From: Marsupella aquatica
Taxonomy: Eukaryota; Plantae; Marchantiophyta
Direction: 5' to 3'
Assembly: GCA_973895155.1 (NCBI GenBank)
Contig: OZ316893.1
Coordinates: 13,036,359-13,100,358, forward strand
DNA length: 64,000 nucleotides
Shown here: positions 1 to 64,000 of the stretch, piece after piece
Layout of the letters: each line of letters opens with the position of its first letter
Position numbering within the stretch: position 1 is the stretch's first letter
Position numbers and translations under genes: made by a program
The notes under the pieces: model-generated
The model's input: the letters and a program-made list of their open reading frames with translations, nothing else
Database searches by the model: none
Told to the model about the DNA's origin: nothing

Positions 1-1492
1 GAAGATATGATCAGAGAGATCCGATCCAAGGAGTGTCCGATTGAGTTTAAGGATACCTCCAGAGGCCGACCTGAGCGATGGACTTAGATGATGGTTGCAA
101 GAGCTTTTGTATTGGAAGATGAAGAAGAAGGTCCAGTGGGGAGAGTTGTCAACCTAATCCTTCCTTACTTCAAAGGAGCCATCAACAGTAAGGACGGGTT
201 CAATATTTTTAAGTGTTTGGATCCTGATCTGAGACAAGTCTTCAGCTTTCTGCTACCCCTGCTGTACCCTGAGAAGCCAAGAAGAGTTACTGTTGGAGTT
301 GGCTCTACCATTGTTGCTGCTTACAAGGGAGAAAGAAAAGTCAACTAGGCTAAGCTTACCTTTGATTTAATAAGGAAGTTGGTACAGAACCTGTCCAACA
401 AGAGTCCTACTCCCCTCTCCTGCTACCTGGCACATCTATATAGCTTTGAAGGAGTCTTGTTTAGAGAGGAGAAGAAAATACCAATTGGCCAAGTTCAACT
501 TCATAAAGTATGGAGAGACAGATCCAGATATCACCCAGGCCACCTCTGATGACAGTGAGGATGAGGAACCAGCAGAGACAAATCCTCGAAAGACCCGGTC
601 TGCTGCCCGGAACCTCGACCCGGACTTTGCCGACCCGGCCTTCGTCAACCCGGCTGAATTTCCGGATGCACCCGGCCATGCCTCCCTAGACACCCTAGCT
701 GATTTCCAGATCATCTCAGACACATTCCAGAAGGTGAAGAGGAAGACCACTGTGATGGAGAAGGCCATCACTGACATTTCTCAGAAGTTAGGAGTGAAAC
801 CAGGGCAGATTCTTGAAAAGATCTCCACCATGAGTGATGCCACAGATAAGAGGAAGTTGGAGAAGGAGAATGAGTTCCTCAAGAAGAAGGTATCTGAACT
901 CAAACAGCAGTTGGAAAGGAGTAAGAAGAAGAATGAGCTTGAGCATACTCTCCAACTCAGTATCACTCAATCTTTGGATCTGATTGAGCCTTTGACTAAG
1001 ATAGCTTCTCCGAATCTTTTTAAGGCCCAAATTTATGATGAGTATTTGGCCAAGAACACCACACCCATCCTTTTCTCCAAGATTAACCATTTAGTGGTAG
1101 ATATGAGTACCAAGGTGGATGATGCACTTACGGGCCTCTCAAAGACCTGTGAAGCCTTAAGGGAGATGAGTGACTTGACTACAAAAGAGCTATTAGCTGA
1201 TACTGAGATTCTTGCCTTTACTACCAGATCTTTCTCTCCTAGTCCTCATGAAGGAGTCTATTCCACTGGCCCCTCATCACCCCTCAACCCTCCTGGTTTC
1301 CCCACTCCCAGTACACACTTCCACTCCCATTCTTACACTTATTCTCATGACCCAAGTGCCCATCAGGAGAACATGGATATTGACCCGTCCATCCCTTTTA
1401 CCACTGGCCAACAGGGAGTTTTCCTTCGACCAGAACCCCTTGCCATAGCTAACCCTGAGGAGGTTCCTTCCCAAATGCTAGGACCAGAATAG
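1..1492 (+). pseudogene. Degenerate retroelement-associated accessory ORF with coiled-coil C-terminal half
   Basis: One frame runs through TAG stops at 85-87 and 346-348 (PEKPRRVTVGVGSTIVAAYKGERKVN*AKLTFDLIRKLV...PTPLSCYLAHLY). It then shifts into the 446..1492 ORF, which has a Lys/Glu-rich coiled coil. The motif style resembles accessory ORFs of plant LTR elements, by recognition only. Confidence 0.4.
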
Positions 1493-2076
1493 AGTTATAT
1501 TTAGAGAGTTAGAGCCATATTAGTTTAGACCTAGAAATAGCTATATAGATTAGTATATGAGTAAGTAGACTCCAATATTTTGTTAGTGTATCCATTGGAG
1601 ACTCTACTCCATTTTTGACTAGGATAGTTCACTTTTATTTACATATTTCTTTAGACTTGGGTTTTGAAAAGGCATATCTTTTCATAATCTCCACTTTTAG
1701 TACAAAAGGAGGAGAACCCAAAGTCAACCTTGGGAGAGAGAGATGCATTTGATTTCCCCATTTTGATTTTGGAGAAATCTATGTCTTTTCTTCCCTTCTT
1801 TTTACCATGGTTAAGTAAAGAGAAGTTTCAAGATTAGCAACCCTTTGAGTTGTTGTGCAATATTCAATGAATACTAGCGTGTGCCTATGATGATATTGGA
1901 AGATCAGCAAGGTCTATGACCAATTCATATAGAAGATTCACCAAAGAAAAATTGAAATTTACGTGAAACTCAAATAAGCAATCTTAAGGATAGTAGGGAT
2001 AAGTGCAGGGAATTTACTGTGAGACTACAGGGAATTCACTCCTGTGAGTTTGCATTTGCACCTGGACCTGTATGTT

Positions 2077-2960
2077 GGAGAATGGCGGATAAACCGGAAG
2101 TTTTAAGGGAATTCAAAATCACTAACATCCGTGCTTACCAATTGCTGCATCCAACTACTGAGGATCATGAGAGTCTAAATCGAACCTGGGGGACCAGCAA
2201 GTCGGCGGAGGAATGGAGAGAGGGATGGGCAAGTATTTGGAGATCGGATTTGTCCACTCGTGCAAAGACCTTTATTTGGAGGGTGTTGGCCTCTGGACTC
2301 TTTACAGGAGTGAGGGCTGCTCGCATTGGCAAGGCTAACGGGCACTGCAAGCTCTGCCCTGGAGTAAGCAAATCGCTTCTTCACCTTTTTATGCAATGTA
2401 CACATGCTAGGAAGTGTTGGTCAGTCTGTGCTGGTGGCTTCAGGGGCATGTTTGCTGACTACCCTGATGGATTAGTTAGGCTTTTAGATTCTGCAACTGG
2501 CAGAGAACCAGGGAAGGTAGTGAAAATGTTTATTCTCTTCCAGATGTTGTGGCAGCTGTGGAGCGGCAGAAATGAACATATGTTTCAGATAGATGGTACT
2601 CGTAGATTTGACTTTAGATTTTTGCTTTCGGAGGCGGTGGATCATGTCTCTGCTATGGGACTGGGCATGCCCCATAATCGACGATATGCTAGATTACAGA
2701 GAGCGCGTGAAATGATGAGCTTGGAAAGAATGGTGTGGTTTAGCCATAGGGATGGATGGGTGACATCGGTCCCCTGACTTTGATATGTGGGGATTTTGTG
2801 TTCTTTTTGACACTTGTGAACCACTTTTGCCCCCTTATTCTGCGGAGTTCTGGGTATGGGTTGTACGTTGTTCCTTTGTTTCCTTGGCTGATGCTGATGG
2901 CTTTCCCCTGCCACGGGGTTTTCGTGGCTTTCAAAATTATAAAAATTAAATATTCCAATG
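2077..2960 (+). mobile_element. L1-type LINE 3' fragment (zf-RVT domain)
   Basis: ORF 2019..2777 contains WASIWRS...KTFIWRVL...HCKLCPGVSKSLLHLFMQCTHARKCW...LWQLWSGRNEHMF, the zinc-binding C-terminus of plant L1 ORF2. It is followed by an A-rich tail near 2932-2950. Confidence 0.8.
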
Positions 2961-3899
2961 AAGGATAGTAGGAGAAGTAAACCAATTCGAGTATCCTAGT
3001 ACCGTCTTAAGCAAGACCTGAAAAGTATCTCGGGTTGATTTACATTGTTGTCTTCTAAATTCAAGAGATGGAGAAGAGTTGCCATGAGAAATTAAAAAGC
3101 ATATACAATGTTGATTTCCGAATCTTAAATTAGGCCATAATCCTTATTGAAGGAGTGGTGATGGTCGGAATTCAATTTCCTTGCGCTTTGAAACCTCCTA
3201 CCTACTCTCTCTAGTTTTAATCTTTGTTAATTCTAGTCTTTATTATTGCACTATGAATCCTAAGGATTACCCACTTGAGTTTGTGGTTAAACATTTATGT
3301 TAAGGAGATCATTAGAAATCTCTCCAACCTAAGAATGTTGGTATAAACTTCTCAAATTGTGTTAATTCAGTCTTTTCGATCTTATCCACTCCTAACGAGA
3401 ACGAAATTGAGTTGTTAAGGAGTAAATAGTCATTTATATCTTTATCACCTTGCTACAGGCTCCACTCTCAGTAAGTTCAAATGTGGAGACATTCATTCGG
3501 GAGACTCGTATCTTTGCTACAATTTTAAGTCATAACTTCAGTTGAGCTTGTAATCTTCATGATCCCCATCGTTTGAAGTCAGAGTAGCACTATCATCTAG
3601 AAAACATAGGATTACTATTGGCGGTATGCGGTGTGTCTTAGCAAGAAACACAGAGTGTGAGGCGTGTAGTTTGATGGTTAAAGCGAACAGTGAAGCCTTG
3701 CAAACGGTAAGTCCATTGAAGTCAAGTGAGTCCGATAAGCAAGAAGTTGAGGTAGTACTTCTAGATCCTAGGAAGGGAAATGTGAGGGTGTATAATCGAT
3801 AAGGGTTTGAAGGGGAAGGCCAAAGTATTACACAAGGATGTAGGAAAGGGCAACGGTCTAGAGATTGGAAAGTTGAAGATTTCTCTAAAGACATTGACT

Positions 3900-6800
3900 A
3901 CTTCCACAATGTGATTAGCTTGCCAAGCGAGGGGAGGACCCCAAAGAGTTTAACTGCTACTAATGTGCCCGTGAAGAAGTTGGAAGAACATTTTGGACCA
4001 AAAGAGGGCCATAATGGCTACAAGAAAGGCGAGATCAAGGGAATTCATGCTGAGGATATTCAGATACTCATTTGTGCCTTGGACGGGATAAAGAAGTTCT
4101 AGCCTTACACACAGGAAGTTGCGAAGGGACTTTATTACGAACACATTTTGAAGAAGAAGGTGAACTGAGCAGCTTTTGCTGTTGAGAAACACAAAGGGCA
4201 ACTCCGAAGGTGGAAAATCCAAGAGAAGGAGTTAGACCTGAACGTCCCACCTTGGAAGCGCGTTGAGCATAAGTACAAGCCTCCGACAGACTTAATTATT
4301 GATGTAGAGGAGGCCAATAGTTGTCGGAGCAAGGGGAAGCCTGATCCGAGCTCCAATCTTGGGGCCATAGAGCACGTCTCGCTTGGTGTGGAGTGTATGG
4401 AAGAAGGGGACATGTATCTAAGTATCATGTCTATCTAAGTTGTCAAAGAAGATTGAACAGAATCAACCGTCTGTAGCAAAGTGTAGGAGTTCACGATTAC
4501 TTGGCAAGCACTTGGAGAAAATCATGGAGAGTGACAACAGTGGGAATGATGGGTCTGAAAAGTCAGTTGACACAAACTATGGGGTAGGTTTAAGTAATGG
4601 CGTTAAATCATATGGTGTTGAAGAGCCACGTAAGGTAGGACAAGGACAAACTGTCATTTTTACTTCAATTGAAGCTAATTGCATTAATTGTCCAATTTTT
4701 GTATATCTTGATTTGGTGCTAGTGTTACTAATTACTTGAATGTGCACAGTGTTATCAATAGGCTCCCCAACAATCAAGAACTAAATATTATGTGGATCCT
4801 AGGACAAAGGAAGTGAGTTTATGTAAGTAATTATTCATTACCTCATTTTCCATGAGCTTGTTTTTGACTTGCCAAGTGATTCCCGAGTTCAAAGATTCTC
4901 ACAATTGCAGATTGACTATCACTAGTTACATTAATGTTTGACTTGCTAACAGGATCTCTTTGGTTGGTTGTGGTAGTGACACCCTTGCCATGAGCATCTA
5001 CTCGTGATTTGGATGATGGAATTGTCATAGAAAGATCAGAACAAACATATGTACAACAATCATCTCATGCTGCAAAGAAGCAATGGGAAGAGAACACAAG
5101 CGAGCGTCGCAAGTTGGGCATGAAGAAAGCTGCAATCACTCTATGTTGCTTGTGAAAGATCATGTTTGTGATTTATTGTTTGTCCTCTATTATTGTTTTC
5201 TTATGATGCATTGTGTGCAGATTTGGAACAATGATGTTGATCCTAGTGATCCATATCGGGCACGTTGGGGAGATGATCTTTGTGATGTGTGTATGGGAAA
5301 ACTGAATCCTTCTATCCATGAGATTAAGAAGCAAGACTCATGGGTTCTTCTTCATGTTTCTGTTGTGTTGGAGAATGATTGGGAGTATCTACAAGAGACT
5401 CTGTCAATGAAGAAGTTTAGGTCTCATTGTTCAGCAGGTGTTGAAAGCACAACAAGCAAGACTCCACAAATATTTTCAAGAAGGTGGAAGACGCCTGGAC
5501 AAGAAGCCCCCTGAGAATGTGAAACCTGAACATTGGAAGGCATTGTGTGAGTGGTGGTTGTCTCTAGAAGGGATGTCTAGCATTGACAAGATGAAGTATG
5601 CAAGATCTAAAGTCATTAATCCATCAAGTCAAACTTTGTAAGTATACAAGATTCATTTATAATTATTATGAATGTTTGTAAACAACAAGTAGGCTTACAG
5701 CATGTGTCTTTCTCTGTTTTAGCAATTGGTATGCAAAGAAGCAAGGAGTTTCATTCTAATATATTTTGTTTGGTTTCATTGTTCAGAAGAGAAAAAGAGG
5801 GGAAAGTCCACCTTTGTCAGAGCTACATTCCAAAGATGATAGAATTAATCCATCAAGTGTGAGATCTGTCACAAGTTAGGCCACACCATCTCAGCGGAGA
5901 GGCAGAAAGTTAATTGTGAGTATAGTTCACAAGCCCAATTTGTGATTTCCAAATTGTCAAGTCTATGTAATATCCACTAACTTTTGTATAATTGGTCAAT
6001 GGTTGTAGACACCAATTTCCAAGACTATGATGGAAGACGATGTAAATCGTGGTGAGCTATGTTGACTAAAATTGTGGATGCAATAAATATTGGGATAAGT
6101 GTTGGGATGAGTGTTGGGTTTGACAAAATAATAACAATTTTGGCAAAACAGAACCACAATGAAGATGTGGAAGAAACCAAAATTATCCCAGTTGGGCCAA
6201 GACCATCTTCAATGCCTTCACAAATGAGTTCAGTTTTGAAAAGTCATTCGGGTCTGAAAAGTCATTCAGGCCGTAGTACTTAAGCTATGAAACTAGATTT
6301 TTTGGTGGACTTGACCAAAAAAGGTATGTTTTTTACATAGGACAATTAAAGTAGTGTAATCAAACATGAATGACTTGGATTAGTGAATTTTTTCTAATGT
6401 CTTGAAATGTTTATGGGCAGTTGAAGATGATCAAGGGATTGATCTCAATGTCGATACGAAATACAACACTGTCAACCCAGTAATTGTGAAACAAGAGATC
6501 AATGAAAAAACATAGGTGGTATATAATTTGCCTATGCAGCATGATCAAGCAGGCAAAATAAGTGATGATTATTAATGTGTTCATTATCCCATGAATTTGT
6601 AATGTGAACCTAGTAGGGCATGCTTATGTAAATTGTCTCACCCTAATCTATTTTGCAAAAGATAATTGAAACTGTGACACATGAAACTGTTTGTACAAAG
6701 TCATCTGAAGAAACCATCGTTGCAGAGTTTCCAAAGTTGGTACCTTCATCCTTTGTCTTGAAGGTGAGCAAAAACAAATTATTGCTTTCAATACATGTCT

Positions 6801-7156
6801 TATTCATTTATTTGTTATAATTTGTCATTAACAAACCTATTGAAATGATTGTATGAGTTTAATGAAATGACTGTATTATCTTGTTGATGTGTGCATCACA
6901 GTTTAAAGTAGGAGACATGATGAAACTGAAGTCACCAGTGGATCAGCAAGTGATTGCTATTGAAAAAGTTGATGGAGTATGTGGAGTTGATCGATATTAT
7001 GACAATCCAGTTTCTATTGGCTTCTTGATTGTCAAAGTTGTTTCTATTTTGAATAGAGATGCACCTCTCCAAGAAAAGCACCCAGAAAGGCTTGGTAGCC
7101 CTCAAATATGTGAAGGGGCATCCATTTTTGTGGAGATAGAGTTAATAAGGAAGTAG
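3900..7156 (+). mobile_element. Decayed CACTA/En-Spm TnpA-like gene fragments
   Basis: Broken, intron-separated pieces. KPPENVKPEHWKALCEWW...KMKYARSKV (5438-5641) resembles the Ptta/En/Spm plant transposase domain. 6881..7156 resembles a Tnp1/En-Spm-like C-terminal domain. No termini found. Confidence 0.5.
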
Positions 7157-10100
7157 GATTTGGTAATTGAGTAGTGCTTACAATAGAAAATTCATGTGAT
7201 TGAATTAGTTTCTATAGGTAGCATGGATACTGTTGTGCAACTATAACTCTCAATTTTTGGATTCCTAGATGTGGATCACTCTAGAATTTTGTTGGTGTTT
7301 GAAATAATGATTTACCAAGATTGTATCATGTGTAAAATTTTGTTGATTTTGTATGTGAGACATATGTGAGATTTTTGTTATTATATATGTTTACATTTTA
7401 GGGTTTAAAACTCTAAAACTAATGACTCTAAATCTAGTGATCAATACACTCTAATGTCCTGTCATTTAAGTTCTATAATACACCCAAATTTAGTGATCAA
7501 TACACTACAATGTACTTTCATTCAAGTTCTATAATACACCCAAATCATTATAATTGCAGTGATACTAGATTATGATCATATTATTATAACTATAGTTAAT
7601 AAAGATATGATGTTCGTCATCCATTTTAAAGTTATAAAATAACAACCTATAACATTTAAGATATAATCATATAGCAAATAATAATGGATTGAATGATACG
7701 TCTGTAAATAGGGTCATATAAGAAATAACAAAAGCTCTACAATTATTAATTTAATTTGAGCATCACTGAAGAATGTATATTGTGTATATATAACATAACC
7801 TATATGGTCTAATAATACTATTATAAAGCTCTTAAATAAAAACTCTTTCCACATAAAATCAAATAACATAATATGAATTCTAATCTCCTTAAAAGAATCC
7901 CTATAATAATGTCATCTGATTATCGTGTTTGCATGGTTACATACTGTGATTAACATACCAGTCAACACATCTTGCTCATACACAACACTCGATTAGAGAA
8001 AAATACATCAATATATATGAAATTTCATTTAATTTTATTGTAGAGTAAAAAATATTTTTTTCATTACGGACACAACTATTTTATGTTCAAAATAGCTACT
8101 CTGGATCCAACTAACTAACCGGATAGACTAAATAGAGATTATCCACTTCTGAAGAACGAGATTCAATGACTATGAAGTGCGGCCTATAAAAAAGAAACAC
8201 ATTTCTTAATTAGATATGTCCATGAAGTGCGCTTTTATAGAGCGATATCAAATTCAATGGCCAACATATTTTGTTTCTTACCCATAAGTTCTTGTAAAGG
8301 TTTGGTGCCTTGACAAAAATAGATTTCAAACGGGTCTTTCGATTTGCATAGTTGATATAAGTTTAAGAAGTTTGACATAAATAAATCATTATCTTAATAA
8401 CAAATTTTCTTATATTTTTTAATTGATTTTCATGTTCGGGTCAATAGACAAATCATCAACCTTCCCAAGTAACCAACAGTGGGGTTGGTTCGTCATTCCA
8501 TGAAAAATAGGGTACAAAAATAGTTTACTATGAATTCCATGATTTTTTTGTTGCTCTGCCATGTCTCACGTTGTATTTGTATGAAATATCAAATCTGATT
8601 AGTGAACAATGAGTATATCATATGAATTTATATCATGATAATCCGCAATTTAATACTTAAATAAAAAATGCACAATGTAAAGTTATACTTCAATCAGTTT
8701 TTCAGTTGTACTTACATGTCGAGGGTCTGCCAAATTTGTTTTCAACCAGCAAATCTCAATCACCTACAAATCTCAATCGCCTGCAAATCTCAATCGCCAA
8801 GATTGTACTCATTTATATATGGCAAACAAAGCTCAATAAGGACTTTGCGACCAACAATTTATGTAATGGAAAACAAGCCAATGAGAATGTTAGATCATAT
8901 AGACCAAGACATGCTTTTAGACCCTGCTCTCCATATTGGGTAAGTTTGCTGTGCGTCTTCATTTGGGTGCTAACGTATTGATCCTCGATGTGATTTTTAA
9001 AAACACTTACAAACTCAGACGCCAATTGTGGATATTGTTTTTGATACGCAATAGTTTTCTCTGTTTGGGAGAGCCATATTCAACTTTGTAGTAATGTGCA
9101 TTGCAATTTGTGTTTGTATAACCTAAAATCATATATTTTTATATCAATTCTCATCGCCACATCATCCTTGTGATCAAAGTAAAGAAATATATTTTCAAAG
9201 TGAAGGTTACAATAAAATTAATCAATTATGGGTGTGCAAGTATTGCAACATCTCCAACAAAGTCATGGCAATCTCCAAATATTCCTAAATTTTTTTTATA
9301 TAAATGTGATATCGGCTTGAAAATTGGATTGTGATTTTTTTTTGCTCTTACTCCATTTTTTACACTTATCTATGAAGCTTTCCAAATCATCTCTTATATT
9401 TTAATGATCATAGATAAGTTTTGGTGGATCTTCGATGGTCATTGCCAAGATCCCAAATTCCTTTGTGATTCAATTTTCCCATTAATATTTATTGTATTGC
9501 ATCTATTTGCCTCTTATGTCGATCTCCATCCTTGAATCTTTTTGTAACTAGTATTGCGTTTCGAGGAATCAGTGGACAATCCAAGATATGGCATATGGAC
9601 ACCTATCCTTGGATGTCATTTTTGATGCGATATAAATTTTGCACTTACTCATTTCTCAAGGAATGAATCTTCTTAAGTGCGGGAAGAACACATGATGGAC
9701 ATGTATCTTTGTGATGCCTTTCGATGCCAATCTTCCCAAATTGCATGATCTTATTTGCAAATTTTACATTACTCTTCGTTTTGGCCCATGCTACCTCTTT
9801 GCTTTATTTTGCTAACAAATCTCTTTTGGGTGTGTATAGCTTGGGAATTCTAAGGATTATGAACTCAACCTCATCCAAATTGGCTTCTAACTTGTCCCAA
9901 AGATATAGTGCAAAGTTAAGTGTCAAATGTTGAACAAATCCTTATGGCTTCTCATAATCACGTTGAAATTCAATAATTTTATCTCGTGTCATGTATTATT
10001 CTTTCTTCACATTCTTGTATATCTAACGCACCATCTCATTTAGAAGGTTTTTGTAACCCTGTGTTCCATGCATGGTATATTTTCTCCTCAATTTTCTCTC

Positions 10101-10979
10101 AAACTCATCCTATTGATATTATGCTAGTAAAGTGTAGGGATATAGTATTATCTCTTCCCAAATTTCCACTAACACACATCAAATTTGTTATAATTCACCA
10201 TTTGCTCCAGCTCTATATTTTTTGCTTCCCTACTATTTTGGCTTTTATACTATATTGTAAGATTTTTGTGAGCATTCCTCATGGCACTAAGGGCATGAGC
10301 ATTTGCCTGATATCCCCCGCTCAATATGGTCGACATTGTCTCTAACAATTGCCTATGATCTACACCCATATTTGTGTTGGTCATGTTCTCACCTAACCAA
10401 AACAATATGTGTTATAGGAATATACGCTTAAAGTGCGTGTTGGTTGGTTGACAAGGTATGGATGAAGCGTGTACAATGAAGCTGGATTAGGAAATTCTAA
10501 AATATCATGCATTGTACATCTTGTGTTGGTATCAACATAGCCCGAACAATGTGATTGCAAGATTTATTATTTTTTAAATTTATTTTGTATGGACTCCATT
10601 AGAGGTTCCTTCCAAAATTTGAAACTCCACAACGTTCCATGTCATCATGACGCGCTACAAATAGGAACAAATTGGTTTCAAAAAAAAGATTACTTCACCT
10701 TTCGTGTTTGTTGCAAGATTTTGGTAAAATTGAAGGACGTCATGCCATAAAATATGATGTAAAATTATTTTAAATAATAGTTTTATTTACCCTAAGTAAT
10801 TGACTGTGCATTTAGTAGTAGGCCCACCCTCATTCTGAATTTTGATTCAATTGAGTAGAGGATAGCGAGAGAAATGCTTACTAGAAGCGCAATGATGATG
10901 GGGGCATTATTAAGCAACAAAGGGCCACCGATGATGAGGATGTTGAGATGAAAATTGAGGATGTCACACCATTCTGAGT

Positions 10980-12641
10980 AGTGTAGTAGTATATCGTGCT
11001 ATTAGAGTATGTACGTTTGGTATGAGTGCTATTGGAGCCGATAAGGTTCCGTCAGGTTTGTGTGAGAGGGTACTTCTCACTTGTGAGGCATTGAAAGGTC
11101 ATCTTTCAATGTTGAGCCTTGGAGAGAGAGGAGCTTGAGTGTGGCTATGGTGGCTGTGAGCTCCGCTTGTGTAACGTGGATTCCTTGAGTAGTGCAAGGT
11201 GCGTTGGCTTGACATACGTGTGTGATCGGATCGGTGCGGGATCGATGGGGTATTGTTGATCGGGATCGTTGTGCCGATCTTATGGAGATTACATTGAAAG
11301 ATGACATTTGAAATCTGTTGTACGGACTGTGCGGACAGAAGTTCGATTGATTGAGTTGTCGACGATTCGTGGTAGCTCGGATCGTGCGTTGTTATCAAAC
11401 AGATCGTTGGTATCTTGACCTGTATCGTTGTTGTCTGATCGGCCTGCTTCCCGATCGATGTACAGATCTGTGATTGGTGACAGGTTTTGAGTTGGAGGTC
11501 GATTGATGATTCGTGGAGGAAAGCGAATATTGAGTAGATGTTGGACAGTGGAAGTCGATCCGTGAGGCTTCAGATCCGATTGCCGGCTACTGTGAGGCTT
11601 CAGATCTGATTGTCGGCTACCGTGGGGCTTCAGATCTGATTGTCGGCTATTGTTGGACGATGTTGGCAAGGCACAGGTGAAGCGACGGCTCTTTTCCTGA
11701 AGGAACGGAGCTGCCAATGCCCCGTAAGAAAGAAACGAGGGTCAAAGGTGTTGAATCAAGCTGCTGCCAATTCTGTGGAAGGGCTGCGTTTTTCATGAAG
11801 GAAATCGACAGTTTTCAAGAGCTTTTCGTGAAGGAAGTAGTCATTTTAGGGGTCAGGTGTGAGGCGCATGAGGCCACCCATCCCGAAAGTGCTCGCGCGA
11901 GGCGACGCGTGAGGTCACCCATCCTGAAAGTGCTCCCAACCGCGAGCGCAAAGTCACCCATCGCGAGCGCAGGCAGGCGCAAGGTCGAGGTCACCCATCC
12001 CGGGGCTATTCCGAGCCGTGAGTGCGAGGGAAGGCACAAGGTCGAGCACGAGGAGGTCACCCATCCCAGGGCTATTCCCAACCGCGAGCGCTTAACTGGC
12101 AAGTTCTCATCCCAACTTGTGTACACACAAGCTTTGACAACTTGTTGTTTAGATTCAAGCGCCAGGGGAACTTCCCGGTTTGTTTAGAGGCCTATTCTAG
12201 GCCAAATCAGAGGCTGTTTTAGGGTTTTTGATACTTCTAAGTCCATCTAGACTCACAGATTGAACCAATTTTGCCTTGGTTCTCATCTACAACATTGGAG
12301 TGCCATTGTGAAGCCTATTATGAAGGCTCTTCCTTGAACCTTATGCACATTGTCATATTGATTTGCATTTGCTTTTGTGTGGAGAGTTGAATGGTATCCA
12401 TTCTTGTTTCTGGATCCTCTTCACACATATTTCCTGTTTATGCGCCATGTTAGTTTGGTGTGGGCGCTTGATTCCATAGGAGTGATCCGGGTTTGCAACT
12501 GGACATTCTAGTGTGCTGTGTATTTCTCTCTTGGTGATGTTGGAGTGATGCCCAACACACCATGGTGAGTGCTTGTGGTGCTGACAGGGATAGATTGCCC
12601 TTAGGGTTAGCACATAGATTAGATTAGGGTTGGTCACCACG
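10980..12641 (+). other. Putative 5' LTR/leader remnant of the Ty3 element
   Basis: Non-coding, repeat-containing, CpG-rich region directly upstream of gag. It ends in CCACG (12637-12641), close to the inverse of TGTGG after the PPT at 29297, and is followed by a possible PBS TGGTGCTG at 12650. No direct 5'/3' LTR match could be seen. Confidence 0.35.
11561..11650 (+). repeat. 3 x 30-bp tandem repeat
   Basis: cgtgaggcttcagatccgattgccggctac / tgtgaggcttcagatctgattgtcggctac / cgtggggcttcagatctgattgtcggctat. Confidence 0.95.
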
Positions 12642-15107
12642 GATTCTTTTGGTGCTGCTGGATTACCCGATGGACGACGGACCGGTTTCACTCGGAGTGG
12701 GGCACAATTTTGGCCAGCGGCATTGGTAGCAGTCAGCAATGTAGCTTCAGACAGTGATTCTGATGAGGACTCAGTGACCAGTTCTCCTCATCATCAGGTG
12801 GTTGCACCTTTATTGTGGGATATGGACGAGATGTACGGGGCTACAAAGGGCCCACAACAATACTCTGGTGCAGTTGGCACAATTGATCTGGATGACTTCA
12901 TCCAGGAGTTTGATACGTGGTGCGATATGCAGACATTGCGTAACGTCACATTGTTTACCCCTTTCATGGCATGGAAGGGATTATTCCAGCATTTGGAGGG
13001 GCCACCCATGGATGACTACCATGAGTTTCGGAAGGCTCATTTGGTTGAGATTGAGGCATGGAGGCAACATTGGTCACCTAATTACGTGTCCATCACCTAT
13101 GGCACTAGTGTGGCTGCCCAACCCATTGCCACAACTGCTGCTTCTTCTAGCAGCACTAGCCAGAGTGGCACACCATCCATCAGCAGCACTCCAACAGCAT
13201 CCATCGCTACTCCTGCCGGTGTGATTGTGACAGGAACTGGAGGTGCGCCAGCATTTAATCCTGTGGTGGAATTCTTTGAGGTACTGAAGCAGAACTATCA
13301 GGGTGTGAGAACTGATAAGTTGAAGGGTCTTCAGGAGTTCCAACGCAAGACTGGAGAGAGCCTACGTGAGGCATACACACGTATGCGCAGATTGATCACT
13401 GTCACCAAGGGAGTGACAGAGGCTCAGGCAGTCCAATTTTGGTATGCAATTCTGGACAGAGAATTGCGACGCAGAATGAGAGATGTCACTCTACTTAGGG
13501 ATGCAGATCCCACATTAGCAGTTGTTTTCACCCTTTCTGAGCGCATTGAGCTCAATATGGTGAATGAGAAGGTGGTGACTTCTGGATTTGCCAAGGAAGC
13601 ACCAAAGGCTGCATCTACATCCACACCATAGCCTACTGCACGGAAGAGCTAGAGGGAGAAGCCTACTGCACGAGAGTCTACCAGCCAGAGACCTGTGCCC
13701 TCTTATGCTGGACAACAGTCAGGATGTTGGACCTGTGGTGGGGATCATGCACAGAGATAATGTCCAGATCATAGAGGATCAGGGGGAGCATCAGCGCCTG
13801 ATCAGCGACAGTGTGATCACTGTGGAGCTCCAGGACACACCAAGGATAGATGTTTCTCACTCCACCCTGAGTTACGGAGAGGAGGATCTTGTACACATCA
13901 TCAGGGAAGGGGAGGAGGAGGTAGAGGTGGTGGACGTGGTCGTGACATGCCACATGCAGGGAGACAGGGAGGTGACGCTACCCCTGCTATAACCATAGAT
14001 CCAAAGGATGCTAAGATTGCTCAATTGGAGCAACAACTAGCTGCCATGGCTAGTTCCCAGGTGAGACCTAATTCTGGTGATGGGCCATCTACATCCTATG
14101 GACCTTCCACATCCCATGGTCCTTCCACATCTTATGGAGCTGATGGAGACCTTGCCACCATGGGATTCATGTGTGGCACTGCACATATTGATGCATCAGC
14201 AGCTTTGACACGTGGGGCAGCCAAAGCTCTTGAGCCCCAAGGAGCAGTAGTGAAGTTAGATCCACAGAGGGGGGATGCACATCGGCAGACAAAGCTTCCT
14301 CAGTCTTTTATATTGTCAGAGATAATTCAGACTACCTCTATGAACCCGATTCGGACAAACCCTAGCATGGGTAAGTTGGCAGAATTAATTAGTGATGCAG
14401 CAGGGATGACAAGTACCCTACTGGGGGCGGCTACTGCCATAGTACGCACCCCATTATTTTCAGCGACAGACATGCTGAACTAGGGAGTTGGTCCTACAGA
14501 AGTGTTCAGATTGGCAGCTACATTCTGTGAGGACACTCCAGTGGTTGCTTCCCATGCAGAAGCAACTTGCAGTGTTGAAGCAGTGAAGACCATGCCACCT
14601 ACTGCTACTAGTGAGACATGGCATGCAGCAGCAGTGAGGTTGGTGGATTTACCAGCATGCCCTATATTTGAGAGGACTAGGTTTAAACCTAGTGTTGTGT
14701 CATTGGATAATCGAACTGGTATCTTCCGATTAGTTGGGCCTTCTGGAGCAGTATACCAGCCAGAGAGAGTGTTACTGGATACTGGTGCTCAGCCCTTGAT
14801 GTTGGGAAAGTCTGCCATACATGGATTGGGATTGCGTCCAGAGGATTTGGAGGATTATCCCTTTCCCATTCAGACTTCATTGGGGGGACCTACACCTACA
14901 CAACATATCACCAGGAGACCACTTGATTTGAGGATTCAGGAAGGTCATACCACAGATAGCTCACAGATACAGGCACGAGCTATTCTGACTAAGGCAGAGT
15001 CATATGATGTGTTGGTGGGATGTACAATGCTCTACCCCATGGGATTTATTCTTGATTTTTGGGAGGAATCAGTGTCATATAGACCTGATTGGCAGTCAGG
15101 AGATGCT
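12630..15107 (+). pseudogene. Ty3 gag + aspartic protease portion of the polyprotein
   Basis: Single frame with stops at 13629, 13650, 13758 and 14481. Contains a Gag MHR-like motif (FQRKTGESLREAYTRM), zinc knuckles CWTCGGDHAQR*C and CDHCGAPGHTKDRC, and protease motifs VLLDTGA (D at 14778) and YDVLVG. Confidence 0.9.
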
Positions 15108-16972
15108 TATAAACGATAAAAATTACACCGGCGATATTATAGTTTTTTTTAGGTTTAGAAGTGTCAACTAGAGGTCAACCAAGAGTATTTAGGAAGTAGT
15201 AAGCAAGGACCAGTGGTTATTCATTTTGTTGAGATGACAGAAAGGCTGGAAGTAGGGGAGGCGACGATCATCTTGATTAACGGTCGTGTAGGAGTCGAGT
15301 TCTGCTATGAAGGCTGCGATGGCCTACTAGCAGATGGCAGAGTATGTGCCTTAGGCACAAGAGCTCGACAGAGAAGGCAAGGGGGGGGCGAATATAGGAA
15401 CCCCCGTTAGCAGGAATCGGTTAGCTCATGAGTGTAAGTCGCTAGGCGAAGGAGTGCCTATGTTCATGTTCACTATTCGGATCAAAGAAGGAAGCTGTCG
15501 TGTATGGGATGCGGCGGGGCAACAATTGTTTGGAATGAAGGGCGAAGAGTTCCGCCAATGATTCACCACCGGCGAGGCCATCGAAGAACTCTGTAGAAAG
15601 GTCATGCGGAAGAAATGGAATCTACTGCTAAGACGGGAGAACAGCCACGATCAGCGGATTACGTGGCGATTAATCACCGCCAAACAAGTAATCGTGGCTG
15701 GCGAACCGAGCAACCCCAAGGAAGATGACAGAAGTCAGGAGGTCGAGGCACATATGGCAAGATTAACAATCGAAAGTCCGGAAGCTTCCGGATCAGGCGC
15801 AACCGAAGGGAATCGAGGAGGCCGTTGCACAGTTCAGTAACCAGGAAGACAGAACTTCTTGACATAGTAATCAGCAGTTCTTGGCTTCCACTCATCGTTC
15901 TGGTAGGCATTAGTTAGCGTTCTTGATGAATGAGCGAAGGAGATCAAAGAGGGGGCGCGAGTCGTCCAAACTGTAATCGGCGCACCCCAAGAAGTAGTAG
16001 AGGCCTCGGGCAAAGACGGACGCGAGGCATAGGTATTTAGAGGCTGTGGAGCGCTAGGCGCTCTGTCACTGTTTGCTAGAAGTCTGGGGCAAGGGAGAGC
16101 TCCACTCACCTTAGGAATGCCAGCAATTTTGTAATAGTGTCCCTACTCAGTTGAGTAGTCTTTGAGTATAAAGAGAGAGTTTGGAATGAATGCAACAGAG
16201 TGAAGTACGCACTTGAGCAGTGAATGAGACCGTCAAATCAGAGAGAGAGAGAGAGAAGGAATTTGCCTTATGCAGCAAGTCGTTACTCGTTAATCGCAAC
16301 GATGAATGAATATCGTCTCATTGCGAACCAGAACCTTACGGGCCAGCGCCTCAAGGTATAGGTTGAACAGACAGCTAGTGAGAAGCGGTGTCTGGTTGGA
16401 GATAGTGTGTTTTGAAGGCGATACACTGGTCGTCATACACCTCCATCATACAAGGGTAAACGTGATACTGGGGTACTTGCTTAGGGTAACCCTGTCATAG
16501 TCACCCACACAATCCGGAAATCAATTGCCAGGCAGGCTGATTCAAAGGACAGTCGGACTTAATTAGGTCACGGCTACTAAAAACCATGAACGCAGACAGC
16601 AGTGACGACAAGTCTTGCTCCTTGATTACCTTAAGATCACTGGAATTGTGGATCTGTTCTATCGGCACCCATCTTATTTCCCGTCAGTTACTATACGAGA
16701 ACATTCCGATTTGCTTGATCACTTACCGCGAGTGGTGTGGGTTCATTGAGATTGTGTATAGAGAGGGGTTAGTGTTGGCCGAGGCTGAAGTGCCTAAGAA
16801 GTGGAAGACGGAACTCGACATTCAAGAGCACTTGGTCGGATTCACTTACGGGGACTGTGTCGAGATAGACGGAGTGCCGCCTCTCGAAGGTCGGTTAATC
16901 GTTTAAATGAGATTATTGAGGAGAAGGTAGTTAAACGGCCATTAATCGCAAGGTCGAAGTAGGCGTTTAACA
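15108..16972. mobile_element. 1865-bp solo-LTR-like insertion with 5-bp TSD ATGCT
   Basis: ATGCT at 15103-15107 and 16973-16977. Termini TATAAACG...CGTTTAACA form an imperfect inverted repeat of the TG...CA type with a G>A change. Removing the insert and one TSD copy restores the host reading frame. Confidence 0.8.
15235..15700 (+). pseudogene. Degenerate RPA70 C-terminal-like (Zn-ribbon OB-fold) ORF inside the insertion
   Basis: Frameshifted pieces FCYEGC...VC...AHECKSLGEGVPMFMFTIRIKEGSCRVWDAAGQQLFGMKGEEF...KKWNLLLR echo the Rep_fac-A_C pattern (YxAC..C..C..C, F.e.ae.llG.sa.el). Confidence 0.5.
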
Positions 16973-16977
16973 ATGCT

Positions 16978-18489
16978 CGATTGAGCAAATTGCCAGTGAC
17001 ATTTAGTGGACCTATGGGAGGCCCTAAATCCACACCATTGTCTTTGGCAGCATTCAGTGGTGTAATTGCTGGACCTGATGATTTGATTGAGGGTAATGCG
17101 CATGCAGCCAATGTTCCACCATTGGAGGAGTCTCATGAGGAGCACATCATGCGAGGATTACCTGTTGGCAGTGTTGTGCCACCAGTGTGGGGCACTGCAC
17201 AGGCCTTGCAACAGGCAACAGCACGATTGGTACATGATGCATGGCGTCATGCTTTTACACCACAGTCAGGAGTAGAGCAGTCTCTTGCAGATGGACCTGT
17301 GACTCTTTCACCATTGGATACCACTCCTATTGCTTGGCAGTATCCACCGGAGGGTATTTGTTTGTTGGATCTTTTTGGTGGGATTAGCACTGGATTGGCT
17401 GCTCTTCTTCAGGCAAGAATTCCTGTGCGTCGTTATTTGTATGTGGAGACAGATGAGACAACACGGAGGGTCTCATTGCGACATGTGGCTATGTTGGTGG
17501 ATAGATATCCACAGTTACTACCAATGGATGCTGTTCGTGGTTATCAGCATGCACTACCTGCTGATATTTCATTGTTGGGGGCGGATCATCTACATCGTGT
17601 TGGCCCCATTGATTTGGTGATTGCTGGTTGGCCATGTCAGGGCCAATCTAGAGCTGGCATTGGGCATGGACTTCATGATCCACGCTCTACATTGTTTTGG
17701 GAGATGTTACGGGTGCTGCGTCATCTCCAGCTACATCAGACACAGTCTCTAGCATACATTTTGGAGAATGTGCCATTGTTAGGTGATGATCGTAGTCGGA
17801 TTGTTGCCAGTGTTCACCAGGTGAGGTCTTGGATTGGACTTGTTGTGTTATTGGATGTTGCACGTGTGGATTCTCGTGCACATTGTCCACGCTTGTGGTG
17901 GACTAATTTGATCCCATGTGAGGTGCTGAAGCGCGCATTTGACAGCATTCCACGCTCACCAGCCTTAGTGGTGGATGATATTTTGGATCTAGGGCGTCGT
18001 GCACAGGGTGTGACCCAACCTGATAGACCTCCATTGGCAATGGTCAATGCAGTTGGGTGCCCACATTGTGCATTACCCACTCTTGTAAGCCACTCTACTT
18101 CATATGCATTCAGAGCAGGTGGCCCTGGACTTGTATGGGACACAGCTCTCCAGCAGTTAGTGGAGCCTACTGCTGATGAGAGAGAGCGTGCTATGGGATT
18201 TTTGACTGGCACCACTGCAGTTGCCTCTATGTTAGAGTGTTTGCGGCGCCAGGTTCTTGGTCAAGCAATGAATTTGAATTGTTTGACTTGGATTATCAGC
18301 TTGGGAGTAGTTGAACAGTTGCGGATGCACTCTGCCAGAATTACTGATTATCCCTTGGTGAGCTTGCGGTCCACTGAGACAATATTGACCACAACTGGGG
18401 GTGAGCAGACAGTCCATGGACCTATGACAGGATTGGTGGCTGCACAAATTGTTGAGCAGGAAGGGACTGCTCAATCTACTGCTAAATAG
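16978..18489 (+). pseudogene. DNMT3-like C5 cytosine DNA methyltransferase domain within the retrotransposon pol frame
   Basis: Motifs in canonical order: I LLDLFGGISTGL (17362), II YVETD, IV IDLVIAGWPCQG (PC at 17632-17637), VI ENV (17764), VIII AH[C]PRLWWTNL (17881), IX ERERAMGF, X RRQVLGQA. They closely parallel the DNMT3 catalytic domain. Confidence 0.92.
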
Positions 18490-18534
18490 CAATCATCGGC
18501 TATCTCTTCTACCCTACAAAGAGATATTAGGGAT

Positions 18535-18930
18535 TTGGTGGAGAGTTGGGAACCACAACTTGGCCCTAAGTTAACAGGGGAGGAGAGACGTCGCATGCAT
18601 CGATTCCTGAAGAGTTATTGGAATTGTTTTGCATTCAGCATGAAGGATTTGGGGACATTGAAGGGCCCTGGTATTCAGATTGAACTGGCTAGTGATGCAC
18701 CAATCTTTCGTAGACCATACCGTTATAGTGACATGGAGAGAGCTCTGATTCAAAGTAGAACTCAAGATTTGTTGGAGGCTGGATTGGTGGAGATTTCATA
18801 TGGGGAGTATGCATCTGCCATAGTGATGCCAGCCAAGAAGGATGTGCATGGCAATTACACAGATAGGCGCATGTGTGGTGATTACAGACCTATTAATCGC
18901 TAGACAAAATCTGATCGATATGCCATGCCC
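18535..18930 (+). pseudogene. N-terminal part of Ty3 reverse transcriptase, truncated by an insertion
   Basis: PIFRRPYRYS...LLEAGLVEIS...YASAIVMPAKK...RRMCGDYRPINR*TKSDRYAMP, in frame with the DNMT domain across one TAG. Ends abruptly at 18930. Confidence 0.92.
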
Positions 18931-19829
18931 CCCGGGGTCCTCACTTAATAACTTCCGACCCATCACGCGCGAATAAGTATAGGGTTTTTTAATTCAATTT
19001 TCTAGAATACTTAAGAAGTTTTGTGGAAGAACTATAGGGGTTTAAAATTAAATCCCGCAACTTAGAAGTATAGTAGGGCAGAAAAAAACCTTGCTCTTCA
19101 ATATAAGTTGTTAGTATAAGATAGGGGTATTAGCCAACAAAATATATGGGGTATACGTGTCAATCTTTTATTGGTCCACGTGGCAAATTCCTTTCATAAC
19201 TTGGTTTAGGGGCACCATGTGGGGGACCATGTGTACTCCATGGCCAATTTGGGTCAAAATTTAAATTATGGGTGTGAGCGGGAGGTCATCTATGAGGGGA
19301 GAAGAGCAAGGGTCAGGCGCGCAGGTCGAGAGCCATTTAGGACCATCGATCCAGGTTAGTGCCGTTTGTGTCAACATCATGCGGCCATACATTGGTAGGA
19401 CAGTCCATTCTTTGTTACTTGCAACGAGACTTGCGGCGGCCATGCAGGGCCTGATTTAGGGTAAAATCAAGCAGCGATGATCCAACCATCCGTTTGTTGG
19501 GCCATCGGTCGGCTATGGTTTGCCCTGGCCATTTTGAGAAGTTCGTGAACGTCTTGCAGCGTTTTGGGCAAAAATTGAGAGGGTGAGTCGCGAGGGTAGG
19601 GGCTAAACGCTGCCTCGATACTTTTCGAAAGGAAATGCATGCATGCTGCAGGGCGCTGCGATGCACTGATTGAGGAAGGTTGAAGATTGATCGAGGGCGA
19701 GATGACTGTGGATGGAGCTGCTGTGATCGGGGGGCACTAATTGCTGTGATCGGGGAGCTTTGCTGTTTGGGCTCAATGCTGCTTCGATACTTTTCCGAAG
19801 GATTTGCATGCATGCTGCAGGGCTTTATA

Positions 19830-20330
19830 TTGAGCTGCAGCTTGATCGGGGGCGGGGCTGCGACTTTACATTGAGCTGCAGCTTGATCGGGGGCGGGGCT
19901 GCAACTTTACATTGAGGAGCTGTGATCGGGGGCAGGCTGCAACTTTCAATTGAGCTGCTATGATCGGGGCTGCAGCTTTTGATTGAGCTGCTGTACGTGA
20001 TCAGGGGACAAGATTGAGCAAGGCTGAGATTGATCGGGGGGACAATTGTTGATCGAGCTGCTGCTGTGACCGGGGGAACTTTTTGTTGAGCTGGAGCTGG
20101 GTCGGGGGCGGCGCTGAAAATTTCAATTGACTGAGGAGCTATGATCGAGGGTGGGGCTGCAACTTTCGATTGCGCTGCTATGATTGGGGTGCTGCAGCTT
20201 TTGATGGAGCTACTGTGATTGGTAAACCTAGATTGGGAATGATGGAGCTATTGTGACCGGCAAACCTATGATTGATCGAACCTGTGATTGAGCTGCTATC
20301 ATCGGCAAACGTGTGGTCGAGTTGCTATCA
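19830..20330 (+). repeat. ~41-bp GC-rich tandem repeat, degenerating rightwards
   Basis: ttgagctgcagcttgatcgggggcggggctgcgactttaca at 19830-19870 and a near-identical copy at 19871-19911, with further diverged units carrying gatcgggg. Confidence 0.85.
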
Positions 20331-20537
20331 GAGGGCAAACCTACTTTTGGTGGAGTTTTCTATCCATTGCTCTTAGTGCTTTTGAATTGCCTATGCTGTG
20401 TGTCCTACTTTTTGTATAAATTGCACTCGTGATGTTAAGGGCAATGCTCATTTGTTTGTATGCTTTTCAGTTTACTTGTTGCCACCTTACGCTCCGCAAA
20501 GAAACTTCTCGTGCCATGCATCTCATCGCTAGTCTAC

Positions 20538-20800
20538 TCTATTGCTCGCTACTCTGCTCTATTTCTTGCTCTCTGCTCTATTGCTCGTTGCTCTGCTCTA
20601 TTGCTCGCTGCTATGCTCTATTGCTTGTTGCTTTGTTGCTCTATTGCTCGCTGCTATGCTCTATTGCTTGTTGCTTTGTTGCTCTATTGCTCGCTGCTAT
20701 GCTCTATTGCTTGTTGCTTTGTTGCTCTATTGCTTGTTGCTCTGTTGCTCACTGCTTTGTACCTCGTTGCTCTGTCGCTGCTCTGTACCTCGCTGCTCTT
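20538..20800 (+). repeat. Higher-order minisatellite (20+23-bp subunits, 43-bp period)
   Basis: ctattgctcgctgctatgctctattgcttgttgctttgttgct repeated exactly at 20598, 20641 and 20684, flanked by degenerate monomers. Confidence 0.95.
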
Positions 20801-22108
20801 TTGACAGTCCATGCCAATGTTTGTTGTGCAATACCTTGCTTACCCATAGCTTCATTTGTTAGCCAGCTTTCTCCTCATCAAGCCAGCTCCTTTGTCCTTG
20901 ATCATGTGAGCTAGTGTCGAGAGCTCCTAAAGAATCCATGTCTGTATCTCCCCCCTCTTTTGCAAGCAGATTTATGAGAGCTTGTCCTGCTTGTAAGGAT
21001 CCATTGAATGATGGCTTAGCACTCCAGATGTTGAAGTGAGAAGGAACTGGGGAAGGAACTTACCAAAAGTGAACACATTTAAGTGAGAGAAATGCCTGAA
21101 CTGCAGTCGCTGCACATGTTGATCATACTAAAAGCTCATGTTCGGGTGGCAGTCCAACTCATTCCAAGTTGGCAATAGAGCTTGGACAGGAACTCTGAAT
21201 TCCATGGATTGCTGAAAATCAATTTAGAAATAGAGGCTTTGACTTGGCGCAAGGGAGCTAATTCGATCTGCAAGTGCCATTTCATTCGATCTGCAAGTGC
21301 TTGTGGTGGAGTTTCCTCACTGTCCTGCTAGTTTTGAATTGCTTCCTTTGATTCATTCTGAGTGATTTGATTTTCTTGCTCAATAGAATGTCCTGTCAAT
21401 CATCTCCCTCTCTTTGTTGCTCTTGAGTTCCCTTTGCTTTGTCTAGGAGACTTAGATAAACTATTAGCTCTTGGTGAATGCAATATGTGGCTGTTCCTCC
21501 AAGGCAATGGAAGGCATTCGTTTATACAAGGTGGGCATTGGTTTGAGTTGTGACTGAGGTGATTGTGGCTGTGATCAAGGTGCAGCAAGAGTTTTGATCC
21601 AAGTAGGGGAATAGCAGATTCGCCCTTGGTACAACAGAATCCCTAGAGGCACTATTGTTTCTCCTCTGCCAGCTTGTGTGACATTCATTTGGCTTTGTGT
21701 TGTGTAGGTTTTCCAACCAAAGGTTCTCTTCAACATCTATAACTTGGAACCAGTATTATGCAGTTTGGTATGCCCTGACCCTGGCTCTAGCTGAACTCGA
21801 ATTGAAATTTAAAGTTGAATTTCAGTCAGCCTTTTCATATGCTCTTGACTTGTCTTGCAGGATGGATTGGCTTAGGATGTAGTGGAATCATCTGAGAAGC
21901 TTCAGCAATATACCAGGGTTCACATGTGAAGATTGTGGAAGGAGCAGGATTCAAATATCACCATTTGCTGCAGCTACAATCAAACAAGAGATTGATTAAA
22001 GGTATGATTCTATCTAGGATGCTTGTAGTTGCAAGTTACATAATATCAATCTACTGTTCAATATATGTTGAATGGATGTTGAGGGGTTGCAGAACAAATG
22101 TTGAGTGA

Positions 22109-22823
22109 ATGGATGGGCCTGTGTGCAGAGGTAAAACCACTATCCAAGAAGCAGAGATGGCTTCTGATGTGCCCAGGATTGACATATTTTCCCATAAGGA
22201 GCACCACCGCATGGACCCCCCTTGCTGTTTCTTTTGTGATGAGACAGACGATGTGGTTTTCTGTGATGGGCCTTGTAGTAGACATTTTCACTTTGTCGGT
22301 GGAAAAGGTATGCATGGGCCTAATTGCACTCCTATCACATTGCCTAAAAACAATGACTGGAGGGCACCTTGGGTTTGTACACTCTGTGCTGCTGGTAGAG
22401 CTAGATGCTTTGCTTGTGGCCTCATTGGCAGATTTGAACATCCCACAGCAGAAGAATCTCTTGTGCTCCATTGTGCCCACCCTGACTGTTTTTCTCATTA
22501 CCACCCTGGTTGCCTTAGGGTGCACACTTATGGTTGGGGCACTGCCTGAGAGGTTTCATACAACAAAACCAAACAGCCTAATGTGCCCAAGGCATTTCTG
22601 TGAGTACTGTAAAGTCTACAAGGATGGTATTAAAGACTTTGTACAGTGTCGCAGGTGCCCTCGAAGTTGGTGTCATGATGAGAAACTTGGGGGAGTGAAA
22701 CACCTCAGGAGGTGTGTGAAGGGCAGGGACCACTGGGATGTGGAAGGGTGGCATTTCATTTATTGTCATAGGCATGCAATACCTGATGGGGAATTGGTTC
22801 CTGCACAGCCACATACCTCTTAG
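22109..22823 (+). pseudogene. EDM2/NSD-type composite (triple) PHD finger module, frameshifted near 22540
   Basis: CFFCDETDDVVFCDGPCSRHFH...WVCTLC...CFACG...CAHPDCFSHYHPGC, then in the next frame CPRHFCEYC...FVQCRRCPRSW...FIYCHRHAIPDGELVPAQPH. This parallels the plant EDM2 PHD region (CRRCPKSYH...LIYCQEHEID). Confidence 0.8.
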
Positions 22824-23088
22824 AGTTTCTGAAATTGGTAGAAATGCTTTGGTAGAGGGTTGGTACAAAGCAAACTTATTCACTAGACTAATTACATGTG
22901 AACTATGATCAACAAGATTTTGTTTGTGTTGGACTTCAACTTTTTTGATCAAAAGATTTTTGTAACTATTGTGGAGTAATGTCTAATATGCTTCATATCG
23001 TTTTGTTTATTGTGCTGTATGGCAGGTTCATTGTGTGACTGATTGTTTTCAGAACCCTTCATACTTTAACTTTAACAAATTGATTGAA

Positions 23089-26000
23089 ATGGCTACCCAG
23101 TTTGTAAAACTATTGCACAAGAAAAGAGATGTGGTGACTGATGGGAAAGATGAAGAACCTATAGCTGTGTTGGCCTTCAAAGAGGGACAAACTTTAGCTG
23201 ATTTTTGAAGTCGAATTCCTGATTTGGATGATTTTGATTTTGATTTCTGGGATTATAGGCTTCCTGGTCGCATGAAAGTCAAGAGTGAGAAAATGATTGA
23301 GTTGTCTGAATTGGATGGGAAAGTTGCTGTCATTGAACAAATAGGATCCTTGCCGACTGGTAGAACACAGTTTCCATCAGTATCTCCTACTGTCACCCAA
23401 TCGGCTGTAGTGAACTCTTTACAGGGTGAACAGCTTCATGAAGCTCCCCCTATGAGAGCTTCTTTTGAGTCTCTTCTCATGTCTCAGTCGGCTGTCAAAG
23501 TCTAGAATGATGAATATATAAGACTAGAGAAGTGGATTCACAAGAATGGTTATAAAGCTCATAATTGGAGAATTCAAACTTGGGATGAAGGACAGGATGT
23601 GAGAGGCCATCTAGAGTGTCTTGAGTGCAGAGTGATCTATGGGAGGGCAGACAATTCACAAGATAAGAAGTCAATTGCTAATTTGTTCAGCAATTTTAAG
23701 ACCAAGCACCTTGCCTTTGCTAAACACAAAGACAATTACTACAGGAGAAGGGGCATTGCTATGACTAGGGTCAAGCCCTCAGATCTTGCACAGAAGCCTG
23801 AGTTTGATTATGAGGGGGCCATAGCAACTGGCCTAGAGATAGTCCAGACTCTGAATGTTGAGTGTGGAGGTGATGATGAGCTATTTCATGTGCCCCCTGT
23901 GCCTGGTGTAGCCAATAATGCAAACAAGTGGTTCCTTTATAAGGTTCGTTGTAAAATCTGTGGGGCAATCATGGATTTGGTTTGTAAGAAAGGGACTTTG
24001 GACCACAACCTGAGGACACACTTGGTCAGTCGGGGTCATCTGGATGTAGTTGAAGCCAGAGAGAATACTACTGAACTTGCATTGAGATCTGGAAAGAGGG
24101 GCAGACCAAGGAAGCCAGATGAGAGGGATCAACATCCTTCACAGAATTCAATTTTAAAATTCTTCAAGGAGGATGCTTCCAATGCAAGCAGTAGCTCTGG
24201 CACAGGTGGGTCTATAGACATTGATGTGGGCTTAAGTTTGCTCTGTTGGGGAATATGGGATGAATTTGTAGAGTGGAAGAATGTGAAATATGCTGTGAAA
24301 GGTATCTTGCATGATCAACGTGGTGGACATGTATGGGATTTAGATGTTGCAGCCTCTGTTCATGTCTACAATCCCGTCACCAATTCTATTGTACATATAG
24401 AAGGACTATTTAGGCATAAACATTGCTGTAGGTTGTCCTTGTATGGTGGAGGGTTTCTGAACCTTACTTGCAGTAGATGTCATGCTATAACACTAGAAGA
24501 TGACTTTTGTGGGCGGGTGCACAGGGAAGCGGAGGCTTTAGCAAAGAGAGGGGGAAGAAGCACAGAGGATGGTTTGAATGCACGTTATTTGACACGTCCA
24601 GAGTTGACCACACAGATGCATGGTCTGAATGTCAAGAGAAGAAAGGAGAGATGGTTGTTGGCACAACAGACTCAAAAAGTGTGTGCCCTTAGTACTAGGA
24701 AGAGAAAATTGCAGGAACTGTTAGGAGTAGCTGCAGACAGAAAAGATTTGAGACTTTTTCTAAAAAATATTGTCAATGGTCATAGGAATGGTGCATTTGG
24801 TGGAAAAGAAGGTCTTTGGGATTTTTTGAAGGATGTAAGTAGAAATTTGGAGAGAAGTGCAAGGGGGTTTCGTTACAGTCAAAAAACAAAAGCCATAGCT
24901 CAGGCTATGTTTCAGTATGGGGGCCGGCAGGTGGCCCATGTTTTTGCAAGAAATTTAGCTGGGCCAAGCCTGAAGACATTGAAAAGAGATAGAGCAAAAT
25001 TTGTGCAATTTCGTGCTGGAATTAGACCAAAAACATTCAAGGAGGTGGCTCGGATTTTGTCTGCTGCAAAGGAGATGCTAGGAATTCAAGGCGATGTACC
25101 TATCATGCTTGCAGAGGATGAAACTAGGATAAAGGAAAGCCCAAGGTATGTTTGTATATCATAGCATTTGAAGCTTATTTGTGATACATGTAGACTTTTT
25201 ACTAATTCTTTATATCTGACTTACTTTTCATTGGGCTCTATGCAGGTGGGAGGCCAAGTATGACACTCTGATTGGTTTCTGTGGCCATAAGGATGAGCAT
25301 ACCTGTGAATTTGGACTGGAGATTCTTGTAGGTGACGGTGAGGATGGCTATAATAAGATTGTAAATACATTTGAGGATTATAACAAGGGCATGTATGCTA
25401 GAGTTGTCATTGTCAATCCATTGCATGTTGGAATGCCAAAGTTGGCCCTCTGTGCTATATCTACCTGTAACAAGTTCAAGGCAGAATGGGTTCGAGAGCA
25501 TTGGGTGCAATTAAAAGAATCTTGGGATGTGCACTACAGAGACTTTGTAGTCCTTTGCTTGGGCATGCTAGTGATGGTGATGCAAGACGTAGGAAATTGA
25601 TGCTAGAAGACTATAGAGGAGCAAATGGCTCTTACCCTAGATTCTGTGTAGGGTGGGAAGGATGGCCATATTCAGTTGCCATATTGCCTAATGGGGACCT
25701 ATACGGTTTTGGTGATCAAGACCAGCCTCACAATGGGAAAAAGTTGATTAACCCACTAGATCGAGTGTCCTCAATAATGGCACTTGGAGACCAACATGCT
25801 TCTTTGTTTCATGTTTGTAATGTGTACAATCGCTATGCAATTCATCAACATGGATTAAATTGGGATGATGTGAACAGATCTGATCGTCAAAATTGGGCTG
25901 GTCCCCAAATAATAGCATCCGAAAAGGTGCGTGATTGCTTAGCAAATCTGCATGTAAGAACTGATCTATCGTATGAGCGAAGTTTGGGGACAGAGTTGTA

Positions 26001-27648
26001 TCTGCAGGTCTGTGCAGATTACATTGACATTTTCTACTCCCAAAGATATAACCTGAGAACCAGAGTGAAGCTGGCAGGCAAAGTATCTTGGTTCTTTCGA
26101 TTGTGGAGGTTGTGGTTGAGGTACGGTGATCATGCTGTTGGTGGAAATATTGCTTCACATACAGAGAAAAATATGATTTCAATCCAAGCTTTTCATGATG
26201 TTAATATGTCTTGTCAATTTGTTGTGTTGCTTGTGTGTGCATTTTGTGATAAGTTTTCTCACTTGTGTATTCCATTTCATGAATTGGGTTCTGATTGTTG
26301 TGAGATCTTTTTCAGCAAGGTAGGTGGAATGAGTGGCCATGAGAGGAATTATGATTTTGGCTCTTTGTTGGATAGTGCTGTTGGGTTGAATCGTCTTGCT
26401 GGATTAGAATGTGGACCAGAGGGCTTAAAAGTAGCTCGCTCACATAAGAAGCAAGATCATGTGTGGGCCAAGCTTCATCCTTTACTTGAAGGTGAAGATG
26501 CACCTAATCTTTTTGATTACTCTGGAGTGCAAACTAATGAGTTGGTGGTTGCAGCATTGAAAGAAGGATTCGAAGAAGCAAAAGAGTTGCTAAGAAGGTT
26601 ACAAATGTCTCCCTGGAGTGATCTTCTAGCAGCAAGAAAGCGATGGTGGACTCACCCTTGGGATGTGGAAGTTGAAACATGGCCAGATTCAGCTGTAATA
26701 GAAGAGGTAGTTGTTGCTGATGATTCTGAAGAGCATGTAGAGCACAGATCTCCAATTGGACCTCGTCCAGAAGGAGAGTTTCATGAATTTGAAGATCCTG
26801 AGGAAGATCTAAATCGAATTGATGCATGGTTGACAGATGAGTTAACCATTCCTGATGATGTTTTGCAGGATGGGGCTGAGTTAGACATACCAGAACCTCA
26901 TTCTGTAGAGGTAGATACTTTGGGGCATGAGGTTCGTCATGTTCTATCTTCTGTTGTGGCTGAGCTTACAGAGTCTATTTAGAGCCCTGTGCAGGAAAAG
27001 AAGAAGGTTTTGCCTACAATTACCTATGAGGGCAGAACAATTTACAAATCAACTTTGGTGAGTCAACTAGTGGGCAATCCTCATTTGTCTAAAGATAGGC
27101 TAACAAGGGTGAAGCAAGTGGCATACTATAATCTTGGTAAGAGAAAAAAATGTGATCCAAATACTGTGACTTGTTTTGTTGATGTTGGGAGTGATTGTGG
27201 AGTAGCTTTTGAAAGTGCTAATGATGCAGGCCCTTCTACAAGATCAAAGAAGGGGAAAGGTAAGGGAAGAGGTAAATCTAGGATTCAAGAGCCAGTAGTG
27301 CAAGCAAAGAAAGAATTTTGGGTTGGTCGGATTATGATGATGAGACAGAAAGTTAAGGGACAATGGACTAGAGTGAGATCTGCTATTGATTTGCTTGACA
27401 GACCAACACCTCCTCATGGACACGAAGGGAGTATTTGTCAGTTCTTGTTCAATTGGTATAAGCCAACAAGCTCAAGCAAAGTTGAATTCACTTATGATAC
27501 AACTGATTTACAATGGATTGATATAGAAATGGTGATGATTAATGTTACTCTAACCATGAAACAAGGGATTGGTTTAGTGTATGTGTTAGATCGAGTTGAT
27601 AAACAAGCTTTGGATACTTATTTGGAGACCATGTCTAGAGTTGAATGA
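23089..27648 (+). pseudogene. Large P-element/THAP9-like DDE transposase gene with N-terminal C2H2 zinc fingers and an AT-hook
   Basis: ATG at 23089; stops at 23206, 23503 and 26980; GT-AG intron at 25146-25245; frameshift near 25548. Motifs: CLEC..H..H, CKIC..H..H, KRGRPRK, GFRYS...GPSLKTLKR, LAEDETRIK...YDTLIGFCG, HASDGD, DQPHNGKKLINPL (DxxH), DRQNW, ADYIDIF, LGSDCCEIFFS. Confidence 0.75.
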
Positions 27649-27693
27649 TTTGCATGCATCAATAGTCATGGTAGCGGTTTTAGTATGTAAGAT

Positions 27694-29121
27694 GTGAGAG
27701 TGTTGGAATATCTATGCAGTAGTTCTATTGTTGGCAGTGTTGATGCCAAGGAACGTGATAGGGTTCTACAGAGAGCCAAGAGGTTTCGATGGGAGGGAAA
27801 CCATCTTTTTAGAGTACTGCATGATGGTAGGATGTTGGTGGTACCAAAACCATCACAACGAGTACATTTGGTGCAACATGCGCACGAGGAGTTGAGTCAC
27901 TTTGGTGTGAAGCGCACTTACAGCTTGCTGCAGACACAGTATTGGTAGCGTGGTATGCACACTCATGTCCAGCAGTTGATAGCTAAGTGTGTGGTATGTG
28001 ATAGAGTGAGAGCATTATTTAATGCTCCCACTCCCCAGTTGCACCCGTTACCGATCATGGGTTTGGGATATCGTTGGAGTTTGGATTTTGCTGGTCCATT
28101 ACCTCTTACCCAACGCCATAATCGGTATGTTTTGGTCATGGTGGAACACTTCTCCAAGTGGATTGAGCTAGTGGCATTGCCAGATAAAGCCAGTGGAGGA
28201 GTTGCTGCTACATTTTTGGATCGTGTACTCAGTCATTTTGGAGCACCAGCTGAGGTGTTGACTGATCAGGGAACTGAGTTCCGTGGAGAGTTTGAGAGTT
28301 TGTATGAACAAGCTCTGATTGATCATCGTACTACCTCTCGTGATCATCCTGAGGCAGATGGATTAGTTGAGAGAGTTGTGCAAACTGTGAAGAGAGGATT
28401 GCGTAAGTAGGGCTTGCAGGTTGGTCATCTGGGAGATTGGGATCTCCAGCTACCTTGGTTAGCTATGGGCTACCATTTCAGTCGGCAAGCATCACTTGCA
28501 TCCTTCTCACCCTACTTTTTGCTCTATGGTAGAGAGCCAGATTTGCTAGCAGCTATTCGTCGTGATGCTGCACCAGTTGTGAACTTGGATGATCCTGATA
28601 TTTGGGTCAAGGTGTGTTCAGAGAGAGCATGGGTATTTCAGAGAGTGATGCCCATGGCTTTTGACAACCTTGCCATTGCCCAACATTGTGATACTTTGAG
28701 GTATGCCACTATTCGTGGAGGAGGTTACCGTGCAAGCATTCGATGATTTCATTCTGGTGATTATGTTTATTTGCAGCAGACAGCACCCACGACACTTGAT
28801 GTGACCGCAGGCCGGACAATCTTACGTGTACGTGAAGTGTTGCCTTCTGGTGTCCTGATGTTGGAGGGACGCGATGGTATGGTTTGGAAGGATCATGTGC
28901 GCAACTGTGCACCATGTCACCTTCCCAACATTGATGGTACAGTAGATCCAAGCTTGGCACATGTTCGTGCTGGCTTGAAATATATGTTGTGTGGATCTGC
29001 TCAGGGAGCAGCTACTATGTTGATTTGTGATAAGTGTTCTAGAGGATGGCACATGTCATGTTTGACACCACCATTGCAGGTGATTCCTAGTGGATCATGG
29101 TTGTGTCCTCAGTGTCGGTGA
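27694..29121 (+). pseudogene. Ty3 integrase (H2C2 + rve core) with C-terminal PHD finger
   Basis: HEELSHFG...CVVC; WSLDFAGP, LTDQGTEF, DGLVER. One frame through stops at 27946, 28408 and 28744. Ends [Y]MLCGSAQGAATMLICDKCSRGWHMSCLTPPLQVIPSGSWLCPQCR*, a C4HC3 finger with the first Cys changed to Tyr. Confidence 0.93.
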
Positions 29122-29285
29122 AGCCGACTAGTTATCATTTGTGTTCTCTTGGCAGATATGGATTGCAGGTAGGTGATCGATGGGGCTCACTTGCACCCGG
29201 CCTCCTGATCTTCACACCTAAAAAGGTGTATATCAACCTTGTAGAACTCATGGCTAGCTAGAGTTAGGGGACCTTACTCCCAGTT

Positions 29286-29295
29286 AGGGGGGCGA
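29286..29295 (+). promoter_or_regulatory. Polypurine tract preceding the putative 3' LTR start (TGTGG at 29297)
   Basis: AGGGGGGCGA about 165 bp after the pol stop, followed by T-TGTGGG. Confidence 0.55.
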
Positions 29296-30498
29296 TTGTG
29301 GGTTTTGGACATGTGTGGACATGAGTTTCACTTGTATTCCATTCTCTTGTGTTTGTGATGTGGCAGCGTGACTATGTTTGGATGTATGTGACAAGCGATG
29401 TATGTTGTGTAGCGATATGTATGCGCACGACAAGGATCATGAGATTAAATTCACCATGAGAAGAAACAGACAAGTACAATAAGAAAAACTATGTTGGTAG
29501 TAGATGACTAAGACAACCATCGATCGCATGAGGTCTCGCACTATCTGACACTCTTAATTTGTTGAAGAAAGATTGACCGACACCGTACAAGATCAAGAAG
29601 CCAATCAAGATCAAATTCACGAGAATCATAGAAAATCACAAAATAAATAGGGATTCACAAACTAATTATTACTTTGAATGTAACAATGATGAAGGGGAAA
29701 GACAACTTTGTGAATTACCACATGCCAAGCCAAATCTTGAAGCATGCGCACAAAAGTTATCCTTTCCTTCAAGTTGTTTACATTTATACTTCAATCTATG
29801 TGATACCTATAATTTAGATATTATTTTTAAATCAAGTAAAAAAATTCACAAGGAATCAAAATATCCATGTAAAATATCTTATGTTGAACCAAAACTCCAA
29901 ACATGCGTGGAGATAGGTAATCTCATCAGTTACCAGTCACTTTCATCAGTCAACTTGATATCAGCTGCCACCTCATCTCAGGGAGGCCGCTAGGGTTGGC
30001 GGTGCGAGAAAAAAAATGGAGATTTTGTTTTGAATTTTAAAAAAAAATTGAGGAAAAAAAGCTCTATTTCAAAATTGTTTTTGCCATGGGGCGCCCGTAT
30101 CGTACAAACACCTCATCTTGGCGAGGCCAACCGAGATGGGAGAAAAAAAATTCTGAATTTTTTTATTGGAATACTTTTCCTTTTTTCCGGTCCGTACACT
30201 CATCTCGGTGAGGTCAGCCGAGAATGAGTCAACCTCAACTGCCTAGCTGAGATGCACGGAGGTGCGAAGGCCCCATCTAAACTCCTCAGCTGAGATTCTA
30301 AATTTTTTTAGATAATTGATATCAGTTATTAGCTATTGATAACTGATAATGTTGTGTACCCCAACATGCGCACATGAAAATGAGGAAGAGTGAGGGGTGC
30401 TCAGCCTCTTATAGCCTCGGCCCGGCCCCATCCCCCCATCCCCCCCTCCCAAACCCCTTGCCTGTCCTTCCCTTCTCAAGCCCGACTCCATTTGCCAG

Positions 30499-31010
30499 AC
30501 AAGTCCAAAATGAGTCAAATGGTGTATAGGGGTTTCAAATTCTTTGGATCATGTGGAGTGTACACAAACATGATCATATTAAATGATAGACAATAAATTA
30601 ATATAAATGAACAAAAGCTAATTTTTGATATTTTTGTACTAAATAAATGGCATTAATGACTTTCTCACCCCCACATTAGTACATTACTATCGAGCCAGTA
30701 ATCATCAAAGTTACCCTCATGTCCCCCTATAATTTATAAAGTGCCCCTATGCTAGGAGTTTGCTAGGCAAGTCCAAAGAGGGTCAAATGGTGTATGGGGG
30801 TTGCTTTGGATCATGTACAAACATGATCATATTAAATGATATACAATAAATTAATATAAAGGGACAACAGCTAGATTGTGATATTTTAGTACTAAATAAA
30901 TGGCATTAATGACTTTGTCGCCCCCACATTAGTACATTACAATCGAGCCAGTAATCATCAAAGTTACTCTCCCCCCATAATTTATAAAGTGCCCATGCTA
31001 AGAGTTGACT
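30499..31010 (+). repeat. Tandem duplication of a ~250-270-bp AT-rich unit
   Basis: caagtccaaa...gtcaaatggtgtat...aaacatgatcatattaaatgata...cccccacattagtacattac...ataatttataaagtgccc occurs twice (about 30499-30766 and 30767-31010). Confidence 0.9.
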
Positions 31011-31479
31011 ACAGTAGCTGAGTGGTCCCTCACCTGTATTTGTTATTGTGGGCGCATCAATCGGAAATACGGTACAGCGTATCAAGCAAACTATGTGGAT
31101 GACTGTACTGTGATTCCACACCGTCGATTTCGCCCCACGTGTACGGACCAACGTGAATAGCATAAGCTGTTCTTGTGCGGAGTAGGGAAAGCAGGTCTCA
31201 GTTGGAAGATGGTTCCTGTAAAGATCTCTCTGTGTGTTACAAGAGGAGATGGGCTTGAGGTTTCCCGTCGACGCATGTCGAAGCGAAAAGTCGACAGCCC
31301 ACAGAAAGGCTTTCTCCGAAAGCAAAGGAAGAAAGGAAATGTGTCGCTCAGATTATAATTAGAGTGTAGACATTCGGGGTTTGCTTCTTCCGAATGATTG
31401 TTGTTGTGAATGATTCGAGACAGTCGGAGCTAAAATTGGAAGAGTAGCGATTTCCACTCAAGTCGAGTGCTCGAGATCC

Positions 31480-33690
31480 ATGGCGATGATGCGAGGTCCT
31501 GCCCTTTGGTCTCTCTTCGTGTTTGCGGTAGCGTTGGCGTGCTCGTCGAGCGTGAGCGCCAGCAAGGGCTCCGTTCTCCGGACAGTCCATAGCCCCAGCA
31601 AATGGTCCGTGTGCGGTAAGATTCTACTGGAGTTGATCGACCTTTTTTCTAGTACTTTCTCTGCATCTTCGATTGGGGTGTGCTGAAGGTTTGATTCGAA
31701 TTTTCTCGTCAGTGGAGCGAGAGCTAGGGTCTCGGAATCTGGCCTGGACAATAGAAATTTGCTTTTAATGGTTATGTGCCGTTTGAAGGGAGTCCGGATG
31801 GTGTTGGTGGAATTGCTGAGGTTATCGTCGGAAGGATTTGAGAATGAGAGTGGGCAGAGATGATTTTGTTATTAATTTGTTGAATACTTATGTCTAGGGG
31901 ACGTTGGATCCTATGGGAGTCCAATTGGGCGCCTAGGTATCTCAATTAGCGAATGATGGAGTCAGAAACTTATCAGAGGGTAGATTGGTTCGTGCGAAGG
32001 GCAGTTTCTCTCTAGGATGTGTTTATGTTACTGAACAGATATGGTGGATTTGACGAAGAAGTTCAGGCTTGTCGAGGGAGTTTGAATGGCAGGAAAATTG
32101 CTCTGAAGGGATCACTAGGCAAAGAGTCATTGGCTGTGTATTGTATTGATTGCTTCGTGTCAAAGATTTGTCTTTTACAATTCTTGCTTTTTGGTTCTTT
32201 GGTGAATGGATCCGTAGGGCAGCCCTCAAGGTACAGAAATTTAATGGTCAAACTATCAGACGTAACAGATGTTAGTTACTAACCTGTCTTCTTGCACATG
32301 CAGCTTCTAAAACCTATGCCGTGAAGATCGAGGATGTGCAGATATCGCCAGATCCCGTTGTTGCTGGACAGTTGGCTACCTTTACCATTCCTGCATACGC
32401 AAGTGAGGATTTGAAACTTTCATGATGTTTCGAGTTCATGTTGTTTCGAGTTCATGTTGAGACCTGCACTGTTCGTTTGGAATAGAATTGACACATGGTC
32501 AGACTGCGGTGATCAGTTTTTCTAATCTATGAAAGGTTTGTCTGGGTTCTCTTTCCTCAGGTGATATTCTTGTGATATTGTAGACAGCCTCTCCCTGCGT
32601 AAGCCTTGTAGTGTCTGTGCCCATCACCTCGTTTCTGCAGTATGTGTTAGGGAATGTGGGATTATTAGTGGCGGTCATTGTTTATGGCTGTTGCTGAATT
32701 GATCTTGCGGAAAGTTCGGTACTTTGACAGATTTAATGATGTCTTCCGTGGTCCGTTTAGAAACTATGGCTTTTTGTATTCTCGTCTCCGTAGTTTTCTC
32801 GGTCAGGATTAGTGGTGAAAAAGTCTTTAAGGAAAAAATTTCTTACGCAAAGCAGAGATGTGGCAAGGGCATGTCAGAAAGGTTCTTCACCACCTCAAAG
32901 TTTTTCCAATTGGTTGGGATAACATATGCGCATCTATTTGTTCGGCCATTGTTGCCTCTAATGTTTGGGCTTCCCGTTCAGATGAGGAACTCGAGGGAGG
33001 GACAGTTGTGGTGACCGTAAGCTTCTTGGGAATAAACGTGCATACAGAGAAAGATGATCTCTGTGCGAAGTCTAATTGTCCAATCAAAGGAGAGTTCACG
33101 TTGAACAGTGCAGAGTTCCTGCCGCAATTTACCCCTCCTGTAAGTGATTGTGGTCTTTATCTCAATGAAAGACATGCCCCTGTGCAACTCGCTCTACTTC
33201 ATGCTCAGAGGCTTAGTAAAGCATTACCTGCCATTCATAAGTGGTATCCTAAAGTGCCTTCTTTGTGGTCGATTTGATATTTGTGCATCTTTAGATTCTC
33301 TGTCTTGCATGGTTGAGTTAAGTGTCGCTGGCTTAAATTTGGCAATTAACGTATGTATCTCTTCAAGACAAGCTACAGTTATACCTCTTTACTGTGATCA
33401 CCTTCGACCTCTCAAGACGGGCCGGGCCGAGCTACGAAACTCAAAACTGCACTGTTCAATTTTAGGGCGGTGTGTATTACTAGTGTTCATCAGTTGTTGA
33501 TCATCGGTTTTTGGTTTGACAGGGTTCATACAAGCTGAAGTTTCAGGTCTTGGACTCTGCTGGTAAGGAGCTGACGTGTGCATCTATTAGCTTCAGCATT
33601 GTGTGGAGGTCTCAGTTTGAGCAGCTTGCTGAGGCTACATCAGAATTGCAGAAGAGGTTGCGCATGCGACCATTGAAAGCCCTCATGTAA
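31480..33690 (+). CDS. ML-domain (MD-2-related lipid recognition / NPC2-like) secreted protein, 4 exons
   Basis: Exons 31480-31615, 32304-32402, 32982-33139 and 33523-33690, all GT-AG and in phase. Signal peptide, then WSVC...VKIEDVQISPDPVVAG...DLCAKSNCPIKG...PQFTPPGSYKLK...GKELTCASISF. Confidence 0.92.
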
Positions 33691-34778
33691 AGTCTTGAAG
33701 AAGACGGTGATTTGAGTCAGTGAAAGCTCCTTAAGAATGAGAAGTGGACATTGTTTATAGCAACTGTTCCTGACGTATGAGACAGTTTCTTCTCTTTCCT
33801 TGGTTAGATTTACACGCTCGTGTCACCTGTACCCCATGTAAAGACTAGTTCAGCATAATATACTATACAATACTAGGCTAGACTCATACTACACTGACTA
33901 TACTAGCACAAGAAGCTGACTCGACAGTGTTTTTAATTGTTGTACCATCTTCTTATAATTATACATCAGACTGAGGCTTGTGCTTTTGGTAGGGATGGGA
34001 TACAACAGCACACAAGATACTTTACAACAATATCACTGTGTGGGAATTTTTTGTCCTGCAGCCTGGGTGGCACTGATTGCATTTGGGTTGGTTCATTTGC
34101 ATGTGGTTGTGTGATGATGAATGTGATTGCCACATTGCTGGATATGGTCTCCCTTCATTAGCACAAAGTTGTCCATGCGTGTGAGAGGATGAGAGGCATG
34201 CCCAAAGCCAATTGCTTCTTTAGTTGTTCAGAAGGATTTTTATATTACTGTGGACCAAGCACCTGAGCATTGTCAACGAACTTTTGTGATTCTATTTCGA
34301 AAATCTAGAGACTTGTAGGAAAACATCCTGGAGTGTGACAATAGTGATTGCTGCATCTTCAATACTATTACCCCAGTAAGCGCCACTAATAAAATTAGAA
34401 TTCCTGTCCACAGATTTTGATTGGTCTTCTGGGTTCGTTTTGGGGTTGCTGGAGTATCACATCCAGTGAGGATGGTCATGCGCATCTCGAAGTCTACACG
34501 GGTTGTTGAAGCAAACAGTTTGCTGGGCAGAGACCAGGTGGTCGAAATATAGCAATCTTGGGGCATATGACATTGAGTATGATAGCGGCCTACAAAAAAT
34601 GGAATGTCTGGGTAAATTTACCCGTTTAACGGACGAGAATGCAGTTTCCAAGAGATTGACAATATCAAAAAACTAGGGGGAGTGCTTTTCAATTTTTGCT
34701 TGAAAAAATATGCTTGCTAGGATTTTGGGTTAAGTGGACCCCTCTAATGTTGTATGAGAACTTTAACGTGGTAAGAGA

Positions 34779-34926
34779 GGAAAATTTAGTCTTCAAGGCT
34801 GCATGTAGCAACATCAAATAGCAAAAGTTTACAATAATTCAGACAGAAAATGGGAAAATTTAGTCTTCCAGGCTGCATGTAGCAACATCAAATAGCAAAA
34901 GTTTACAATAATTCAGACAGAAAATG
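34779..34926 (+). repeat. 2 x 74-bp tandem duplication
   Basis: ggaaaatttagtcttc(a/c)aggctgcatgtagc...cagacagaaaatg repeated with one mismatch. Confidence 0.95.
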
Positions 34927-35107
34927 AATTATGAACAACAATTAAAAATGTGAACAAGAGACACTGAAAATATTAGTGATACTTCCTCCTGTTTTTCTTT
35001 TGTATTTCTGCAGGGTTGTGGTTAGTGACAATTAGACTATGGCTGTATTGTAAATTATCCCTTGACATTTCCAAAACTCCGGGGCTCAATGCTCCCATGG
35101 ACCTTAG

Positions 35108-35191
35108 ACAGAAACTACAGAATCAGGATAGACTAATCTTACTTATAACAACAGAAACTACAGAATCAGGATAGACTAATTTTACTTATAA
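35108..35191 (+). repeat. 2 x ~43-bp tandem duplication
   Basis: acagaaactacagaatcaggatagactaat(c/t)ttacttataa repeated. Confidence 0.9.
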
Positions 35192-36559
35192 AGCCTAGAG
35201 TTGGGGTCTAGGCTTCTAGAGTGAAGACTCTAGACCATAACTCTATGGGCCACGTGTGGATGGAAAGACTCATGGGTATGATATATGTCAAATGATAATG
35301 ATGCATGTTTTTTTTGTCATAGTTTCTATTTACATTCAAGTAATGGGCATTCAAGCTCCTTAAGAATAATCCCTGTGACATTGTAAGAAAAATGCGATCC
35401 ATCTGAGTTGGAAATATCCCTGGGAGCATTTTGACAAACCTAGAGGTCCATCCGGGCAAGGGATGATGTACAATAGTTAAAACTATAAAGTTGTAGCATA
35501 GGTAACAGGTAATCCATCATAAGAAGGGGAATGTAACAAATCTCAATTTTGGAAAATAAATCCTCATAGCTGTAGGATGGTATTTCCCAATTGAAATTCT
35601 ACAGGTAAGAAACTTGCTTTTCTCAAATTTCAAAGTAAAGCAGCCTAGGCATTTATATTTTGTTTCTTTTTGGTTCTATCATTATCCATGAGTGTGGGGG
35701 GGGGGGGGGTTATGGAGGGGAAGTAAGGCATTATAGAAGACATTACTATCACTTTGCAACCTTCTTTCCACTGGAAGTCGAGCAACATAACCCAAGTTAG
35801 CTTGTATTGATCCAACAACTAACATTTTATCCACTGTTAGATGATGGTCCACTCACCATTCTCAACTCACTGTAATTCTCACTGGGTCACCTCACATAAC
35901 GATTTTGCATGATTGTCCCATGTGGCATTTTGTTCTTGAGCACGGCTGCTGACTCTGCTCTTGCCCTTAGTTTTGGTCTAATCTCAAGGGGTGTCACCCC
36001 TTTGAACGTACTTAATGCCCTTCATGATTTTGTCTTTGTAATTTCCAGGGTGTTATGGGAACAATGCCCAATCAATATTTCTATCTTAGATAGCCTTAGG
36101 TTTTACTATATTAGTGACACATAGTACGTCATGTCTTGGGTGGGCCTTTCAGTGTATGAAGGTCCTCTTTCCCAAACATTATGGGCAATTATAACGCCTC
36201 AAGAGCTAAAGCTTTCTCGCGGCATTACATCCTGTAGTGCCCTCAAAACAGGACACTATTATATACAACATCTTAATTTTCAATATTTCTTAATGAACAT
36301 TTGTTTTTGTAGTCCAAACTAAAGTATGCGTTCACTACCCTCACCTGCCGGCTTAAATTATGAGCAGCATTGAGGCATGAAAGTATCATTGGTTTGGTTT
36401 ACTCATACATTAGGGTCATAACAGTCACTCTTTGGATCACTTGAGAGCTGACACAAAAATATGAGAGTCCATACATTCACTGGGGTTGGGATCACATTTA
36501 ATCAGGCTGGTTATAACACTCATGAGTAATGCCTCCTCTAAGATTCATGTGAATGGGGT

Positions 36560-37100
36560 GTTTTCTGGTGAGGTGTGCATGCTGCGGGGATGCCCACTCT
36601 CCCGCCTCCTCTTTGCTAATATCTACTCAACCCCTGATGGACTTTTTGGATGCTGAGATTGCTGCCGGGAGACTCAGTGGTATTTTTGCCTGGCTTTACT
36701 ATACATTAGTGTTTGTTTATTGGCTAATGATCTTGGGTTACTCATACCCTGCTGCTGAAGAGGCGATTGAGCAGGTCAAGACTGCTTTAGCATGTTATGA
36801 ACTGGCCTCTGGTGCTTGGCTCAACCTTCACAAATCTGTGATGATCCTGCTGGAGGTGGAGGTGCTCCCTATGTGGCTGGTTGCAGTATCAGTGGACCTG
36901 GTGGAGTTCAAAAGTACCTTGGGGTTCTCATGGGATGTCCGGGGGGATGTCGTAGCTACATATGTTCCGTTTAGATTAAAGGCTATCATTTTGGGCTACT
37001 TGACTCCTGTCTTTCATTGGGAGGTCGCTGCTGGTGAAGCATGTACTCCAGGCCATCCCTACCTACCATATAATGTTCCTAAGATCTTTGGATGGATTAG
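36560..37100 (+). mobile_element. Degenerate L1-type LINE reverse transcriptase fragment
   Basis: SP..L.ISTQPLMDFL...GRLSGI...YELASGAWLNLHKS followed by a shifted KYLG-like motif, typical of LINE RT domains 4-7. Confidence 0.7.
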
Positions 37101-37128
37101 CTAAGAAGTTCACTGCTTTATGTCATGA

Positions 37129-38689
37129 CTAGCTCAATACCCTGCGTTGCACAAAAGATGTCGTTGAGAAAAAAAATGTCGTGTCGGCCAAGACGTCATT
37201 GAGAAAAAGGATGTGTCGTCCAAGATGTCATGTCGGCCAAGAGGTCATTGAGAAAAAAGATCATGTCAAGTGTCGTCCAGGATGTCATTGAAGACCTACC
37301 ACCCCCCAACCAACTTTGGTCCCGATATTTTGGCCCCAAACTCGTGCGCCTTTGAGTGGTAAACCTAGTGGCAAGAGGTGATAGCAAGGCCTAGAGCTGG
37401 CCGACACTTGGAACCATAGAAATGAGCTTACTTATGGCTAGGGGTGGCGTAGTTTTGTTTTGTTTTGTTTTGTTTTTGGGGTGGCGTAGTTTTATAAGGC
37501 CTGTTGGACAAAATCCAGGCCTGGATGTGATCCAAACCCGGGGGTAGCCGCTTCCATCACCGGTTAATGTTCAGGCAATGGGGAGGCCGCGGACTGGAGC
37601 TCAAATGCGGAGTTGGGGCGATTGAGGGAGTCGCCGCCCTGTTGTCAGGGCCCATTGGGGTGCGGAGATGGTCAGCTGTCCGGGGCAAAGTTGGCTGACC
37701 TTGGTTGCCGGGAGATCAGCGGCGGCTGTCGACCAATGGCCAGCTGTTGACTCAGGCTCATTGCAGGGTGGGGCAGGGAGGTCGACACTGGGGAGGTCTG
37801 GCGGGGAGGTCTGGCCGCAGTCCACTAAGGCTCATCGCGAGGGTGAGTCGATGGCAAGTTGAGGGCTTTTAGCACGGCAGCAGGAACTCAGTGCATGGCA
37901 AGACATGGGATCGCAGCGGCAAAAGTGGAGGGTCACATTTTTTTCCCTTTATATAGCTTTCACTTTTTACCGTTCCTATTGATTCTCCCACTATAATTGA
38001 ATGACGACCACGGCTTTTTTGGCGCAACCTTGTATTGTAGGAGTTAATATTTTATTTATACTCAAGTTTGTTTGAAACTATAAAGCTAATATGGTAGGTT
38101 ACAGGTAGTTTGGGCAGAGGTTATTGAGATTAGCAGGGGTATGGATGGATCCAACGATTCCAGAAAAACAAATTTCTAATGAAGGGCTGGGATTGGTTAA
38201 CTTTTTTTTTGAGGTTGTAAATGGACTCTAGAGTATATGATAATATAGTGACTTCTCCCCTCCATGTAGCAAATAAGATATTTTGGTTGACTTTTCATTA
38301 TTTTTTCCCATGATTACACTATGGTGAAGTGAGGGTCCTCCTTGATATTCGTGCATGCAAGAGGGTTAATTCCATTTTTTGTCTTTTGTCTCCCCATTTT
38401 GTGTGCAAACGTTTATGTACTTTCGGTCCAATCTATATTTAATTCACTTCTGGTTTTGTGCCTTTGATTATATATCAAAATGCCAAAAAGCCCTAAAGCA
38501 CAAAACGCCGGGAGACAGGTTCCCAAAGGCAAAACAACCTTTTTTGTGTGCAATGGTGGTTTCTCTACTCTTGGTAACTACACACTATATTTAATTCACT
38601 TTTGGTTTTGTGCCTTATGTTTATTGATTAGTTCTTTTTCTGACACTGCAATTTTGAATGACGTCCACTTCAAAAACTTTATTATAGGA
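37129..38689 (-). mobile_element. Non-autonomous Helitron, copy A
   Basis: On the minus strand it starts TCCTATAATA (38689) and ends ...GTGCAACGCA-GGGTATTGAGCTAG|T (37129). It shares 5' blocks and 3' end with 54253-55984. Confidence 0.75.
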
Positions 38690-39716
38690 GTTAATTTTCC
38701 ATGGGGACTTAATCGGGAGGGGAGCTGAGAAGTTTTTTTGGTGGCTTGGGCAACCATGACCAGACCTAAGGTAGTGGGCTGCATGGGGTTTTTAAAGACT
38801 TCAAGAGTCAATCTGATGCACTGCTGAGTAGTTCACCAAAATAAAAAAAGTAAAGTGCTTCTTTTAAGAGCCCACAGAGGCATAGCTGTCTGATAGCTCA
38901 CTTGATTGACGACTAATAGATCTTGGGTTCAAACTTACCTGAGTGACAACTAATATGTGTTGGGTTCAATTATTGTGTGTGGACTCATCCCTTTTTGTGA
39001 GGTTTCACAAATTTCTCAGGAAAAACTTATTTAAAAAAAAAACAAGAGCAGGTATCTCAGACACGCTCGCTCTCTGGAGACGAACGTGGCGCCAAACTTT
39101 CGTATTTGCGAGAAAGAAATTGAATCTCCCTCCTTGCTCGCTTCCCGCCCCATTCGAAATTCAATCGGTGGGCCAAATTCGAAATTCAATAGGTGGGTCG
39201 AATCCACGCGAAGCGATCTCTCGTCCAAGAAGAAGAAGAAGAAGGAGCGAAGGGGCTCCAGCTTCTCCATTCATAAAGTGGGACCTCCGCCTCCTCTCGC
39301 TCTATGTAGGCAGCTCGTCAGGTGGTCTTTCTGTCGTCTGTTTCTCACCGTCATCCTCTCTCTCCTAGATGGTCAATTAGACGCATCGTTGTTGTTGTTC
39401 TTCACACTGACTTTGGTCGAACCCTGAAGCTGAAGCTGAATCCGTTGTCTAGGCACTTCAGTGTTTGTTCCTCGTCCACTAGAGCTTGGAATTTGCCGTA
39501 GGCTGAATTTAGCTGTTTGTCGAGCGTCTGCTCTGTGGACTGATTGCAAAGCTCTAGGATTCTGAGATAAATCCGTTTTGATTCAAGTCCTAGGTGGGAA
39601 TTCCGACTCTGGTTTTGCGTTTGTCTCTCCCATTCTTCACCAGTCTGTCTCGTTTTCTCTCTCCAGAGCCTTCCTGCTCTTCAATTAGTTGAAGCGTACA
39701 GTCGAAATCAGCAGCA

Positions 39717-42700
39717 ATGGGGGAATCGATGGTCGAGTCAAGCGTTGAGGACTTGGGCCTCACAATTCGGTCTGCCGATGACGATAAGGAGAACGTGAAG
39801 CCAGGTCTTAAGCAGGAGAAGAACGGAAAGACTCTGACGAAATCTGCTTCTCAGATTGTGCTGGAACAGAGTGGCAGGTATGCGTTTCGATGTTTGATTG
39901 TTTAATTCCACTCCTCACCAGTAATGTTTGTTCCGCCAGGAGACTGGCATGCTCCTTTGGAAATCGAGGACTTCTCTCCATTGCATTGTTTCCCCGTTAA
40001 CCTGACAGCTCGTCTATTCCCATTATTTTTGCTCATGTGGGATAATTTTTCGTTTGTGCAGGGCCATGCCAGCCATGAGAAGGGGAATTTCAAGGAGAGT
40101 ATATCCATTGGTCTCCTTGAACCCGTATGATGGAAATTGGACCATCAAAGTCAGAGTGACCAACAAAGGTCCCCTGCGTCAGTTCAACAACGCTCGTGGC
40201 CCAGGAAATGTGTTCAACGTTGAGCTCACCGATGAGGAGGTGAGTGCAACTGATGCAGTCTTGGGTGCCCTTCTTATCGCTTCCAATTTCTGTATCTGTA
40301 CAATTCATTGTAGGCCCGTGACGTTAGCGTTGTTGATCTAGACCGTTATGAAATTCCTCAGCGTTGGAGTTTGATTCCAGTTTCAGGTACGAAGTTGTGG
40401 CTGTCTTGTCCTGAATTTGGCCACACGGCATTGAATGTGCAATCGAGTCTCCAGTATGTGAACTCCAGCCAGTTGTTCCTACCAATTATGGCTCTCTAAT
40501 GTCGCCGAGGTGTCTTGGAACAGGGAACCCAAATTCAAGCCAGTATGTTCAAGGAGGCAGCAGACAAGTTCTACGATAAGCTTCAGCTGGGAAAGCTCTA
40601 TTATATCTCCAAAGGGAGCTTACGGGCAGCGAACAAGCGCTACTCAATCATAAACAATGACTATGAGATGACCTTGAACCAGAACTCGGAGGTGGAGGAG
40701 ATTCCGGAAGAGGATAGTTCTTCCTTTAAAGTTCCTTTGGTCAAGTACAATTTCGTGAAGATCGATGAGCTGGGCCAATACGTTAATGGGAGGGCTCTAA
40801 TAGGTGAGTTCTATCTGGAACGCGTACGATCTACTGCCCGCGCTTTCCCACCAACTAGATTTCGTGCCCCTGAGTAGGGTCACAGAGCTATATGTTTCTC
40901 ATTAAATTATACTCTGCAGATGTTATTGGGGTGCTTCAATCTGTCGGCTCGAGCACATCTATCCGGCGGAAAAGCAACAATGAGGAGATTCCCAAGCGGG
41001 AGATGGTTATAGCTGATCAAAGGTGGGACCATCTCAAGCTTAAAGAACATTCATGCGATATTTACCTTTTCTCCGCTGCACTCAATAATGCAGATGTCCT
41101 AAAGCATCTCAAAAGTATGCTGATACGGTTGCCTCGTTATTGCAGCGGCAAAACGGTGCAATTGAGCCTATGGAATGATTTGGCCAACGACGAGGGAGCC
41201 AAACTGTTGGAGATGGCAAATGATGCAGCAATTGTTGCTGCTAGAGCTATTCGTGTCGGTGACTATCAGGGTAAGTACGGCGTTACACGGGTGCATTCTA
41301 GGAAGCTTTTCGATCGCCTTTGAAGGCTCTACTATCACGCCACCATTAAATCCAGGTCGCCGGCTGAATTTTGGAGAGCACAACAGTAGTCCAGATTTCC
41401 TCAATTCAATCAGTGACCTGGACTTACACTGTAGGTGTTGCGATCTTCTGTCCTTCGAGGATTACCAGGGTGGAAGAACATGCTTGAATGCACTGTCATC
41501 CCACATTCAATCTCAACCATTAATTAACCCTGTTGCGGAATGTTTCGTTTTGTGTAGAAAGGAAATGACTAAGAACACTTAGTAGACTCTCCCCACCCCA
41601 ATAGAGTCCACGAATCTGCAGGTACTCCTTCGATTACTAATACTTGGAAGACGATTTGGTGTGATACTATGTATTGTGCAGGTGTTTCTCTGTCAACTAC
41701 CATGAGGAGCACGGTAGTCATCAATCCTGATAGCGAGGAAGCTCGAGTGCTCCGGGAATGGTGATACTCCTAAAGTCCACTTGATCAACTTGTCTTTTGC
41801 GGTCCAGATGTCCGGAACTGGAGACTGATTCATTTAAACCTTCGTGGTTCAGGTATAATGGAGCCGGAAAGACAGCCACTCTGACGCCAGCTGGGGCGAG
41901 CTTGCCCAACGGCAGTGTTGGCTCGCGTCTGGGTATGAACGCCGAACGTGCCAACCTTCTGGAGATCACCAAAGATGAAGTGGGCGAAGGCAAGGTACAA
42001 TTGTTCTTCCACCTTAATTTGGCGGAGAACGATCGATGAAATCTATTTCTGTGGCCAATGCAAGGAGATCTTTCATAGCGTCGTTTGTATTTTTACCTCA
42101 CTAATTGCGTTGTTTGCAACGTTGCCTCACGTCGTTGTGGTCGTGTGATGCAGCCAGCATGGTTCACTGTAAGAACATGCATTAGTTTCATCAAACCGGA
42201 CCAGCCGATGTGGTACCTTGCGTGCACATTGTGCAATCGGAAAGTGAGTCAAGAACACAGCACTAGCTACTGGTGTGAAGCTTGTTCGAAGAATTACGAG
42301 TCCTGCAACCGCAGGTAGGAAAGTTCTCATTGCCCTGCTAGCAGACTCCTACTTTTTGATGCTCCTTCACATCACTTCAAACACTCACTAACCCACCGTG
42401 GAATTGTTTGGTCAGGTACATTATGATGGCTAAAGTTTCTGATTACTCCACCGAGGCTTGGATCTCAGCATTCAATCAGGAAGCAGAGGTGATTCTGGGG
42501 CAGTCTGCTGCGAGCCTTGCCGATGTTCGAACAGAGGTAGATGTCGTTGCGCTTAGTAGACTCCCATGATTGGACCAATGAACCCTCTACACTGTCTACT
42601 GCTAATGCACTGGACATGATCTACGCTGTTCGCTTCGAGATTTTTCTAGCCATCTGCAGCGAATCCAAATGGCGGTGTAGGTCATCGCTGGATGATATCT

Positions 42701-42985
42701 TACTATCTACTTAAAATTAATTATGATTCCTTTTTTTCCATGTTCAGTAAATGCCTCCATGATTTGTCTAACCTGCATAGTTGTGGACCACAGGATCCCC
42801 AAGACAAGGTGTATGGTAATGTGCTGAAGAAAGCATCGTGGGTGCCCAGATTATTAGTTGTCAGCGTTGGTCAAACGGAATACCAGGGTGAGAAGCGTCA
42901 ACGGATCACTGTCCGGTCAGTAGGTCCCGTCGATTGGGCTATCGAATGCAAGTTGCTCCTGGAGAAAATTGCAGCCATGAGATAG
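39717..42985 (+). CDS. RPA1B: Replication protein A 70-kDa subunit, RPA1B/D type, 10 exons
   Basis: Exons 39717-39877, 40062-40239, 40524-40803, 40920-41022, 41146-41270, 41682-41760, 41853-41994, 42154-42314, 42416-42536, 42794-42985. Motifs KSASQI.EQ, YPLVSLNPY..WTIKVRVTNKG, VFNVELTDEEGTQIQA, WYLACTLCNRKV...WCEAC, YQGEKRQRITV. Confidence 0.93.
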
Positions 42986-45281
42986 AGTGGTCCTAGTTTT
43001 TCTAGCTTGTCCTCGTTCTCAGGATCCTGCAAGGACATGTGGAGGCTCCTTTCTGGAGCAGCAATTGGAATGTTTTCCACATTTTGGCGAAGAGCCACGA
43101 AGCATATGGCTGCCGTCAGCGTAGGTCCGAGTAGAGGACGTTTCTTTGCACGAAACGCGGCCCCATGTACAGTGTTTTGGGCCCACTCCCTGCTGGAGCA
43201 ATATGTAGAATCACATCCCTTTTTTCTTGTACCATGAAATTAAAGCATCATTTTGTAAGACTGTTCCTCGGTCGCATACGATCACACATCACCGATTGTT
43301 TTTCTGATTGTCTGTATGTCTTCCGAATTTGCGTCGAATTGCACCACAAACAGAGCCTGGGGCAGTTTGTGTTCTTGATTGTAGTCCGAAATTTCGTGTT
43401 CTTGATTGTAGGCCGAAATTTCGTATTCTTGATGTCTTGAATGTGGAATCTGGTATCGAATTCCGATTCGAATCCGAGCACTACCTTGTTTAGATACTCC
43501 TCGTCCCAAGCTGAAGGAACTCCTTCGGAATGTAGAAGATCTCCCGAGTTAGGACGGTGGGATGGAAGGGAGGCGCCGAGCACTTTGTGGTTTGCCGGTA
43601 GGGGCAATCTGCGCCTCAGCACTGTCTTGAATTCGCCGAATGAGCTGGAGTGTCTACATGAGCTGCTGGCCATGTCACCCTGCAGAGTAGATGGTCAGTA
43701 GTCCCGGGAGTGCGGGATGTTTCCTGATCGTCCCACGTGTAATGATGCGGAAAACAGATTCTGGAAGTGAGGCGCTAATGAGATACTCCCCAAGCTCAAG
43801 CGAAGACTTTCGAATGTAGACTTCCTGAACAAATCCCAAAATGCCCGTGTGAAATGCCGGATCGCGCCTCCGTTCCCCTTGGTAATGCGGAAGGAGGGTT
43901 AAGGAATGGTAGGCGAGAGATCAGCCTGACATTCTCTCCACTCACCGGATTTCACGGAGCGCTACATCGCTACTCTTCGGACCCCAGCGTCGCCTTCATT
44001 CTCACATGGAAAGAGTTTCGATTGTCGGTTCGTCTTGAAATGCCCACATACGATCTATTCCACTACTAGTCCCGGGAAAAGTTGAATGCAAGTTATGGTT
44101 ACGAAGTTGGCAACTGCAGATAAGAATTTTTGTCGACACGATGGCAACTTTCATTGTTGGTTTACAAAGCTTCTATGTGTACCATAAGCTCCTGGACCAT
44201 TAGCTCATACCAGCATGGCTGTCATTAATGCCTTCAGCGTTTCCTTATTAGCCTTTTTCTCTTTATAAACTTATGGGGTTTCCCTTTTGATCTCTATTGT
44301 GTCTTCCTCATTACGTATTCGTTGGGCCCATCTTGTAAATAAGCTTAGGGTGCAGTTGAAGGGCAGACTGTAATTTCCCAATTTATGTCCGGGAGTGCCA
44401 TATATGAGGATTTTGCCTACTGTAAATACGAACTCAGGTTCACATGAACTCGGGTTTAGAAAACCAGGTTAGTCAAGAGTGCAAAGATGTTACTCATAAA
44501 GAGAACTTTGCAGCTTTTTTCTGTGTTACCTCCACTCAACTTCTGTAAGTTAACCTCTGCCAATTTGGGTTCGAAGTTGGGCTCAAAAGTGACTGGGTTA
44601 CTTACAAACTCGGGCTGAAAAACCTTGGGTTAAAAAATAGTCGGGCTGAAAAAAGTTCCTCATAGCATTCAAATCCAAGCTAGTGCCATCTAGACGGAAT
44701 CCACAGGAAGTCGAATTACTCAACCCTAACCAAACCCATCTTGGCAGTGAATAGAATTGTTGGTAGAAACGGAACGGAAAATGGCAATTTGCTCTCGATG
44801 GAGTTGTTAGTAATGTGGCCGAAAAACGGGGGCAGAAATAAATCCCGCGTGAGTTGAGTCTGGTTTCTCAGTTGAACTACTCAGGGTACAAATGGCCATA
44901 AGTTCTATTGGAGAACCAGAACGAGAAATTCAGAGTTCACAATCTGTTTCATAACCTCAATCAGAGTCTAATACCAGCGATCGTTATTCATTTCACCCCT
45001 TCATTCAAGATCTAGGAAACATGCACACTTTGCTTCGTTTGACCCCTTTGTTTTAAGAAGCTCTACCTAACTTGAACATTTTCAACGGGCATTGCTGACA
45101 TAATACTTCGTGTCCGCTGAAGGAATTCGTATCTGAGTTTCCGCTTGAAGTTGATGTTGGGTTTAGAGGCAGTAGCAGGGTGCGCAATCTGGGGATCTTG
45201 TAAAGCTGAAGCATAATCCTGGCGGCGATCGTGTCAACAACGCTCCACCCCCTAGCTGCTGCAGGCTATCGTGGCTGCCGC

Positions 45282-48200
45282 ATGGGTTACCTCGACGCCC
45301 AAGAAGGGGCGGATTCCCGCACAGCGTTCCGCACTGCGGAAAAACTGTACAAGAGGTACAAGAACCCGGCCACCAAATCGCGCAGCTCCAAGCACCGGTA
45401 CGTCTAAGCCCTCAGCTCCGAGATGGCACATCAAATGTTGTTTAGTCTTCCACGACATGTTCTCAGGATGTCCCCATCTGGACAGTTGTCGAGCAAATCT
45501 ACGGAAAGATGCTATCAAACACGCTCGATCATTCACCACAGCTAGCAAATTAAAATTCTAAAAAATCGTCAAGCAGTCCTCCTGTATTGCCATGAAATTG
45601 GCTGCTCGGCAGAACGATCTTAAGGGTTTAGGGTTACCCAAGCGTCAGGGGGAACGGATTGGAATGAAACAACCAGTCCAATGCTTGATGGAATTTGTGG
45701 GTAACTTAATTCTTGGGGCTCTCTTCCTCTCTTCATAATCATTCACAGGTGGGGTAAGCGACAGAGCCTGCAAGGTGACAAGGTTTTATGACGGAATTAG
45801 TTTCAGGCAAACTAAAGTCTCGAGGAACAGATACGGTACGTGTTCAAGTTGTGGTTCTAACACTGTCAAACGATCCACGACAAATGCAATCTAATGCTCA
45901 CGTCTGGCGTGATTCGACTCCAAACGAATTTGATGTCCATGGGGGGTTGGGATGAACTGTGAGACAATAGCAACGTTAGTGATCGTCTTGATATTGAGCT
46001 CATCTCGTTCAACAGAAAAATGTCATGGACAATCACTTAAGTTCTCTAACATTCCACATGCTAGTAGGGACCTCTTGATTGCTATAACGCGGACAGTTTT
46101 TCTCCAATAGTCCGTGTACCTTTGACCTTGTTTGGCCCTAATGTTCACATGCCAATGACCTCAAGATTACGAGTAACGGGCAACTTTTCTCATACTTTAG
46201 ACATGGCTGTTCTTGGTGTAAGTGGACAATGAGTTCCCAGGCTAAATGACCCATTACTTTATAGGCTAAGCGACCAGTCGTTTCACATACTCCAGACACC
46301 TTCAATTTATAGGCTAATAGCCAGTCGTTTCATATACTCCAGACCCCTTCCAAGACCTTTGATATTGGAGACATGTATTTATGTGAATGCCTCTTCCGGT
46401 CATCTGATCGGATCGGATCGGCCTACTCATTCATAAAATAGAGGAATTCTATCTCAGACCAGAACCTTTTTTCCGCGTTGTTCACAAGAACTATGTGCTC
46501 AAATTGGATTATTGATTGCCTTGCGTTTGTCATGTTCAGGAAACAGACTGTTCCGCCCACGGATCTATCACAGGTGCTGGACTTCAGCAAGTATGCGGAC
46601 GTATTGAAGGATAGAACCTCGAAGGTTGACGGCGTATCACTTGCAACCGGAGCTCCACTTGATGCTCCAGTTTTTGTGATCGATGGACATCCTGGTATAT
46701 CTTCAGAGCTTCGTACGATCATGTGTCGTACTTATGATCAGTTGGCATACTTTGAGATTTCTTCGTCATGGGCTTGATTACATCCAGGATGGTTATCGTT
46801 TTGCTGTGTTTTATACCCTCCGGTTTTAATTCTGTCATTTAAAATTTTGGGACTGCAGGATTTTATTTCATTCCTCAGGCACTATCCGTTGAGGAACAAT
46901 TTTATTGGATACGGGAGGCACTGACATCATTCCCGCAACCCCCCAATCGTACCAATCACAATACCGTGTATGGCCCTCTTAGTGACTTGTGGTGTCGTGC
47001 GCAAGAACGACATGTTCTTATTGAGGATACTGCCAACATCCGTAGTCCCCATGTCGATAGCGAAATGGACGAAAAATATGATAACTGCTTGACAACAGCT
47101 TATACTTCAGAAGTTTTAGCAATCGAGACTCATGCGCAGGAAGGTCTTAATTATCAAGAAAACTCTCACACCTCACTGCAGTACCCTGTCATTCCTGCAA
47201 GTAGTGTTAAAGATAATGATCTTGTAGCAAGAGTAGTACATGAAAAACCTGAAGAGAGTTGCACGAAATGGCGGTTTGTTGACGATGCTGAGGCTAGGAG
47301 CAGCCTCACTCCAACGTCGTCCACCAAGCTGATTACTGCCAAGTCACTTCTTCAAAAACTGCGCTGGGCCACCATTGGTCAGCAGTTTGATTGGGGAAAG
47401 GTAGTAATCCCTTTGCATGGAATGACTTCCTTGTCCTTCATTACTGCATTTCCCTGCGTTCATGATGGTATCACTCTGCATTTATTCAATACATTTCATG
47501 AGTTGGTGGGCTGTTGGCTACCTTGTTTGTGAAGACAAGGTTTCTCATGGTAGTTGGTCATCGGAGTTGACGTAACCTGTTCGATATAAATTCGACTCAG
47601 AGGATGTTTGGGTTTTTTGTTTTGTTTTGTTTTGTCCTGATTTGCCATGGCTAGTGTAGTATGTGGTGCTTGGATTCCAATTCCGTGTGCGGAAAGCTTT
47701 GAAGGCCGACGTTTGATCTCCTAGATCCTTTCAGCAGTCCCCTAATGATTTGCGAAAGGCATTATTTTTCAGAAATGTTACAACACAATGCTTCCATACA
47801 AAAGACTGCCCGAGGAGCTTTCTGAACTTGCTGCTAGACTAGCAGAACCTGCTATGAATGGAGAGAAGTTCTTGGCACAAGGTGCTATTGTGAATTATTA
47901 TGGACCAGGTAATATTAAAGGGAGGATTATGCCCATCCTAAGCGTGAGTTTCTGCTTTGTGCGGATATTGGTTTTAAAATAAGCGCAAGAATAGTTACTA
48001 ATAAGAGAACAGGGGACTGTAGCACAGGATCATCTCCTCTTAGTCTTTCTTAGTGACTTGAATTTTTATTTCACATTTTCACGGCATGCTAAGTTCGACT
48101 CCTTATGACTTAATGTTTGTTGCCTTCATTTGCAGCGTCGTAGGAAGTTCGTACTGTTTTTAAATGCTCTGGTACTTTGTTGAAGATACTTGTTCACACG

Positions 48201-49038
48201 CTTGTTCACTTTTGCTCAAGGGCATCGTCAATGAATTGGGTGACTGAGCTAAAATATTGCCCACTCTTGACCTCTTTCCTTTCGCAGGTGACATGCTAGG
48301 GGGCCATATAGATGACATGGAAGCTGACTGGCGCAAGCCTATTGTTAGCATCAGGTCCGAAGCAAACTTTTATACTATCTGTAATTCTTGATCCGTGCTT
48401 GCCCGTGTTTGCGGCTGATTGGTTGCGTCTGTTTTGTCCATCGTTGGAGCTGTCCTCTTACTTTATACAGTTGGATTAACTCAACAAACCCTCCTTTTCT
48501 TTGTAATCGTTTCAGCTTAGGATGCAAAGCTGTGTTTTTACTTGGAGGCACGTCTAAGGAGGATGCTCCTCTCGCCATGTTCCTCCGTAGTGGGGATGTT
48601 GTGCTCATGGCTGGTCCCGCAAGGCGTTGTTTTCATGGTAATACTAGAAAATCCATCTCGTTCATCGTTCAGTCTTTGTTGAAGCTCTAGTCTCAAACAA
48701 AACTTCGAGTAGTAGCCTGTACCTATTTTACTTAATTAGAGATGCGGAGTGCCCATGAGTCACTTCATTTTCCTTAACACGAGTAGAACTGACGAGTACC
48801 CTGTAGTCCTGCAATACACTTTTGTCATTAATTAATGCTTTGTCTAAGTTGGTTTCTTGACTTTAATGAATTAATCTAGAGTAACGTTTTTGGTAAACTT
48901 TCAGGTGTTCCTCGCATTTTCGAGTCAGAAGTACCTGATTTTTCGACTCATCTCAATGTTGATCAAGTCACTGCGGGCTCTTTCTTGGACTACATCGAAA
49001 GGTCTCGGATCAATATAAACGTGAGGCAGGTGTTCTAG
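45282..49038 (+). CDS. ALKBH1: AlkB homolog 1 (Fe(II)/2-oxoglutarate dioxygenase), 7 exons
   Basis: Exons 45282-45397, 46540-46694, 46859-47400, 47773-47908, 48288-48354, 48516-48637, 48905-49038. Motifs TAFRTAEKLYK, FPQPPNRTNH, KLRWATIGQQFDW, AIVNYY, GGHIDDME, LRSGDVVLMAG..R.CFHGVPRI, RININVRQVF. Confidence 0.93.
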
Positions 49039-50903
49039 TTGCAACACATCACGAAGATTTTGTAGTAGACGATTTTTCTGGTGAAAGCATTTTTCACATG
49101 ATTTAAAATTTACGTGCACCTGAAACGGTCGACAAGCATGAAATTTGCACAGGTCAGCATTCCAGGATATCACAGGGAGAATCTTCAGGTCGGTGCAAGA
49201 AGTGTGCTGACCCAAGATTGTGAGCCTGATAATATCTACCCTCAGGAGTGGTGCGTGAAGAACTCAGGCAGTGGTTTTCTTCGATTCTAGAGTCTTTAGT
49301 TAGGAGAATAGACCTTCGTGATCCTCAAAGGGCCCTGCCGAGTATCCTTTACGCCATTGACAAGCTTGATGCCGCAGCAATTTCATAGGAAGATCGAGAA
49401 ACCGTGCTTTGTCAACCATGTTCCTTCCATAAAGACATTCAATCAATGTACCTTGACTAAGAATACATTGCATGAGCTCAAATATGTAATGTCGCAGTAA
49501 AATCGTCATTTTAAACTCTCGATTCCTCTGTTTTCGAATAGGACTAAAGGAATCTAGTCTGTCTGGCATGTTCATGTCGTGCGGCATTGCTTTCTGGGTC
49601 CCTTTTGTTGTTACTGAACCTTGGTAAAATTCTTAGACTTATGGGCACTAAAATACTTCGTTCAGAGAGCACTTTCAGAAAAACAAAGAAGAAGAAAAAA
49701 AGGAAGAGAGAAATGGCATGGACGTACTGCGGAACTCAGTGGCCAAGTTTTACGGTCTGAAATGGTTCCAACATTGAGTTTTCTGTGATTGACAAAAACC
49801 TTCCATATCTTACTTTATCTTCTGAAAGTCTTAACATTCGAGTTGCACATTATAGGCGATTTAAGGGAGTGCACTTAGTGCAGAAAAAATAAGGAAACCC
49901 AATGTGTGAAAGTTTGGAAGCTACTCTGTTTCCCTTAATCAAATTCACAATATTTACAACTTCAGATGCGGAAGAAGTACATTTCATATGTGATAAGGTT
50001 GAAGTGGTTCACTCCGGCACCCCAGCAATCTTATACATGAACTTAACGACCCTAAGCAGTCGCGATGTGACGAGCCAGCCCGCAACCAGGCACCTGTAAG
50101 CTGGTCCATATATAAACTGGACAGGATCGACCTAGAACGATCACATCGTCGGAGCTCTCATTTTTGTGTCACGAAGACAACGTAAACCAAGGTCCTTGGG
50201 TCACCGAGTCATTCATGTGGCTGGTGATAGTGTTGAGTTCCATAGTACCGATGACAATGCGTTCCCCATCCGACGTTAGCATTGCACGAATCGAGATTTT
50301 TAAAGACAACTGGAGGCATAGTACGCAGTTTGAATTTCTGTGCACGTCACACTCGATTTTCTGAAGCTAGAAAGTGCAGGTGCAACAAATGACCGAGCAC
50401 TTACTGTGTAAAGCTTTCGCAACAGATAAACACAATTTTTGCACCGGCCTGGTCCGCGAACCACCCACAACGATGACTTCAAGTCAACTCAGGTACGTAA
50501 CGAAGTCCATAATTTGTTTGGGACATGCATGTCAAAAGTGCTACGCTGTCCAACAACATGACTTCAAAATGTTTCTTCCTCTCTTTCTAGATCTAATCGC
50601 TATTTGGACTGGAACTAGCAGGTCCAGTACTGTTACTTAACAACTGGAAGGTTTCATGGATTCATCCACGAATATAAGGCTCCATAAAACTCCCTTGGGG
50701 CCAATCGTCGTTGGAGGCTACGCCATCTATATTGCTAGTGTTGCGAACAATGGAGCAATGCATCTTCTGGCTGATGTTGTGACGTACTGTAGGTCGACAG
50801 GTTTGATCAGACTGCCGAGTCGACGGTGCCTCCAAGTATTGGCATCTCTAATATTGTCTATCGGCTGTTACTTTGCTCCACCGAGAGAACTGGTGGTGGG
50901 TGC

Positions 50904-51305
50904 CTATCTGTAACTGAGGGTAAAACCTATCTGCCCTGCGTTCGTCTGCTTGTTCGCGGGCAGGAAGAAGGTGATGCTGGCATTGAAGTACACAGGAGTC
51001 ACGGCGAAGAGGACTTTGGTACCACTAAGGGAAGACGTGTTGCTTGGGGCGACAGTGTAGTACACTAAGAAGAACTCTCGATTCTCTGGCAAAGTCCCAT
51101 CCGGTAAAGGACCCCAAGGTAACTGATATTCAGTGTTGGGGCCAAATGGGCCATATTCTAGATTCGACGTCACGTCAGAGAGTTGGACGTAGAATGGAGA
51201 GTTATTGTAGACATAAGTATTGCAATTAGCCACTGCAAGTACACCGATCAGAAGTACCACAAAAGCCAGCCCCACACGGCTGCCTCTCAAACTCAACGCC
51301 ACCAT
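50904..51305 (-). CDS. Small intronless secreted protein of unknown function (133 aa)
   Basis: ATG start, hydrophobic signal peptide ending VANC, beta-strand-like mature part, TATA-like element upstream, and similarity to 57734..58150. Confidence 0.7.
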   Translation of the reverse strand: MVALSLRGSRVGLAFVVLLIGVLAVANCNTYVYNNSPFYVQLSDVTSNLEYGPFGPNTEYQLPWGPLPDGTLPENREFFLVYYTVAPSNTSSLSGTKVLFAVTPVYFNASITFFLPANKQTNAGQIGFTLSYR

Positions 51306-51355
51306 GATTTCTAGGTAGAGCTGCTTTTTTCACGTTCTTCGTTGTTCTGAGCTCA

Positions 51356-51753
51356 GAGCTCTGAGCTCTAAGGCAATCCTCCCTTAGACACGAGACTACA
51401 AGTAAGAGAATTAAGGGGGGGAAGAGGACGTATTGAAGGAAAATCAATGGTAAGTTGGGTTCGACAAGAGGAGCTCTAGCTCCCCATATATATATGCAGG
51501 AAACTGAGTGTAGCTAACCAAGTACTACATATTTAAGTGCAGCAGGTAAACGAACGAGGAGCTCTGAGCTCTAAGGCAACCCTCCCTTAGACACGAGACT
51601 ACAAGTAAGAGAATTAAGGTGGGGAAGAGGACGTATTGAAGGAAATCAATGGTTGGGTTCGACAATAGGAGCTCTAGGTTCATATATATGCAGGAAACTG
51701 AGTGGAGCTAACGAAGTATTACAAATTTAGAGTGCAGCAGGTAAACGAACGAG
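51356..51753 (-). promoter_or_regulatory. ~200-bp tandem duplication of the 5' leader/core promoter, including a TATA-like element
   Basis: Copies at 51356-51558 and 51559-51753, each containing catatatatg-type TATA, immediately upstream of the minus-strand ATG at 51305. Confidence 0.7.
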
Positions 51754-52937
51754 GAACCCAATTACACACGCATAACCCAGATTTTAAAATCTTGTTCCGC
51801 CACAGCTATACATTGTTGGGATCAAAACGTGGGGCTGTGGAAAGGATGTCCGTTACTACCGTTGCTAGATTTACGAGCATAGAAAGAGCTTAATTGTTTC
51901 TTGAGAAGTGGATTGGGATCTTTCTTTCATGCTGAAGACAGGATAGAACCGCGGCGATGAGGGGCGAACGGTCCACCGGATTCTACCACGCAAACTTCAG
52001 GGCAATCAGACCAGATGTGCGTCACTTCCCTCGGCCATGTGAGACGTGGGACATCGGTCGATTTAATCAAGGATCGATACACTTTCAAATCTGGGACAGA
52101 CATTTGACCCCTCTTTACAACTTCTCAGGTACATCTGTTTGGCATTTGGGGCGCTCTAATTGCACATCAAAATAGGATTACATCACCATATACCATGATA
52201 AAACTCATTATTTTGTCTAAATTAGTGAGTGCACACCTCAAAATATACCTACACGTACAATATGACATATACTGACAGCACTTTATATCTTTATTCACCT
52301 ATTTATTTTCTTTAAATTAGTGAGTGCACCCTTACAATACCACGTGCACATCTTATATTAATTATCACATTTTGATTACTGGCAGGGCATTTGTTTCATA
52401 GACTCTATACATCCAGAGGGTAAAGGGTACCAAAGACATGGTATACGGACTTGACAAAGGACAAATTACGGTCTGGTTGATCAAGGATCCAAACAATCTC
52501 AAATGGGATTAGACTGTATCTGATCTGTCTCATATACACATGTTCCATAGTCTCTAGTAGGGCATCTCAATCTTTCTAGTTAGTAGCCGGGGTTATTGAC
52601 CCCAAAAATTGTGGCCAAAACTACATGGGCTTGCATAACCAAGGGGGGAGGGGGGAAGAACTTTGAGAGGGCTTGTAGCAAGTCGGCCTGTCATGTGCGA
52701 TTTAAAATGCCAGGGCGAAAAAGCCAGCTTGTTGTACCACACATTTTCAGTCTACATCTTGCACAGTAAAGTCTTGACCCGACTTGAAGCTTGCATCTTT
52801 TAGTGTTTGAGACTCTCTCTTCATAGCATAACCCACAACTACCCCTTCAAAAGCTACATTATCTGTAATAAGCTAACTAAGGTTCCTTGTTAGTACACAA
52901 ATTTTGCTATTAACAATAAAATTTCCCAGTATCCAAA

Positions 52938-53231
52938 CTCAGGGGTTTCATTATATGGATGTCTCCCTATCACCTGTGATGTTTTTAGGCCTCATACCCC
53001 CTAAAATGCAAGAAAAATAATTTATTTTTTGACCCCTATAAAGTTAGAATATTCTTGGAATATTCCAAAATTGGTTATAAGGACCCTAATGTTCTTATAA
53101 ATCTCAAAATTGAATTTAAAAGACCCTATTGTTCTTTCAGAAAATTCTTAAGTCTTTCCTTTGAACCAATAAAATGATCCTATACTTCGTCGCACATGAT
53201 AAACCATTTTTGTGGAAATGAAACCCCCAAG
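52938..53231. mobile_element. 294-bp MITE with 8-bp TSD TATCCAAA
   Basis: TSD at 52930-52937 and 53232-53239. TIRs CTCAGGGGTTTCATT / AATGAAACCCCCAAG. Confidence 0.85.
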
Positions 53232-54252
53232 TATCCAAATAACAATAAAGTTTTCCCAAAATGGTGGAGCAGATTGGCACCTTAATTAGAGGAAAGGCAC
53301 CTTATCCAAATACACTACAGTTTTCCCAAAATCATTGTGCAAACTGGCACCTAGAGGAAAATCACCTTTGAGAAAAAAATGAGTGGAATGTGAAAAAAAG
53401 GAGAAATTTTGGACACTTTCAGTCCCTTGTATATAGGCAGTTGTGATTGAAAGGGTAACTATCTAAAGAGTGACATTGGGATACTGAATTGACAATTACT
53501 CAAGCTCTAGCTTGACTGATGACATGGAATGTTCAGTCAAGGCAATTAGTCAATCCAAAATATCCCAGGCTGGGGCTTAAGTGGAGTAACTATACATTCC
53601 ACATGCACTTAGTATTGATGAGATCAACTTCAAGGAGAAATGGAGCCTTAGTGCCCAAAGTTTTTAGCTAAGAGAAACACACAATAAGTGACAATAACTG
53701 GGGCCATCTTTCAATTTGTCTAGCCCTGTGCATGTTCATCTCAAAGACCAGAAATAGAATGCGAGCAACACCAGACATTAATTCTCACCAACATCAAACC
53801 ATTTCCACTTACTTGAGGATGATAACCATCCTTCTGTTAGGGGTTCAAATCTCAAAATCTGATGGACCAGGTTAGGGACAAGAAGTTAAATAGGGACTAC
53901 CAAGTTCATGATCCATTGATAACTTTTTGCCATAAAGATTGGTCATAAGCCATGAGCACAAGTCACTGTAGCGGCTAGTGACAAAAAACCTATTATGTAA
54001 CCCTGTGAAAAAGTTATGGCCATCTGTTTGTGGCCAAAAGCCATAATCTGTAACTATGCAGCATTGAGACTCCCTATTGAATTTCTCAAGTGTTTGCCAG
54101 ATAATAATAATTTTTGAGTACTCTGCATGTAAGAAATTATTCATTCGATCTATCACTAAAAATGAAACTTAGTCAATAAAATCAACGTTCACCAACTTGT
54201 GTGATACAGACTTTGATCAACATGAAAACATTAGTTATTTAATGTATCAAGA

Positions 54253-55984
54253 ACTATAATACAAGGTTGTGCCTTTTAATGCAGTGGTCGTCATTCAAAA
54301 ATACAGTGCCAAGAAAAGAAGTAACCAATAAACTGAAGGGATAAAACCAAAAGCAAATTAAATATAGTGTGAACCAAAAAGTACAGGAAATCTTTTCACA
54401 CAACCAGTAATCAATTGGTGGACACAAAAACAAAAAATGTAGCTAACCCTGTTGCATTGCATGCACTTTTCACACAAAAAAGAATCTAATGGTGGGGACA
54501 AAAGACAAAAACGTACCTAACCCAATTGTATGCAAGAGTATCATAAGTGATATACCATATCCTCTAAAAATGGATACGGTATTATTTACAAACTCAAGAA
54601 AAAATGGGAACAATCCTAGGTCTTAAGTAAAAATTTGTTTTTCTGTAAATGTAGGATCCATCCATATCTCTATTAATCTGGATTACCTCTGCCCAAGCTA
54701 CCCATAACCTACCCAAACCCAACTAAAATTTAAAAAAAATAGAATATTATTAAAAACTAATTATTCAAATTTAGTATTAATAATGTGTATATATGATATT
54801 AATTTCTCTAAAATTTTATAATAAAAAATATATTTTTCTATCACTTGGTTGTGCTTAGACTCTATGTTGCAGTGACTATTATCTCAGCCTGCAGTGCACG
54901 AGTTGTTGCACACCACCACAACAACTCTACCTTGCCTTGACATATTTTTCTCATCTCGCCATTTTTTATGACATTGACATTTTTATCTCATGACAATTTT
55001 TTCTCACCCTCAACATTGTTTAGGTCCTTGATATATTTTCTCACCTGACTTGACATCTTTTTTCACTTTGACATCATTATCTCACCACAACATCTTTCCC
55101 TCACCTTCGACATATGTTCTCTCCTCAACGTCATTTTCTCACCTCGCCATGTTTTTTCTCTCCTCAACATCACCTTGACTTCTTTGTCTCACCTCAACAT
55201 CTCTTTTTGTCATAGTGACATTTGTTTTCACCTCAAAACCTGATCTATTTCTCAACTTCACACTAATTTTTATCTCATCACAACATCTTTCCCTCACCCT
55301 CAACATCTTTTCCTCATCTTCACATATTTTTCTCACATCGCCATCTTTTCTCTCCTTGACATAGTTTTTGTTTTACATCTTTTTCTTAGCTCAACATCTC
55401 TTTTTCTCATCAACATCTTTGTTCACCTCGACATATTTTTCTCACCTCCACTTCTTTTTCTCACTTCAACTTCTTTTTCTTACCTCAACATCTATTTTCA
55501 CCTCAACATATTTTTCTCACCACACCATCTTTTGTGCAACTTTTGTCTTAACAACATCTTTTTTACTTAACGACAACTTTTCTCTTAACGACACCTTGGG
55601 CAACATGACATTTCTTTTCTTAAGGACATATTGGGTGACACAATATCAATTTTCTTAAGTACATCTTGGGTGTCACAACATTTTTGTTCTCAACAACATC
55701 TTGGGTGACACGATATCTTTTTTCTTCATTAATGACACATTGGGTGACACAACATTTTTTTTGTTCATGACATCTTCAGTTGGGCGACACTACATTTTCT
55801 TTCTTAACGACATATTGGGCAACATCACATCTTTTTTTCTTAACGGCATCTTGGGCGACACAACATATTTGTTCTTAACGACATTTTGGGCGACACAACA
55901 TCTTTTTGTCTTAACGACATCTTAGAGAACACGACATTTTGGGCGACATGACATCTTTTGTGCAACGCACGGGTATTGAGCTAG
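54253..55984 (+). mobile_element. Non-autonomous Helitron, copy B, with internal minisatellite array
   Basis: Classic 3' end GTGCAACGCACGGGTATTGAGCTAG|T (55960-55985). The 5' ~500 bp is homologous to the reverse complement of 38080-38689. Internal ctcacctcaacatc and gggcgacacaacat repeats at 54930-55950. Confidence 0.8.
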
Positions 55985-57733
55985 TATATAATAAATTCGT
56001 GCAAATGTTGGTGTCGTTTCTATGACACCCAATCAATAATGGTCACCTAGAATATCCGATTCACAATAATCACATTGAAATTAAAGATATGAATCTAATA
56101 AATGGAAAATGGAGATAAATATCCAAAACTCTTGTCAATTGATATACATTTCTATACACTAACAACCTGGATATCAAATGAATATACAGCCCAATTCTAA
56201 TTTGCTATGTCTTTCACACTTACTAAGAATGAACAAATCTTGCTCTCTTTCTCATTAGCCAAACTCTTTACCTCTCCCTCGAGCTATTTTTTGGGTACCA
56301 TCCCAACCTTGTGTATTTCTGAAAGCTTGTTATTCCTGATTAATTACTGTACTCTGGACAGAAAAAACTGAAGCCGTGATGGACCCAAAGTGATCATTGA
56401 GTTTACACCAAACAGAAAAATTAAGAAACTGGCCAAGTATGGACCAATTTGTACAATGTTATGGGATGAGATGGTTTGAGCAAATCCATCCAAGCTTGCC
56501 AGACCACCCTGGCTTCACAGACAAATTGGAGGTTCATTCAGGCTTTTTCCCATAAACAGGTTTAAGATCTCACAATAATTTGACTTTATTGTATTGTTTT
56601 GTCAATAATTAATGAGTCTTCTTGTAACCTCAGCACAATGGGTTTAGCGTCTTATTTTCTCCCCTAGAAAAACCAATAATAATATAGTCATAAAATGAAA
56701 GGAGTTTATGAAGGCCGGTCAAGTCCTTCTTTGACTCAAGGTGGATTAGATTCGTTGGAGGGAAACGAGATTATTTTGGCAGAACTCGATCGAGATCCCC
56801 GTCGACAACGAGTCCAGATCACAAGGAGTGGAATTATGCTTATTGCCCAGTGATTCGAACGAGGACAATCATGCACTTGAAGAAAATCAACCCTCAGTTG
56901 CACTTATCTACTGCTTGCAATGATTACATCATGCTGCACCTTTCTGGCCTCTGCTGTACGTTTGGATTAGCATCTTTAGAGAAACATTGCCCGGTAGCAT
57001 CTCGATTAGACACGTTTCCCGGATTGATTCTCCTAACCTGCAGCAATTCATGCAAGTTCGACCTACGCCTGATCTTATACTTCGAGAATCCGCTTGAGCA
57101 CAATAGTTATCTGTGTTGATAGAGAGGAAATAATTATGGCCAGTCATCATTTTCAGGGTCCTGTTAATTTGTAGTATTCATGCAGACGACTTGTCTTTGT
57201 TGGACTATCAGCTTGTCGTTGACCACAAACGTCCGTTAGTTCCAGTGGGTCCGAGCCTGTAATGATAAGTAGAGCTCTTCGTTTCAAGCAAAGACCTGCT
57301 GTCCTCACCCGAAGCTTCACTTTACTGCAGAGGCTGGCGTTTTATTCGAGGACGTGCAAGCTGGGATTAAAGGTAGATATATTAGTCTTAGCTCTTCACC
57401 GATCGATCCCTCTCCTGTTTCCTGTTTGAACTTGCAACGTCGACAAGAACGATGTCGAATATAGACCTGCTTTGAATAATACAGTTCTTACGCAGCTTCG
57501 GCATTTTCGAAGGAGATAATTATGCAGTTTCTGGTTCACATTATGTATAAAATCTGTTGGCTTGGCGGAGGACATCCAATATATGCAGCAGTTGTGCAGG
57601 AAGCCCGATCGAGCTAGCTCGCTGAGTCCACTGTGATCATGTTCCTGACAACTTTCCGTTTTCATAGCTAACAAGTAGATCGGTTGAGCCAGCCGGACAG
57701 CCTTGGAAGCTCCCTTTGCTTTTGATTCCAATC

Positions 57734-58150
57734 ATGGCAAATCTGAAGTCTAGCAGCAGCAGCAGGAGCGGCAGTGTGCACCTCATTCCTGTCGTGCTTC
57801 TGATATATATCGCAATGGGTGGAGTAAATTGTGACATTACCGTCATCAACAGGGCACTACACAATTTCTATATTTTTGAAATCACCTCAGCTGCTTCTAC
57901 AGTTTCCCTCGCGCCGCAGCTAGAAATCACCTTTCCGATATCTGCGTCGGTATCTAACTTCGGGATCGCACCGGCGCCTGAGGTGATCTTCATCGGGAAG
58001 TACATCTCTGTCAACAGCACCAGTACCGGTGCCAAAGAGCACTTCACCACCTTGTGGGTGTCCAACAACGCCACTGTCACCTTCTTCGAAACTGCTGGCG
58101 AGACAAATTGCACGACTGCGAGAGTGGGATTTACTATAGACTATCTATAA
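57734..58150 (+). CDS. Small intronless secreted protein of unknown function (138 aa), paralogue of 50904..51305
   Basis: ATG at 57734, signal peptide ending GVNC, C-terminus NATVTFF...TN...VGFTIDYL matching NASITFF...TN...IGFTLSYR. Confidence 0.7.
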   Translation: MANLKSSSSSRSGSVHLIPVVLLIYIAMGGVNCDITVINRALHNFYIFEITSAASTVSLAPQLEITFPISASVSNFGIAPAPEVIFIGKYISVNSTSTGAKEHFTTLWVSNNATVTFFETAGETNCTTARVGFTIDYL

Positions 58151-61100
58151 GTCATGAATCACTTCCGTTACCTCTCCTGAGCGAGCAGCTTCGACTATGA
58201 AAATAGGATTGGTCCAAGCGAACACCAAGATCATATTATATGAAGTAGCTCATTAGCTACAAAACTCGTGTGATGCACACTGGAAGGTCCGAGCATGGCA
58301 GATCTCCTCCATCTGGTTGTTGGAACCCAATTGAATGAAACAATAGTTGAATTTGTGCTTATTTGTGGACGGCTGCTCTGTTGCTCCTCCTCCAGCGAAT
58401 TTTGTACCGTTTGCTTCAGTGGCTGCGCCGACCAAATGGATTGATCATTGTCATGACATCGATCACATTCAATCGACAAATGTTTGCAAAAATAAATGTT
58501 GATGTGGATCATTGTCGTCCTGTTAGTCCAACCGTTAGACATCATCAGATGGCTGAGATTAGTGCTGCAAAAACCAAGCTAAAATGTTAGAATGGACCAC
58601 TCATACCCGGCTGACGACAGAATGTCAATTGCATGCTACTAACTTCGCAATTGACATGAGCATGGTCACCAAGAAGGCAGTAGTTGATTTAAATATATCT
58701 TTAATTCGGACTCAAAGGTTTTTCTATTTGACAACCATATGTGATGATCGTCCTGATATCATCCAGTAATTTTTACATTTTATGAAAACTAGAGTTGGCA
58801 AGAAAATTAAAAAAATACACCTCAGGACTGTTGACATCAAAGCTCGACCGGAGAATGGGATAGTTACTAGGGGTAAGGTAGGATAGGTCCTTCGGTTAAA
58901 TGGACAAGTTTGGACAATTCATCCCATGATACGGGATGAGGTCGATCGAGACTGTATTAAACAATTCGTCTGATGAAGTCTCTATCTAGTAGTATATTGA
59001 CTGAAAACCAGGTCGATCGATTAGTTGATGATACAACAGTCAAAATTGAGATGTCGTATGAATTCATCGTCTGTGGCTACTTGCACATATGTCAATATAT
59101 GACTGTATACATTCTGGTTTCACTGTCAGCCATCTCCTTGATTTATCCTCATATATTATCGATCATATGCTCGATTTGTTTAGAAACAAACAGTGAGACT
59201 ACCTCAACCGCAATTCCCGGCGAAAGTCTCACAAGTATCTGAGAAGATTGTCAGTGTTACTATGATTGCCTGGTCAAGGCTTTAAGCTAGAAGCGCTCCG
59301 AAAGATTTGTGAATGAGGACTAGCTTGTCTATTAATATTGTGTATTGAAGTCTAATGGGCACTAGCCAACAATGACTTTTCACGACGACTAAACTGGGAC
59401 ACCTTTCTAGAGCTCAATTCCCTTATACTAAAACTACTGTAGCAATTCCCCCAACTTGGTCAAGTGATCACCCCTCTATAGTTATGCAATACCCAATACA
59501 GTTACTGATTTATTTATGGGAGGGGTAAATGGGCTATTCCTCCCTAGAATGGGGAGGTGTTTGTTGCAGACAAGATTGACAGATGAGTACTGGCCATTCA
59601 GTCTTTCCAGATTTAATCTAAACTGTTTGGATCCGACTACTAGCTCCTTCAGAATTTGAAGCCCGGATAGATGGAGGCCTGTTTGGGAGCGCGCCAGTCG
59701 TCTAGCAAGTAATTAATCCGGTGATTTAATTGCCAAATTCATGATTTTTCCTTTGCCGTACCACTAGAGCAAATTTGACTAAAACTATCCACAATGAAAA
59801 CGTACATTAAAAACAACATATTTTATCTGTAAGGAATGTCAAGTATGATCCAAGGAAAGCTAAGCATTGCCCTATCCAGCAAATTATCTTTCTTCCATTG
59901 GTTGAGAAAGTGTTATGTTTTCCACCGACGGCCTGCTGAGGTGCTATGCTCCCCGATAAGGAAGGCAAAACGTGGTCGACCGAGAAAGTATGATTGAATA
60001 TACAGTTAGCTTGATTCACGTTTAAGTATATGCTTTAGTTTCTAGTCCAAGTGAAATACCAACACTTTATCTTGGTTGCTAGATAGGATTCCTTGGCCTA
60101 TCACTAACAACTCAAACTAGATGAGAGCGGTTACCTTCTTGACTAGCAAATAAGAGGGTCATTGAGATATAACATGCAAGGTCCAAATTAATTAATAATG
60201 ATCTATGAAAACAGAATTAAAAAGAGTGTGTAAGGGCCTGCATCGGACCTCAAGGTGTTTCCAAAAGGGAAGAAAAAATAGTTAGATCAAAACCAACTTG
60301 AATGAGAACAAACATTCTCATTAACAAGATCCCCCACACTTGACTAAGGTTAATTTTTTGCATAACTATGGCTGGACAAGAAGGGTCACTTTTGACCAAA
60401 AAACACACTAACAAAAACCAACCTCATGAAACTCTTGTTTAAATTAATCTAAAGGCTATATCTTGCATGTCCTGTGTGATCTCACTGTAACTACCCTTAT
60501 TTAACACTAGCTCCGACTACCCGTTCTTTGAACGTCAATAGCGATGAGGACCAAAAAGTGCTTGAGACAAAATAGATTTGAGAAAATAATAAGAATAGTG
60601 TATCAAAAGGCAAAGGGAAACCTCACTTGAGAAATTTTTCCACCAAGACTCAAAACTTGATGGTGAAATGGTTCAAGTGGGGGAAAACCCTAAATTTTAT
60701 TCAAATGGTGAAAATCTGAACATAAGGTATGTTAGATGGCTTGTAGATGTCAACATGACATAAAACAATAATGTCATATGACAGCCACCATGAAATAGTC
60801 CCTTGTAGACTACACATCTGCTTGAATATCTAGAAGTGCTCCATTTGCTTGGAGTGTGGAACCAACCAAGCAACCAAAACTACAATGCAAAAACACCCAA
60901 AAGAAGAAGCCAAAAGAACGGTCATAGGAGGAAATCAATTGCAATAGATTGAATGCATCTAGAATGATGGAATATAAAGAGAGTGGAGTAAGTAATATAA
61001 CCCTCTTCAAAAAGATTCCAAGTGCTAAGAAGATCCAATCATGTTATCAAAAAAGGGTCAAGTTAGTATTGAATTGAATGAATGTGGAAGGAATATTTAC

Positions 61101-61152
61101 CTGTCAAATATTGAAACAATTGATTATTGAAGCTTGGAGTAGAGAAGCCGTT

Positions 61153-64000
61153 CTATCATGCACGGGCTCGTGCCGGTGTAACCAAGAGCTTGATGGATAC
61201 GCACCCTCCCATGATCACACAATCATCTTAAAATCTCCCGATATACAACATTCCTTGTGTAAAGGTCATCCTTATTGGGATATGCATTCCGTGCTATCAT
61301 AATGCGAATACCAGTCCGAGCACCAACCCTAGACAATGCCACATATAATTGACCATGCGAGAAAACTGGGCTTGGTAGAAATATCCCAATCTTTGCCAAG
61401 GTTTGACCTTGAGACTTATTGATGGTCATACCAAAGGCAGCACGAATAGGAAACTGAAATCGACGAAGATCAAATGGTAACCCTGAGTCAGATGCAATAA
61501 GAGGAATGCGTGGAATGAAAACACGGTCTCCGATATTCTTCCCAGTGATGATCTCTGCATCTATGACATGACACCCAAAACCACGAACTATCAAGCGAGT
61601 GCCATTAGCTTGTCCTCTTGACCCATTCATGTTTCTCAAAAGCATGATGGGTGCACCAATCTTCAAAGTCAACTTATGTGGAGGTAAACCAGATGACAAC
61701 AATGTATTGAGGAATTCTGTGGGATACATGAAGGTAGTTGCTTCATTGGGAATTGAATCTGCACTCAAAAACTCATGTTCCTGCAAAACTCCAGGATAAA
61801 AATTAGAAAGTTACTAACTTTCATTGAAATGTTTTTCCTTCAAAGATAAAATTGAAAGCTCTTCAAGTTGCTAGTGGTAAGGGATTTACCTCTCCAGGAA
61901 AGCCACGCATCACCTCCTCATTGACCTTATCCACATCTTTGTTTGTGGTGGTCAAAATAGCTCTATCTTTTAAAAAGTTAGCATTGTTGAAGTTCACTGG
62001 ATCTGAGCCATAGATCTCAACAATTAGGTCACTAAGATGGTCATTTGGCATTATCAGGTCATGTGGCAAATGAATGACATCATCACCCAAATCAGACTCA
62101 CTTGGCAAAGTTCCCTCTCCAATTGCTAATAACCAATTGCTAAAGCCTTGTTGCTCAAGCGCCTCTTCTCCTACATATACGAAAATCCACAAAGGTTGTC
62201 AGTTTTTTTTGAAGCAAATATTAAAGAAAAATATATTTACTTATTCCAACATGGAAAGGTTGGTGCTAAGATAAATTAATATTTCATAAACAGAATAGTG
62301 AAAATGATACTCTATAAATATCATAACACACATAGTATAAAATTAAAAAAGAATTCTTGATAATATAACATACCTTCTAGTGTTTTTACTCTCATGTTCT
62401 CACTTAGCCTCATCACTTTTATCTTTGACCATATAGAAGATCTTTGGAAGGTGGCTCGAATGATGGCCGCTTGATCTCCATGCCGAACTACAGGAAGCAC
62501 TTGGCGAAAATCACCACCAAAGACCATCAATTTTCCTCCAAACGGCAAGTTACTCTTCATGATATCTTGAAGTGTCCGGCTAACAGCCTCAAAGGCATGT
62601 CTATGAGTCATGGGTGCTTCATCCCATATGATCAATAATGCGCATCGGATCAAGCGTGCGGCTTCACTCTCCATTACTATGTTGCACACCATCATCACAA
62701 AAAAATATGAAAAAATACCATTTGTACTATATCTCTAAACCAATAGCTCAATATCTCATAAATTAGTATTTTTTATGAACTCAATCTCACTATAAACACA
62801 ATTTTAACTTCTTACTTGCAAGTAGAGCTTTCGTGAACAATGAGTGGAATCTTGAATCGTGAATGTGCTGTGCGACCTCCCTATAATAATAAGGCTGCAA
62901 TCCCTGATGATGCCACGGCAAGAGCAATGTGCCCCTCACATCTGACCCTTGCTAGTAGAAGATTATACAAAAATGTCTTTCCAGTTCCACCTGGTCCATC
63001 AATAAAGAATAGATGCTCCTAGATAAAACAAAAACCTTGAGTTAGACATGAAAATTATTCATAGTGTCAAAATAAAACATCTCATAATCATGTTGCAAAG
63101 CTATATGGAAAGGTAATATATATACTTACCCGAGGAGATTCACCTTGCAATACGGTCTCACAAACATCATTCACTTGTTGCCAAATTAAATTTTGTCCAT
63201 CATTTAGTTTTTCCTCTCATTCCAATGCACATGCACGTAGTGCAACACGATCATATGAGAGTTCCTCTAACTCCAAATGAGAATGAGCCTCTTCATTGCA
63301 ATTAAAATTTGCTTGATACATATCAGAAAAATGGGACAATCGTTTGTTGTGATCTTGTAAATAACGATCAATTTCCAACAATGCATTATCGATAACAACA
63401 TGTTGAGGAAGATCAGACATTCCAAATTCCTACAAATACAATGTGGTTGACCAATGTTAGTTTGCAAGAGGAATGTAGCGCATTAAATCATTTTATTACA
63501 AGTTATGCCTCATGAGTAAAGAAATGGATTTGTGTAGAAAAGAATACCTGACGTCTCAAATACAGTAGATCCTCTGTCATGGATGTTACAAATTGATCCC
63601 ATAACTCTTTGGGGCATGCAGGTGTGTTGTAGAGAAGAATGATGGCAAAAAATTGACGGACTGCACGTCCAGTCAGAATCTCTGAACATTCCCTCAAACA
63701 ATCAATAACCTCTGAATCATCTTCCAAGAGTCCAAACTTAATTGTTGCCTCCTTAAAAGTGGGCATGGTTACATTACCAATTGTTTTCAAACTGTCATAT
63801 CCAATAGCCCCTTTAATATGATGAAGAAGTAACCACATCCAATGACGTTCTCCTTCACCTGCACAACAAAAATTCATTAAAATAAATATTTTTAATATAA
63901 TAATAATAAATTCAATTATTTGAGTACAATTAAGTCAAGATAAAAAGAATACTTGGATGAGTCAAATATAAACGGCCAATGGGATATCCGTAGCCTTTAA
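61153..64000 (-). mobile_element. Helitron RepHel gene, 3' part (end of Rep region + PIF1 helicase), intron-containing, probably pseudogenised
   Basis: Minus-strand exons encode LLLHHIKGAIGYDSLKT...[17 protein letters not shown] (Walker A), GGRTAHSRFKIP, IIWDEAPM, FGGDFRQVLPV, LKIGAPIMLLRN, QFPIRAAFGMTINKSQGQT, VFSHGQLYVALSR. Stop at 61223, an internal stop at 63217, and hairpin GCACG-GGCT-CGTGC at 61160-61173. Confidence 0.92.

Follow-up and report, generated by a model that had tools for sequence, protein, structure and literature searches.

Retrotransposons that carry a DNA methyltransferase have been described in dinoflagellates and in a charophyte alga, as the initial annotation of the locus studied here had stated, and DNMT3-bearing Gypsy elements with DIRS-like repeats are reported from Klebsormidium (de Mendoza et al. 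2018, PMC5890265). In the only published assay, the Klebsormidium Gypsy DNMT produced no methylation in yeast, which its authors considered inconclusive, and the SymbioDIRS-Dnmt3 domains were found to methylate CG de novo (PMC5890265, accessible text). Since 2018 it has been a question why retrotransposons should bear the kind of enzyme by which they are normally silenced, and the known hosts, which are hard to work with, are partly to blame. In our literature search, a land-plant range, a leaky stop and a circular integration route were unreported for such elements; domain position and host range may be further informed by Fig. 4c and the main supplement of PMC5890265 and by the bioRxiv supplements.

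The window analysed here, 64,000 nucleotides from Marsupella aquatica, contains an element of this kind at positions 10962-29432, with all features on the plus strand except for one insertion that has no assigned strand. The initial annotation had placed a Ty3/gypsy element at 12630..29121; the element is real, with both true ends lying outside that span. It shows the Ty3/gypsy order PR-RT-RH-IN, a DDE integrase, a polypurine tract and a TSD within the 4-6-bp range, and the loss of RNase H concerns the window copy only. For comparison we used 80 metagenome loci belonging to five families other than the window's own (74 loci in the largest), and the domain order Gag-PR-DNMT-RT-RH-IN-PHD recurs in loci of these five. 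The Gag region (12822 to approximately 14000) gives a weak Retrotrans_gag match, has two zinc-knuckle-like motifs (13725 and 13812) and is broken by stops at 13629, 13650 and 13758. The aspartic protease (14640..15107, DTG motif near 14778) was assigned with relatives compared, its PF13650 match (E 0.003) being below the cut-off. The nested insertion of 1,865 bp that adjoins it (15108..16972) is probably another family's solo LTR, and it gave no significant match to the remainder of the window or to the relatives' loci.

The DNMT3-like C5 cytosine methyltransferase domain follows at 17320..18330. Its identity is supported by the Pfam DNA_methylase profile (E 8e-11, 42.3 bits, cut-off 22), and motifs I (17365), IV with PC (17623), VI with ENV (17758), VIII (17878), IX (18178) and X (18253) are in unrearranged order. 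It had been proposed that the protease and the methyltransferase share one frame once the insertion and one ATGCT copy are removed, and coordinate arithmetic agrees: the two ATGCT copies occupy 15103-15107 and 16973-16977, the protease codons run as 12630+3n and finish with GAT GCT at 15102-15107, and in the frame of the methyltransferase GCT falls at 16975 and CGA at 16978. Downstream, only the N-terminal part of RT remains (18541..18930, premature stop at 18901). Where the larger part of RT and the whole of RNase H would be expected, there are 8.7 kb of foreign sequence (18931..27690) that contain repeats, a P-element-like transposase and PHD fingers of the NSD type. The profile search also confirmed the proposed DDE integrase (H2C2 and rve, 27691..28950, three premature stops) and the C-terminal PHD finger with the terminal TGA (28966..29121), in which the window copy has Tyr in place of the first Cys. 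A conserved non-coding motif, possibly an RNA hairpin, at 29179..29203 is common to the window, L060, L061 and the 74-locus family. No tRNA gene was found in the window, and no Rfam family matched in 10900-29500. The copy was rightly called dead, with the loss of most of RT and of the entire RNase H, a changed motif VIII and eight premature stops besides a TAG at 18487, none of them within the DNMT.

The methyltransferase had been claimed as the element's own and not a neighbouring gene, and the relatives bear this out, protease and DNMT being contiguous in them. Within the set of 80 loci and five families, 68 have a flank long enough to judge, and in 62 of these the protease precedes the DNMT by no more than 1.3 kb; RT lies downstream in 61 of 67. 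The locus is heavily nested, with two foreign blocks, which could suggest that a host DNMT3 gene was captured just once, or that the nesting arose by chance, in the window copy. This was ruled out, and we give it almost no credence, since the same position is found in the five other families and in several named bryophyte genera, the DNMT is intronless, and the DNMT and RT trees are congruent, with correlated path lengths (rho 0.74, 70 rows). These trees were built with FastTree, unrooted and with the element proteins rather than host DNMT3; phage C5 methyltransferases match at 23-31% identity, as does DNMT3. Among database proteins there are 54 long homologues and 126 of near length, with Marchantia, Sphagnum, Calypogeia and Riccia represented, and homologues form 452 clusters at 50% identity and E<=1e-30. 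Among viral contigs, 46 pattern matches gave no confirmed relative. As judged from these comparisons, the DNMT is a family-wide trait of an old Ty3/gypsy-type family in liverworts and mosses.

Conservation of the domain is strong. The catalytic Cys is present in 150 of 152 homologues, the ENV Glu in all 152, and the first motif VIII Arg, which the initial annotation had correctly seen changed to Cys in the window copy, in 149 of the 152 other aligned homologues. Between families dN/dS is 0.10-0.23, where most dS values are close to saturation, and the pair L061/L062 gives 0.13 at an unsaturated dS of 0.26. Thus the related loci carry the methyltransferase at the same position and keep its catalytic residues, and the DNMT domain is under purifying selection across families. 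Values of 0.44-0.65 inside the 74-locus family were put aside as decay after insertion.

As the model of the window copy's own domain was weak (pLDDT 69, 19 sequences), that of an intact relative (pLDDT 97) was used instead. Its Z scores were 28.9 with DNMT3B, 27.5 with DNMT3A, 25.8 with M.MpeI, which is CpG-specific, 23.2 with HhaI, 22.3 with DNMT2 and 19.0 with DNMT1, and the modelled fold is nearest DNMT3 among solved structures. It could be proposed that the domain is retained because it binds, or because it acts on RNA, and not for DNA methylation, as the negative yeast result with the Klebsormidium enzyme would allow (PMC5890265, accessible text), and the Pro of the PC motif is indeed replaced by Glu in 68 of 152 homologues. 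However, the catalytic Cys, the Glu and the two Arg hardly vary, the fold is nearer DNMT3 than DNMT2 (Z 28.9 vs 22.3), and the related SymbioDIRS-Dnmt3 domains have CG activity according to the same source, so that we regard this explanation as quite improbable. CpG depletion was considered as a sign of self-methylation: the ratio is 0.29-0.44 in the element, but it is 0.33 in the nested P-like block and 0.55-0.70 in near-intact relatives, so that it does not discriminate, and because the block is equally depleted we did not use it as evidence.

The single TAG that had been noticed between the DNMT and RT frames is present at 18487, within TAG CAA TCA (18487..18495). It is a conserved junction and not damage, as far as the aligned loci tell: an in-frame TAG occurs at 58 of 59 DNMT-RT junctions, and in L061, where 2,417 codons are intact, it is the only stop. 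The proposed continuous PR-MTase-RT polyprotein is thus right as to the shared frame and not as to an uninterrupted product. UAG followed by CAR YYA is the TMV readthrough signal, functional in plants according to the accessible text of PMC2754532. CAR-YY follows the stop in 48 of 50 unique junctions as opposed to 10 of 784 decay stops. The full CAR-YYA is found in only 5 of the 50 junctions, but these represent four of six families (window, L004, L060, L061 and L062); the 74-locus family mostly has CAA CCC, which lacks the final A of the signal, and the hexamer of L080 has decayed. No consistent RNA structure was predicted after the stop by folding of eight loci (z +0.5 to -4.5). Moreover, 28 of 50 PR-DNMT database proteins terminate 59-179 residues past the domain. 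It is likely that the stop is leaky and that RT-IN-PHD would require readthrough.

A real stop might also be bypassed by splicing, with the TAG as a 3' splice acceptor, by reinitiation or by a separate pol transcript. In Ogre elements, gag-pro and pol are separated by splicing; here the TAG matches a YAG acceptor, public gene models omit the linker (P0010), and the 74-locus family has an ATG three codons past the stop. Nevertheless, the linkers differ in length and yet all six families keep the stop in the frame that DNMT and RT share, variation after it falls at R and Y of the CAR-YYA, and the first in-frame Met is found only at codon 36 in the window, 48 in L004 and 117 in L061. These bypass routes therefore seem improbable to us, and readthrough remains our preferred reading. 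Since the TAG recurs at a conserved junction, the DNMT would belong to the abundant Gag-PR product and the PHD finger to RT-IN. The chromatin reader-writer suggested by the initial annotation thus does not hold within one polyprotein, and would be possible only at the level of the particle or complex. Gag-level dosage would not be universal, as in deeper relatives (P0036 and P0304), which have no stop, a single ORF holds the DNMT together with RT and RNase H, and in a larger sister group the DNMT sits between RNase H and integrase.

The termini of the element are also unusual. No repeat or LTR pair linking the two ends of the window copy was found. It starts with a left segment A (10962 to approximately 11290; TGTCAC, TGTCAY in relatives), predicted to contain the promoter, R and U5, and ends, after the polypurine tract (29286..29295), with a right segment B (29297..29432; 3' end CACGACA). 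It is flanked by the 4-bp TSD AGGA (10958..10961 and 29433..29436). Instead of the canonical two-LTR structure, relatives have termini A…B or A…B-A-B. This is a DIRS-like repeat layout, complete as A-body-B-A-B in L048 and seen as B-A-B in L019, and the window copy is A-body-B; as opposed to the tyrosine recombinase of DIRS elements, there are an rve integrase and a 4-bp TSD, the latter missing at one of the eight loci with both ends (L044). Immediately 3' of segment A lies a predicted PBS (11291..11305) that is complementary to a predicted self-primer of 15 nt (11098..11112), and L061 and the 74-locus family have the same layout with other letters. The predicted pairing with the 5' region of the RNA covers 10-17 nt with different letters in three families, shuffled sequences reaching maxima of 7-11. 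Pairing of at least 10 nt at the expected site was found in only about half of 21 decayed copies, and none was seen in L060. Taken together, the 4-bp TSD, the lack of paired LTRs, the split termini and the predicted self-priming site suggest integration from circular cDNA.

We consider it fairly probable that the first ORF encodes Gag-PR-DNMT, ends at a leaky UAG-CAR-YYA and provides a DNMT that is packaged like Gag, with CG sites in the cDNA of the element itself as its probable target. RT-RNase H-integrase-PHD would then be made only by occasional readthrough of the UAG. The protease would free the DNMT, which is likely packaged at Gag-like numbers, and the many copies per particle would probably methylate new element DNA ahead of integration; we infer this self-methylation. 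Self-primed reverse transcription would yield a B-A-body-B-A cDNA that is then circularised, and the integrase would cut the internal GACA-nn-TGTC junction, so that one-LTR circles would give A-body-B copies and two-LTR circles A-body-B-A-B copies. The likely benefit is that extrachromosomal DNA and fresh insertions would already bear host-like marks, and the PHD finger probably tethers the integrase to nucleosomes with unmodified H3K4. Alternatively, an active DNMT could act on chromosomal DNA, either at the insertion site or in trans on other copies, and spare the host by damping the family or its competitors. In favour of this, a product made at Gag level would reach amounts sufficient for an effect in trans, the modelled fold is of the DNMT3 type, and host-benefit models were raised in PMC5890265; but the DNMT is fused to Gag-PR in one clade and lies inside Pol in the sister clade, both of which suit particle delivery, and we hold chromosomal action to be unlikely.

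Bryophytes including Marchantia may harbour an unannotated clade that combines self-priming, circular-cDNA integration via an internal palindromic junction and a leaky stop loading DNMT3 at Gag-level dose, with new copies pre-methylated independently of the host silencing machinery. We put this combination forward tentatively, as a possibility. The conserved stop makes a concrete prediction on the dosage and location of the enzyme, and a circular intermediate is predicted from the split termini, on account of which pipelines that search for paired LTRs would probably miss such elements. The first ORFs of the family are annotated as hypothetical protein or host DNA methyltransferase, and such misannotation can distort bryophyte DNMT inventories. 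As Marchantia polymorpha has full-length Gag-PR-DNMT reading frames and methylation mutants, the question of why retrotransposons bear these enzymes becomes testable.

The closest known system is KnitGypsy-Dnmt3 of Klebsormidium nitens, which shares the Gypsy domain set, an intronless Dnmt3-related domain under purifying selection and the DIRS-like repeats (PMC5890265). Compared by description, the algal DNMT is in the same ORF as RT, whereas the present element has a land plant as its host and a conserved stop between the two domains; the accessible text describes for the alga neither self-priming nor a 4-bp TSD nor A-body-B monomers, and no homologue labelled K. nitens was among the protein homologues found. 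SymbioDIRS-Dnmt3 and SymbioLINE-Dnmt (PMC5890265) and EpiLTRs (bioRxiv 10.64898/2026.05.21.726589) also carry C5 methyltransferases, and SymbioDIRS joins A-coding-B-A-B repeats to CG de novo methylation. As far as the accessible texts go, these are independent captures, by a tyrosine recombinase element, a LINE and a chromovirus with DAM, respectively, without a DDE integrase and PHD finger in such an order. The stop resembles the TMV-type UAG-CAR-YYA (PMC2754532) in being single and in frame, in its 3' hexamer and in the product ratio that it would set; in MuLV, Tca2 and SIRE1 the accessible text of PMC2194720 places in-frame stops at gag/pol or pol/env borders, whereas here protease and methyltransferase precede it. 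Tf1/Sushi and Tcn1 have a PBS that pairs with a stretch just 3' of the TATA box and not with a tRNA, much as is predicted for the present element, but they have two ordinary LTRs, usually a chromodomain, and no DNMT in the accessible descriptions (PMC4600332, PMC6317226). Finally, the green-algal Gypsy-7a_cRei (PMC9940879) and REM1 (via PMC9940879, PMC6673714) share the polyprotein PHD finger, but have LTRs at both ends and no DNMT among the domains listed in those sources.

Anatomy proposed in the initial annotation, in which a DNMT3-like C5 methyltransferase (DNMT) lies between the protease and the reverse transcriptase (RT) of a Ty3/gypsy-type copy, is present in the sequence. The Gag-protease frame ends at 15107 (+ strand, reading-frame analysis) at a nested insert of 1,865 bp (15108-16972) with ATGCT on either side, and by coordinate arithmetic the flanking frames match after subtraction of the insert and one ATGCT copy. 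The downstream frame, 3' of the insert, encodes the methyltransferase (PF00145, E 8e-11, above cut-off), an in-frame TAG at 18487 and, next after it, the start of RT. The remainder of RT and all of RNase H were not found anywhere in the 64-kb window, this part being replaced by 8.7 kb of foreign DNA; the integrase and PHD finger lie at 27691-29121. This copy is dead, as had been claimed: it has eight premature stops besides the TAG, an Arg to Cys change in DNMT motif VIII and a Tyr in place of the first Cys of the PHD finger. The 5' leader (11560-12190) contains short tandem-like repeats and an open frame of 168 codons. A 25-nt non-coding motif 3' of the PHD stop (29179-29203), possibly an RNA hairpin, is near-identical between families with synonymous substitution close to saturation.

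It is practically certain that the DNMT is a family-wide trait. Sequence searches recovered 54 long and 126 near-length homologues, the named ones from Marchantia polymorpha, M. paleacea, Calypogeia, Riccia and Sphagnum, and the DNMT profile matched 452 clusters at E<=1e-30, of which the best 150 were examined. A metagenome scan confirmed 179 relatives; the best 80 loci, which were retained, form five families, 74 loci belonging to one that is named Sphagnum-like because an S. jensenii protein shares its terminal peptide. A one-off insertion would leave sister copies without the domain, but the DNMT recurs between protease and RT across the five families; 62 of 68 loci have protease at most 1.3 kb upstream of it, and 61 of 67 have RT at most 1.3 kb downstream. 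Of 152 other domains in the alignment, 150 have the catalytic Cys and all have the ENV Glu; the two Arg of motif VIII are present in 149 and 148. Nor is dN/dS near 1: for 13 of 81 sequences it was 0.10-0.23 for DNMT between families where dS, mostly near saturation, was computable, and loci L061 and L062, at dS 0.26, gave 0.13 for DNMT, 0.06 for RT and 0.11 for protease.

The frame does run into RT over a single TAG, but this TAG is not a product of decay, since a stop in the RT frame, 16-23 codons upstream of RT, occurs at 58 of the 59 DNMT-RT junctions examined; the exception, locus L050, has an apparent frameshift. L061 has no other stop over the 2,417 codons that span Gag to PHD, and locus L060 has no other from protease to PHD. 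The context is TAG CAA TCA in the window and L060, TAG CAG TTA in L061 and L062, TAG CAA CCA in L004, TAG (or TAA) CAA CCC in the large family and TAG TAG CCA in L080. CAR-YY follows the stop at 48 of 50 unique junctions, whose positions were picked after the junction survey had located the stops, versus 10 of 784 decay stops; CAR-YYA follows it at 5/50 and 0/784, respectively. TMV readthrough requires CAR YYA 3' of UAG, a signal functional in plant cells, according to the available text of PMC2754532. No conserved Met for reinitiation was found at the junctions, and 28 of 50 protease-DNMT database proteins, Marchantia ones included, terminate 59-179 residues past the domain. Two deeper relatives (P0036 and P0304) are continuous, without the junction stop, which is therefore a mark of a sub-clade (9 rows, support 99). 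Judged from the sequences, the stop is part of the element design, and RT, RNase H, integrase and PHD are very probably produced by its readthrough. DNMT would then be made at high dose together with Gag and protease, and the readthrough product at low dose. PHD finger and DNMT are both in the element, as the reader-writer proposal held, but reader and writer would land on different products. Near 2477 in L060, an otherwise clean relative, the Gag and protease frames differ, which may reflect damage, a true frameshift or a fault in the assembly.

The element begins with TGTCAC at 10962 and ends with CACGACA at 29432, with an AGGA duplication outside. Eight loci have both ends, and the 4-bp duplication is exact in six, has a mismatch in L038 and is absent in L044. 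The right terminal segment (B) is the final unit at most right ends, including that of the window copy; in L009, L019, L048, L060 and L061 the right end runs on as B-(2 nt)-A, A being the left segment, joined as CACGACA-nn-TGTCAY, and L048 shows the A-body-B-A-B form in full. A polypurine tract lies upstream of B. The stretch adjoining the 3' side of A is complementary to one inside A, in different letters per family, the inner stretch lying about 25-30 nt past a TATA box in relatives. It measures 15 nt in the window, 16 nt in L061 and 10-17 nt in about half of 21 large-family copies (shuffle maxima 7-11), and was not seen in L060. The arrangement resembles Tf1-type self-priming, as described in the accessible portions of PMC4600332 and PMC6317226.

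From these end structures, integration from a circle seems reasonably likely. The functional LTR would be B+A, the cDNA would form a circle, and integrase would cleave the palindromic B|A junction, leaving the usual CA ends; one-LTR circles would yield A-body-B and two-LTR circles A-body-B-A-B. Retroviral integrase can cut LTR-LTR junctions. The A2|B2 junctions of L048 and L019 are heterogeneous and retain the last polypurine-tract bases, which fits end-joined circles.

The structure model of an intact relative's DNMT (pLDDT 97) best matched DNMT3B (Z 28.9, rmsd 2.7, 278 aligned), followed by DNMT3A (Z 27.5), M.MpeI (25.8), HhaI (23.2), DNMT2 (22.3) and DNMT1 (19.0). Phage enzymes resemble the domain about as closely in sequence as DNMT3 does, leaving either as its possible donor. 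In 54 rows the domain sits between protease and RT, and in 99 rows it sits between RNase H and integrase. A DNMT tree of 153 rows and an RT tree of 70 rows each have a branch that separates the two types; both are unrooted FastTree trees excluding rows with a partial domain or without a neighbouring domain, and their path lengths correlate with rho 0.74. The larger sister group with the second location (P0037-P0057 and many of P0302-P0440) includes proteins with a chromodomain (P0057) or G-patch (P0406, P0054).

Protease would most likely free the DNMT from the Gag-protease product, many copies would be packaged per particle, and the enzyme would methylate the cDNA, present until its insertion as a free circle, at CG sites. 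We somewhat favour such self-methylation. The top three structural matches are CG-preferring enzymes, and DNMT3 prefers CG. De novo CG methylation is described for related domains of dinoflagellates, but the enzyme of Klebsormidium yielded no signal when assayed in yeast (PMC5890265). CpG depletion of the element was uninformative as a sign of self-methylation. The PHD finger is closest to those of CHD4, PHF12, PHF21A, KAT6A, DPF3 and KDM5, most of which read unmodified H3K4.

The foreign block contains a P-element-like transposase with NSD-type PHD fingers upstream of it (22109-27648), here in a land plant; the Atlas clusters closest to it are P-element-like and carry TNP-like GTP-binding and RNase H domains (scores 0.91-0.96), and neither a Pfam match nor a matching right terminal repeat was found for it. 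Elsewhere in the window, inverted repeats 73-84% alike and about 16 kb apart (38093-38672/54280-54713 and 37128-37232/55696-55985) bracket RPA1-like and ALKBH1 genes where CpG depletion is weaker (0.78), possibly an old DNA transposon or inversion; an ALKBH1 exon shares 69% identity with Calypogeia fissa but 40% with Marchantia, so on this single gene a leafy liverwort is the probable host. Pif1 helicase fragments (61223-63934, - strand) are probably a Helitron. There are also a LINE remnant with zf-RVT (374-2777), an ML-domain exon (32831-33277) and two small ORFs (50904-51329, -; 57668-58150, +) whose starts resemble signal peptides and for which Pfam gave no match.

No bryophyte description of such an element appears in the portions available of PMC6453930, PMC6317226, PMC10714607, PMC6673714 and bioRxiv 2021.11.30.470311, and no report was found of the bryophyte range, leaky stop, self-priming or monomer ends in a literature that covered subscription journals thinly. 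The element's kind is already known from KnitGypsy-Dnmt3 of Klebsormidium nitens, which combines Gypsy domains with DIRS-like repeats and a Dnmt3 domain that is under selection (PMC5890265). As far as their accessible text goes, PMC12344493 and a 2026 preprint cite it under 'streptophytes' without naming land plants. The bryophyte family is a variant of it. Compared by description, the DNMT is in the RT ORF in KnitGypsy-Dnmt3 and outside it in the bryophyte family, which is therefore not filed as a strict KnitGypsy-Dnmt3 member.

Follow-up and report, generated by a model that had tools for sequence, protein, structure and literature searches.

The segment at 18931–27690 of the window (the whole 64,000-nucleotide stretch of Marsupella aquatica contig OZ316893.1 analyzed here) is confirmed as the left portion of a DNA transposon in decay that had terminal inverted repeats (TIRs), one copy of a multicopy family, retaining one end only. 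Very probably it is a dead element, deleted at its right end, that lies within a Gypsy-type retroelement and encodes a transposase of predicted P-type fold, likely mobilized by P-like cut-and-paste with an 8-bp target-site duplication (TSD). Features are listed in the table.

Contigs from public runs (X1–X4) join unrelated flanks at base 18931 (13 in X2, 12 in X3, and 14 in X4; flank agreement 0.43–0.44), so the sequence CCCGGGG found there is a real terminus, and many contigs diverge after 18991–18994. The insertion target is the reverse transcriptase (RT) gene of the retroelement, uninterrupted contigs of which run past 18930 into RT sequence (8 in X1, 15 in X3). In contrast, 27690 is a deletion junction rather than the end of the element, because two contigs in X2 show other copies carrying on past 27689, and contigs of the intact Gypsy element come in at 27691 (X2, X4). 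The first-pass annotation, which had proposed an element spanning 18931–27690 with CCCGGGG termini, was thus right about the left boundary and wrong about the right; an inverted copy of the 16-bp end is absent from the 64 kb at up to four mismatches, and the plural “termini” holds only via relatives. The summed depth of public-run contigs is low over the left arm (19062–21893). Observed/expected CpG is 0.22 in the transposase gene and 0.12 in the accessory PHD gene, versus 0.64 across 30000–64000 of the window, and the history may have been insertion into RT, deletion of the right end together with the rest of RT/RNase H, and decay under CpG methylation. An Rfam scan of 18500–28000 and ARAGORN on the whole window returned no match.

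Related elements end in the same CYCGGGG..CACT pattern; their termini read CYCGGGG or CTTGGGG with first bases CCC, CTC, or CTT, in agreement with the earlier claim of non-CA ends. Both TIRs, for which the first-pass annotation proposed retrieving full-length copies, were read in two complete relatives. One (L001) is naturally intact, with 6,096 bp, a 26-bp perfect TIR, an uninterrupted ORF of 1520 codons stop to stop, and an exact 8-bp TSD, GTTTTCAT (chance about 2e-5). The other (L002) has 8,758 bp, a 15-bp perfect TIR, and no TSD, such that the TSD is seen in one of two complete elements, the window copy being without its right end. Three further loci (L009, L010, and L011) are >99% identical as far as CCCGGGG, beyond which their sequences differ. 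CCCGGGG was rejected as a terminus in L041 and L051, where it lies inside an ORF, and in L016 and L034, where it was not shown to be an end. A CACGYGCG-type motif occurs at position 34 to 36 in 11 of 20 TIR-pattern matches, window included, its variants having been picked after the ends had been seen. Four of 10 termini have the dinucleotide RT at position −8 (p 0.04, a post hoc value from 13 offsets), which is not counted as evidence of target preference.

Features of the Marsupella aquatica element and its flanks (window coordinates; residue numbers are those of the repaired transposase).
Feature	Position	Strand	Remarks
Host Gypsy-type LTR retroelement, 5′ part	12618..18930	+	gag, protease, C5 DNA-methylase ORF, RT start; insertion target
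Left TIR, 16-bp core CCCGGGGTCCTCACTT	18931..18946	+	end common to copies reaches about 18994
Subterminal CACGYGCG-type motif	18964..18971	+	position 34 of element; likely internal transposase-binding site, judged from sequence
Left arm, degenerate G-rich repeats, ~35–41 nt	19705–20313	.	variable from copy to copy
Left arm, TGCTC-rich array	20526–20800	.	variable from copy to copy
Possible upstream exon of PHD gene	near 21861–22001		putative
Accessory gene, tandem NSD-type PHD fingers	22148..22823	+	~225 aa; one frameshift near 22525
Transposase exon 1	23089..25145	+	collinear with intact 1475–1530-aa relatives, ~36% identity
Exon 1 stops	23206 and 23503
C2H2 fingers	23617–23727 and 23950–24039	+	exon 1; aa 177–213 and from aa 288
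AT-hook	24097	+	exon 1; RGRP, aa 337
Cys/His cluster	about 24415–24480	+	exon 1; helical region follows
RYS/PSLKTL HTH region		+	exon 1; RYS 595, PSLKTL 626
First catalytic Asp, D677	25117	+	exon 1; EDET 676
Intron, predicted	25146..25245	+	100 nt, GT..AG
Transposase exon 2	25246..27648	+	frameshift near 25549, stop 26980
D796	25573	+	exon 2; SDGD 795
D845xxH848	25720–25731	+	exon 2; DQPHNGKK 845; P-type helical insertion follows
D1036/E1039	26293, 26302	+	exon 2; SDCCEIFFS 1035; acidic linker and C-terminal domain follow
C-terminal motifs			LSKDRL 1300, FWVGRI 1377, FNWY 1421
Conserved C-terminal domain	26992..27645	+	modeled helical hairpin and SH3-like β-barrel; weakly BAH/chromo-barrel-like
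Right-arm remnant	27649..27690	+	ends at deletion junction; right TIR and TSD gone
Host retroelement, 3′ part	27691..29121	+	integrase (H2C2, rve) and PHD

The transposase gene runs from an ATG to a stop over 1486 codons, X standing at three in-frame stops (aa 40, 139, and 1265) and at the 1-nt gap of the single frameshift. Placement of its one intron is predicted from the collinearity that removal restores with relatives uninterrupted there. This matches the gene of ~1480 codons with one intron described at first pass, and the two C2H2 fingers, the AT-hook, and the motif series RYS...PS.KTL, EDET, SDGD, DQPH, and SDCCEIFFS reported there were each recovered, the series in the order given.

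The fold was predicted for a Riccia relative (P0004, 49% identical to the window protein over 772 aa) in place of the broken window protein, and the core is predicted to combine an HTH, a split RNase H domain, and a P-type helical insertion. Foldseek returned two matches at E<=0.001 for this core, both Drosophila P transposase (2e-9 and 6e-9), with RAG1 next at 2e-3. VIA-align against residues 144–569 of P transposase gave Z 20.3 (rmsd 3.4 Å, 396 of 442 residues aligned, 14% identity), compared to 11.0 for Transib, 10.1 for RAG1, 7.6 for the MULE-type ISCth4, and 6.3 for hAT Hermes. The kinship to P/THAP9-type transposases suggested from motif order is consistent with these results. By sequence, Pfam searches of the window pieces matched no transposase family and no P profile, the P profiles matched one member each among 34 relatives (E 2.6e-4, 0.06, and 0.13), and single and profile PDB sequence searches gave no match at a useful E value. 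Atlas features fell in P-transposase GBD/RNase H clusters at 0.97–0.94, with recognition at 2256, under the 2300 mark.

In the core alignment of 73 sequences, for which D677 and E1039 served as selection, D796 is conserved in 71, D845 in 72, and H848 and D/N1036 in all 73. The insert between the first two Asp residues bears cysteines (C698 and C706, each 71/73). Spacing from DxxH to E is 194 residues in the window versus 191 in the Drosophila buzzatii P element, and from D1 to D2 it is 119 versus 73, as given in PMC3698922. Using the residue list for GTP contacts of P transposase in PMC7776569, and with equivalence judged by spacing only, the D528-like D1036 is Asp in 66/73, the D444-like D947 is present in 22/22 of the plant clade and 23/73 overall, and the S409-like S911 in 13/22, while counterparts of N447 (Asn) and K400 (Lys) appear to be missing; the GTP contacts are only partly recognizable in the plant element.

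No THAP domain was matched by Pfam, and the THAP pattern is absent from 68/68 proteins >1000 aa. The earlier proposal of C2H2 fingers in place of THAP therefore stands as to the absence of THAP, but the two fingers mark mainly the plant clade and not the whole lineage. A small β-barrel had also been suspected in the C-terminal extension, and a model of this domain, which is present in 93/212 proteins, supports it (pLDDT 86). The barrel looks weakly BAH/chromo-like: its best structural match reached Z 7.3 over 80 aligned residues (rmsd 2.4), short of the tool's noise guide of 8, which none of 48,161 chains attained, and Foldseek gave no match at E<=0.001. Among the 20 best-ranked rows, eight are labeled BAH, seven more belong to proteins that carry BAH, and five are chromo/PWWP/Tudor.

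The accessory PHD gene was overlooked at first pass. Its Pfam matches are PF22908 (28.2 bits; cut-off 23.9), PF23011, and PF00628, with PF23011 and PF23004 weak, and its first Atlas match is a Streptophyta PHD_NSD cluster (0.90). We take the gene to resemble EDM2; it shares the above-cut-off PF22908 with EDM2/NSD tandem PHD cassettes, differing as a stand-alone gene of ~225 aa. According to PMC7529245, the plant PHD protein EDM2 binds to H3K9me2 on transposons. It is improbable that the gene is a host fragment or separate insertion in the window copy, foreign to the transposon family. Such an origin would fit its absence from 80 related loci in one search and 81 in another, the want of a second gene in the intact L001, and two word-based searches for PHD homologues (0/106 and 0/5 candidates), which are weak evidence only. 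Against it, divergent copies of the gene are spanned by several contigs in runs X1–X4, one of which (X4 record 29) connects the 3′ end of the gene to the transposase start; its summed depth lies in the transposase-like range, ~5–30x that of the left arm in 4/4 runs (a measure that is not copy number); and its comparison to the PHD in the flanking Gypsy element gave no alignment (best E 0.55).

hAT elements have 8-bp TSDs and zinc fingers, both of which would fit, and a weak zf-C17orf113 match turned up in one distant relative (E 0.0014). The first-pass annotation had named hAT or MULE membership, or lack of an RNase H-like DDE fold, as outcomes that would overturn its reading; the comparison of modeled folds instead placed the core with P and largely refutes a divergent hAT or MULE member, which is very improbable. 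Hermes and ISCth4 also have an RNase H fold with an insertion domain and C/DxxH, at Z values far below that of P, and the window lineage lacks hAT and MULE family domains, with no Pfam match to either among 34 + 38 proteins. MULE TSDs measure 9–11 bp and Kolobok targets TTAA, whereas the TSD of L001 has 8 bp and is not TTAA, the comparison to Kolobok being of the TSD alone. Transib/RAG1, with 5-bp TSDs and CAC termini, likewise has a DDE core with helical insertion, but its Z of 9–11 is roughly half that of P. A sister superfamily separate from P, with the P fold but a different chemistry (no GTP cofactor, other end processing), is unlikely, though less so. The low identity to P, the failure of Pfam P profiles to see the lineage, its 941 clusters (50% identity) at E<=1e-30, and its own termini, N-terminal fingers, Cys-bearing insert, and C-terminal domain would favor such a rank. 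On the other side stand the P traits (8-bp TSD, D(2)H, DxxE before the catalytic Glu, a 3′ terminal G, and the whole-core Z of 20), the P clusters that are its Atlas neighbors, and the precedent that, although THAP domains are animal-only and reported absent from the green lineage (PMC7776569), an element from an alga has already been assigned to P (PMC9977147).

We therefore favor a variant of the P type rather than a new system, P elements being known in Chlamydomonas, with Repbase and Dfam outside this comparison. As in the P element (PDB 6P5A/6PE2), Galileo, 1360/Hoppel, and THAP9, the element would combine a predicted HTH, split RNase H, and helical insertion with a DDE core carrying D(2)H and DxxE, an acidic region after the core, a spliceosomal intron, short TIRs accompanied by a conserved internal site, an 8-bp TSD (in one relative), and a 3′ terminal G. 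Animal P family termini are 5′-CA. In contrast, the plant element has CYCGGGG ends, C2H2 fingers, an AT-hook, and a Cys/His cluster instead of THAP, a transposase of ~1480 aa compared to 751 for P, a stretch from first to second Asp that is longer by ~45 residues, an additional C-terminal domain with a weak BAH/chromo-like match, and, in the window subfamily, the accessory PHD gene. In the mechanism we infer, the N-terminal fingers and AT-hook would replace THAP and bind CACGYGCG, which lies ~35 bp in from either end; pairing of the CYCGGGG ends would fall to the HTH and core; and the DDE triad would make the cuts and link the 3′ terminal G to the target at positions staggered by 8 bp. Nucleosomes or target DNA are the likely partners of the C-terminal barrel, and the PHD gene is probably cargo specific to the subfamily, its product reading histone marks.

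Named relatives come from liverworts and a fern. In a quick tree of the 73 of 195 sequences having both core motifs, all of this lineage, the window element, L001, and L002 fall in one 22-row clade (SH-aLRT 100), and the window element forms a group with proteins of Riccia and Calypogeia (SH-aLRT 96). None of 56 pattern matches in viral contigs encodes a relative. A single prokaryotic candidate among 122 matches, a contig of 2.1 kb and 67% GC from an archaeal MAG, was rejected as a likely binning contaminant.

As to novelty, the first-pass annotation had called this a poorly described P-related lineage; the relation to P is supported, “poorly described” is judged from the literature, outside Repbase and Dfam, and P was already annotated in the green alga Chlamydomonas (PMC9977147). 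A serious possibility, somewhat short of even, is that the lineage is already catalogued as a P family of Repbase/Dfam or of a Chlamydomonas library (e.g., P-2_cRei) and merely under-reported for land plants, which bears on novelty and not on mechanism. Repbase P-1_CR is a Chlamydomonas P element, and some related loci have an algal-like GC content of 54–66%. P-2_cRei is active in Chlamydomonas (PMC9977147) and, like the window element, is P-type in a green-lineage host, and it may be of the same lineage; P has also been reported from Allomyces and Pucciniales (PMC5751038). On the opposite side, P is not among the six TIR superfamilies given in a review of land plants (PMC9033089), a survey of 1007 genomes that screened for P with Pfam found seven superfamilies, none of them P (PMC12973397), and the named relatives are annotated merely as “hypothetical protein.”

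Less probably, the family may be an undescribed deep P-type branch, invisible to Pfam and widespread with intact members in seed-free land plants and other eukaryotes, in which zinc fingers replaced THAP, a BAH-like reader was fused, and here an EDM2-type PHD cassette was captured as a reader of silencing marks, either to steer insertion or to keep the element's own transcript full-length in heterochromatin. P is missing from land-plant inventories, which count six or seven TIR superfamilies, and the Pfam P profiles of the largest survey miss the window lineage; if unreported, it would add a superfamily to land plants and account for a set of liverwort and fern proteins now labeled “hypothetical.” Intact elements such as L001 would then help to address how ends are recognized by P-type transposases that lack THAP, and whether the GTP cofactor, which only P uses, is an ancestral trait. 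A chromatin-reader-like C-terminal domain with PHD cargo would also open insertion-site choice or anti-silencing to experiment.

Pfam and PDB sequence searches with the window transposase and its relatives did not yield an assignment to P or any other transposase. An AlphaFold2 model was produced for P0004, a Riccia relative 49% identical to the window protein over 772 residues (pLDDT 78, core about 90), and Foldseek returned two matches at E ≤ 0.001, both to the Drosophila P transposase. VIA-align of this model against P transposase gave a Z score of 20.3 over 396 of 442 residues, spanning the HTH, split RNase H, and GTP-binding insertion of P, as compared to 11.0 for Transib, 10.1 for RAG1, 7.6 for ISCth4, and 6.3 for Hermes. 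Clusters of P transposases were also the independent outcome of a language-model search, whose recognition score fell slightly below its mark. The predicted core is P-like, as the first-pass annotation proposed, rather than of hAT or MULE type or devoid of a DDE fold. In contrast to P, which carries a THAP domain, all 68 long proteins examined lack one; two C2H2 fingers, suggested to stand in its place, were present in 12 of these 68, mainly in the plant clade, and it is mostly there that an AT-hook accompanies them. The first and second catalytic Asp are separated by 119 residues, versus 73 in the D. buzzatii P element (PMC3698922), and the GTP-contact residues of P are only partly recognizable, judged by spacing. 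CA ends were tested for and CYCGGGG ends found, in agreement with the predicted non-CA termini. Because neither THAP nor CA ends were found, the element is kept out of the animal P/THAP9 family.

The window transposase gene (Table) contains a single 100-nt GT..AG intron and encodes 1486 residues, with X placed at three stops and one frameshift; all motifs noted previously are present in the order described. This reading is not a chance one, since intact proteins of 1475–1530 residues align with it end to end at about 36% identity and the nearest fragment is 62% identical. The second and third stops and the frameshifts of the transposase and accessory genes are likely lesions private to the window copy, as other copies in contigs of public runs differ at these sites. 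The first 80 residues, conserved in the plant clade, may form a ubiquitin-like beta-grasp, judging by eye from their pattern.

Features of the window
Feature	Position	Strand	Remarks
LINE-like remnant	374-2777		coiled-coil ORF, then zf-RVT fragment
Host Gypsy-type LTR retroelement	12618-18930 and 27691-29121		
C5 DNA-methylase ORF of host retroelement	16963-18489		between protease and RT; PF00145, E 7e-11
Element under study	18931-27690		
Accessory gene	22148-22823		tandem NSD-type PHD fingers
Transposase gene	23089-25145 and 25246-27648		ATG at 23089; stop at 27648
First 80 transposase residues	23089-23330		
C-terminal domain	26992-27645		
Tandem duplications	30491-31006, 34779-34926, 51356-51755		about 260, 74, 203 bp, respectively
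Inverted blocks	37128-38672 and 54280-55985		73-84% identity, 15-19 kb apart
Host-like exons	46843-47532		flanked by the inverted blocks
Tandem repeats	54916-55957		
Helitron-like Pif1 helicase 2B fragment	61223-61810	-	PF21530, E 1.5e-19

The element splits a Gypsy-type retroelement, with gag, protease, the methylase ORF, and the RT start before the insert and integrase and a PHD finger after it; this retroelement is high-copy in all four public runs compared with the window. Element ends were read from contigs of these runs (at most four samples from two studies, one possibly the source of the window). Position 18931 was the start of contigs with unrelated flanks in three runs (13, 12, and 14 contigs; agreement 0.43–0.44), a variant of the same left end occurred on 22–57 further contigs per run, and uninterrupted Gypsy contigs ran past 18930 (8 and 15 contigs). 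On the right, element contigs extended beyond 27689 and Gypsy contigs entered at 27691. This behavior indicates a multi-copy element that starts at CCCGGGG and whose right end is lost here; a single deletion, we infer, took this end, the remainder of RT, and RNase H. Of the proposed CCCGGGG termini, the left is thus borne out and is the only one in the window, as no inverted copy of the 16-bp left end was found in the 64 kb with up to four mismatches. CpG was depleted (observed/expected 0.22 in the transposase and 0.12 in the PHD gene, versus 0.64 in window 30000-64000), as expected for long methylation. Elsewhere, the several inverted blocks are possibly a large foldback-type element or one repeat in two opposed copies.

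Two complete related elements were identified. L001 (6,096 bp) carries a single ORF without interruption, bounded by perfect TIRs of 26 bp and, outside these, an exact target site duplication of 8 bp (chance about 2e-5); L002 (8,758 bp) has 15-bp TIRs and lacks the duplication, perhaps owing to collapsed assembly, leaving one of two with it. Three further loci (L009–L011) are >99% identical up to the CCCGGGG end and diverge beyond. The pattern CYCGGGG..CACT is common to the ends; in 11 of 20 pattern matches it is accompanied by a CACGYGCG-type motif at position 34–36, a layout reminiscent of the internal binding sites near the 31-bp TIRs described for P (PMC7776569). The 3′ terminal base is G, which in the P structure is the base contacting GTP (PMC7776569). 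In L002, the 3.3 kb that separate the transposase from the right TIR (5735-9065) hold a 174-codon ORF lacking a Pfam match, possibly different cargo. In L022, a family TIR directly follows a truncated transposase (2702 onward) and starts identically to the right end of locus L012; one family member is nested in another.

A word-based search with the transposase core recovered 45 proteins from 2,717 candidates, including "hypothetical" or "unnamed" proteins of Riccia sorocarpa, R. fluitans, Calypogeia fissa, and Adiantum nelumboides. Run against 1.84 billion representatives, a profile from 34 relatives reached E ≤ 0.001 for 5,665 clusters and E ≤ 1e-30 for 941. Relatives made up 103 of 453 metagenomic pattern matches, none of 56 in viral contigs, and one of 122 in prokaryote genomes, the last on a 2.1-kb, 67%-GC contig of an archaeal MAG (L081), likely a eukaryotic contaminant. 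GC content of the 80 metagenome loci retrieved (31% to 66%) suggests plants, algae, and other eukaryotes as hosts. A quick tree of 73 cores placed the window with Riccia and Calypogeia proteins (support 96), nested in a 22-row clade (100) also containing L001 and L002, which makes a seed-free land plant the likely host. Three distant members (P0058, P0074, P0081) carry extra C-terminal Tudor (PF21743), SAP, or C1 domains, as would fit recurrent acquisition of modules that bind chromatin or DNA.

The C-terminal domain was present in 93 of 212 proteins examined. Its model (pLDDT 86) gave no significant Foldseek match; in a comparison with 48,161 chains, the 20 best-scoring rows were all chromatin-associated proteins, eight of them named BAH domains, with a best Z of 7.3, within noise. 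The accessory PHD gene is likely cargo of the window's subfamily, since several divergent contigs cover it, another copy joins it to the transposase start, it is unrelated to the Gypsy PHD, and it is absent from 80–81 related loci. It may resemble EDM2, which PMC7529245 describes as a suppressor of early polyadenylation that binds H3K9me2 at transposons; transposon capture of PHD and chromo readers is a known theme (bioRxiv 2021.11.30.470311).

The full-text literature searched (few subscription papers, without Repbase Reports or supplements) held no description of P-type elements in land plants or of this lineage; supplementary TE tables of genome papers may assign such elements to P already. 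According to PMC12973397, a screen of 1007 plant genomes for 17 superfamilies including P found seven, P not among them. That survey counted only superfamilies with recent near-identical copies, so its blank is no proof of absence. Land plants are credited with six TIR superfamilies, P not included, in PMC9033089, and Chlamydomonas provides an algal precedent, the active P element P-2_cRei (PMC9977147). Outside the green lineage, P is also reported from Allomyces and Pucciniales (PMC5751038).

Taken together, P-like cut-and-paste is most likely, and we hold this with high confidence. The zinc fingers and AT-hook would bind the internal site, presumably at each end, the core would bring the ends together, and D677, D796, and E1039 would make the cuts and link the 3′ G to target DNA, staggered by 8 bp. 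The C-terminal domain and the PHD protein may read chromatin, and GTP may serve as cofactor. The window element is real, P-type, decayed, and one-ended, and belongs to a large lineage with intact members; it most likely works like P.

Follow-up and report, generated by a model that had tools for sequence, protein, structure and literature searches.

A stand-alone EDM2-type PHD module gene in a P-superfamily-like DNA transposon of the liverwort Marsupella aquatica

The stretch analyzed here, a 64,000-nt window of a Marsupella aquatica contig, is eukaryotic DNA rich in repeats and holds one transposable element nested in another. The outer element, recognized by Pfam, is a Gypsy element whose 5′ part (12618..18930, + strand) encodes gag, protease, a DNMT3-like methyltransferase and the start of the reverse transcriptase (RT), and whose 3′ part (27691..29121, + strand) encodes an integrase (PF17921, PF00665) with a canonical PHD finger at its C-terminus (PF00628, E 2.6e-11). 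The RT frame ends after the motif RYAMP, and the left end of a DNA transposon starts at 18931; the Gypsy sequence picks up again at 27691, directly 5′ of the integrase. At this junction (27690/27691), which is marked by loose contig ends at 27691 in two runs, the inserted element lacks its right end and the Gypsy element lacks its RNase H and the remainder of its RT, so that the target-site duplication (TSD) of the window copy cannot be read. The original prediction took the landing of this transposon inside another element as a sign of heterochromatin targeting; a single insertion in a Gypsy element is no evidence for that.

The DNMT3-like cytosine methyltransferase of the outer element (16963-18489, + strand; best match DNMT3A in a PDB sequence search, E 4.5e-10) sits between protease and RT, and no paired LTRs were found in the 64,000-nt window. 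In both respects the element resembles KnitGypsy-Dnmt3 of Klebsormidium, for which DIRS-like repeats are described (PMC5890265), and a land-plant Gypsy with a DNMT3-like domain and an integrase PHD would extend that report. The pol region also contains a 1.8-kb insert (about 15110-16970) that is not CpG-depleted (0.91) and, as read by eye, is flanked by TAAACG ... CGTTTA. Elsewhere in the window are a LINE-type zf-RVT piece (1956-2777, + strand), a spliced host gene (31480-33690) that encodes an ML (lipid-recognition) domain and lies 2.3 kb away from the nested elements, a region of ~18.8 kb with long inverted-repeat pairs and subterminal tandem repeats (37146-55957) that includes RPA-type OB-fold pieces (40500-41320), and Helitron-like Pif1 helicase pieces (61223-62734, - strand).

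The inserted DNA transposon begins CCCGGGGTCCTCAC. Its TIR-like left end (18931..18960, + strand) resembles the starts of the terminal inverted repeats (TIRs) of two related loci, L001 and L004, and thus places the PHD module gene described below inside the element, as had been claimed; since the right end is missing (no right TIR was found in the window), the left end is the sole basis for this placement. Short tandem and dispersed repeats of families D2 and D9-D14 lie in the left arm (19600..20800, unstranded). The P-superfamily-like transposase follows on the + strand. Its first exon (23089..25145), aligned with homolog P0016, has its own ATG and carries stops at 23206 and 23503. A predicted GT-AG intron (25146..25245) corresponds to a gap and frame change relative to intron-less homologs, and a second exon (25246..27648), traced by homolog alignments, holds the catalytic region, a frameshift near 25550 and a stop at 26980.

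The transposase has no Pfam match above cut-off. Its Atlas neighbours at 0.95 are of P-element type, with TNP-like RNase H and GTP-binding domains (PF21787/PF21788), for which direct Pfam search gave only E 0.13, in 1 of 18. Residues D723, D844, D894-x-x-H and E1089 are invariant in alignment A2, and we take these to correspond to P-element motifs. A PDB sequence search with the transposase profile returned nothing meaningful, and no THAP domain was matched in 21 transposase homologs or the window pieces, where other Cys/His motifs are present. The C-terminal domain (26983-27648) is conserved (KSTLV...NP.LSKDRLT, W.GR, W.D); a BAH-like identity, suggested by eye, found no support from PDB or Pfam and was dropped.

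P-superfamily-like transposases of ~1500 aa also occur in liverwort genomes and metagenomes, and distant relatives in other contigs and, by Atlas, in basidiomycetes. One of the distant relatives (P0022) ends in a PTM/DIR17-like Tudor domain (residues 1066-1119, E 9.7e-10), possibly another reader on this superfamily. L004 is a complete relative with 49-bp TIRs, an 8-bp TSD, one gene and no module, while L001 has TIRs beginning CCCGGGGGG and no clear TSD. In L001, 3.3 kb separate the transposase from the right TIR (L001:5734-9065), with a 174-aa open frame of no Pfam family (7003-7527) that is possible other cargo. The carrier resembles the P superfamily (P, 1360, Galileo, THAP9) by way of its Atlas neighbours, with their RNase H and GTP-binding domains, and of its relative L004, with TIRs and an 8-bp TSD as in the D. 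melanogaster P element (PMC3698922), whereas its ~1500-aa transposase, lack of a THAP match, CCC/CTC-GGGG ends, plant hosts and second gene set it apart. The carrier is of interest in itself: in the mostly open-access literature covered, neither P elements of bryophytes nor P-like elements combining TIRs with an 8-bp TSD in sequence associated with bryophytes were found.

Upstream of the transposase lies a gene for a stand-alone EDM2-type PHD module (22157..22823, + strand; ~221 aa, with one frameshift), delimited by its frames, PF22908, a profile and intact homologs. Two overlapping frames (22109-22549 and 22518-22823) together encode three linked Cys/His fingers, and the tail reads IYCHRHAIPDGELVPAQPH. 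The first piece matches the Pfam family PHD_NSD (PF22908) at E 2.3e-6, above the curated cut-off. Run against all six-frame pieces of the window and of 50 related loci, a profile of 76 relatives matches these two pieces alone (E 1.4e-30 and 5.2e-13). The canonical PHD of the Gypsy integrase, unmatched by this profile, is unrelated, in agreement with the earlier remark that both nested elements carry chromatin-reader cargo.

Two intact homologs were found, one of 247 aa (P0025, representing a cluster of 3) and one of 226 aa (P0028). Both have Met-Ala at the position of the window ATG 22157, which is therefore a likelier start than ATG 22109, where the range given originally begins and which is rejected here. 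The window module and both homologs stop a few codons past the tail. A profile search of proteins of 55-433 aa yielded no further close intact homolog (5 matches among 421 candidates); two other relatives (P0026 and P0027) are broken. The frameshift reflects one extra base in the window copy (22524..22526, + strand): one base fewer is present in 68%, 93%, 100% and 100% of the contig depth of the four runs, and some window-identical contigs cross the break unchanged, in the downstream part only. Further upstream, acceptor-like and donor-like sites delimit a candidate exon (21861..22001, + strand) that is probably untranslated, and divergent contigs match blocks near 21837-21946 and then again from 22122. 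The splice-like sites, those near 22002 and 22130 among them, suggest that untranslated exons precede the module.

The transposase starts 266 nt past the module stop on the same strand, just as predicted. This proximity, together with an acceptor-like site near 23052, upstream of the transposase ATG, is what would be expected if splicing joined the module and the transposase in one reading frame, as a PHD-transposase fusion. We consider such a fusion highly improbable and saw no sign of it: three lineages share the position of the stop after the tail; the transposase possesses its own conserved N-terminus, matching the beginning of homolog P0016 from Riccia; and Pfam detects a PHD in 0 of 21 long transposase homologs (833-2375 aa, among the best 7995 candidates scored). 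Given these observations, the shared Met-Ala start of the homologs and the transposase's own ATG at 23089, the module is, judging by sequence, a separate small gene of ~221 aa with its own start and stop, not a transposase domain.

Finger 1 (22226..22387, + strand; from the alignment) is a C4HC3 finger with 8/8 ligands. It is directly followed by finger 2 (22406..22595, + strand; PF22908), a C4HC2H finger of EDM2/NSD type, also with 8/8 ligands, which spans the frameshift. All 16 ligands are thus present in the pattern of EDM2, a C4HC3 finger and then a C4HC2H finger (PMC3776765). Finger 3 (22599..22775, + strand; from the alignment) has one degenerate zinc site and continues into an EDM2-like tail to 22820. 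Its second site is intact; in the first, Cys replaces His as the fifth ligand and the sixth is missing, with Asp, Lys or Glu at this position vs Cys in EDM2. Overall, the module keeps 23 of 25 conserved Cys/His columns, the conserved His between fingers 1 and 2 is lost, and the P.RDH tail is kept in small part only, with its final His missing in P0028. The three linked PHD-like fingers and IYC..H tail noted at the outset are therefore confirmed by the frames, PF22908 and the 76-relative profile, with fingers 1 and 2 complete; finger 3 and the end of the tail are less intact than was supposed. Finger 1 of both intact homologs retains an acidic residue before the first Cys and a CD-GG-L-CD pattern, features typical of unmodified-H3 readers.

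We modelled P0025 with an alignment-based fold (pLDDT 76.6; a single-sequence fold reached only 34.8). The best structural matches of the model are NSD PHD5-C5HCH tandems, aligned to fingers 2-3 (Z 6.7-7.5, all Z being <8; rmsd 2.2-3.9; 74-88 aligned), and two of these structures were solved with H3 peptides. Foldseek gave no match to the model at E<=0.001. By sequence, a PDB search with the first module piece gave chance matches only, and one with P0025 gave a single NSD1 match (E 0.002). The PHD5-C5HCH tandems of NSD1-3 have, like the module, a Cys at the fifth ligand, whereas the module has lost the sixth; NSD methyltransferases also contain SET and PWWP domains, while the module protein consists of fingers only. 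We infer that finger 1, or the finger 2-3 tandem, may bind histone H3 tails.

The window copy itself is decayed, its transposase having three stops and a frameshift where contigs differ. We surveyed other copies in contigs from four runs of two organisms, which include many divergent copies of the stretch. Contig depth at the module gene amounts to 0.65-1.12 of transposase depth and to 8-55x that of the lowest upstream bin, ratios that are a hint only and not a copy number. Two X4 records (25 and 26) bridge the interval between the module gene and the start of the transposase; 13-17% of their letters differ, and the spacer has been replaced. Loose ends at 22230 read ECDEGGTVL by eye, which is P0025 sequence; hence, a P0025-like lineage is present in the same runs. 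Divergent copies such as those of the X4 records retain the gene beside the transposase, and the break is missing from most of the contig depth.

To describe selection on the module, we considered 40 of the 82 variant rows of the gene, of which 5 beside indels were dropped and 35 classed. Fifteen of the 35 substitutions are synonymous and 20 nonsynonymous, against an expected synonymous share of 0.21-0.28 (p 0.002-0.039), and dN/dS is about 0.34-0.51. None of the 35 alters a ligand, and 7 of the 20 nonsynonymous changes fall in the linker after the finger 2 helix. Shifted-frame controls gave 10/35 and 11/35 synonymous, so that the margin of the real frame is modest; in the transposase, 17/35 are synonymous. 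The intact module homologs are 56% identical, and the frames are open in three lineages, which is a firmer argument than the synonymous excess. Together these patterns point to purifying selection on the module.

The module was found in 0 of 50 related transposon loci, of which only 12 are informative, having either a complete left arm or 1 kb of sequence before the projected start; three pairs among these look like duplicates. The gene was thus added in a single lineage and is dispensable for transposition itself, as L004 with its TIRs and TSD also indicates. That related transposons manage without it, that the window copy, P0026 and P0027 are broken and that the synonymous excess is modest would all suit a neutral captured host fragment copied with the element (Pack-type cargo). 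We regard this as very unlikely, because frames remain open at 56% identity, ligands are kept while linkers and the spacer diverge, and 25-31% identity to any host protein is too distant for a recent, still-open neutral capture. Where Pack-type cargo would show near-identity to a host gene and neutral decay, the module shows this low identity, open frames and a synonymous excess. With many copies and intact homologs as well, it is not confined to this copy, and it is very probably not neutrally decaying sequence but a real, maintained accessory gene of the element.

A search of 1.84 billion representatives returned 95 matches, which after the three close homologs are plant EDM2-like proteins. 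Named clusters among them include EDM2 of Cryptomeria and Physcomitrium, and seed-plant proteins with RFD and PHD were also matched. Among the 47 of the 95 matches scanned for domains, RFD is present in 10/47 and SET or PWWP in 0/47. No module was found in viral and prokaryote contigs, and the named homologs of both transposase and module come from liverworts. The EDM2-like affinity proposed initially thus holds, and the best matches are not unrelated PHD classes.

A quick tree of 84 rows (17 of 101 dropped as partial) gave the module no firm position. In two more careful trees, built from 36 and 29 selected rows, the module clade has 100/100 support on a stem of about 4.3 changes per column and groups with liverwort paralogs of the Mp1g03210 type (100/99 and 98/99, respectively). 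However, a tree placing it beside canonical EDM2 was not rejected (AU p=0.097), so that the sister relation to these paralogs is tentative. The paralogs (the Marchantia Mp1g03210 group, with Riccia and Calypogeia) share with the module a DPP motif before the first Cys and the absence of EDM2's ELP domain, and differ in being mostly 620-770 aa, with a long N-terminal part and 28-31% identity to the module. The closest host relatives thus appear to be plant EDM2-family proteins, best a liverwort ELP-less paralog group, from a member of which the module was probably captured.

We also noted a second group of stand-alone EDM2-type modules of 170-260 aa (P0031, P0037, P0039, P0049, P0051, P0064, P0100, P0124 and P0125), on short contigs and with several members broken, which may be cargo of another element family. 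The union of this second small clade with the module clade (92/90) bears the mark of two long branches drawn together, and we place no weight on it.

Compared with Arabidopsis EDM2 and ELPs, the module shares the atypical order of a C4HC3, a C4HC2H and a third finger, and the IYC..H tail. It differs from EDM2 in its size (221 aa vs about 1300), 26% identity, location in a transposon and degenerate finger 3, and it is without RFD, ELP domain, and acidic or Pro-rich regions: no RFD was matched in the window or, by Pfam, in P0025 and P0028, and no ELP methyltransferase-like domain in P0025, P0028 or the window. As a reader of H3K9me2, EDM2 works together with ASI1/IBM2 and EDM3/AIPP1 to favour transcripts of full length at RPP7 and IBM1 (PMC7529245, PMC4980392; further sources on binding and full-length transcripts are PMC9292364 and PMC3632883). 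The parallel with EDM2 drawn originally thus extends to family affinity. Since the nearest host group is without the ELP domain, the RNA-processing role of EDM2 does not transfer directly.

The module protein has no effector or known DNA-binding domain and would hence work either by way of a partner or by competition. If selection on the element maintains the gene, the benefit should go to the element's own family, and the simplest source of specificity is the transposase; for this reason, we tentatively place first the possibility that the module acts as a separately encoded reader-adaptor between the transposase and H3K9-methylated chromatin. The module protein would be a chromatin-reading partner linking the transposase to silenced, H3K9-methylated chromatin; the transposase, binding the element ends, would supply its element specificity; and reader and transposase together could help the element to leave silenced donor sites or direct its insertion towards heterochromatin. 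Of these steps, the element specificity and its use in excision or insertion have the least support. A separate PHD protein that partners a transposase has a precedent in RAG2. Against the adaptor, readers known to serve in targeting mostly form part of the integrase or transposase itself, an arrangement also seen in the outer Gypsy.

Alternatively, the module might be an anti-silencing helper that mimics or out-competes a host EDM2-like reader on H3K9-methylated copies, in trans like VANC, and so permits full-length transposase transcripts or loosens silencing. EDM2 itself promotes full-length transcripts (PMC7529245, PMC4980392), plant DNA transposons have separate anti-silencing accessory ORFs (PMC6446971), and an effector-less reader is what a decoy looks like; in addition, the element is CpG-depleted and its transposase gene has a predicted intron. 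We nevertheless find this somewhat unlikely, as the RFD and ELP regions of EDM2 are missing (0 matches in the window), the nearest host group is also ELP-less, and a pure histone reader with no evident specificity for its own family would share the benefit with every silenced element. The CpG depletion (0.13-0.22 vs 0.72 in the neighbouring host gene) fits a history of the element in methylated chromatin under either the adaptor or the anti-silencing reading.

Histone specificity may also have changed, in view of the very long stem (about 4.3) and the loss of a zinc ligand in finger 3. The gene might instead be maintained for fingers that have given up histone reading and bind DNA, RNA or a non-histone protein; this would be compatible with these changes, with the loss of the His between fingers 1 and 2 and with that of most of the P.RDH tail, and PHD-like fingers with non-histone partners are established. 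The acidic residue and CD-GG-L-CD pattern kept in finger 1 of both intact homologs speak against this reading, which we judge unlikely. Our ranking is therefore the reader-adaptor, followed by the anti-silencing mimic or decoy, a non-histone role, neutral cargo and, last, fusion. More broadly, it is quite possible that a land-plant branch of P-like transposons has recruited the histone-reading module of a host EDM2-like protein as its second gene, a RAG2-like partner that brings the transposase to heterochromatin or neutralizes the host reader, with the second clade (P0031, P0037, P0064, P0100) being a sister family or a repeat capture.

Besides the module in its proposed role, mobile-element genes that deal with host chromatin include VANC of VANDAL elements, TET/JBP of fungal DNA transposons, PHD and chromo fusions, and RAG2. 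VANC is, like the module, a separate accessory ORF inside a DNA transposon, but one that recognizes DNA motifs; TET/JBP is an enzyme. Readers fused to transposable elements have been described in 823 gene models, mostly with PHD and chromo domains (10.1101/2021.11.30.470311), and Rehavkus has a PHD within the transposase where VANDAL has a separate anti-silencing ORF (PMC6446971). We found no publication on an EDM2-type module carried by a transposon in the mostly open-access literature covered. The gene bears on how cut-and-paste elements deal with heterochromatin or aim for it, a question settled for few families. The 221-aa module would represent a natural minimal EDM2 module kept by a transposon, and it makes testable, in Marchantia or in vitro, both its own binding target and the idea that a reader encoded separately may guide a transposase.
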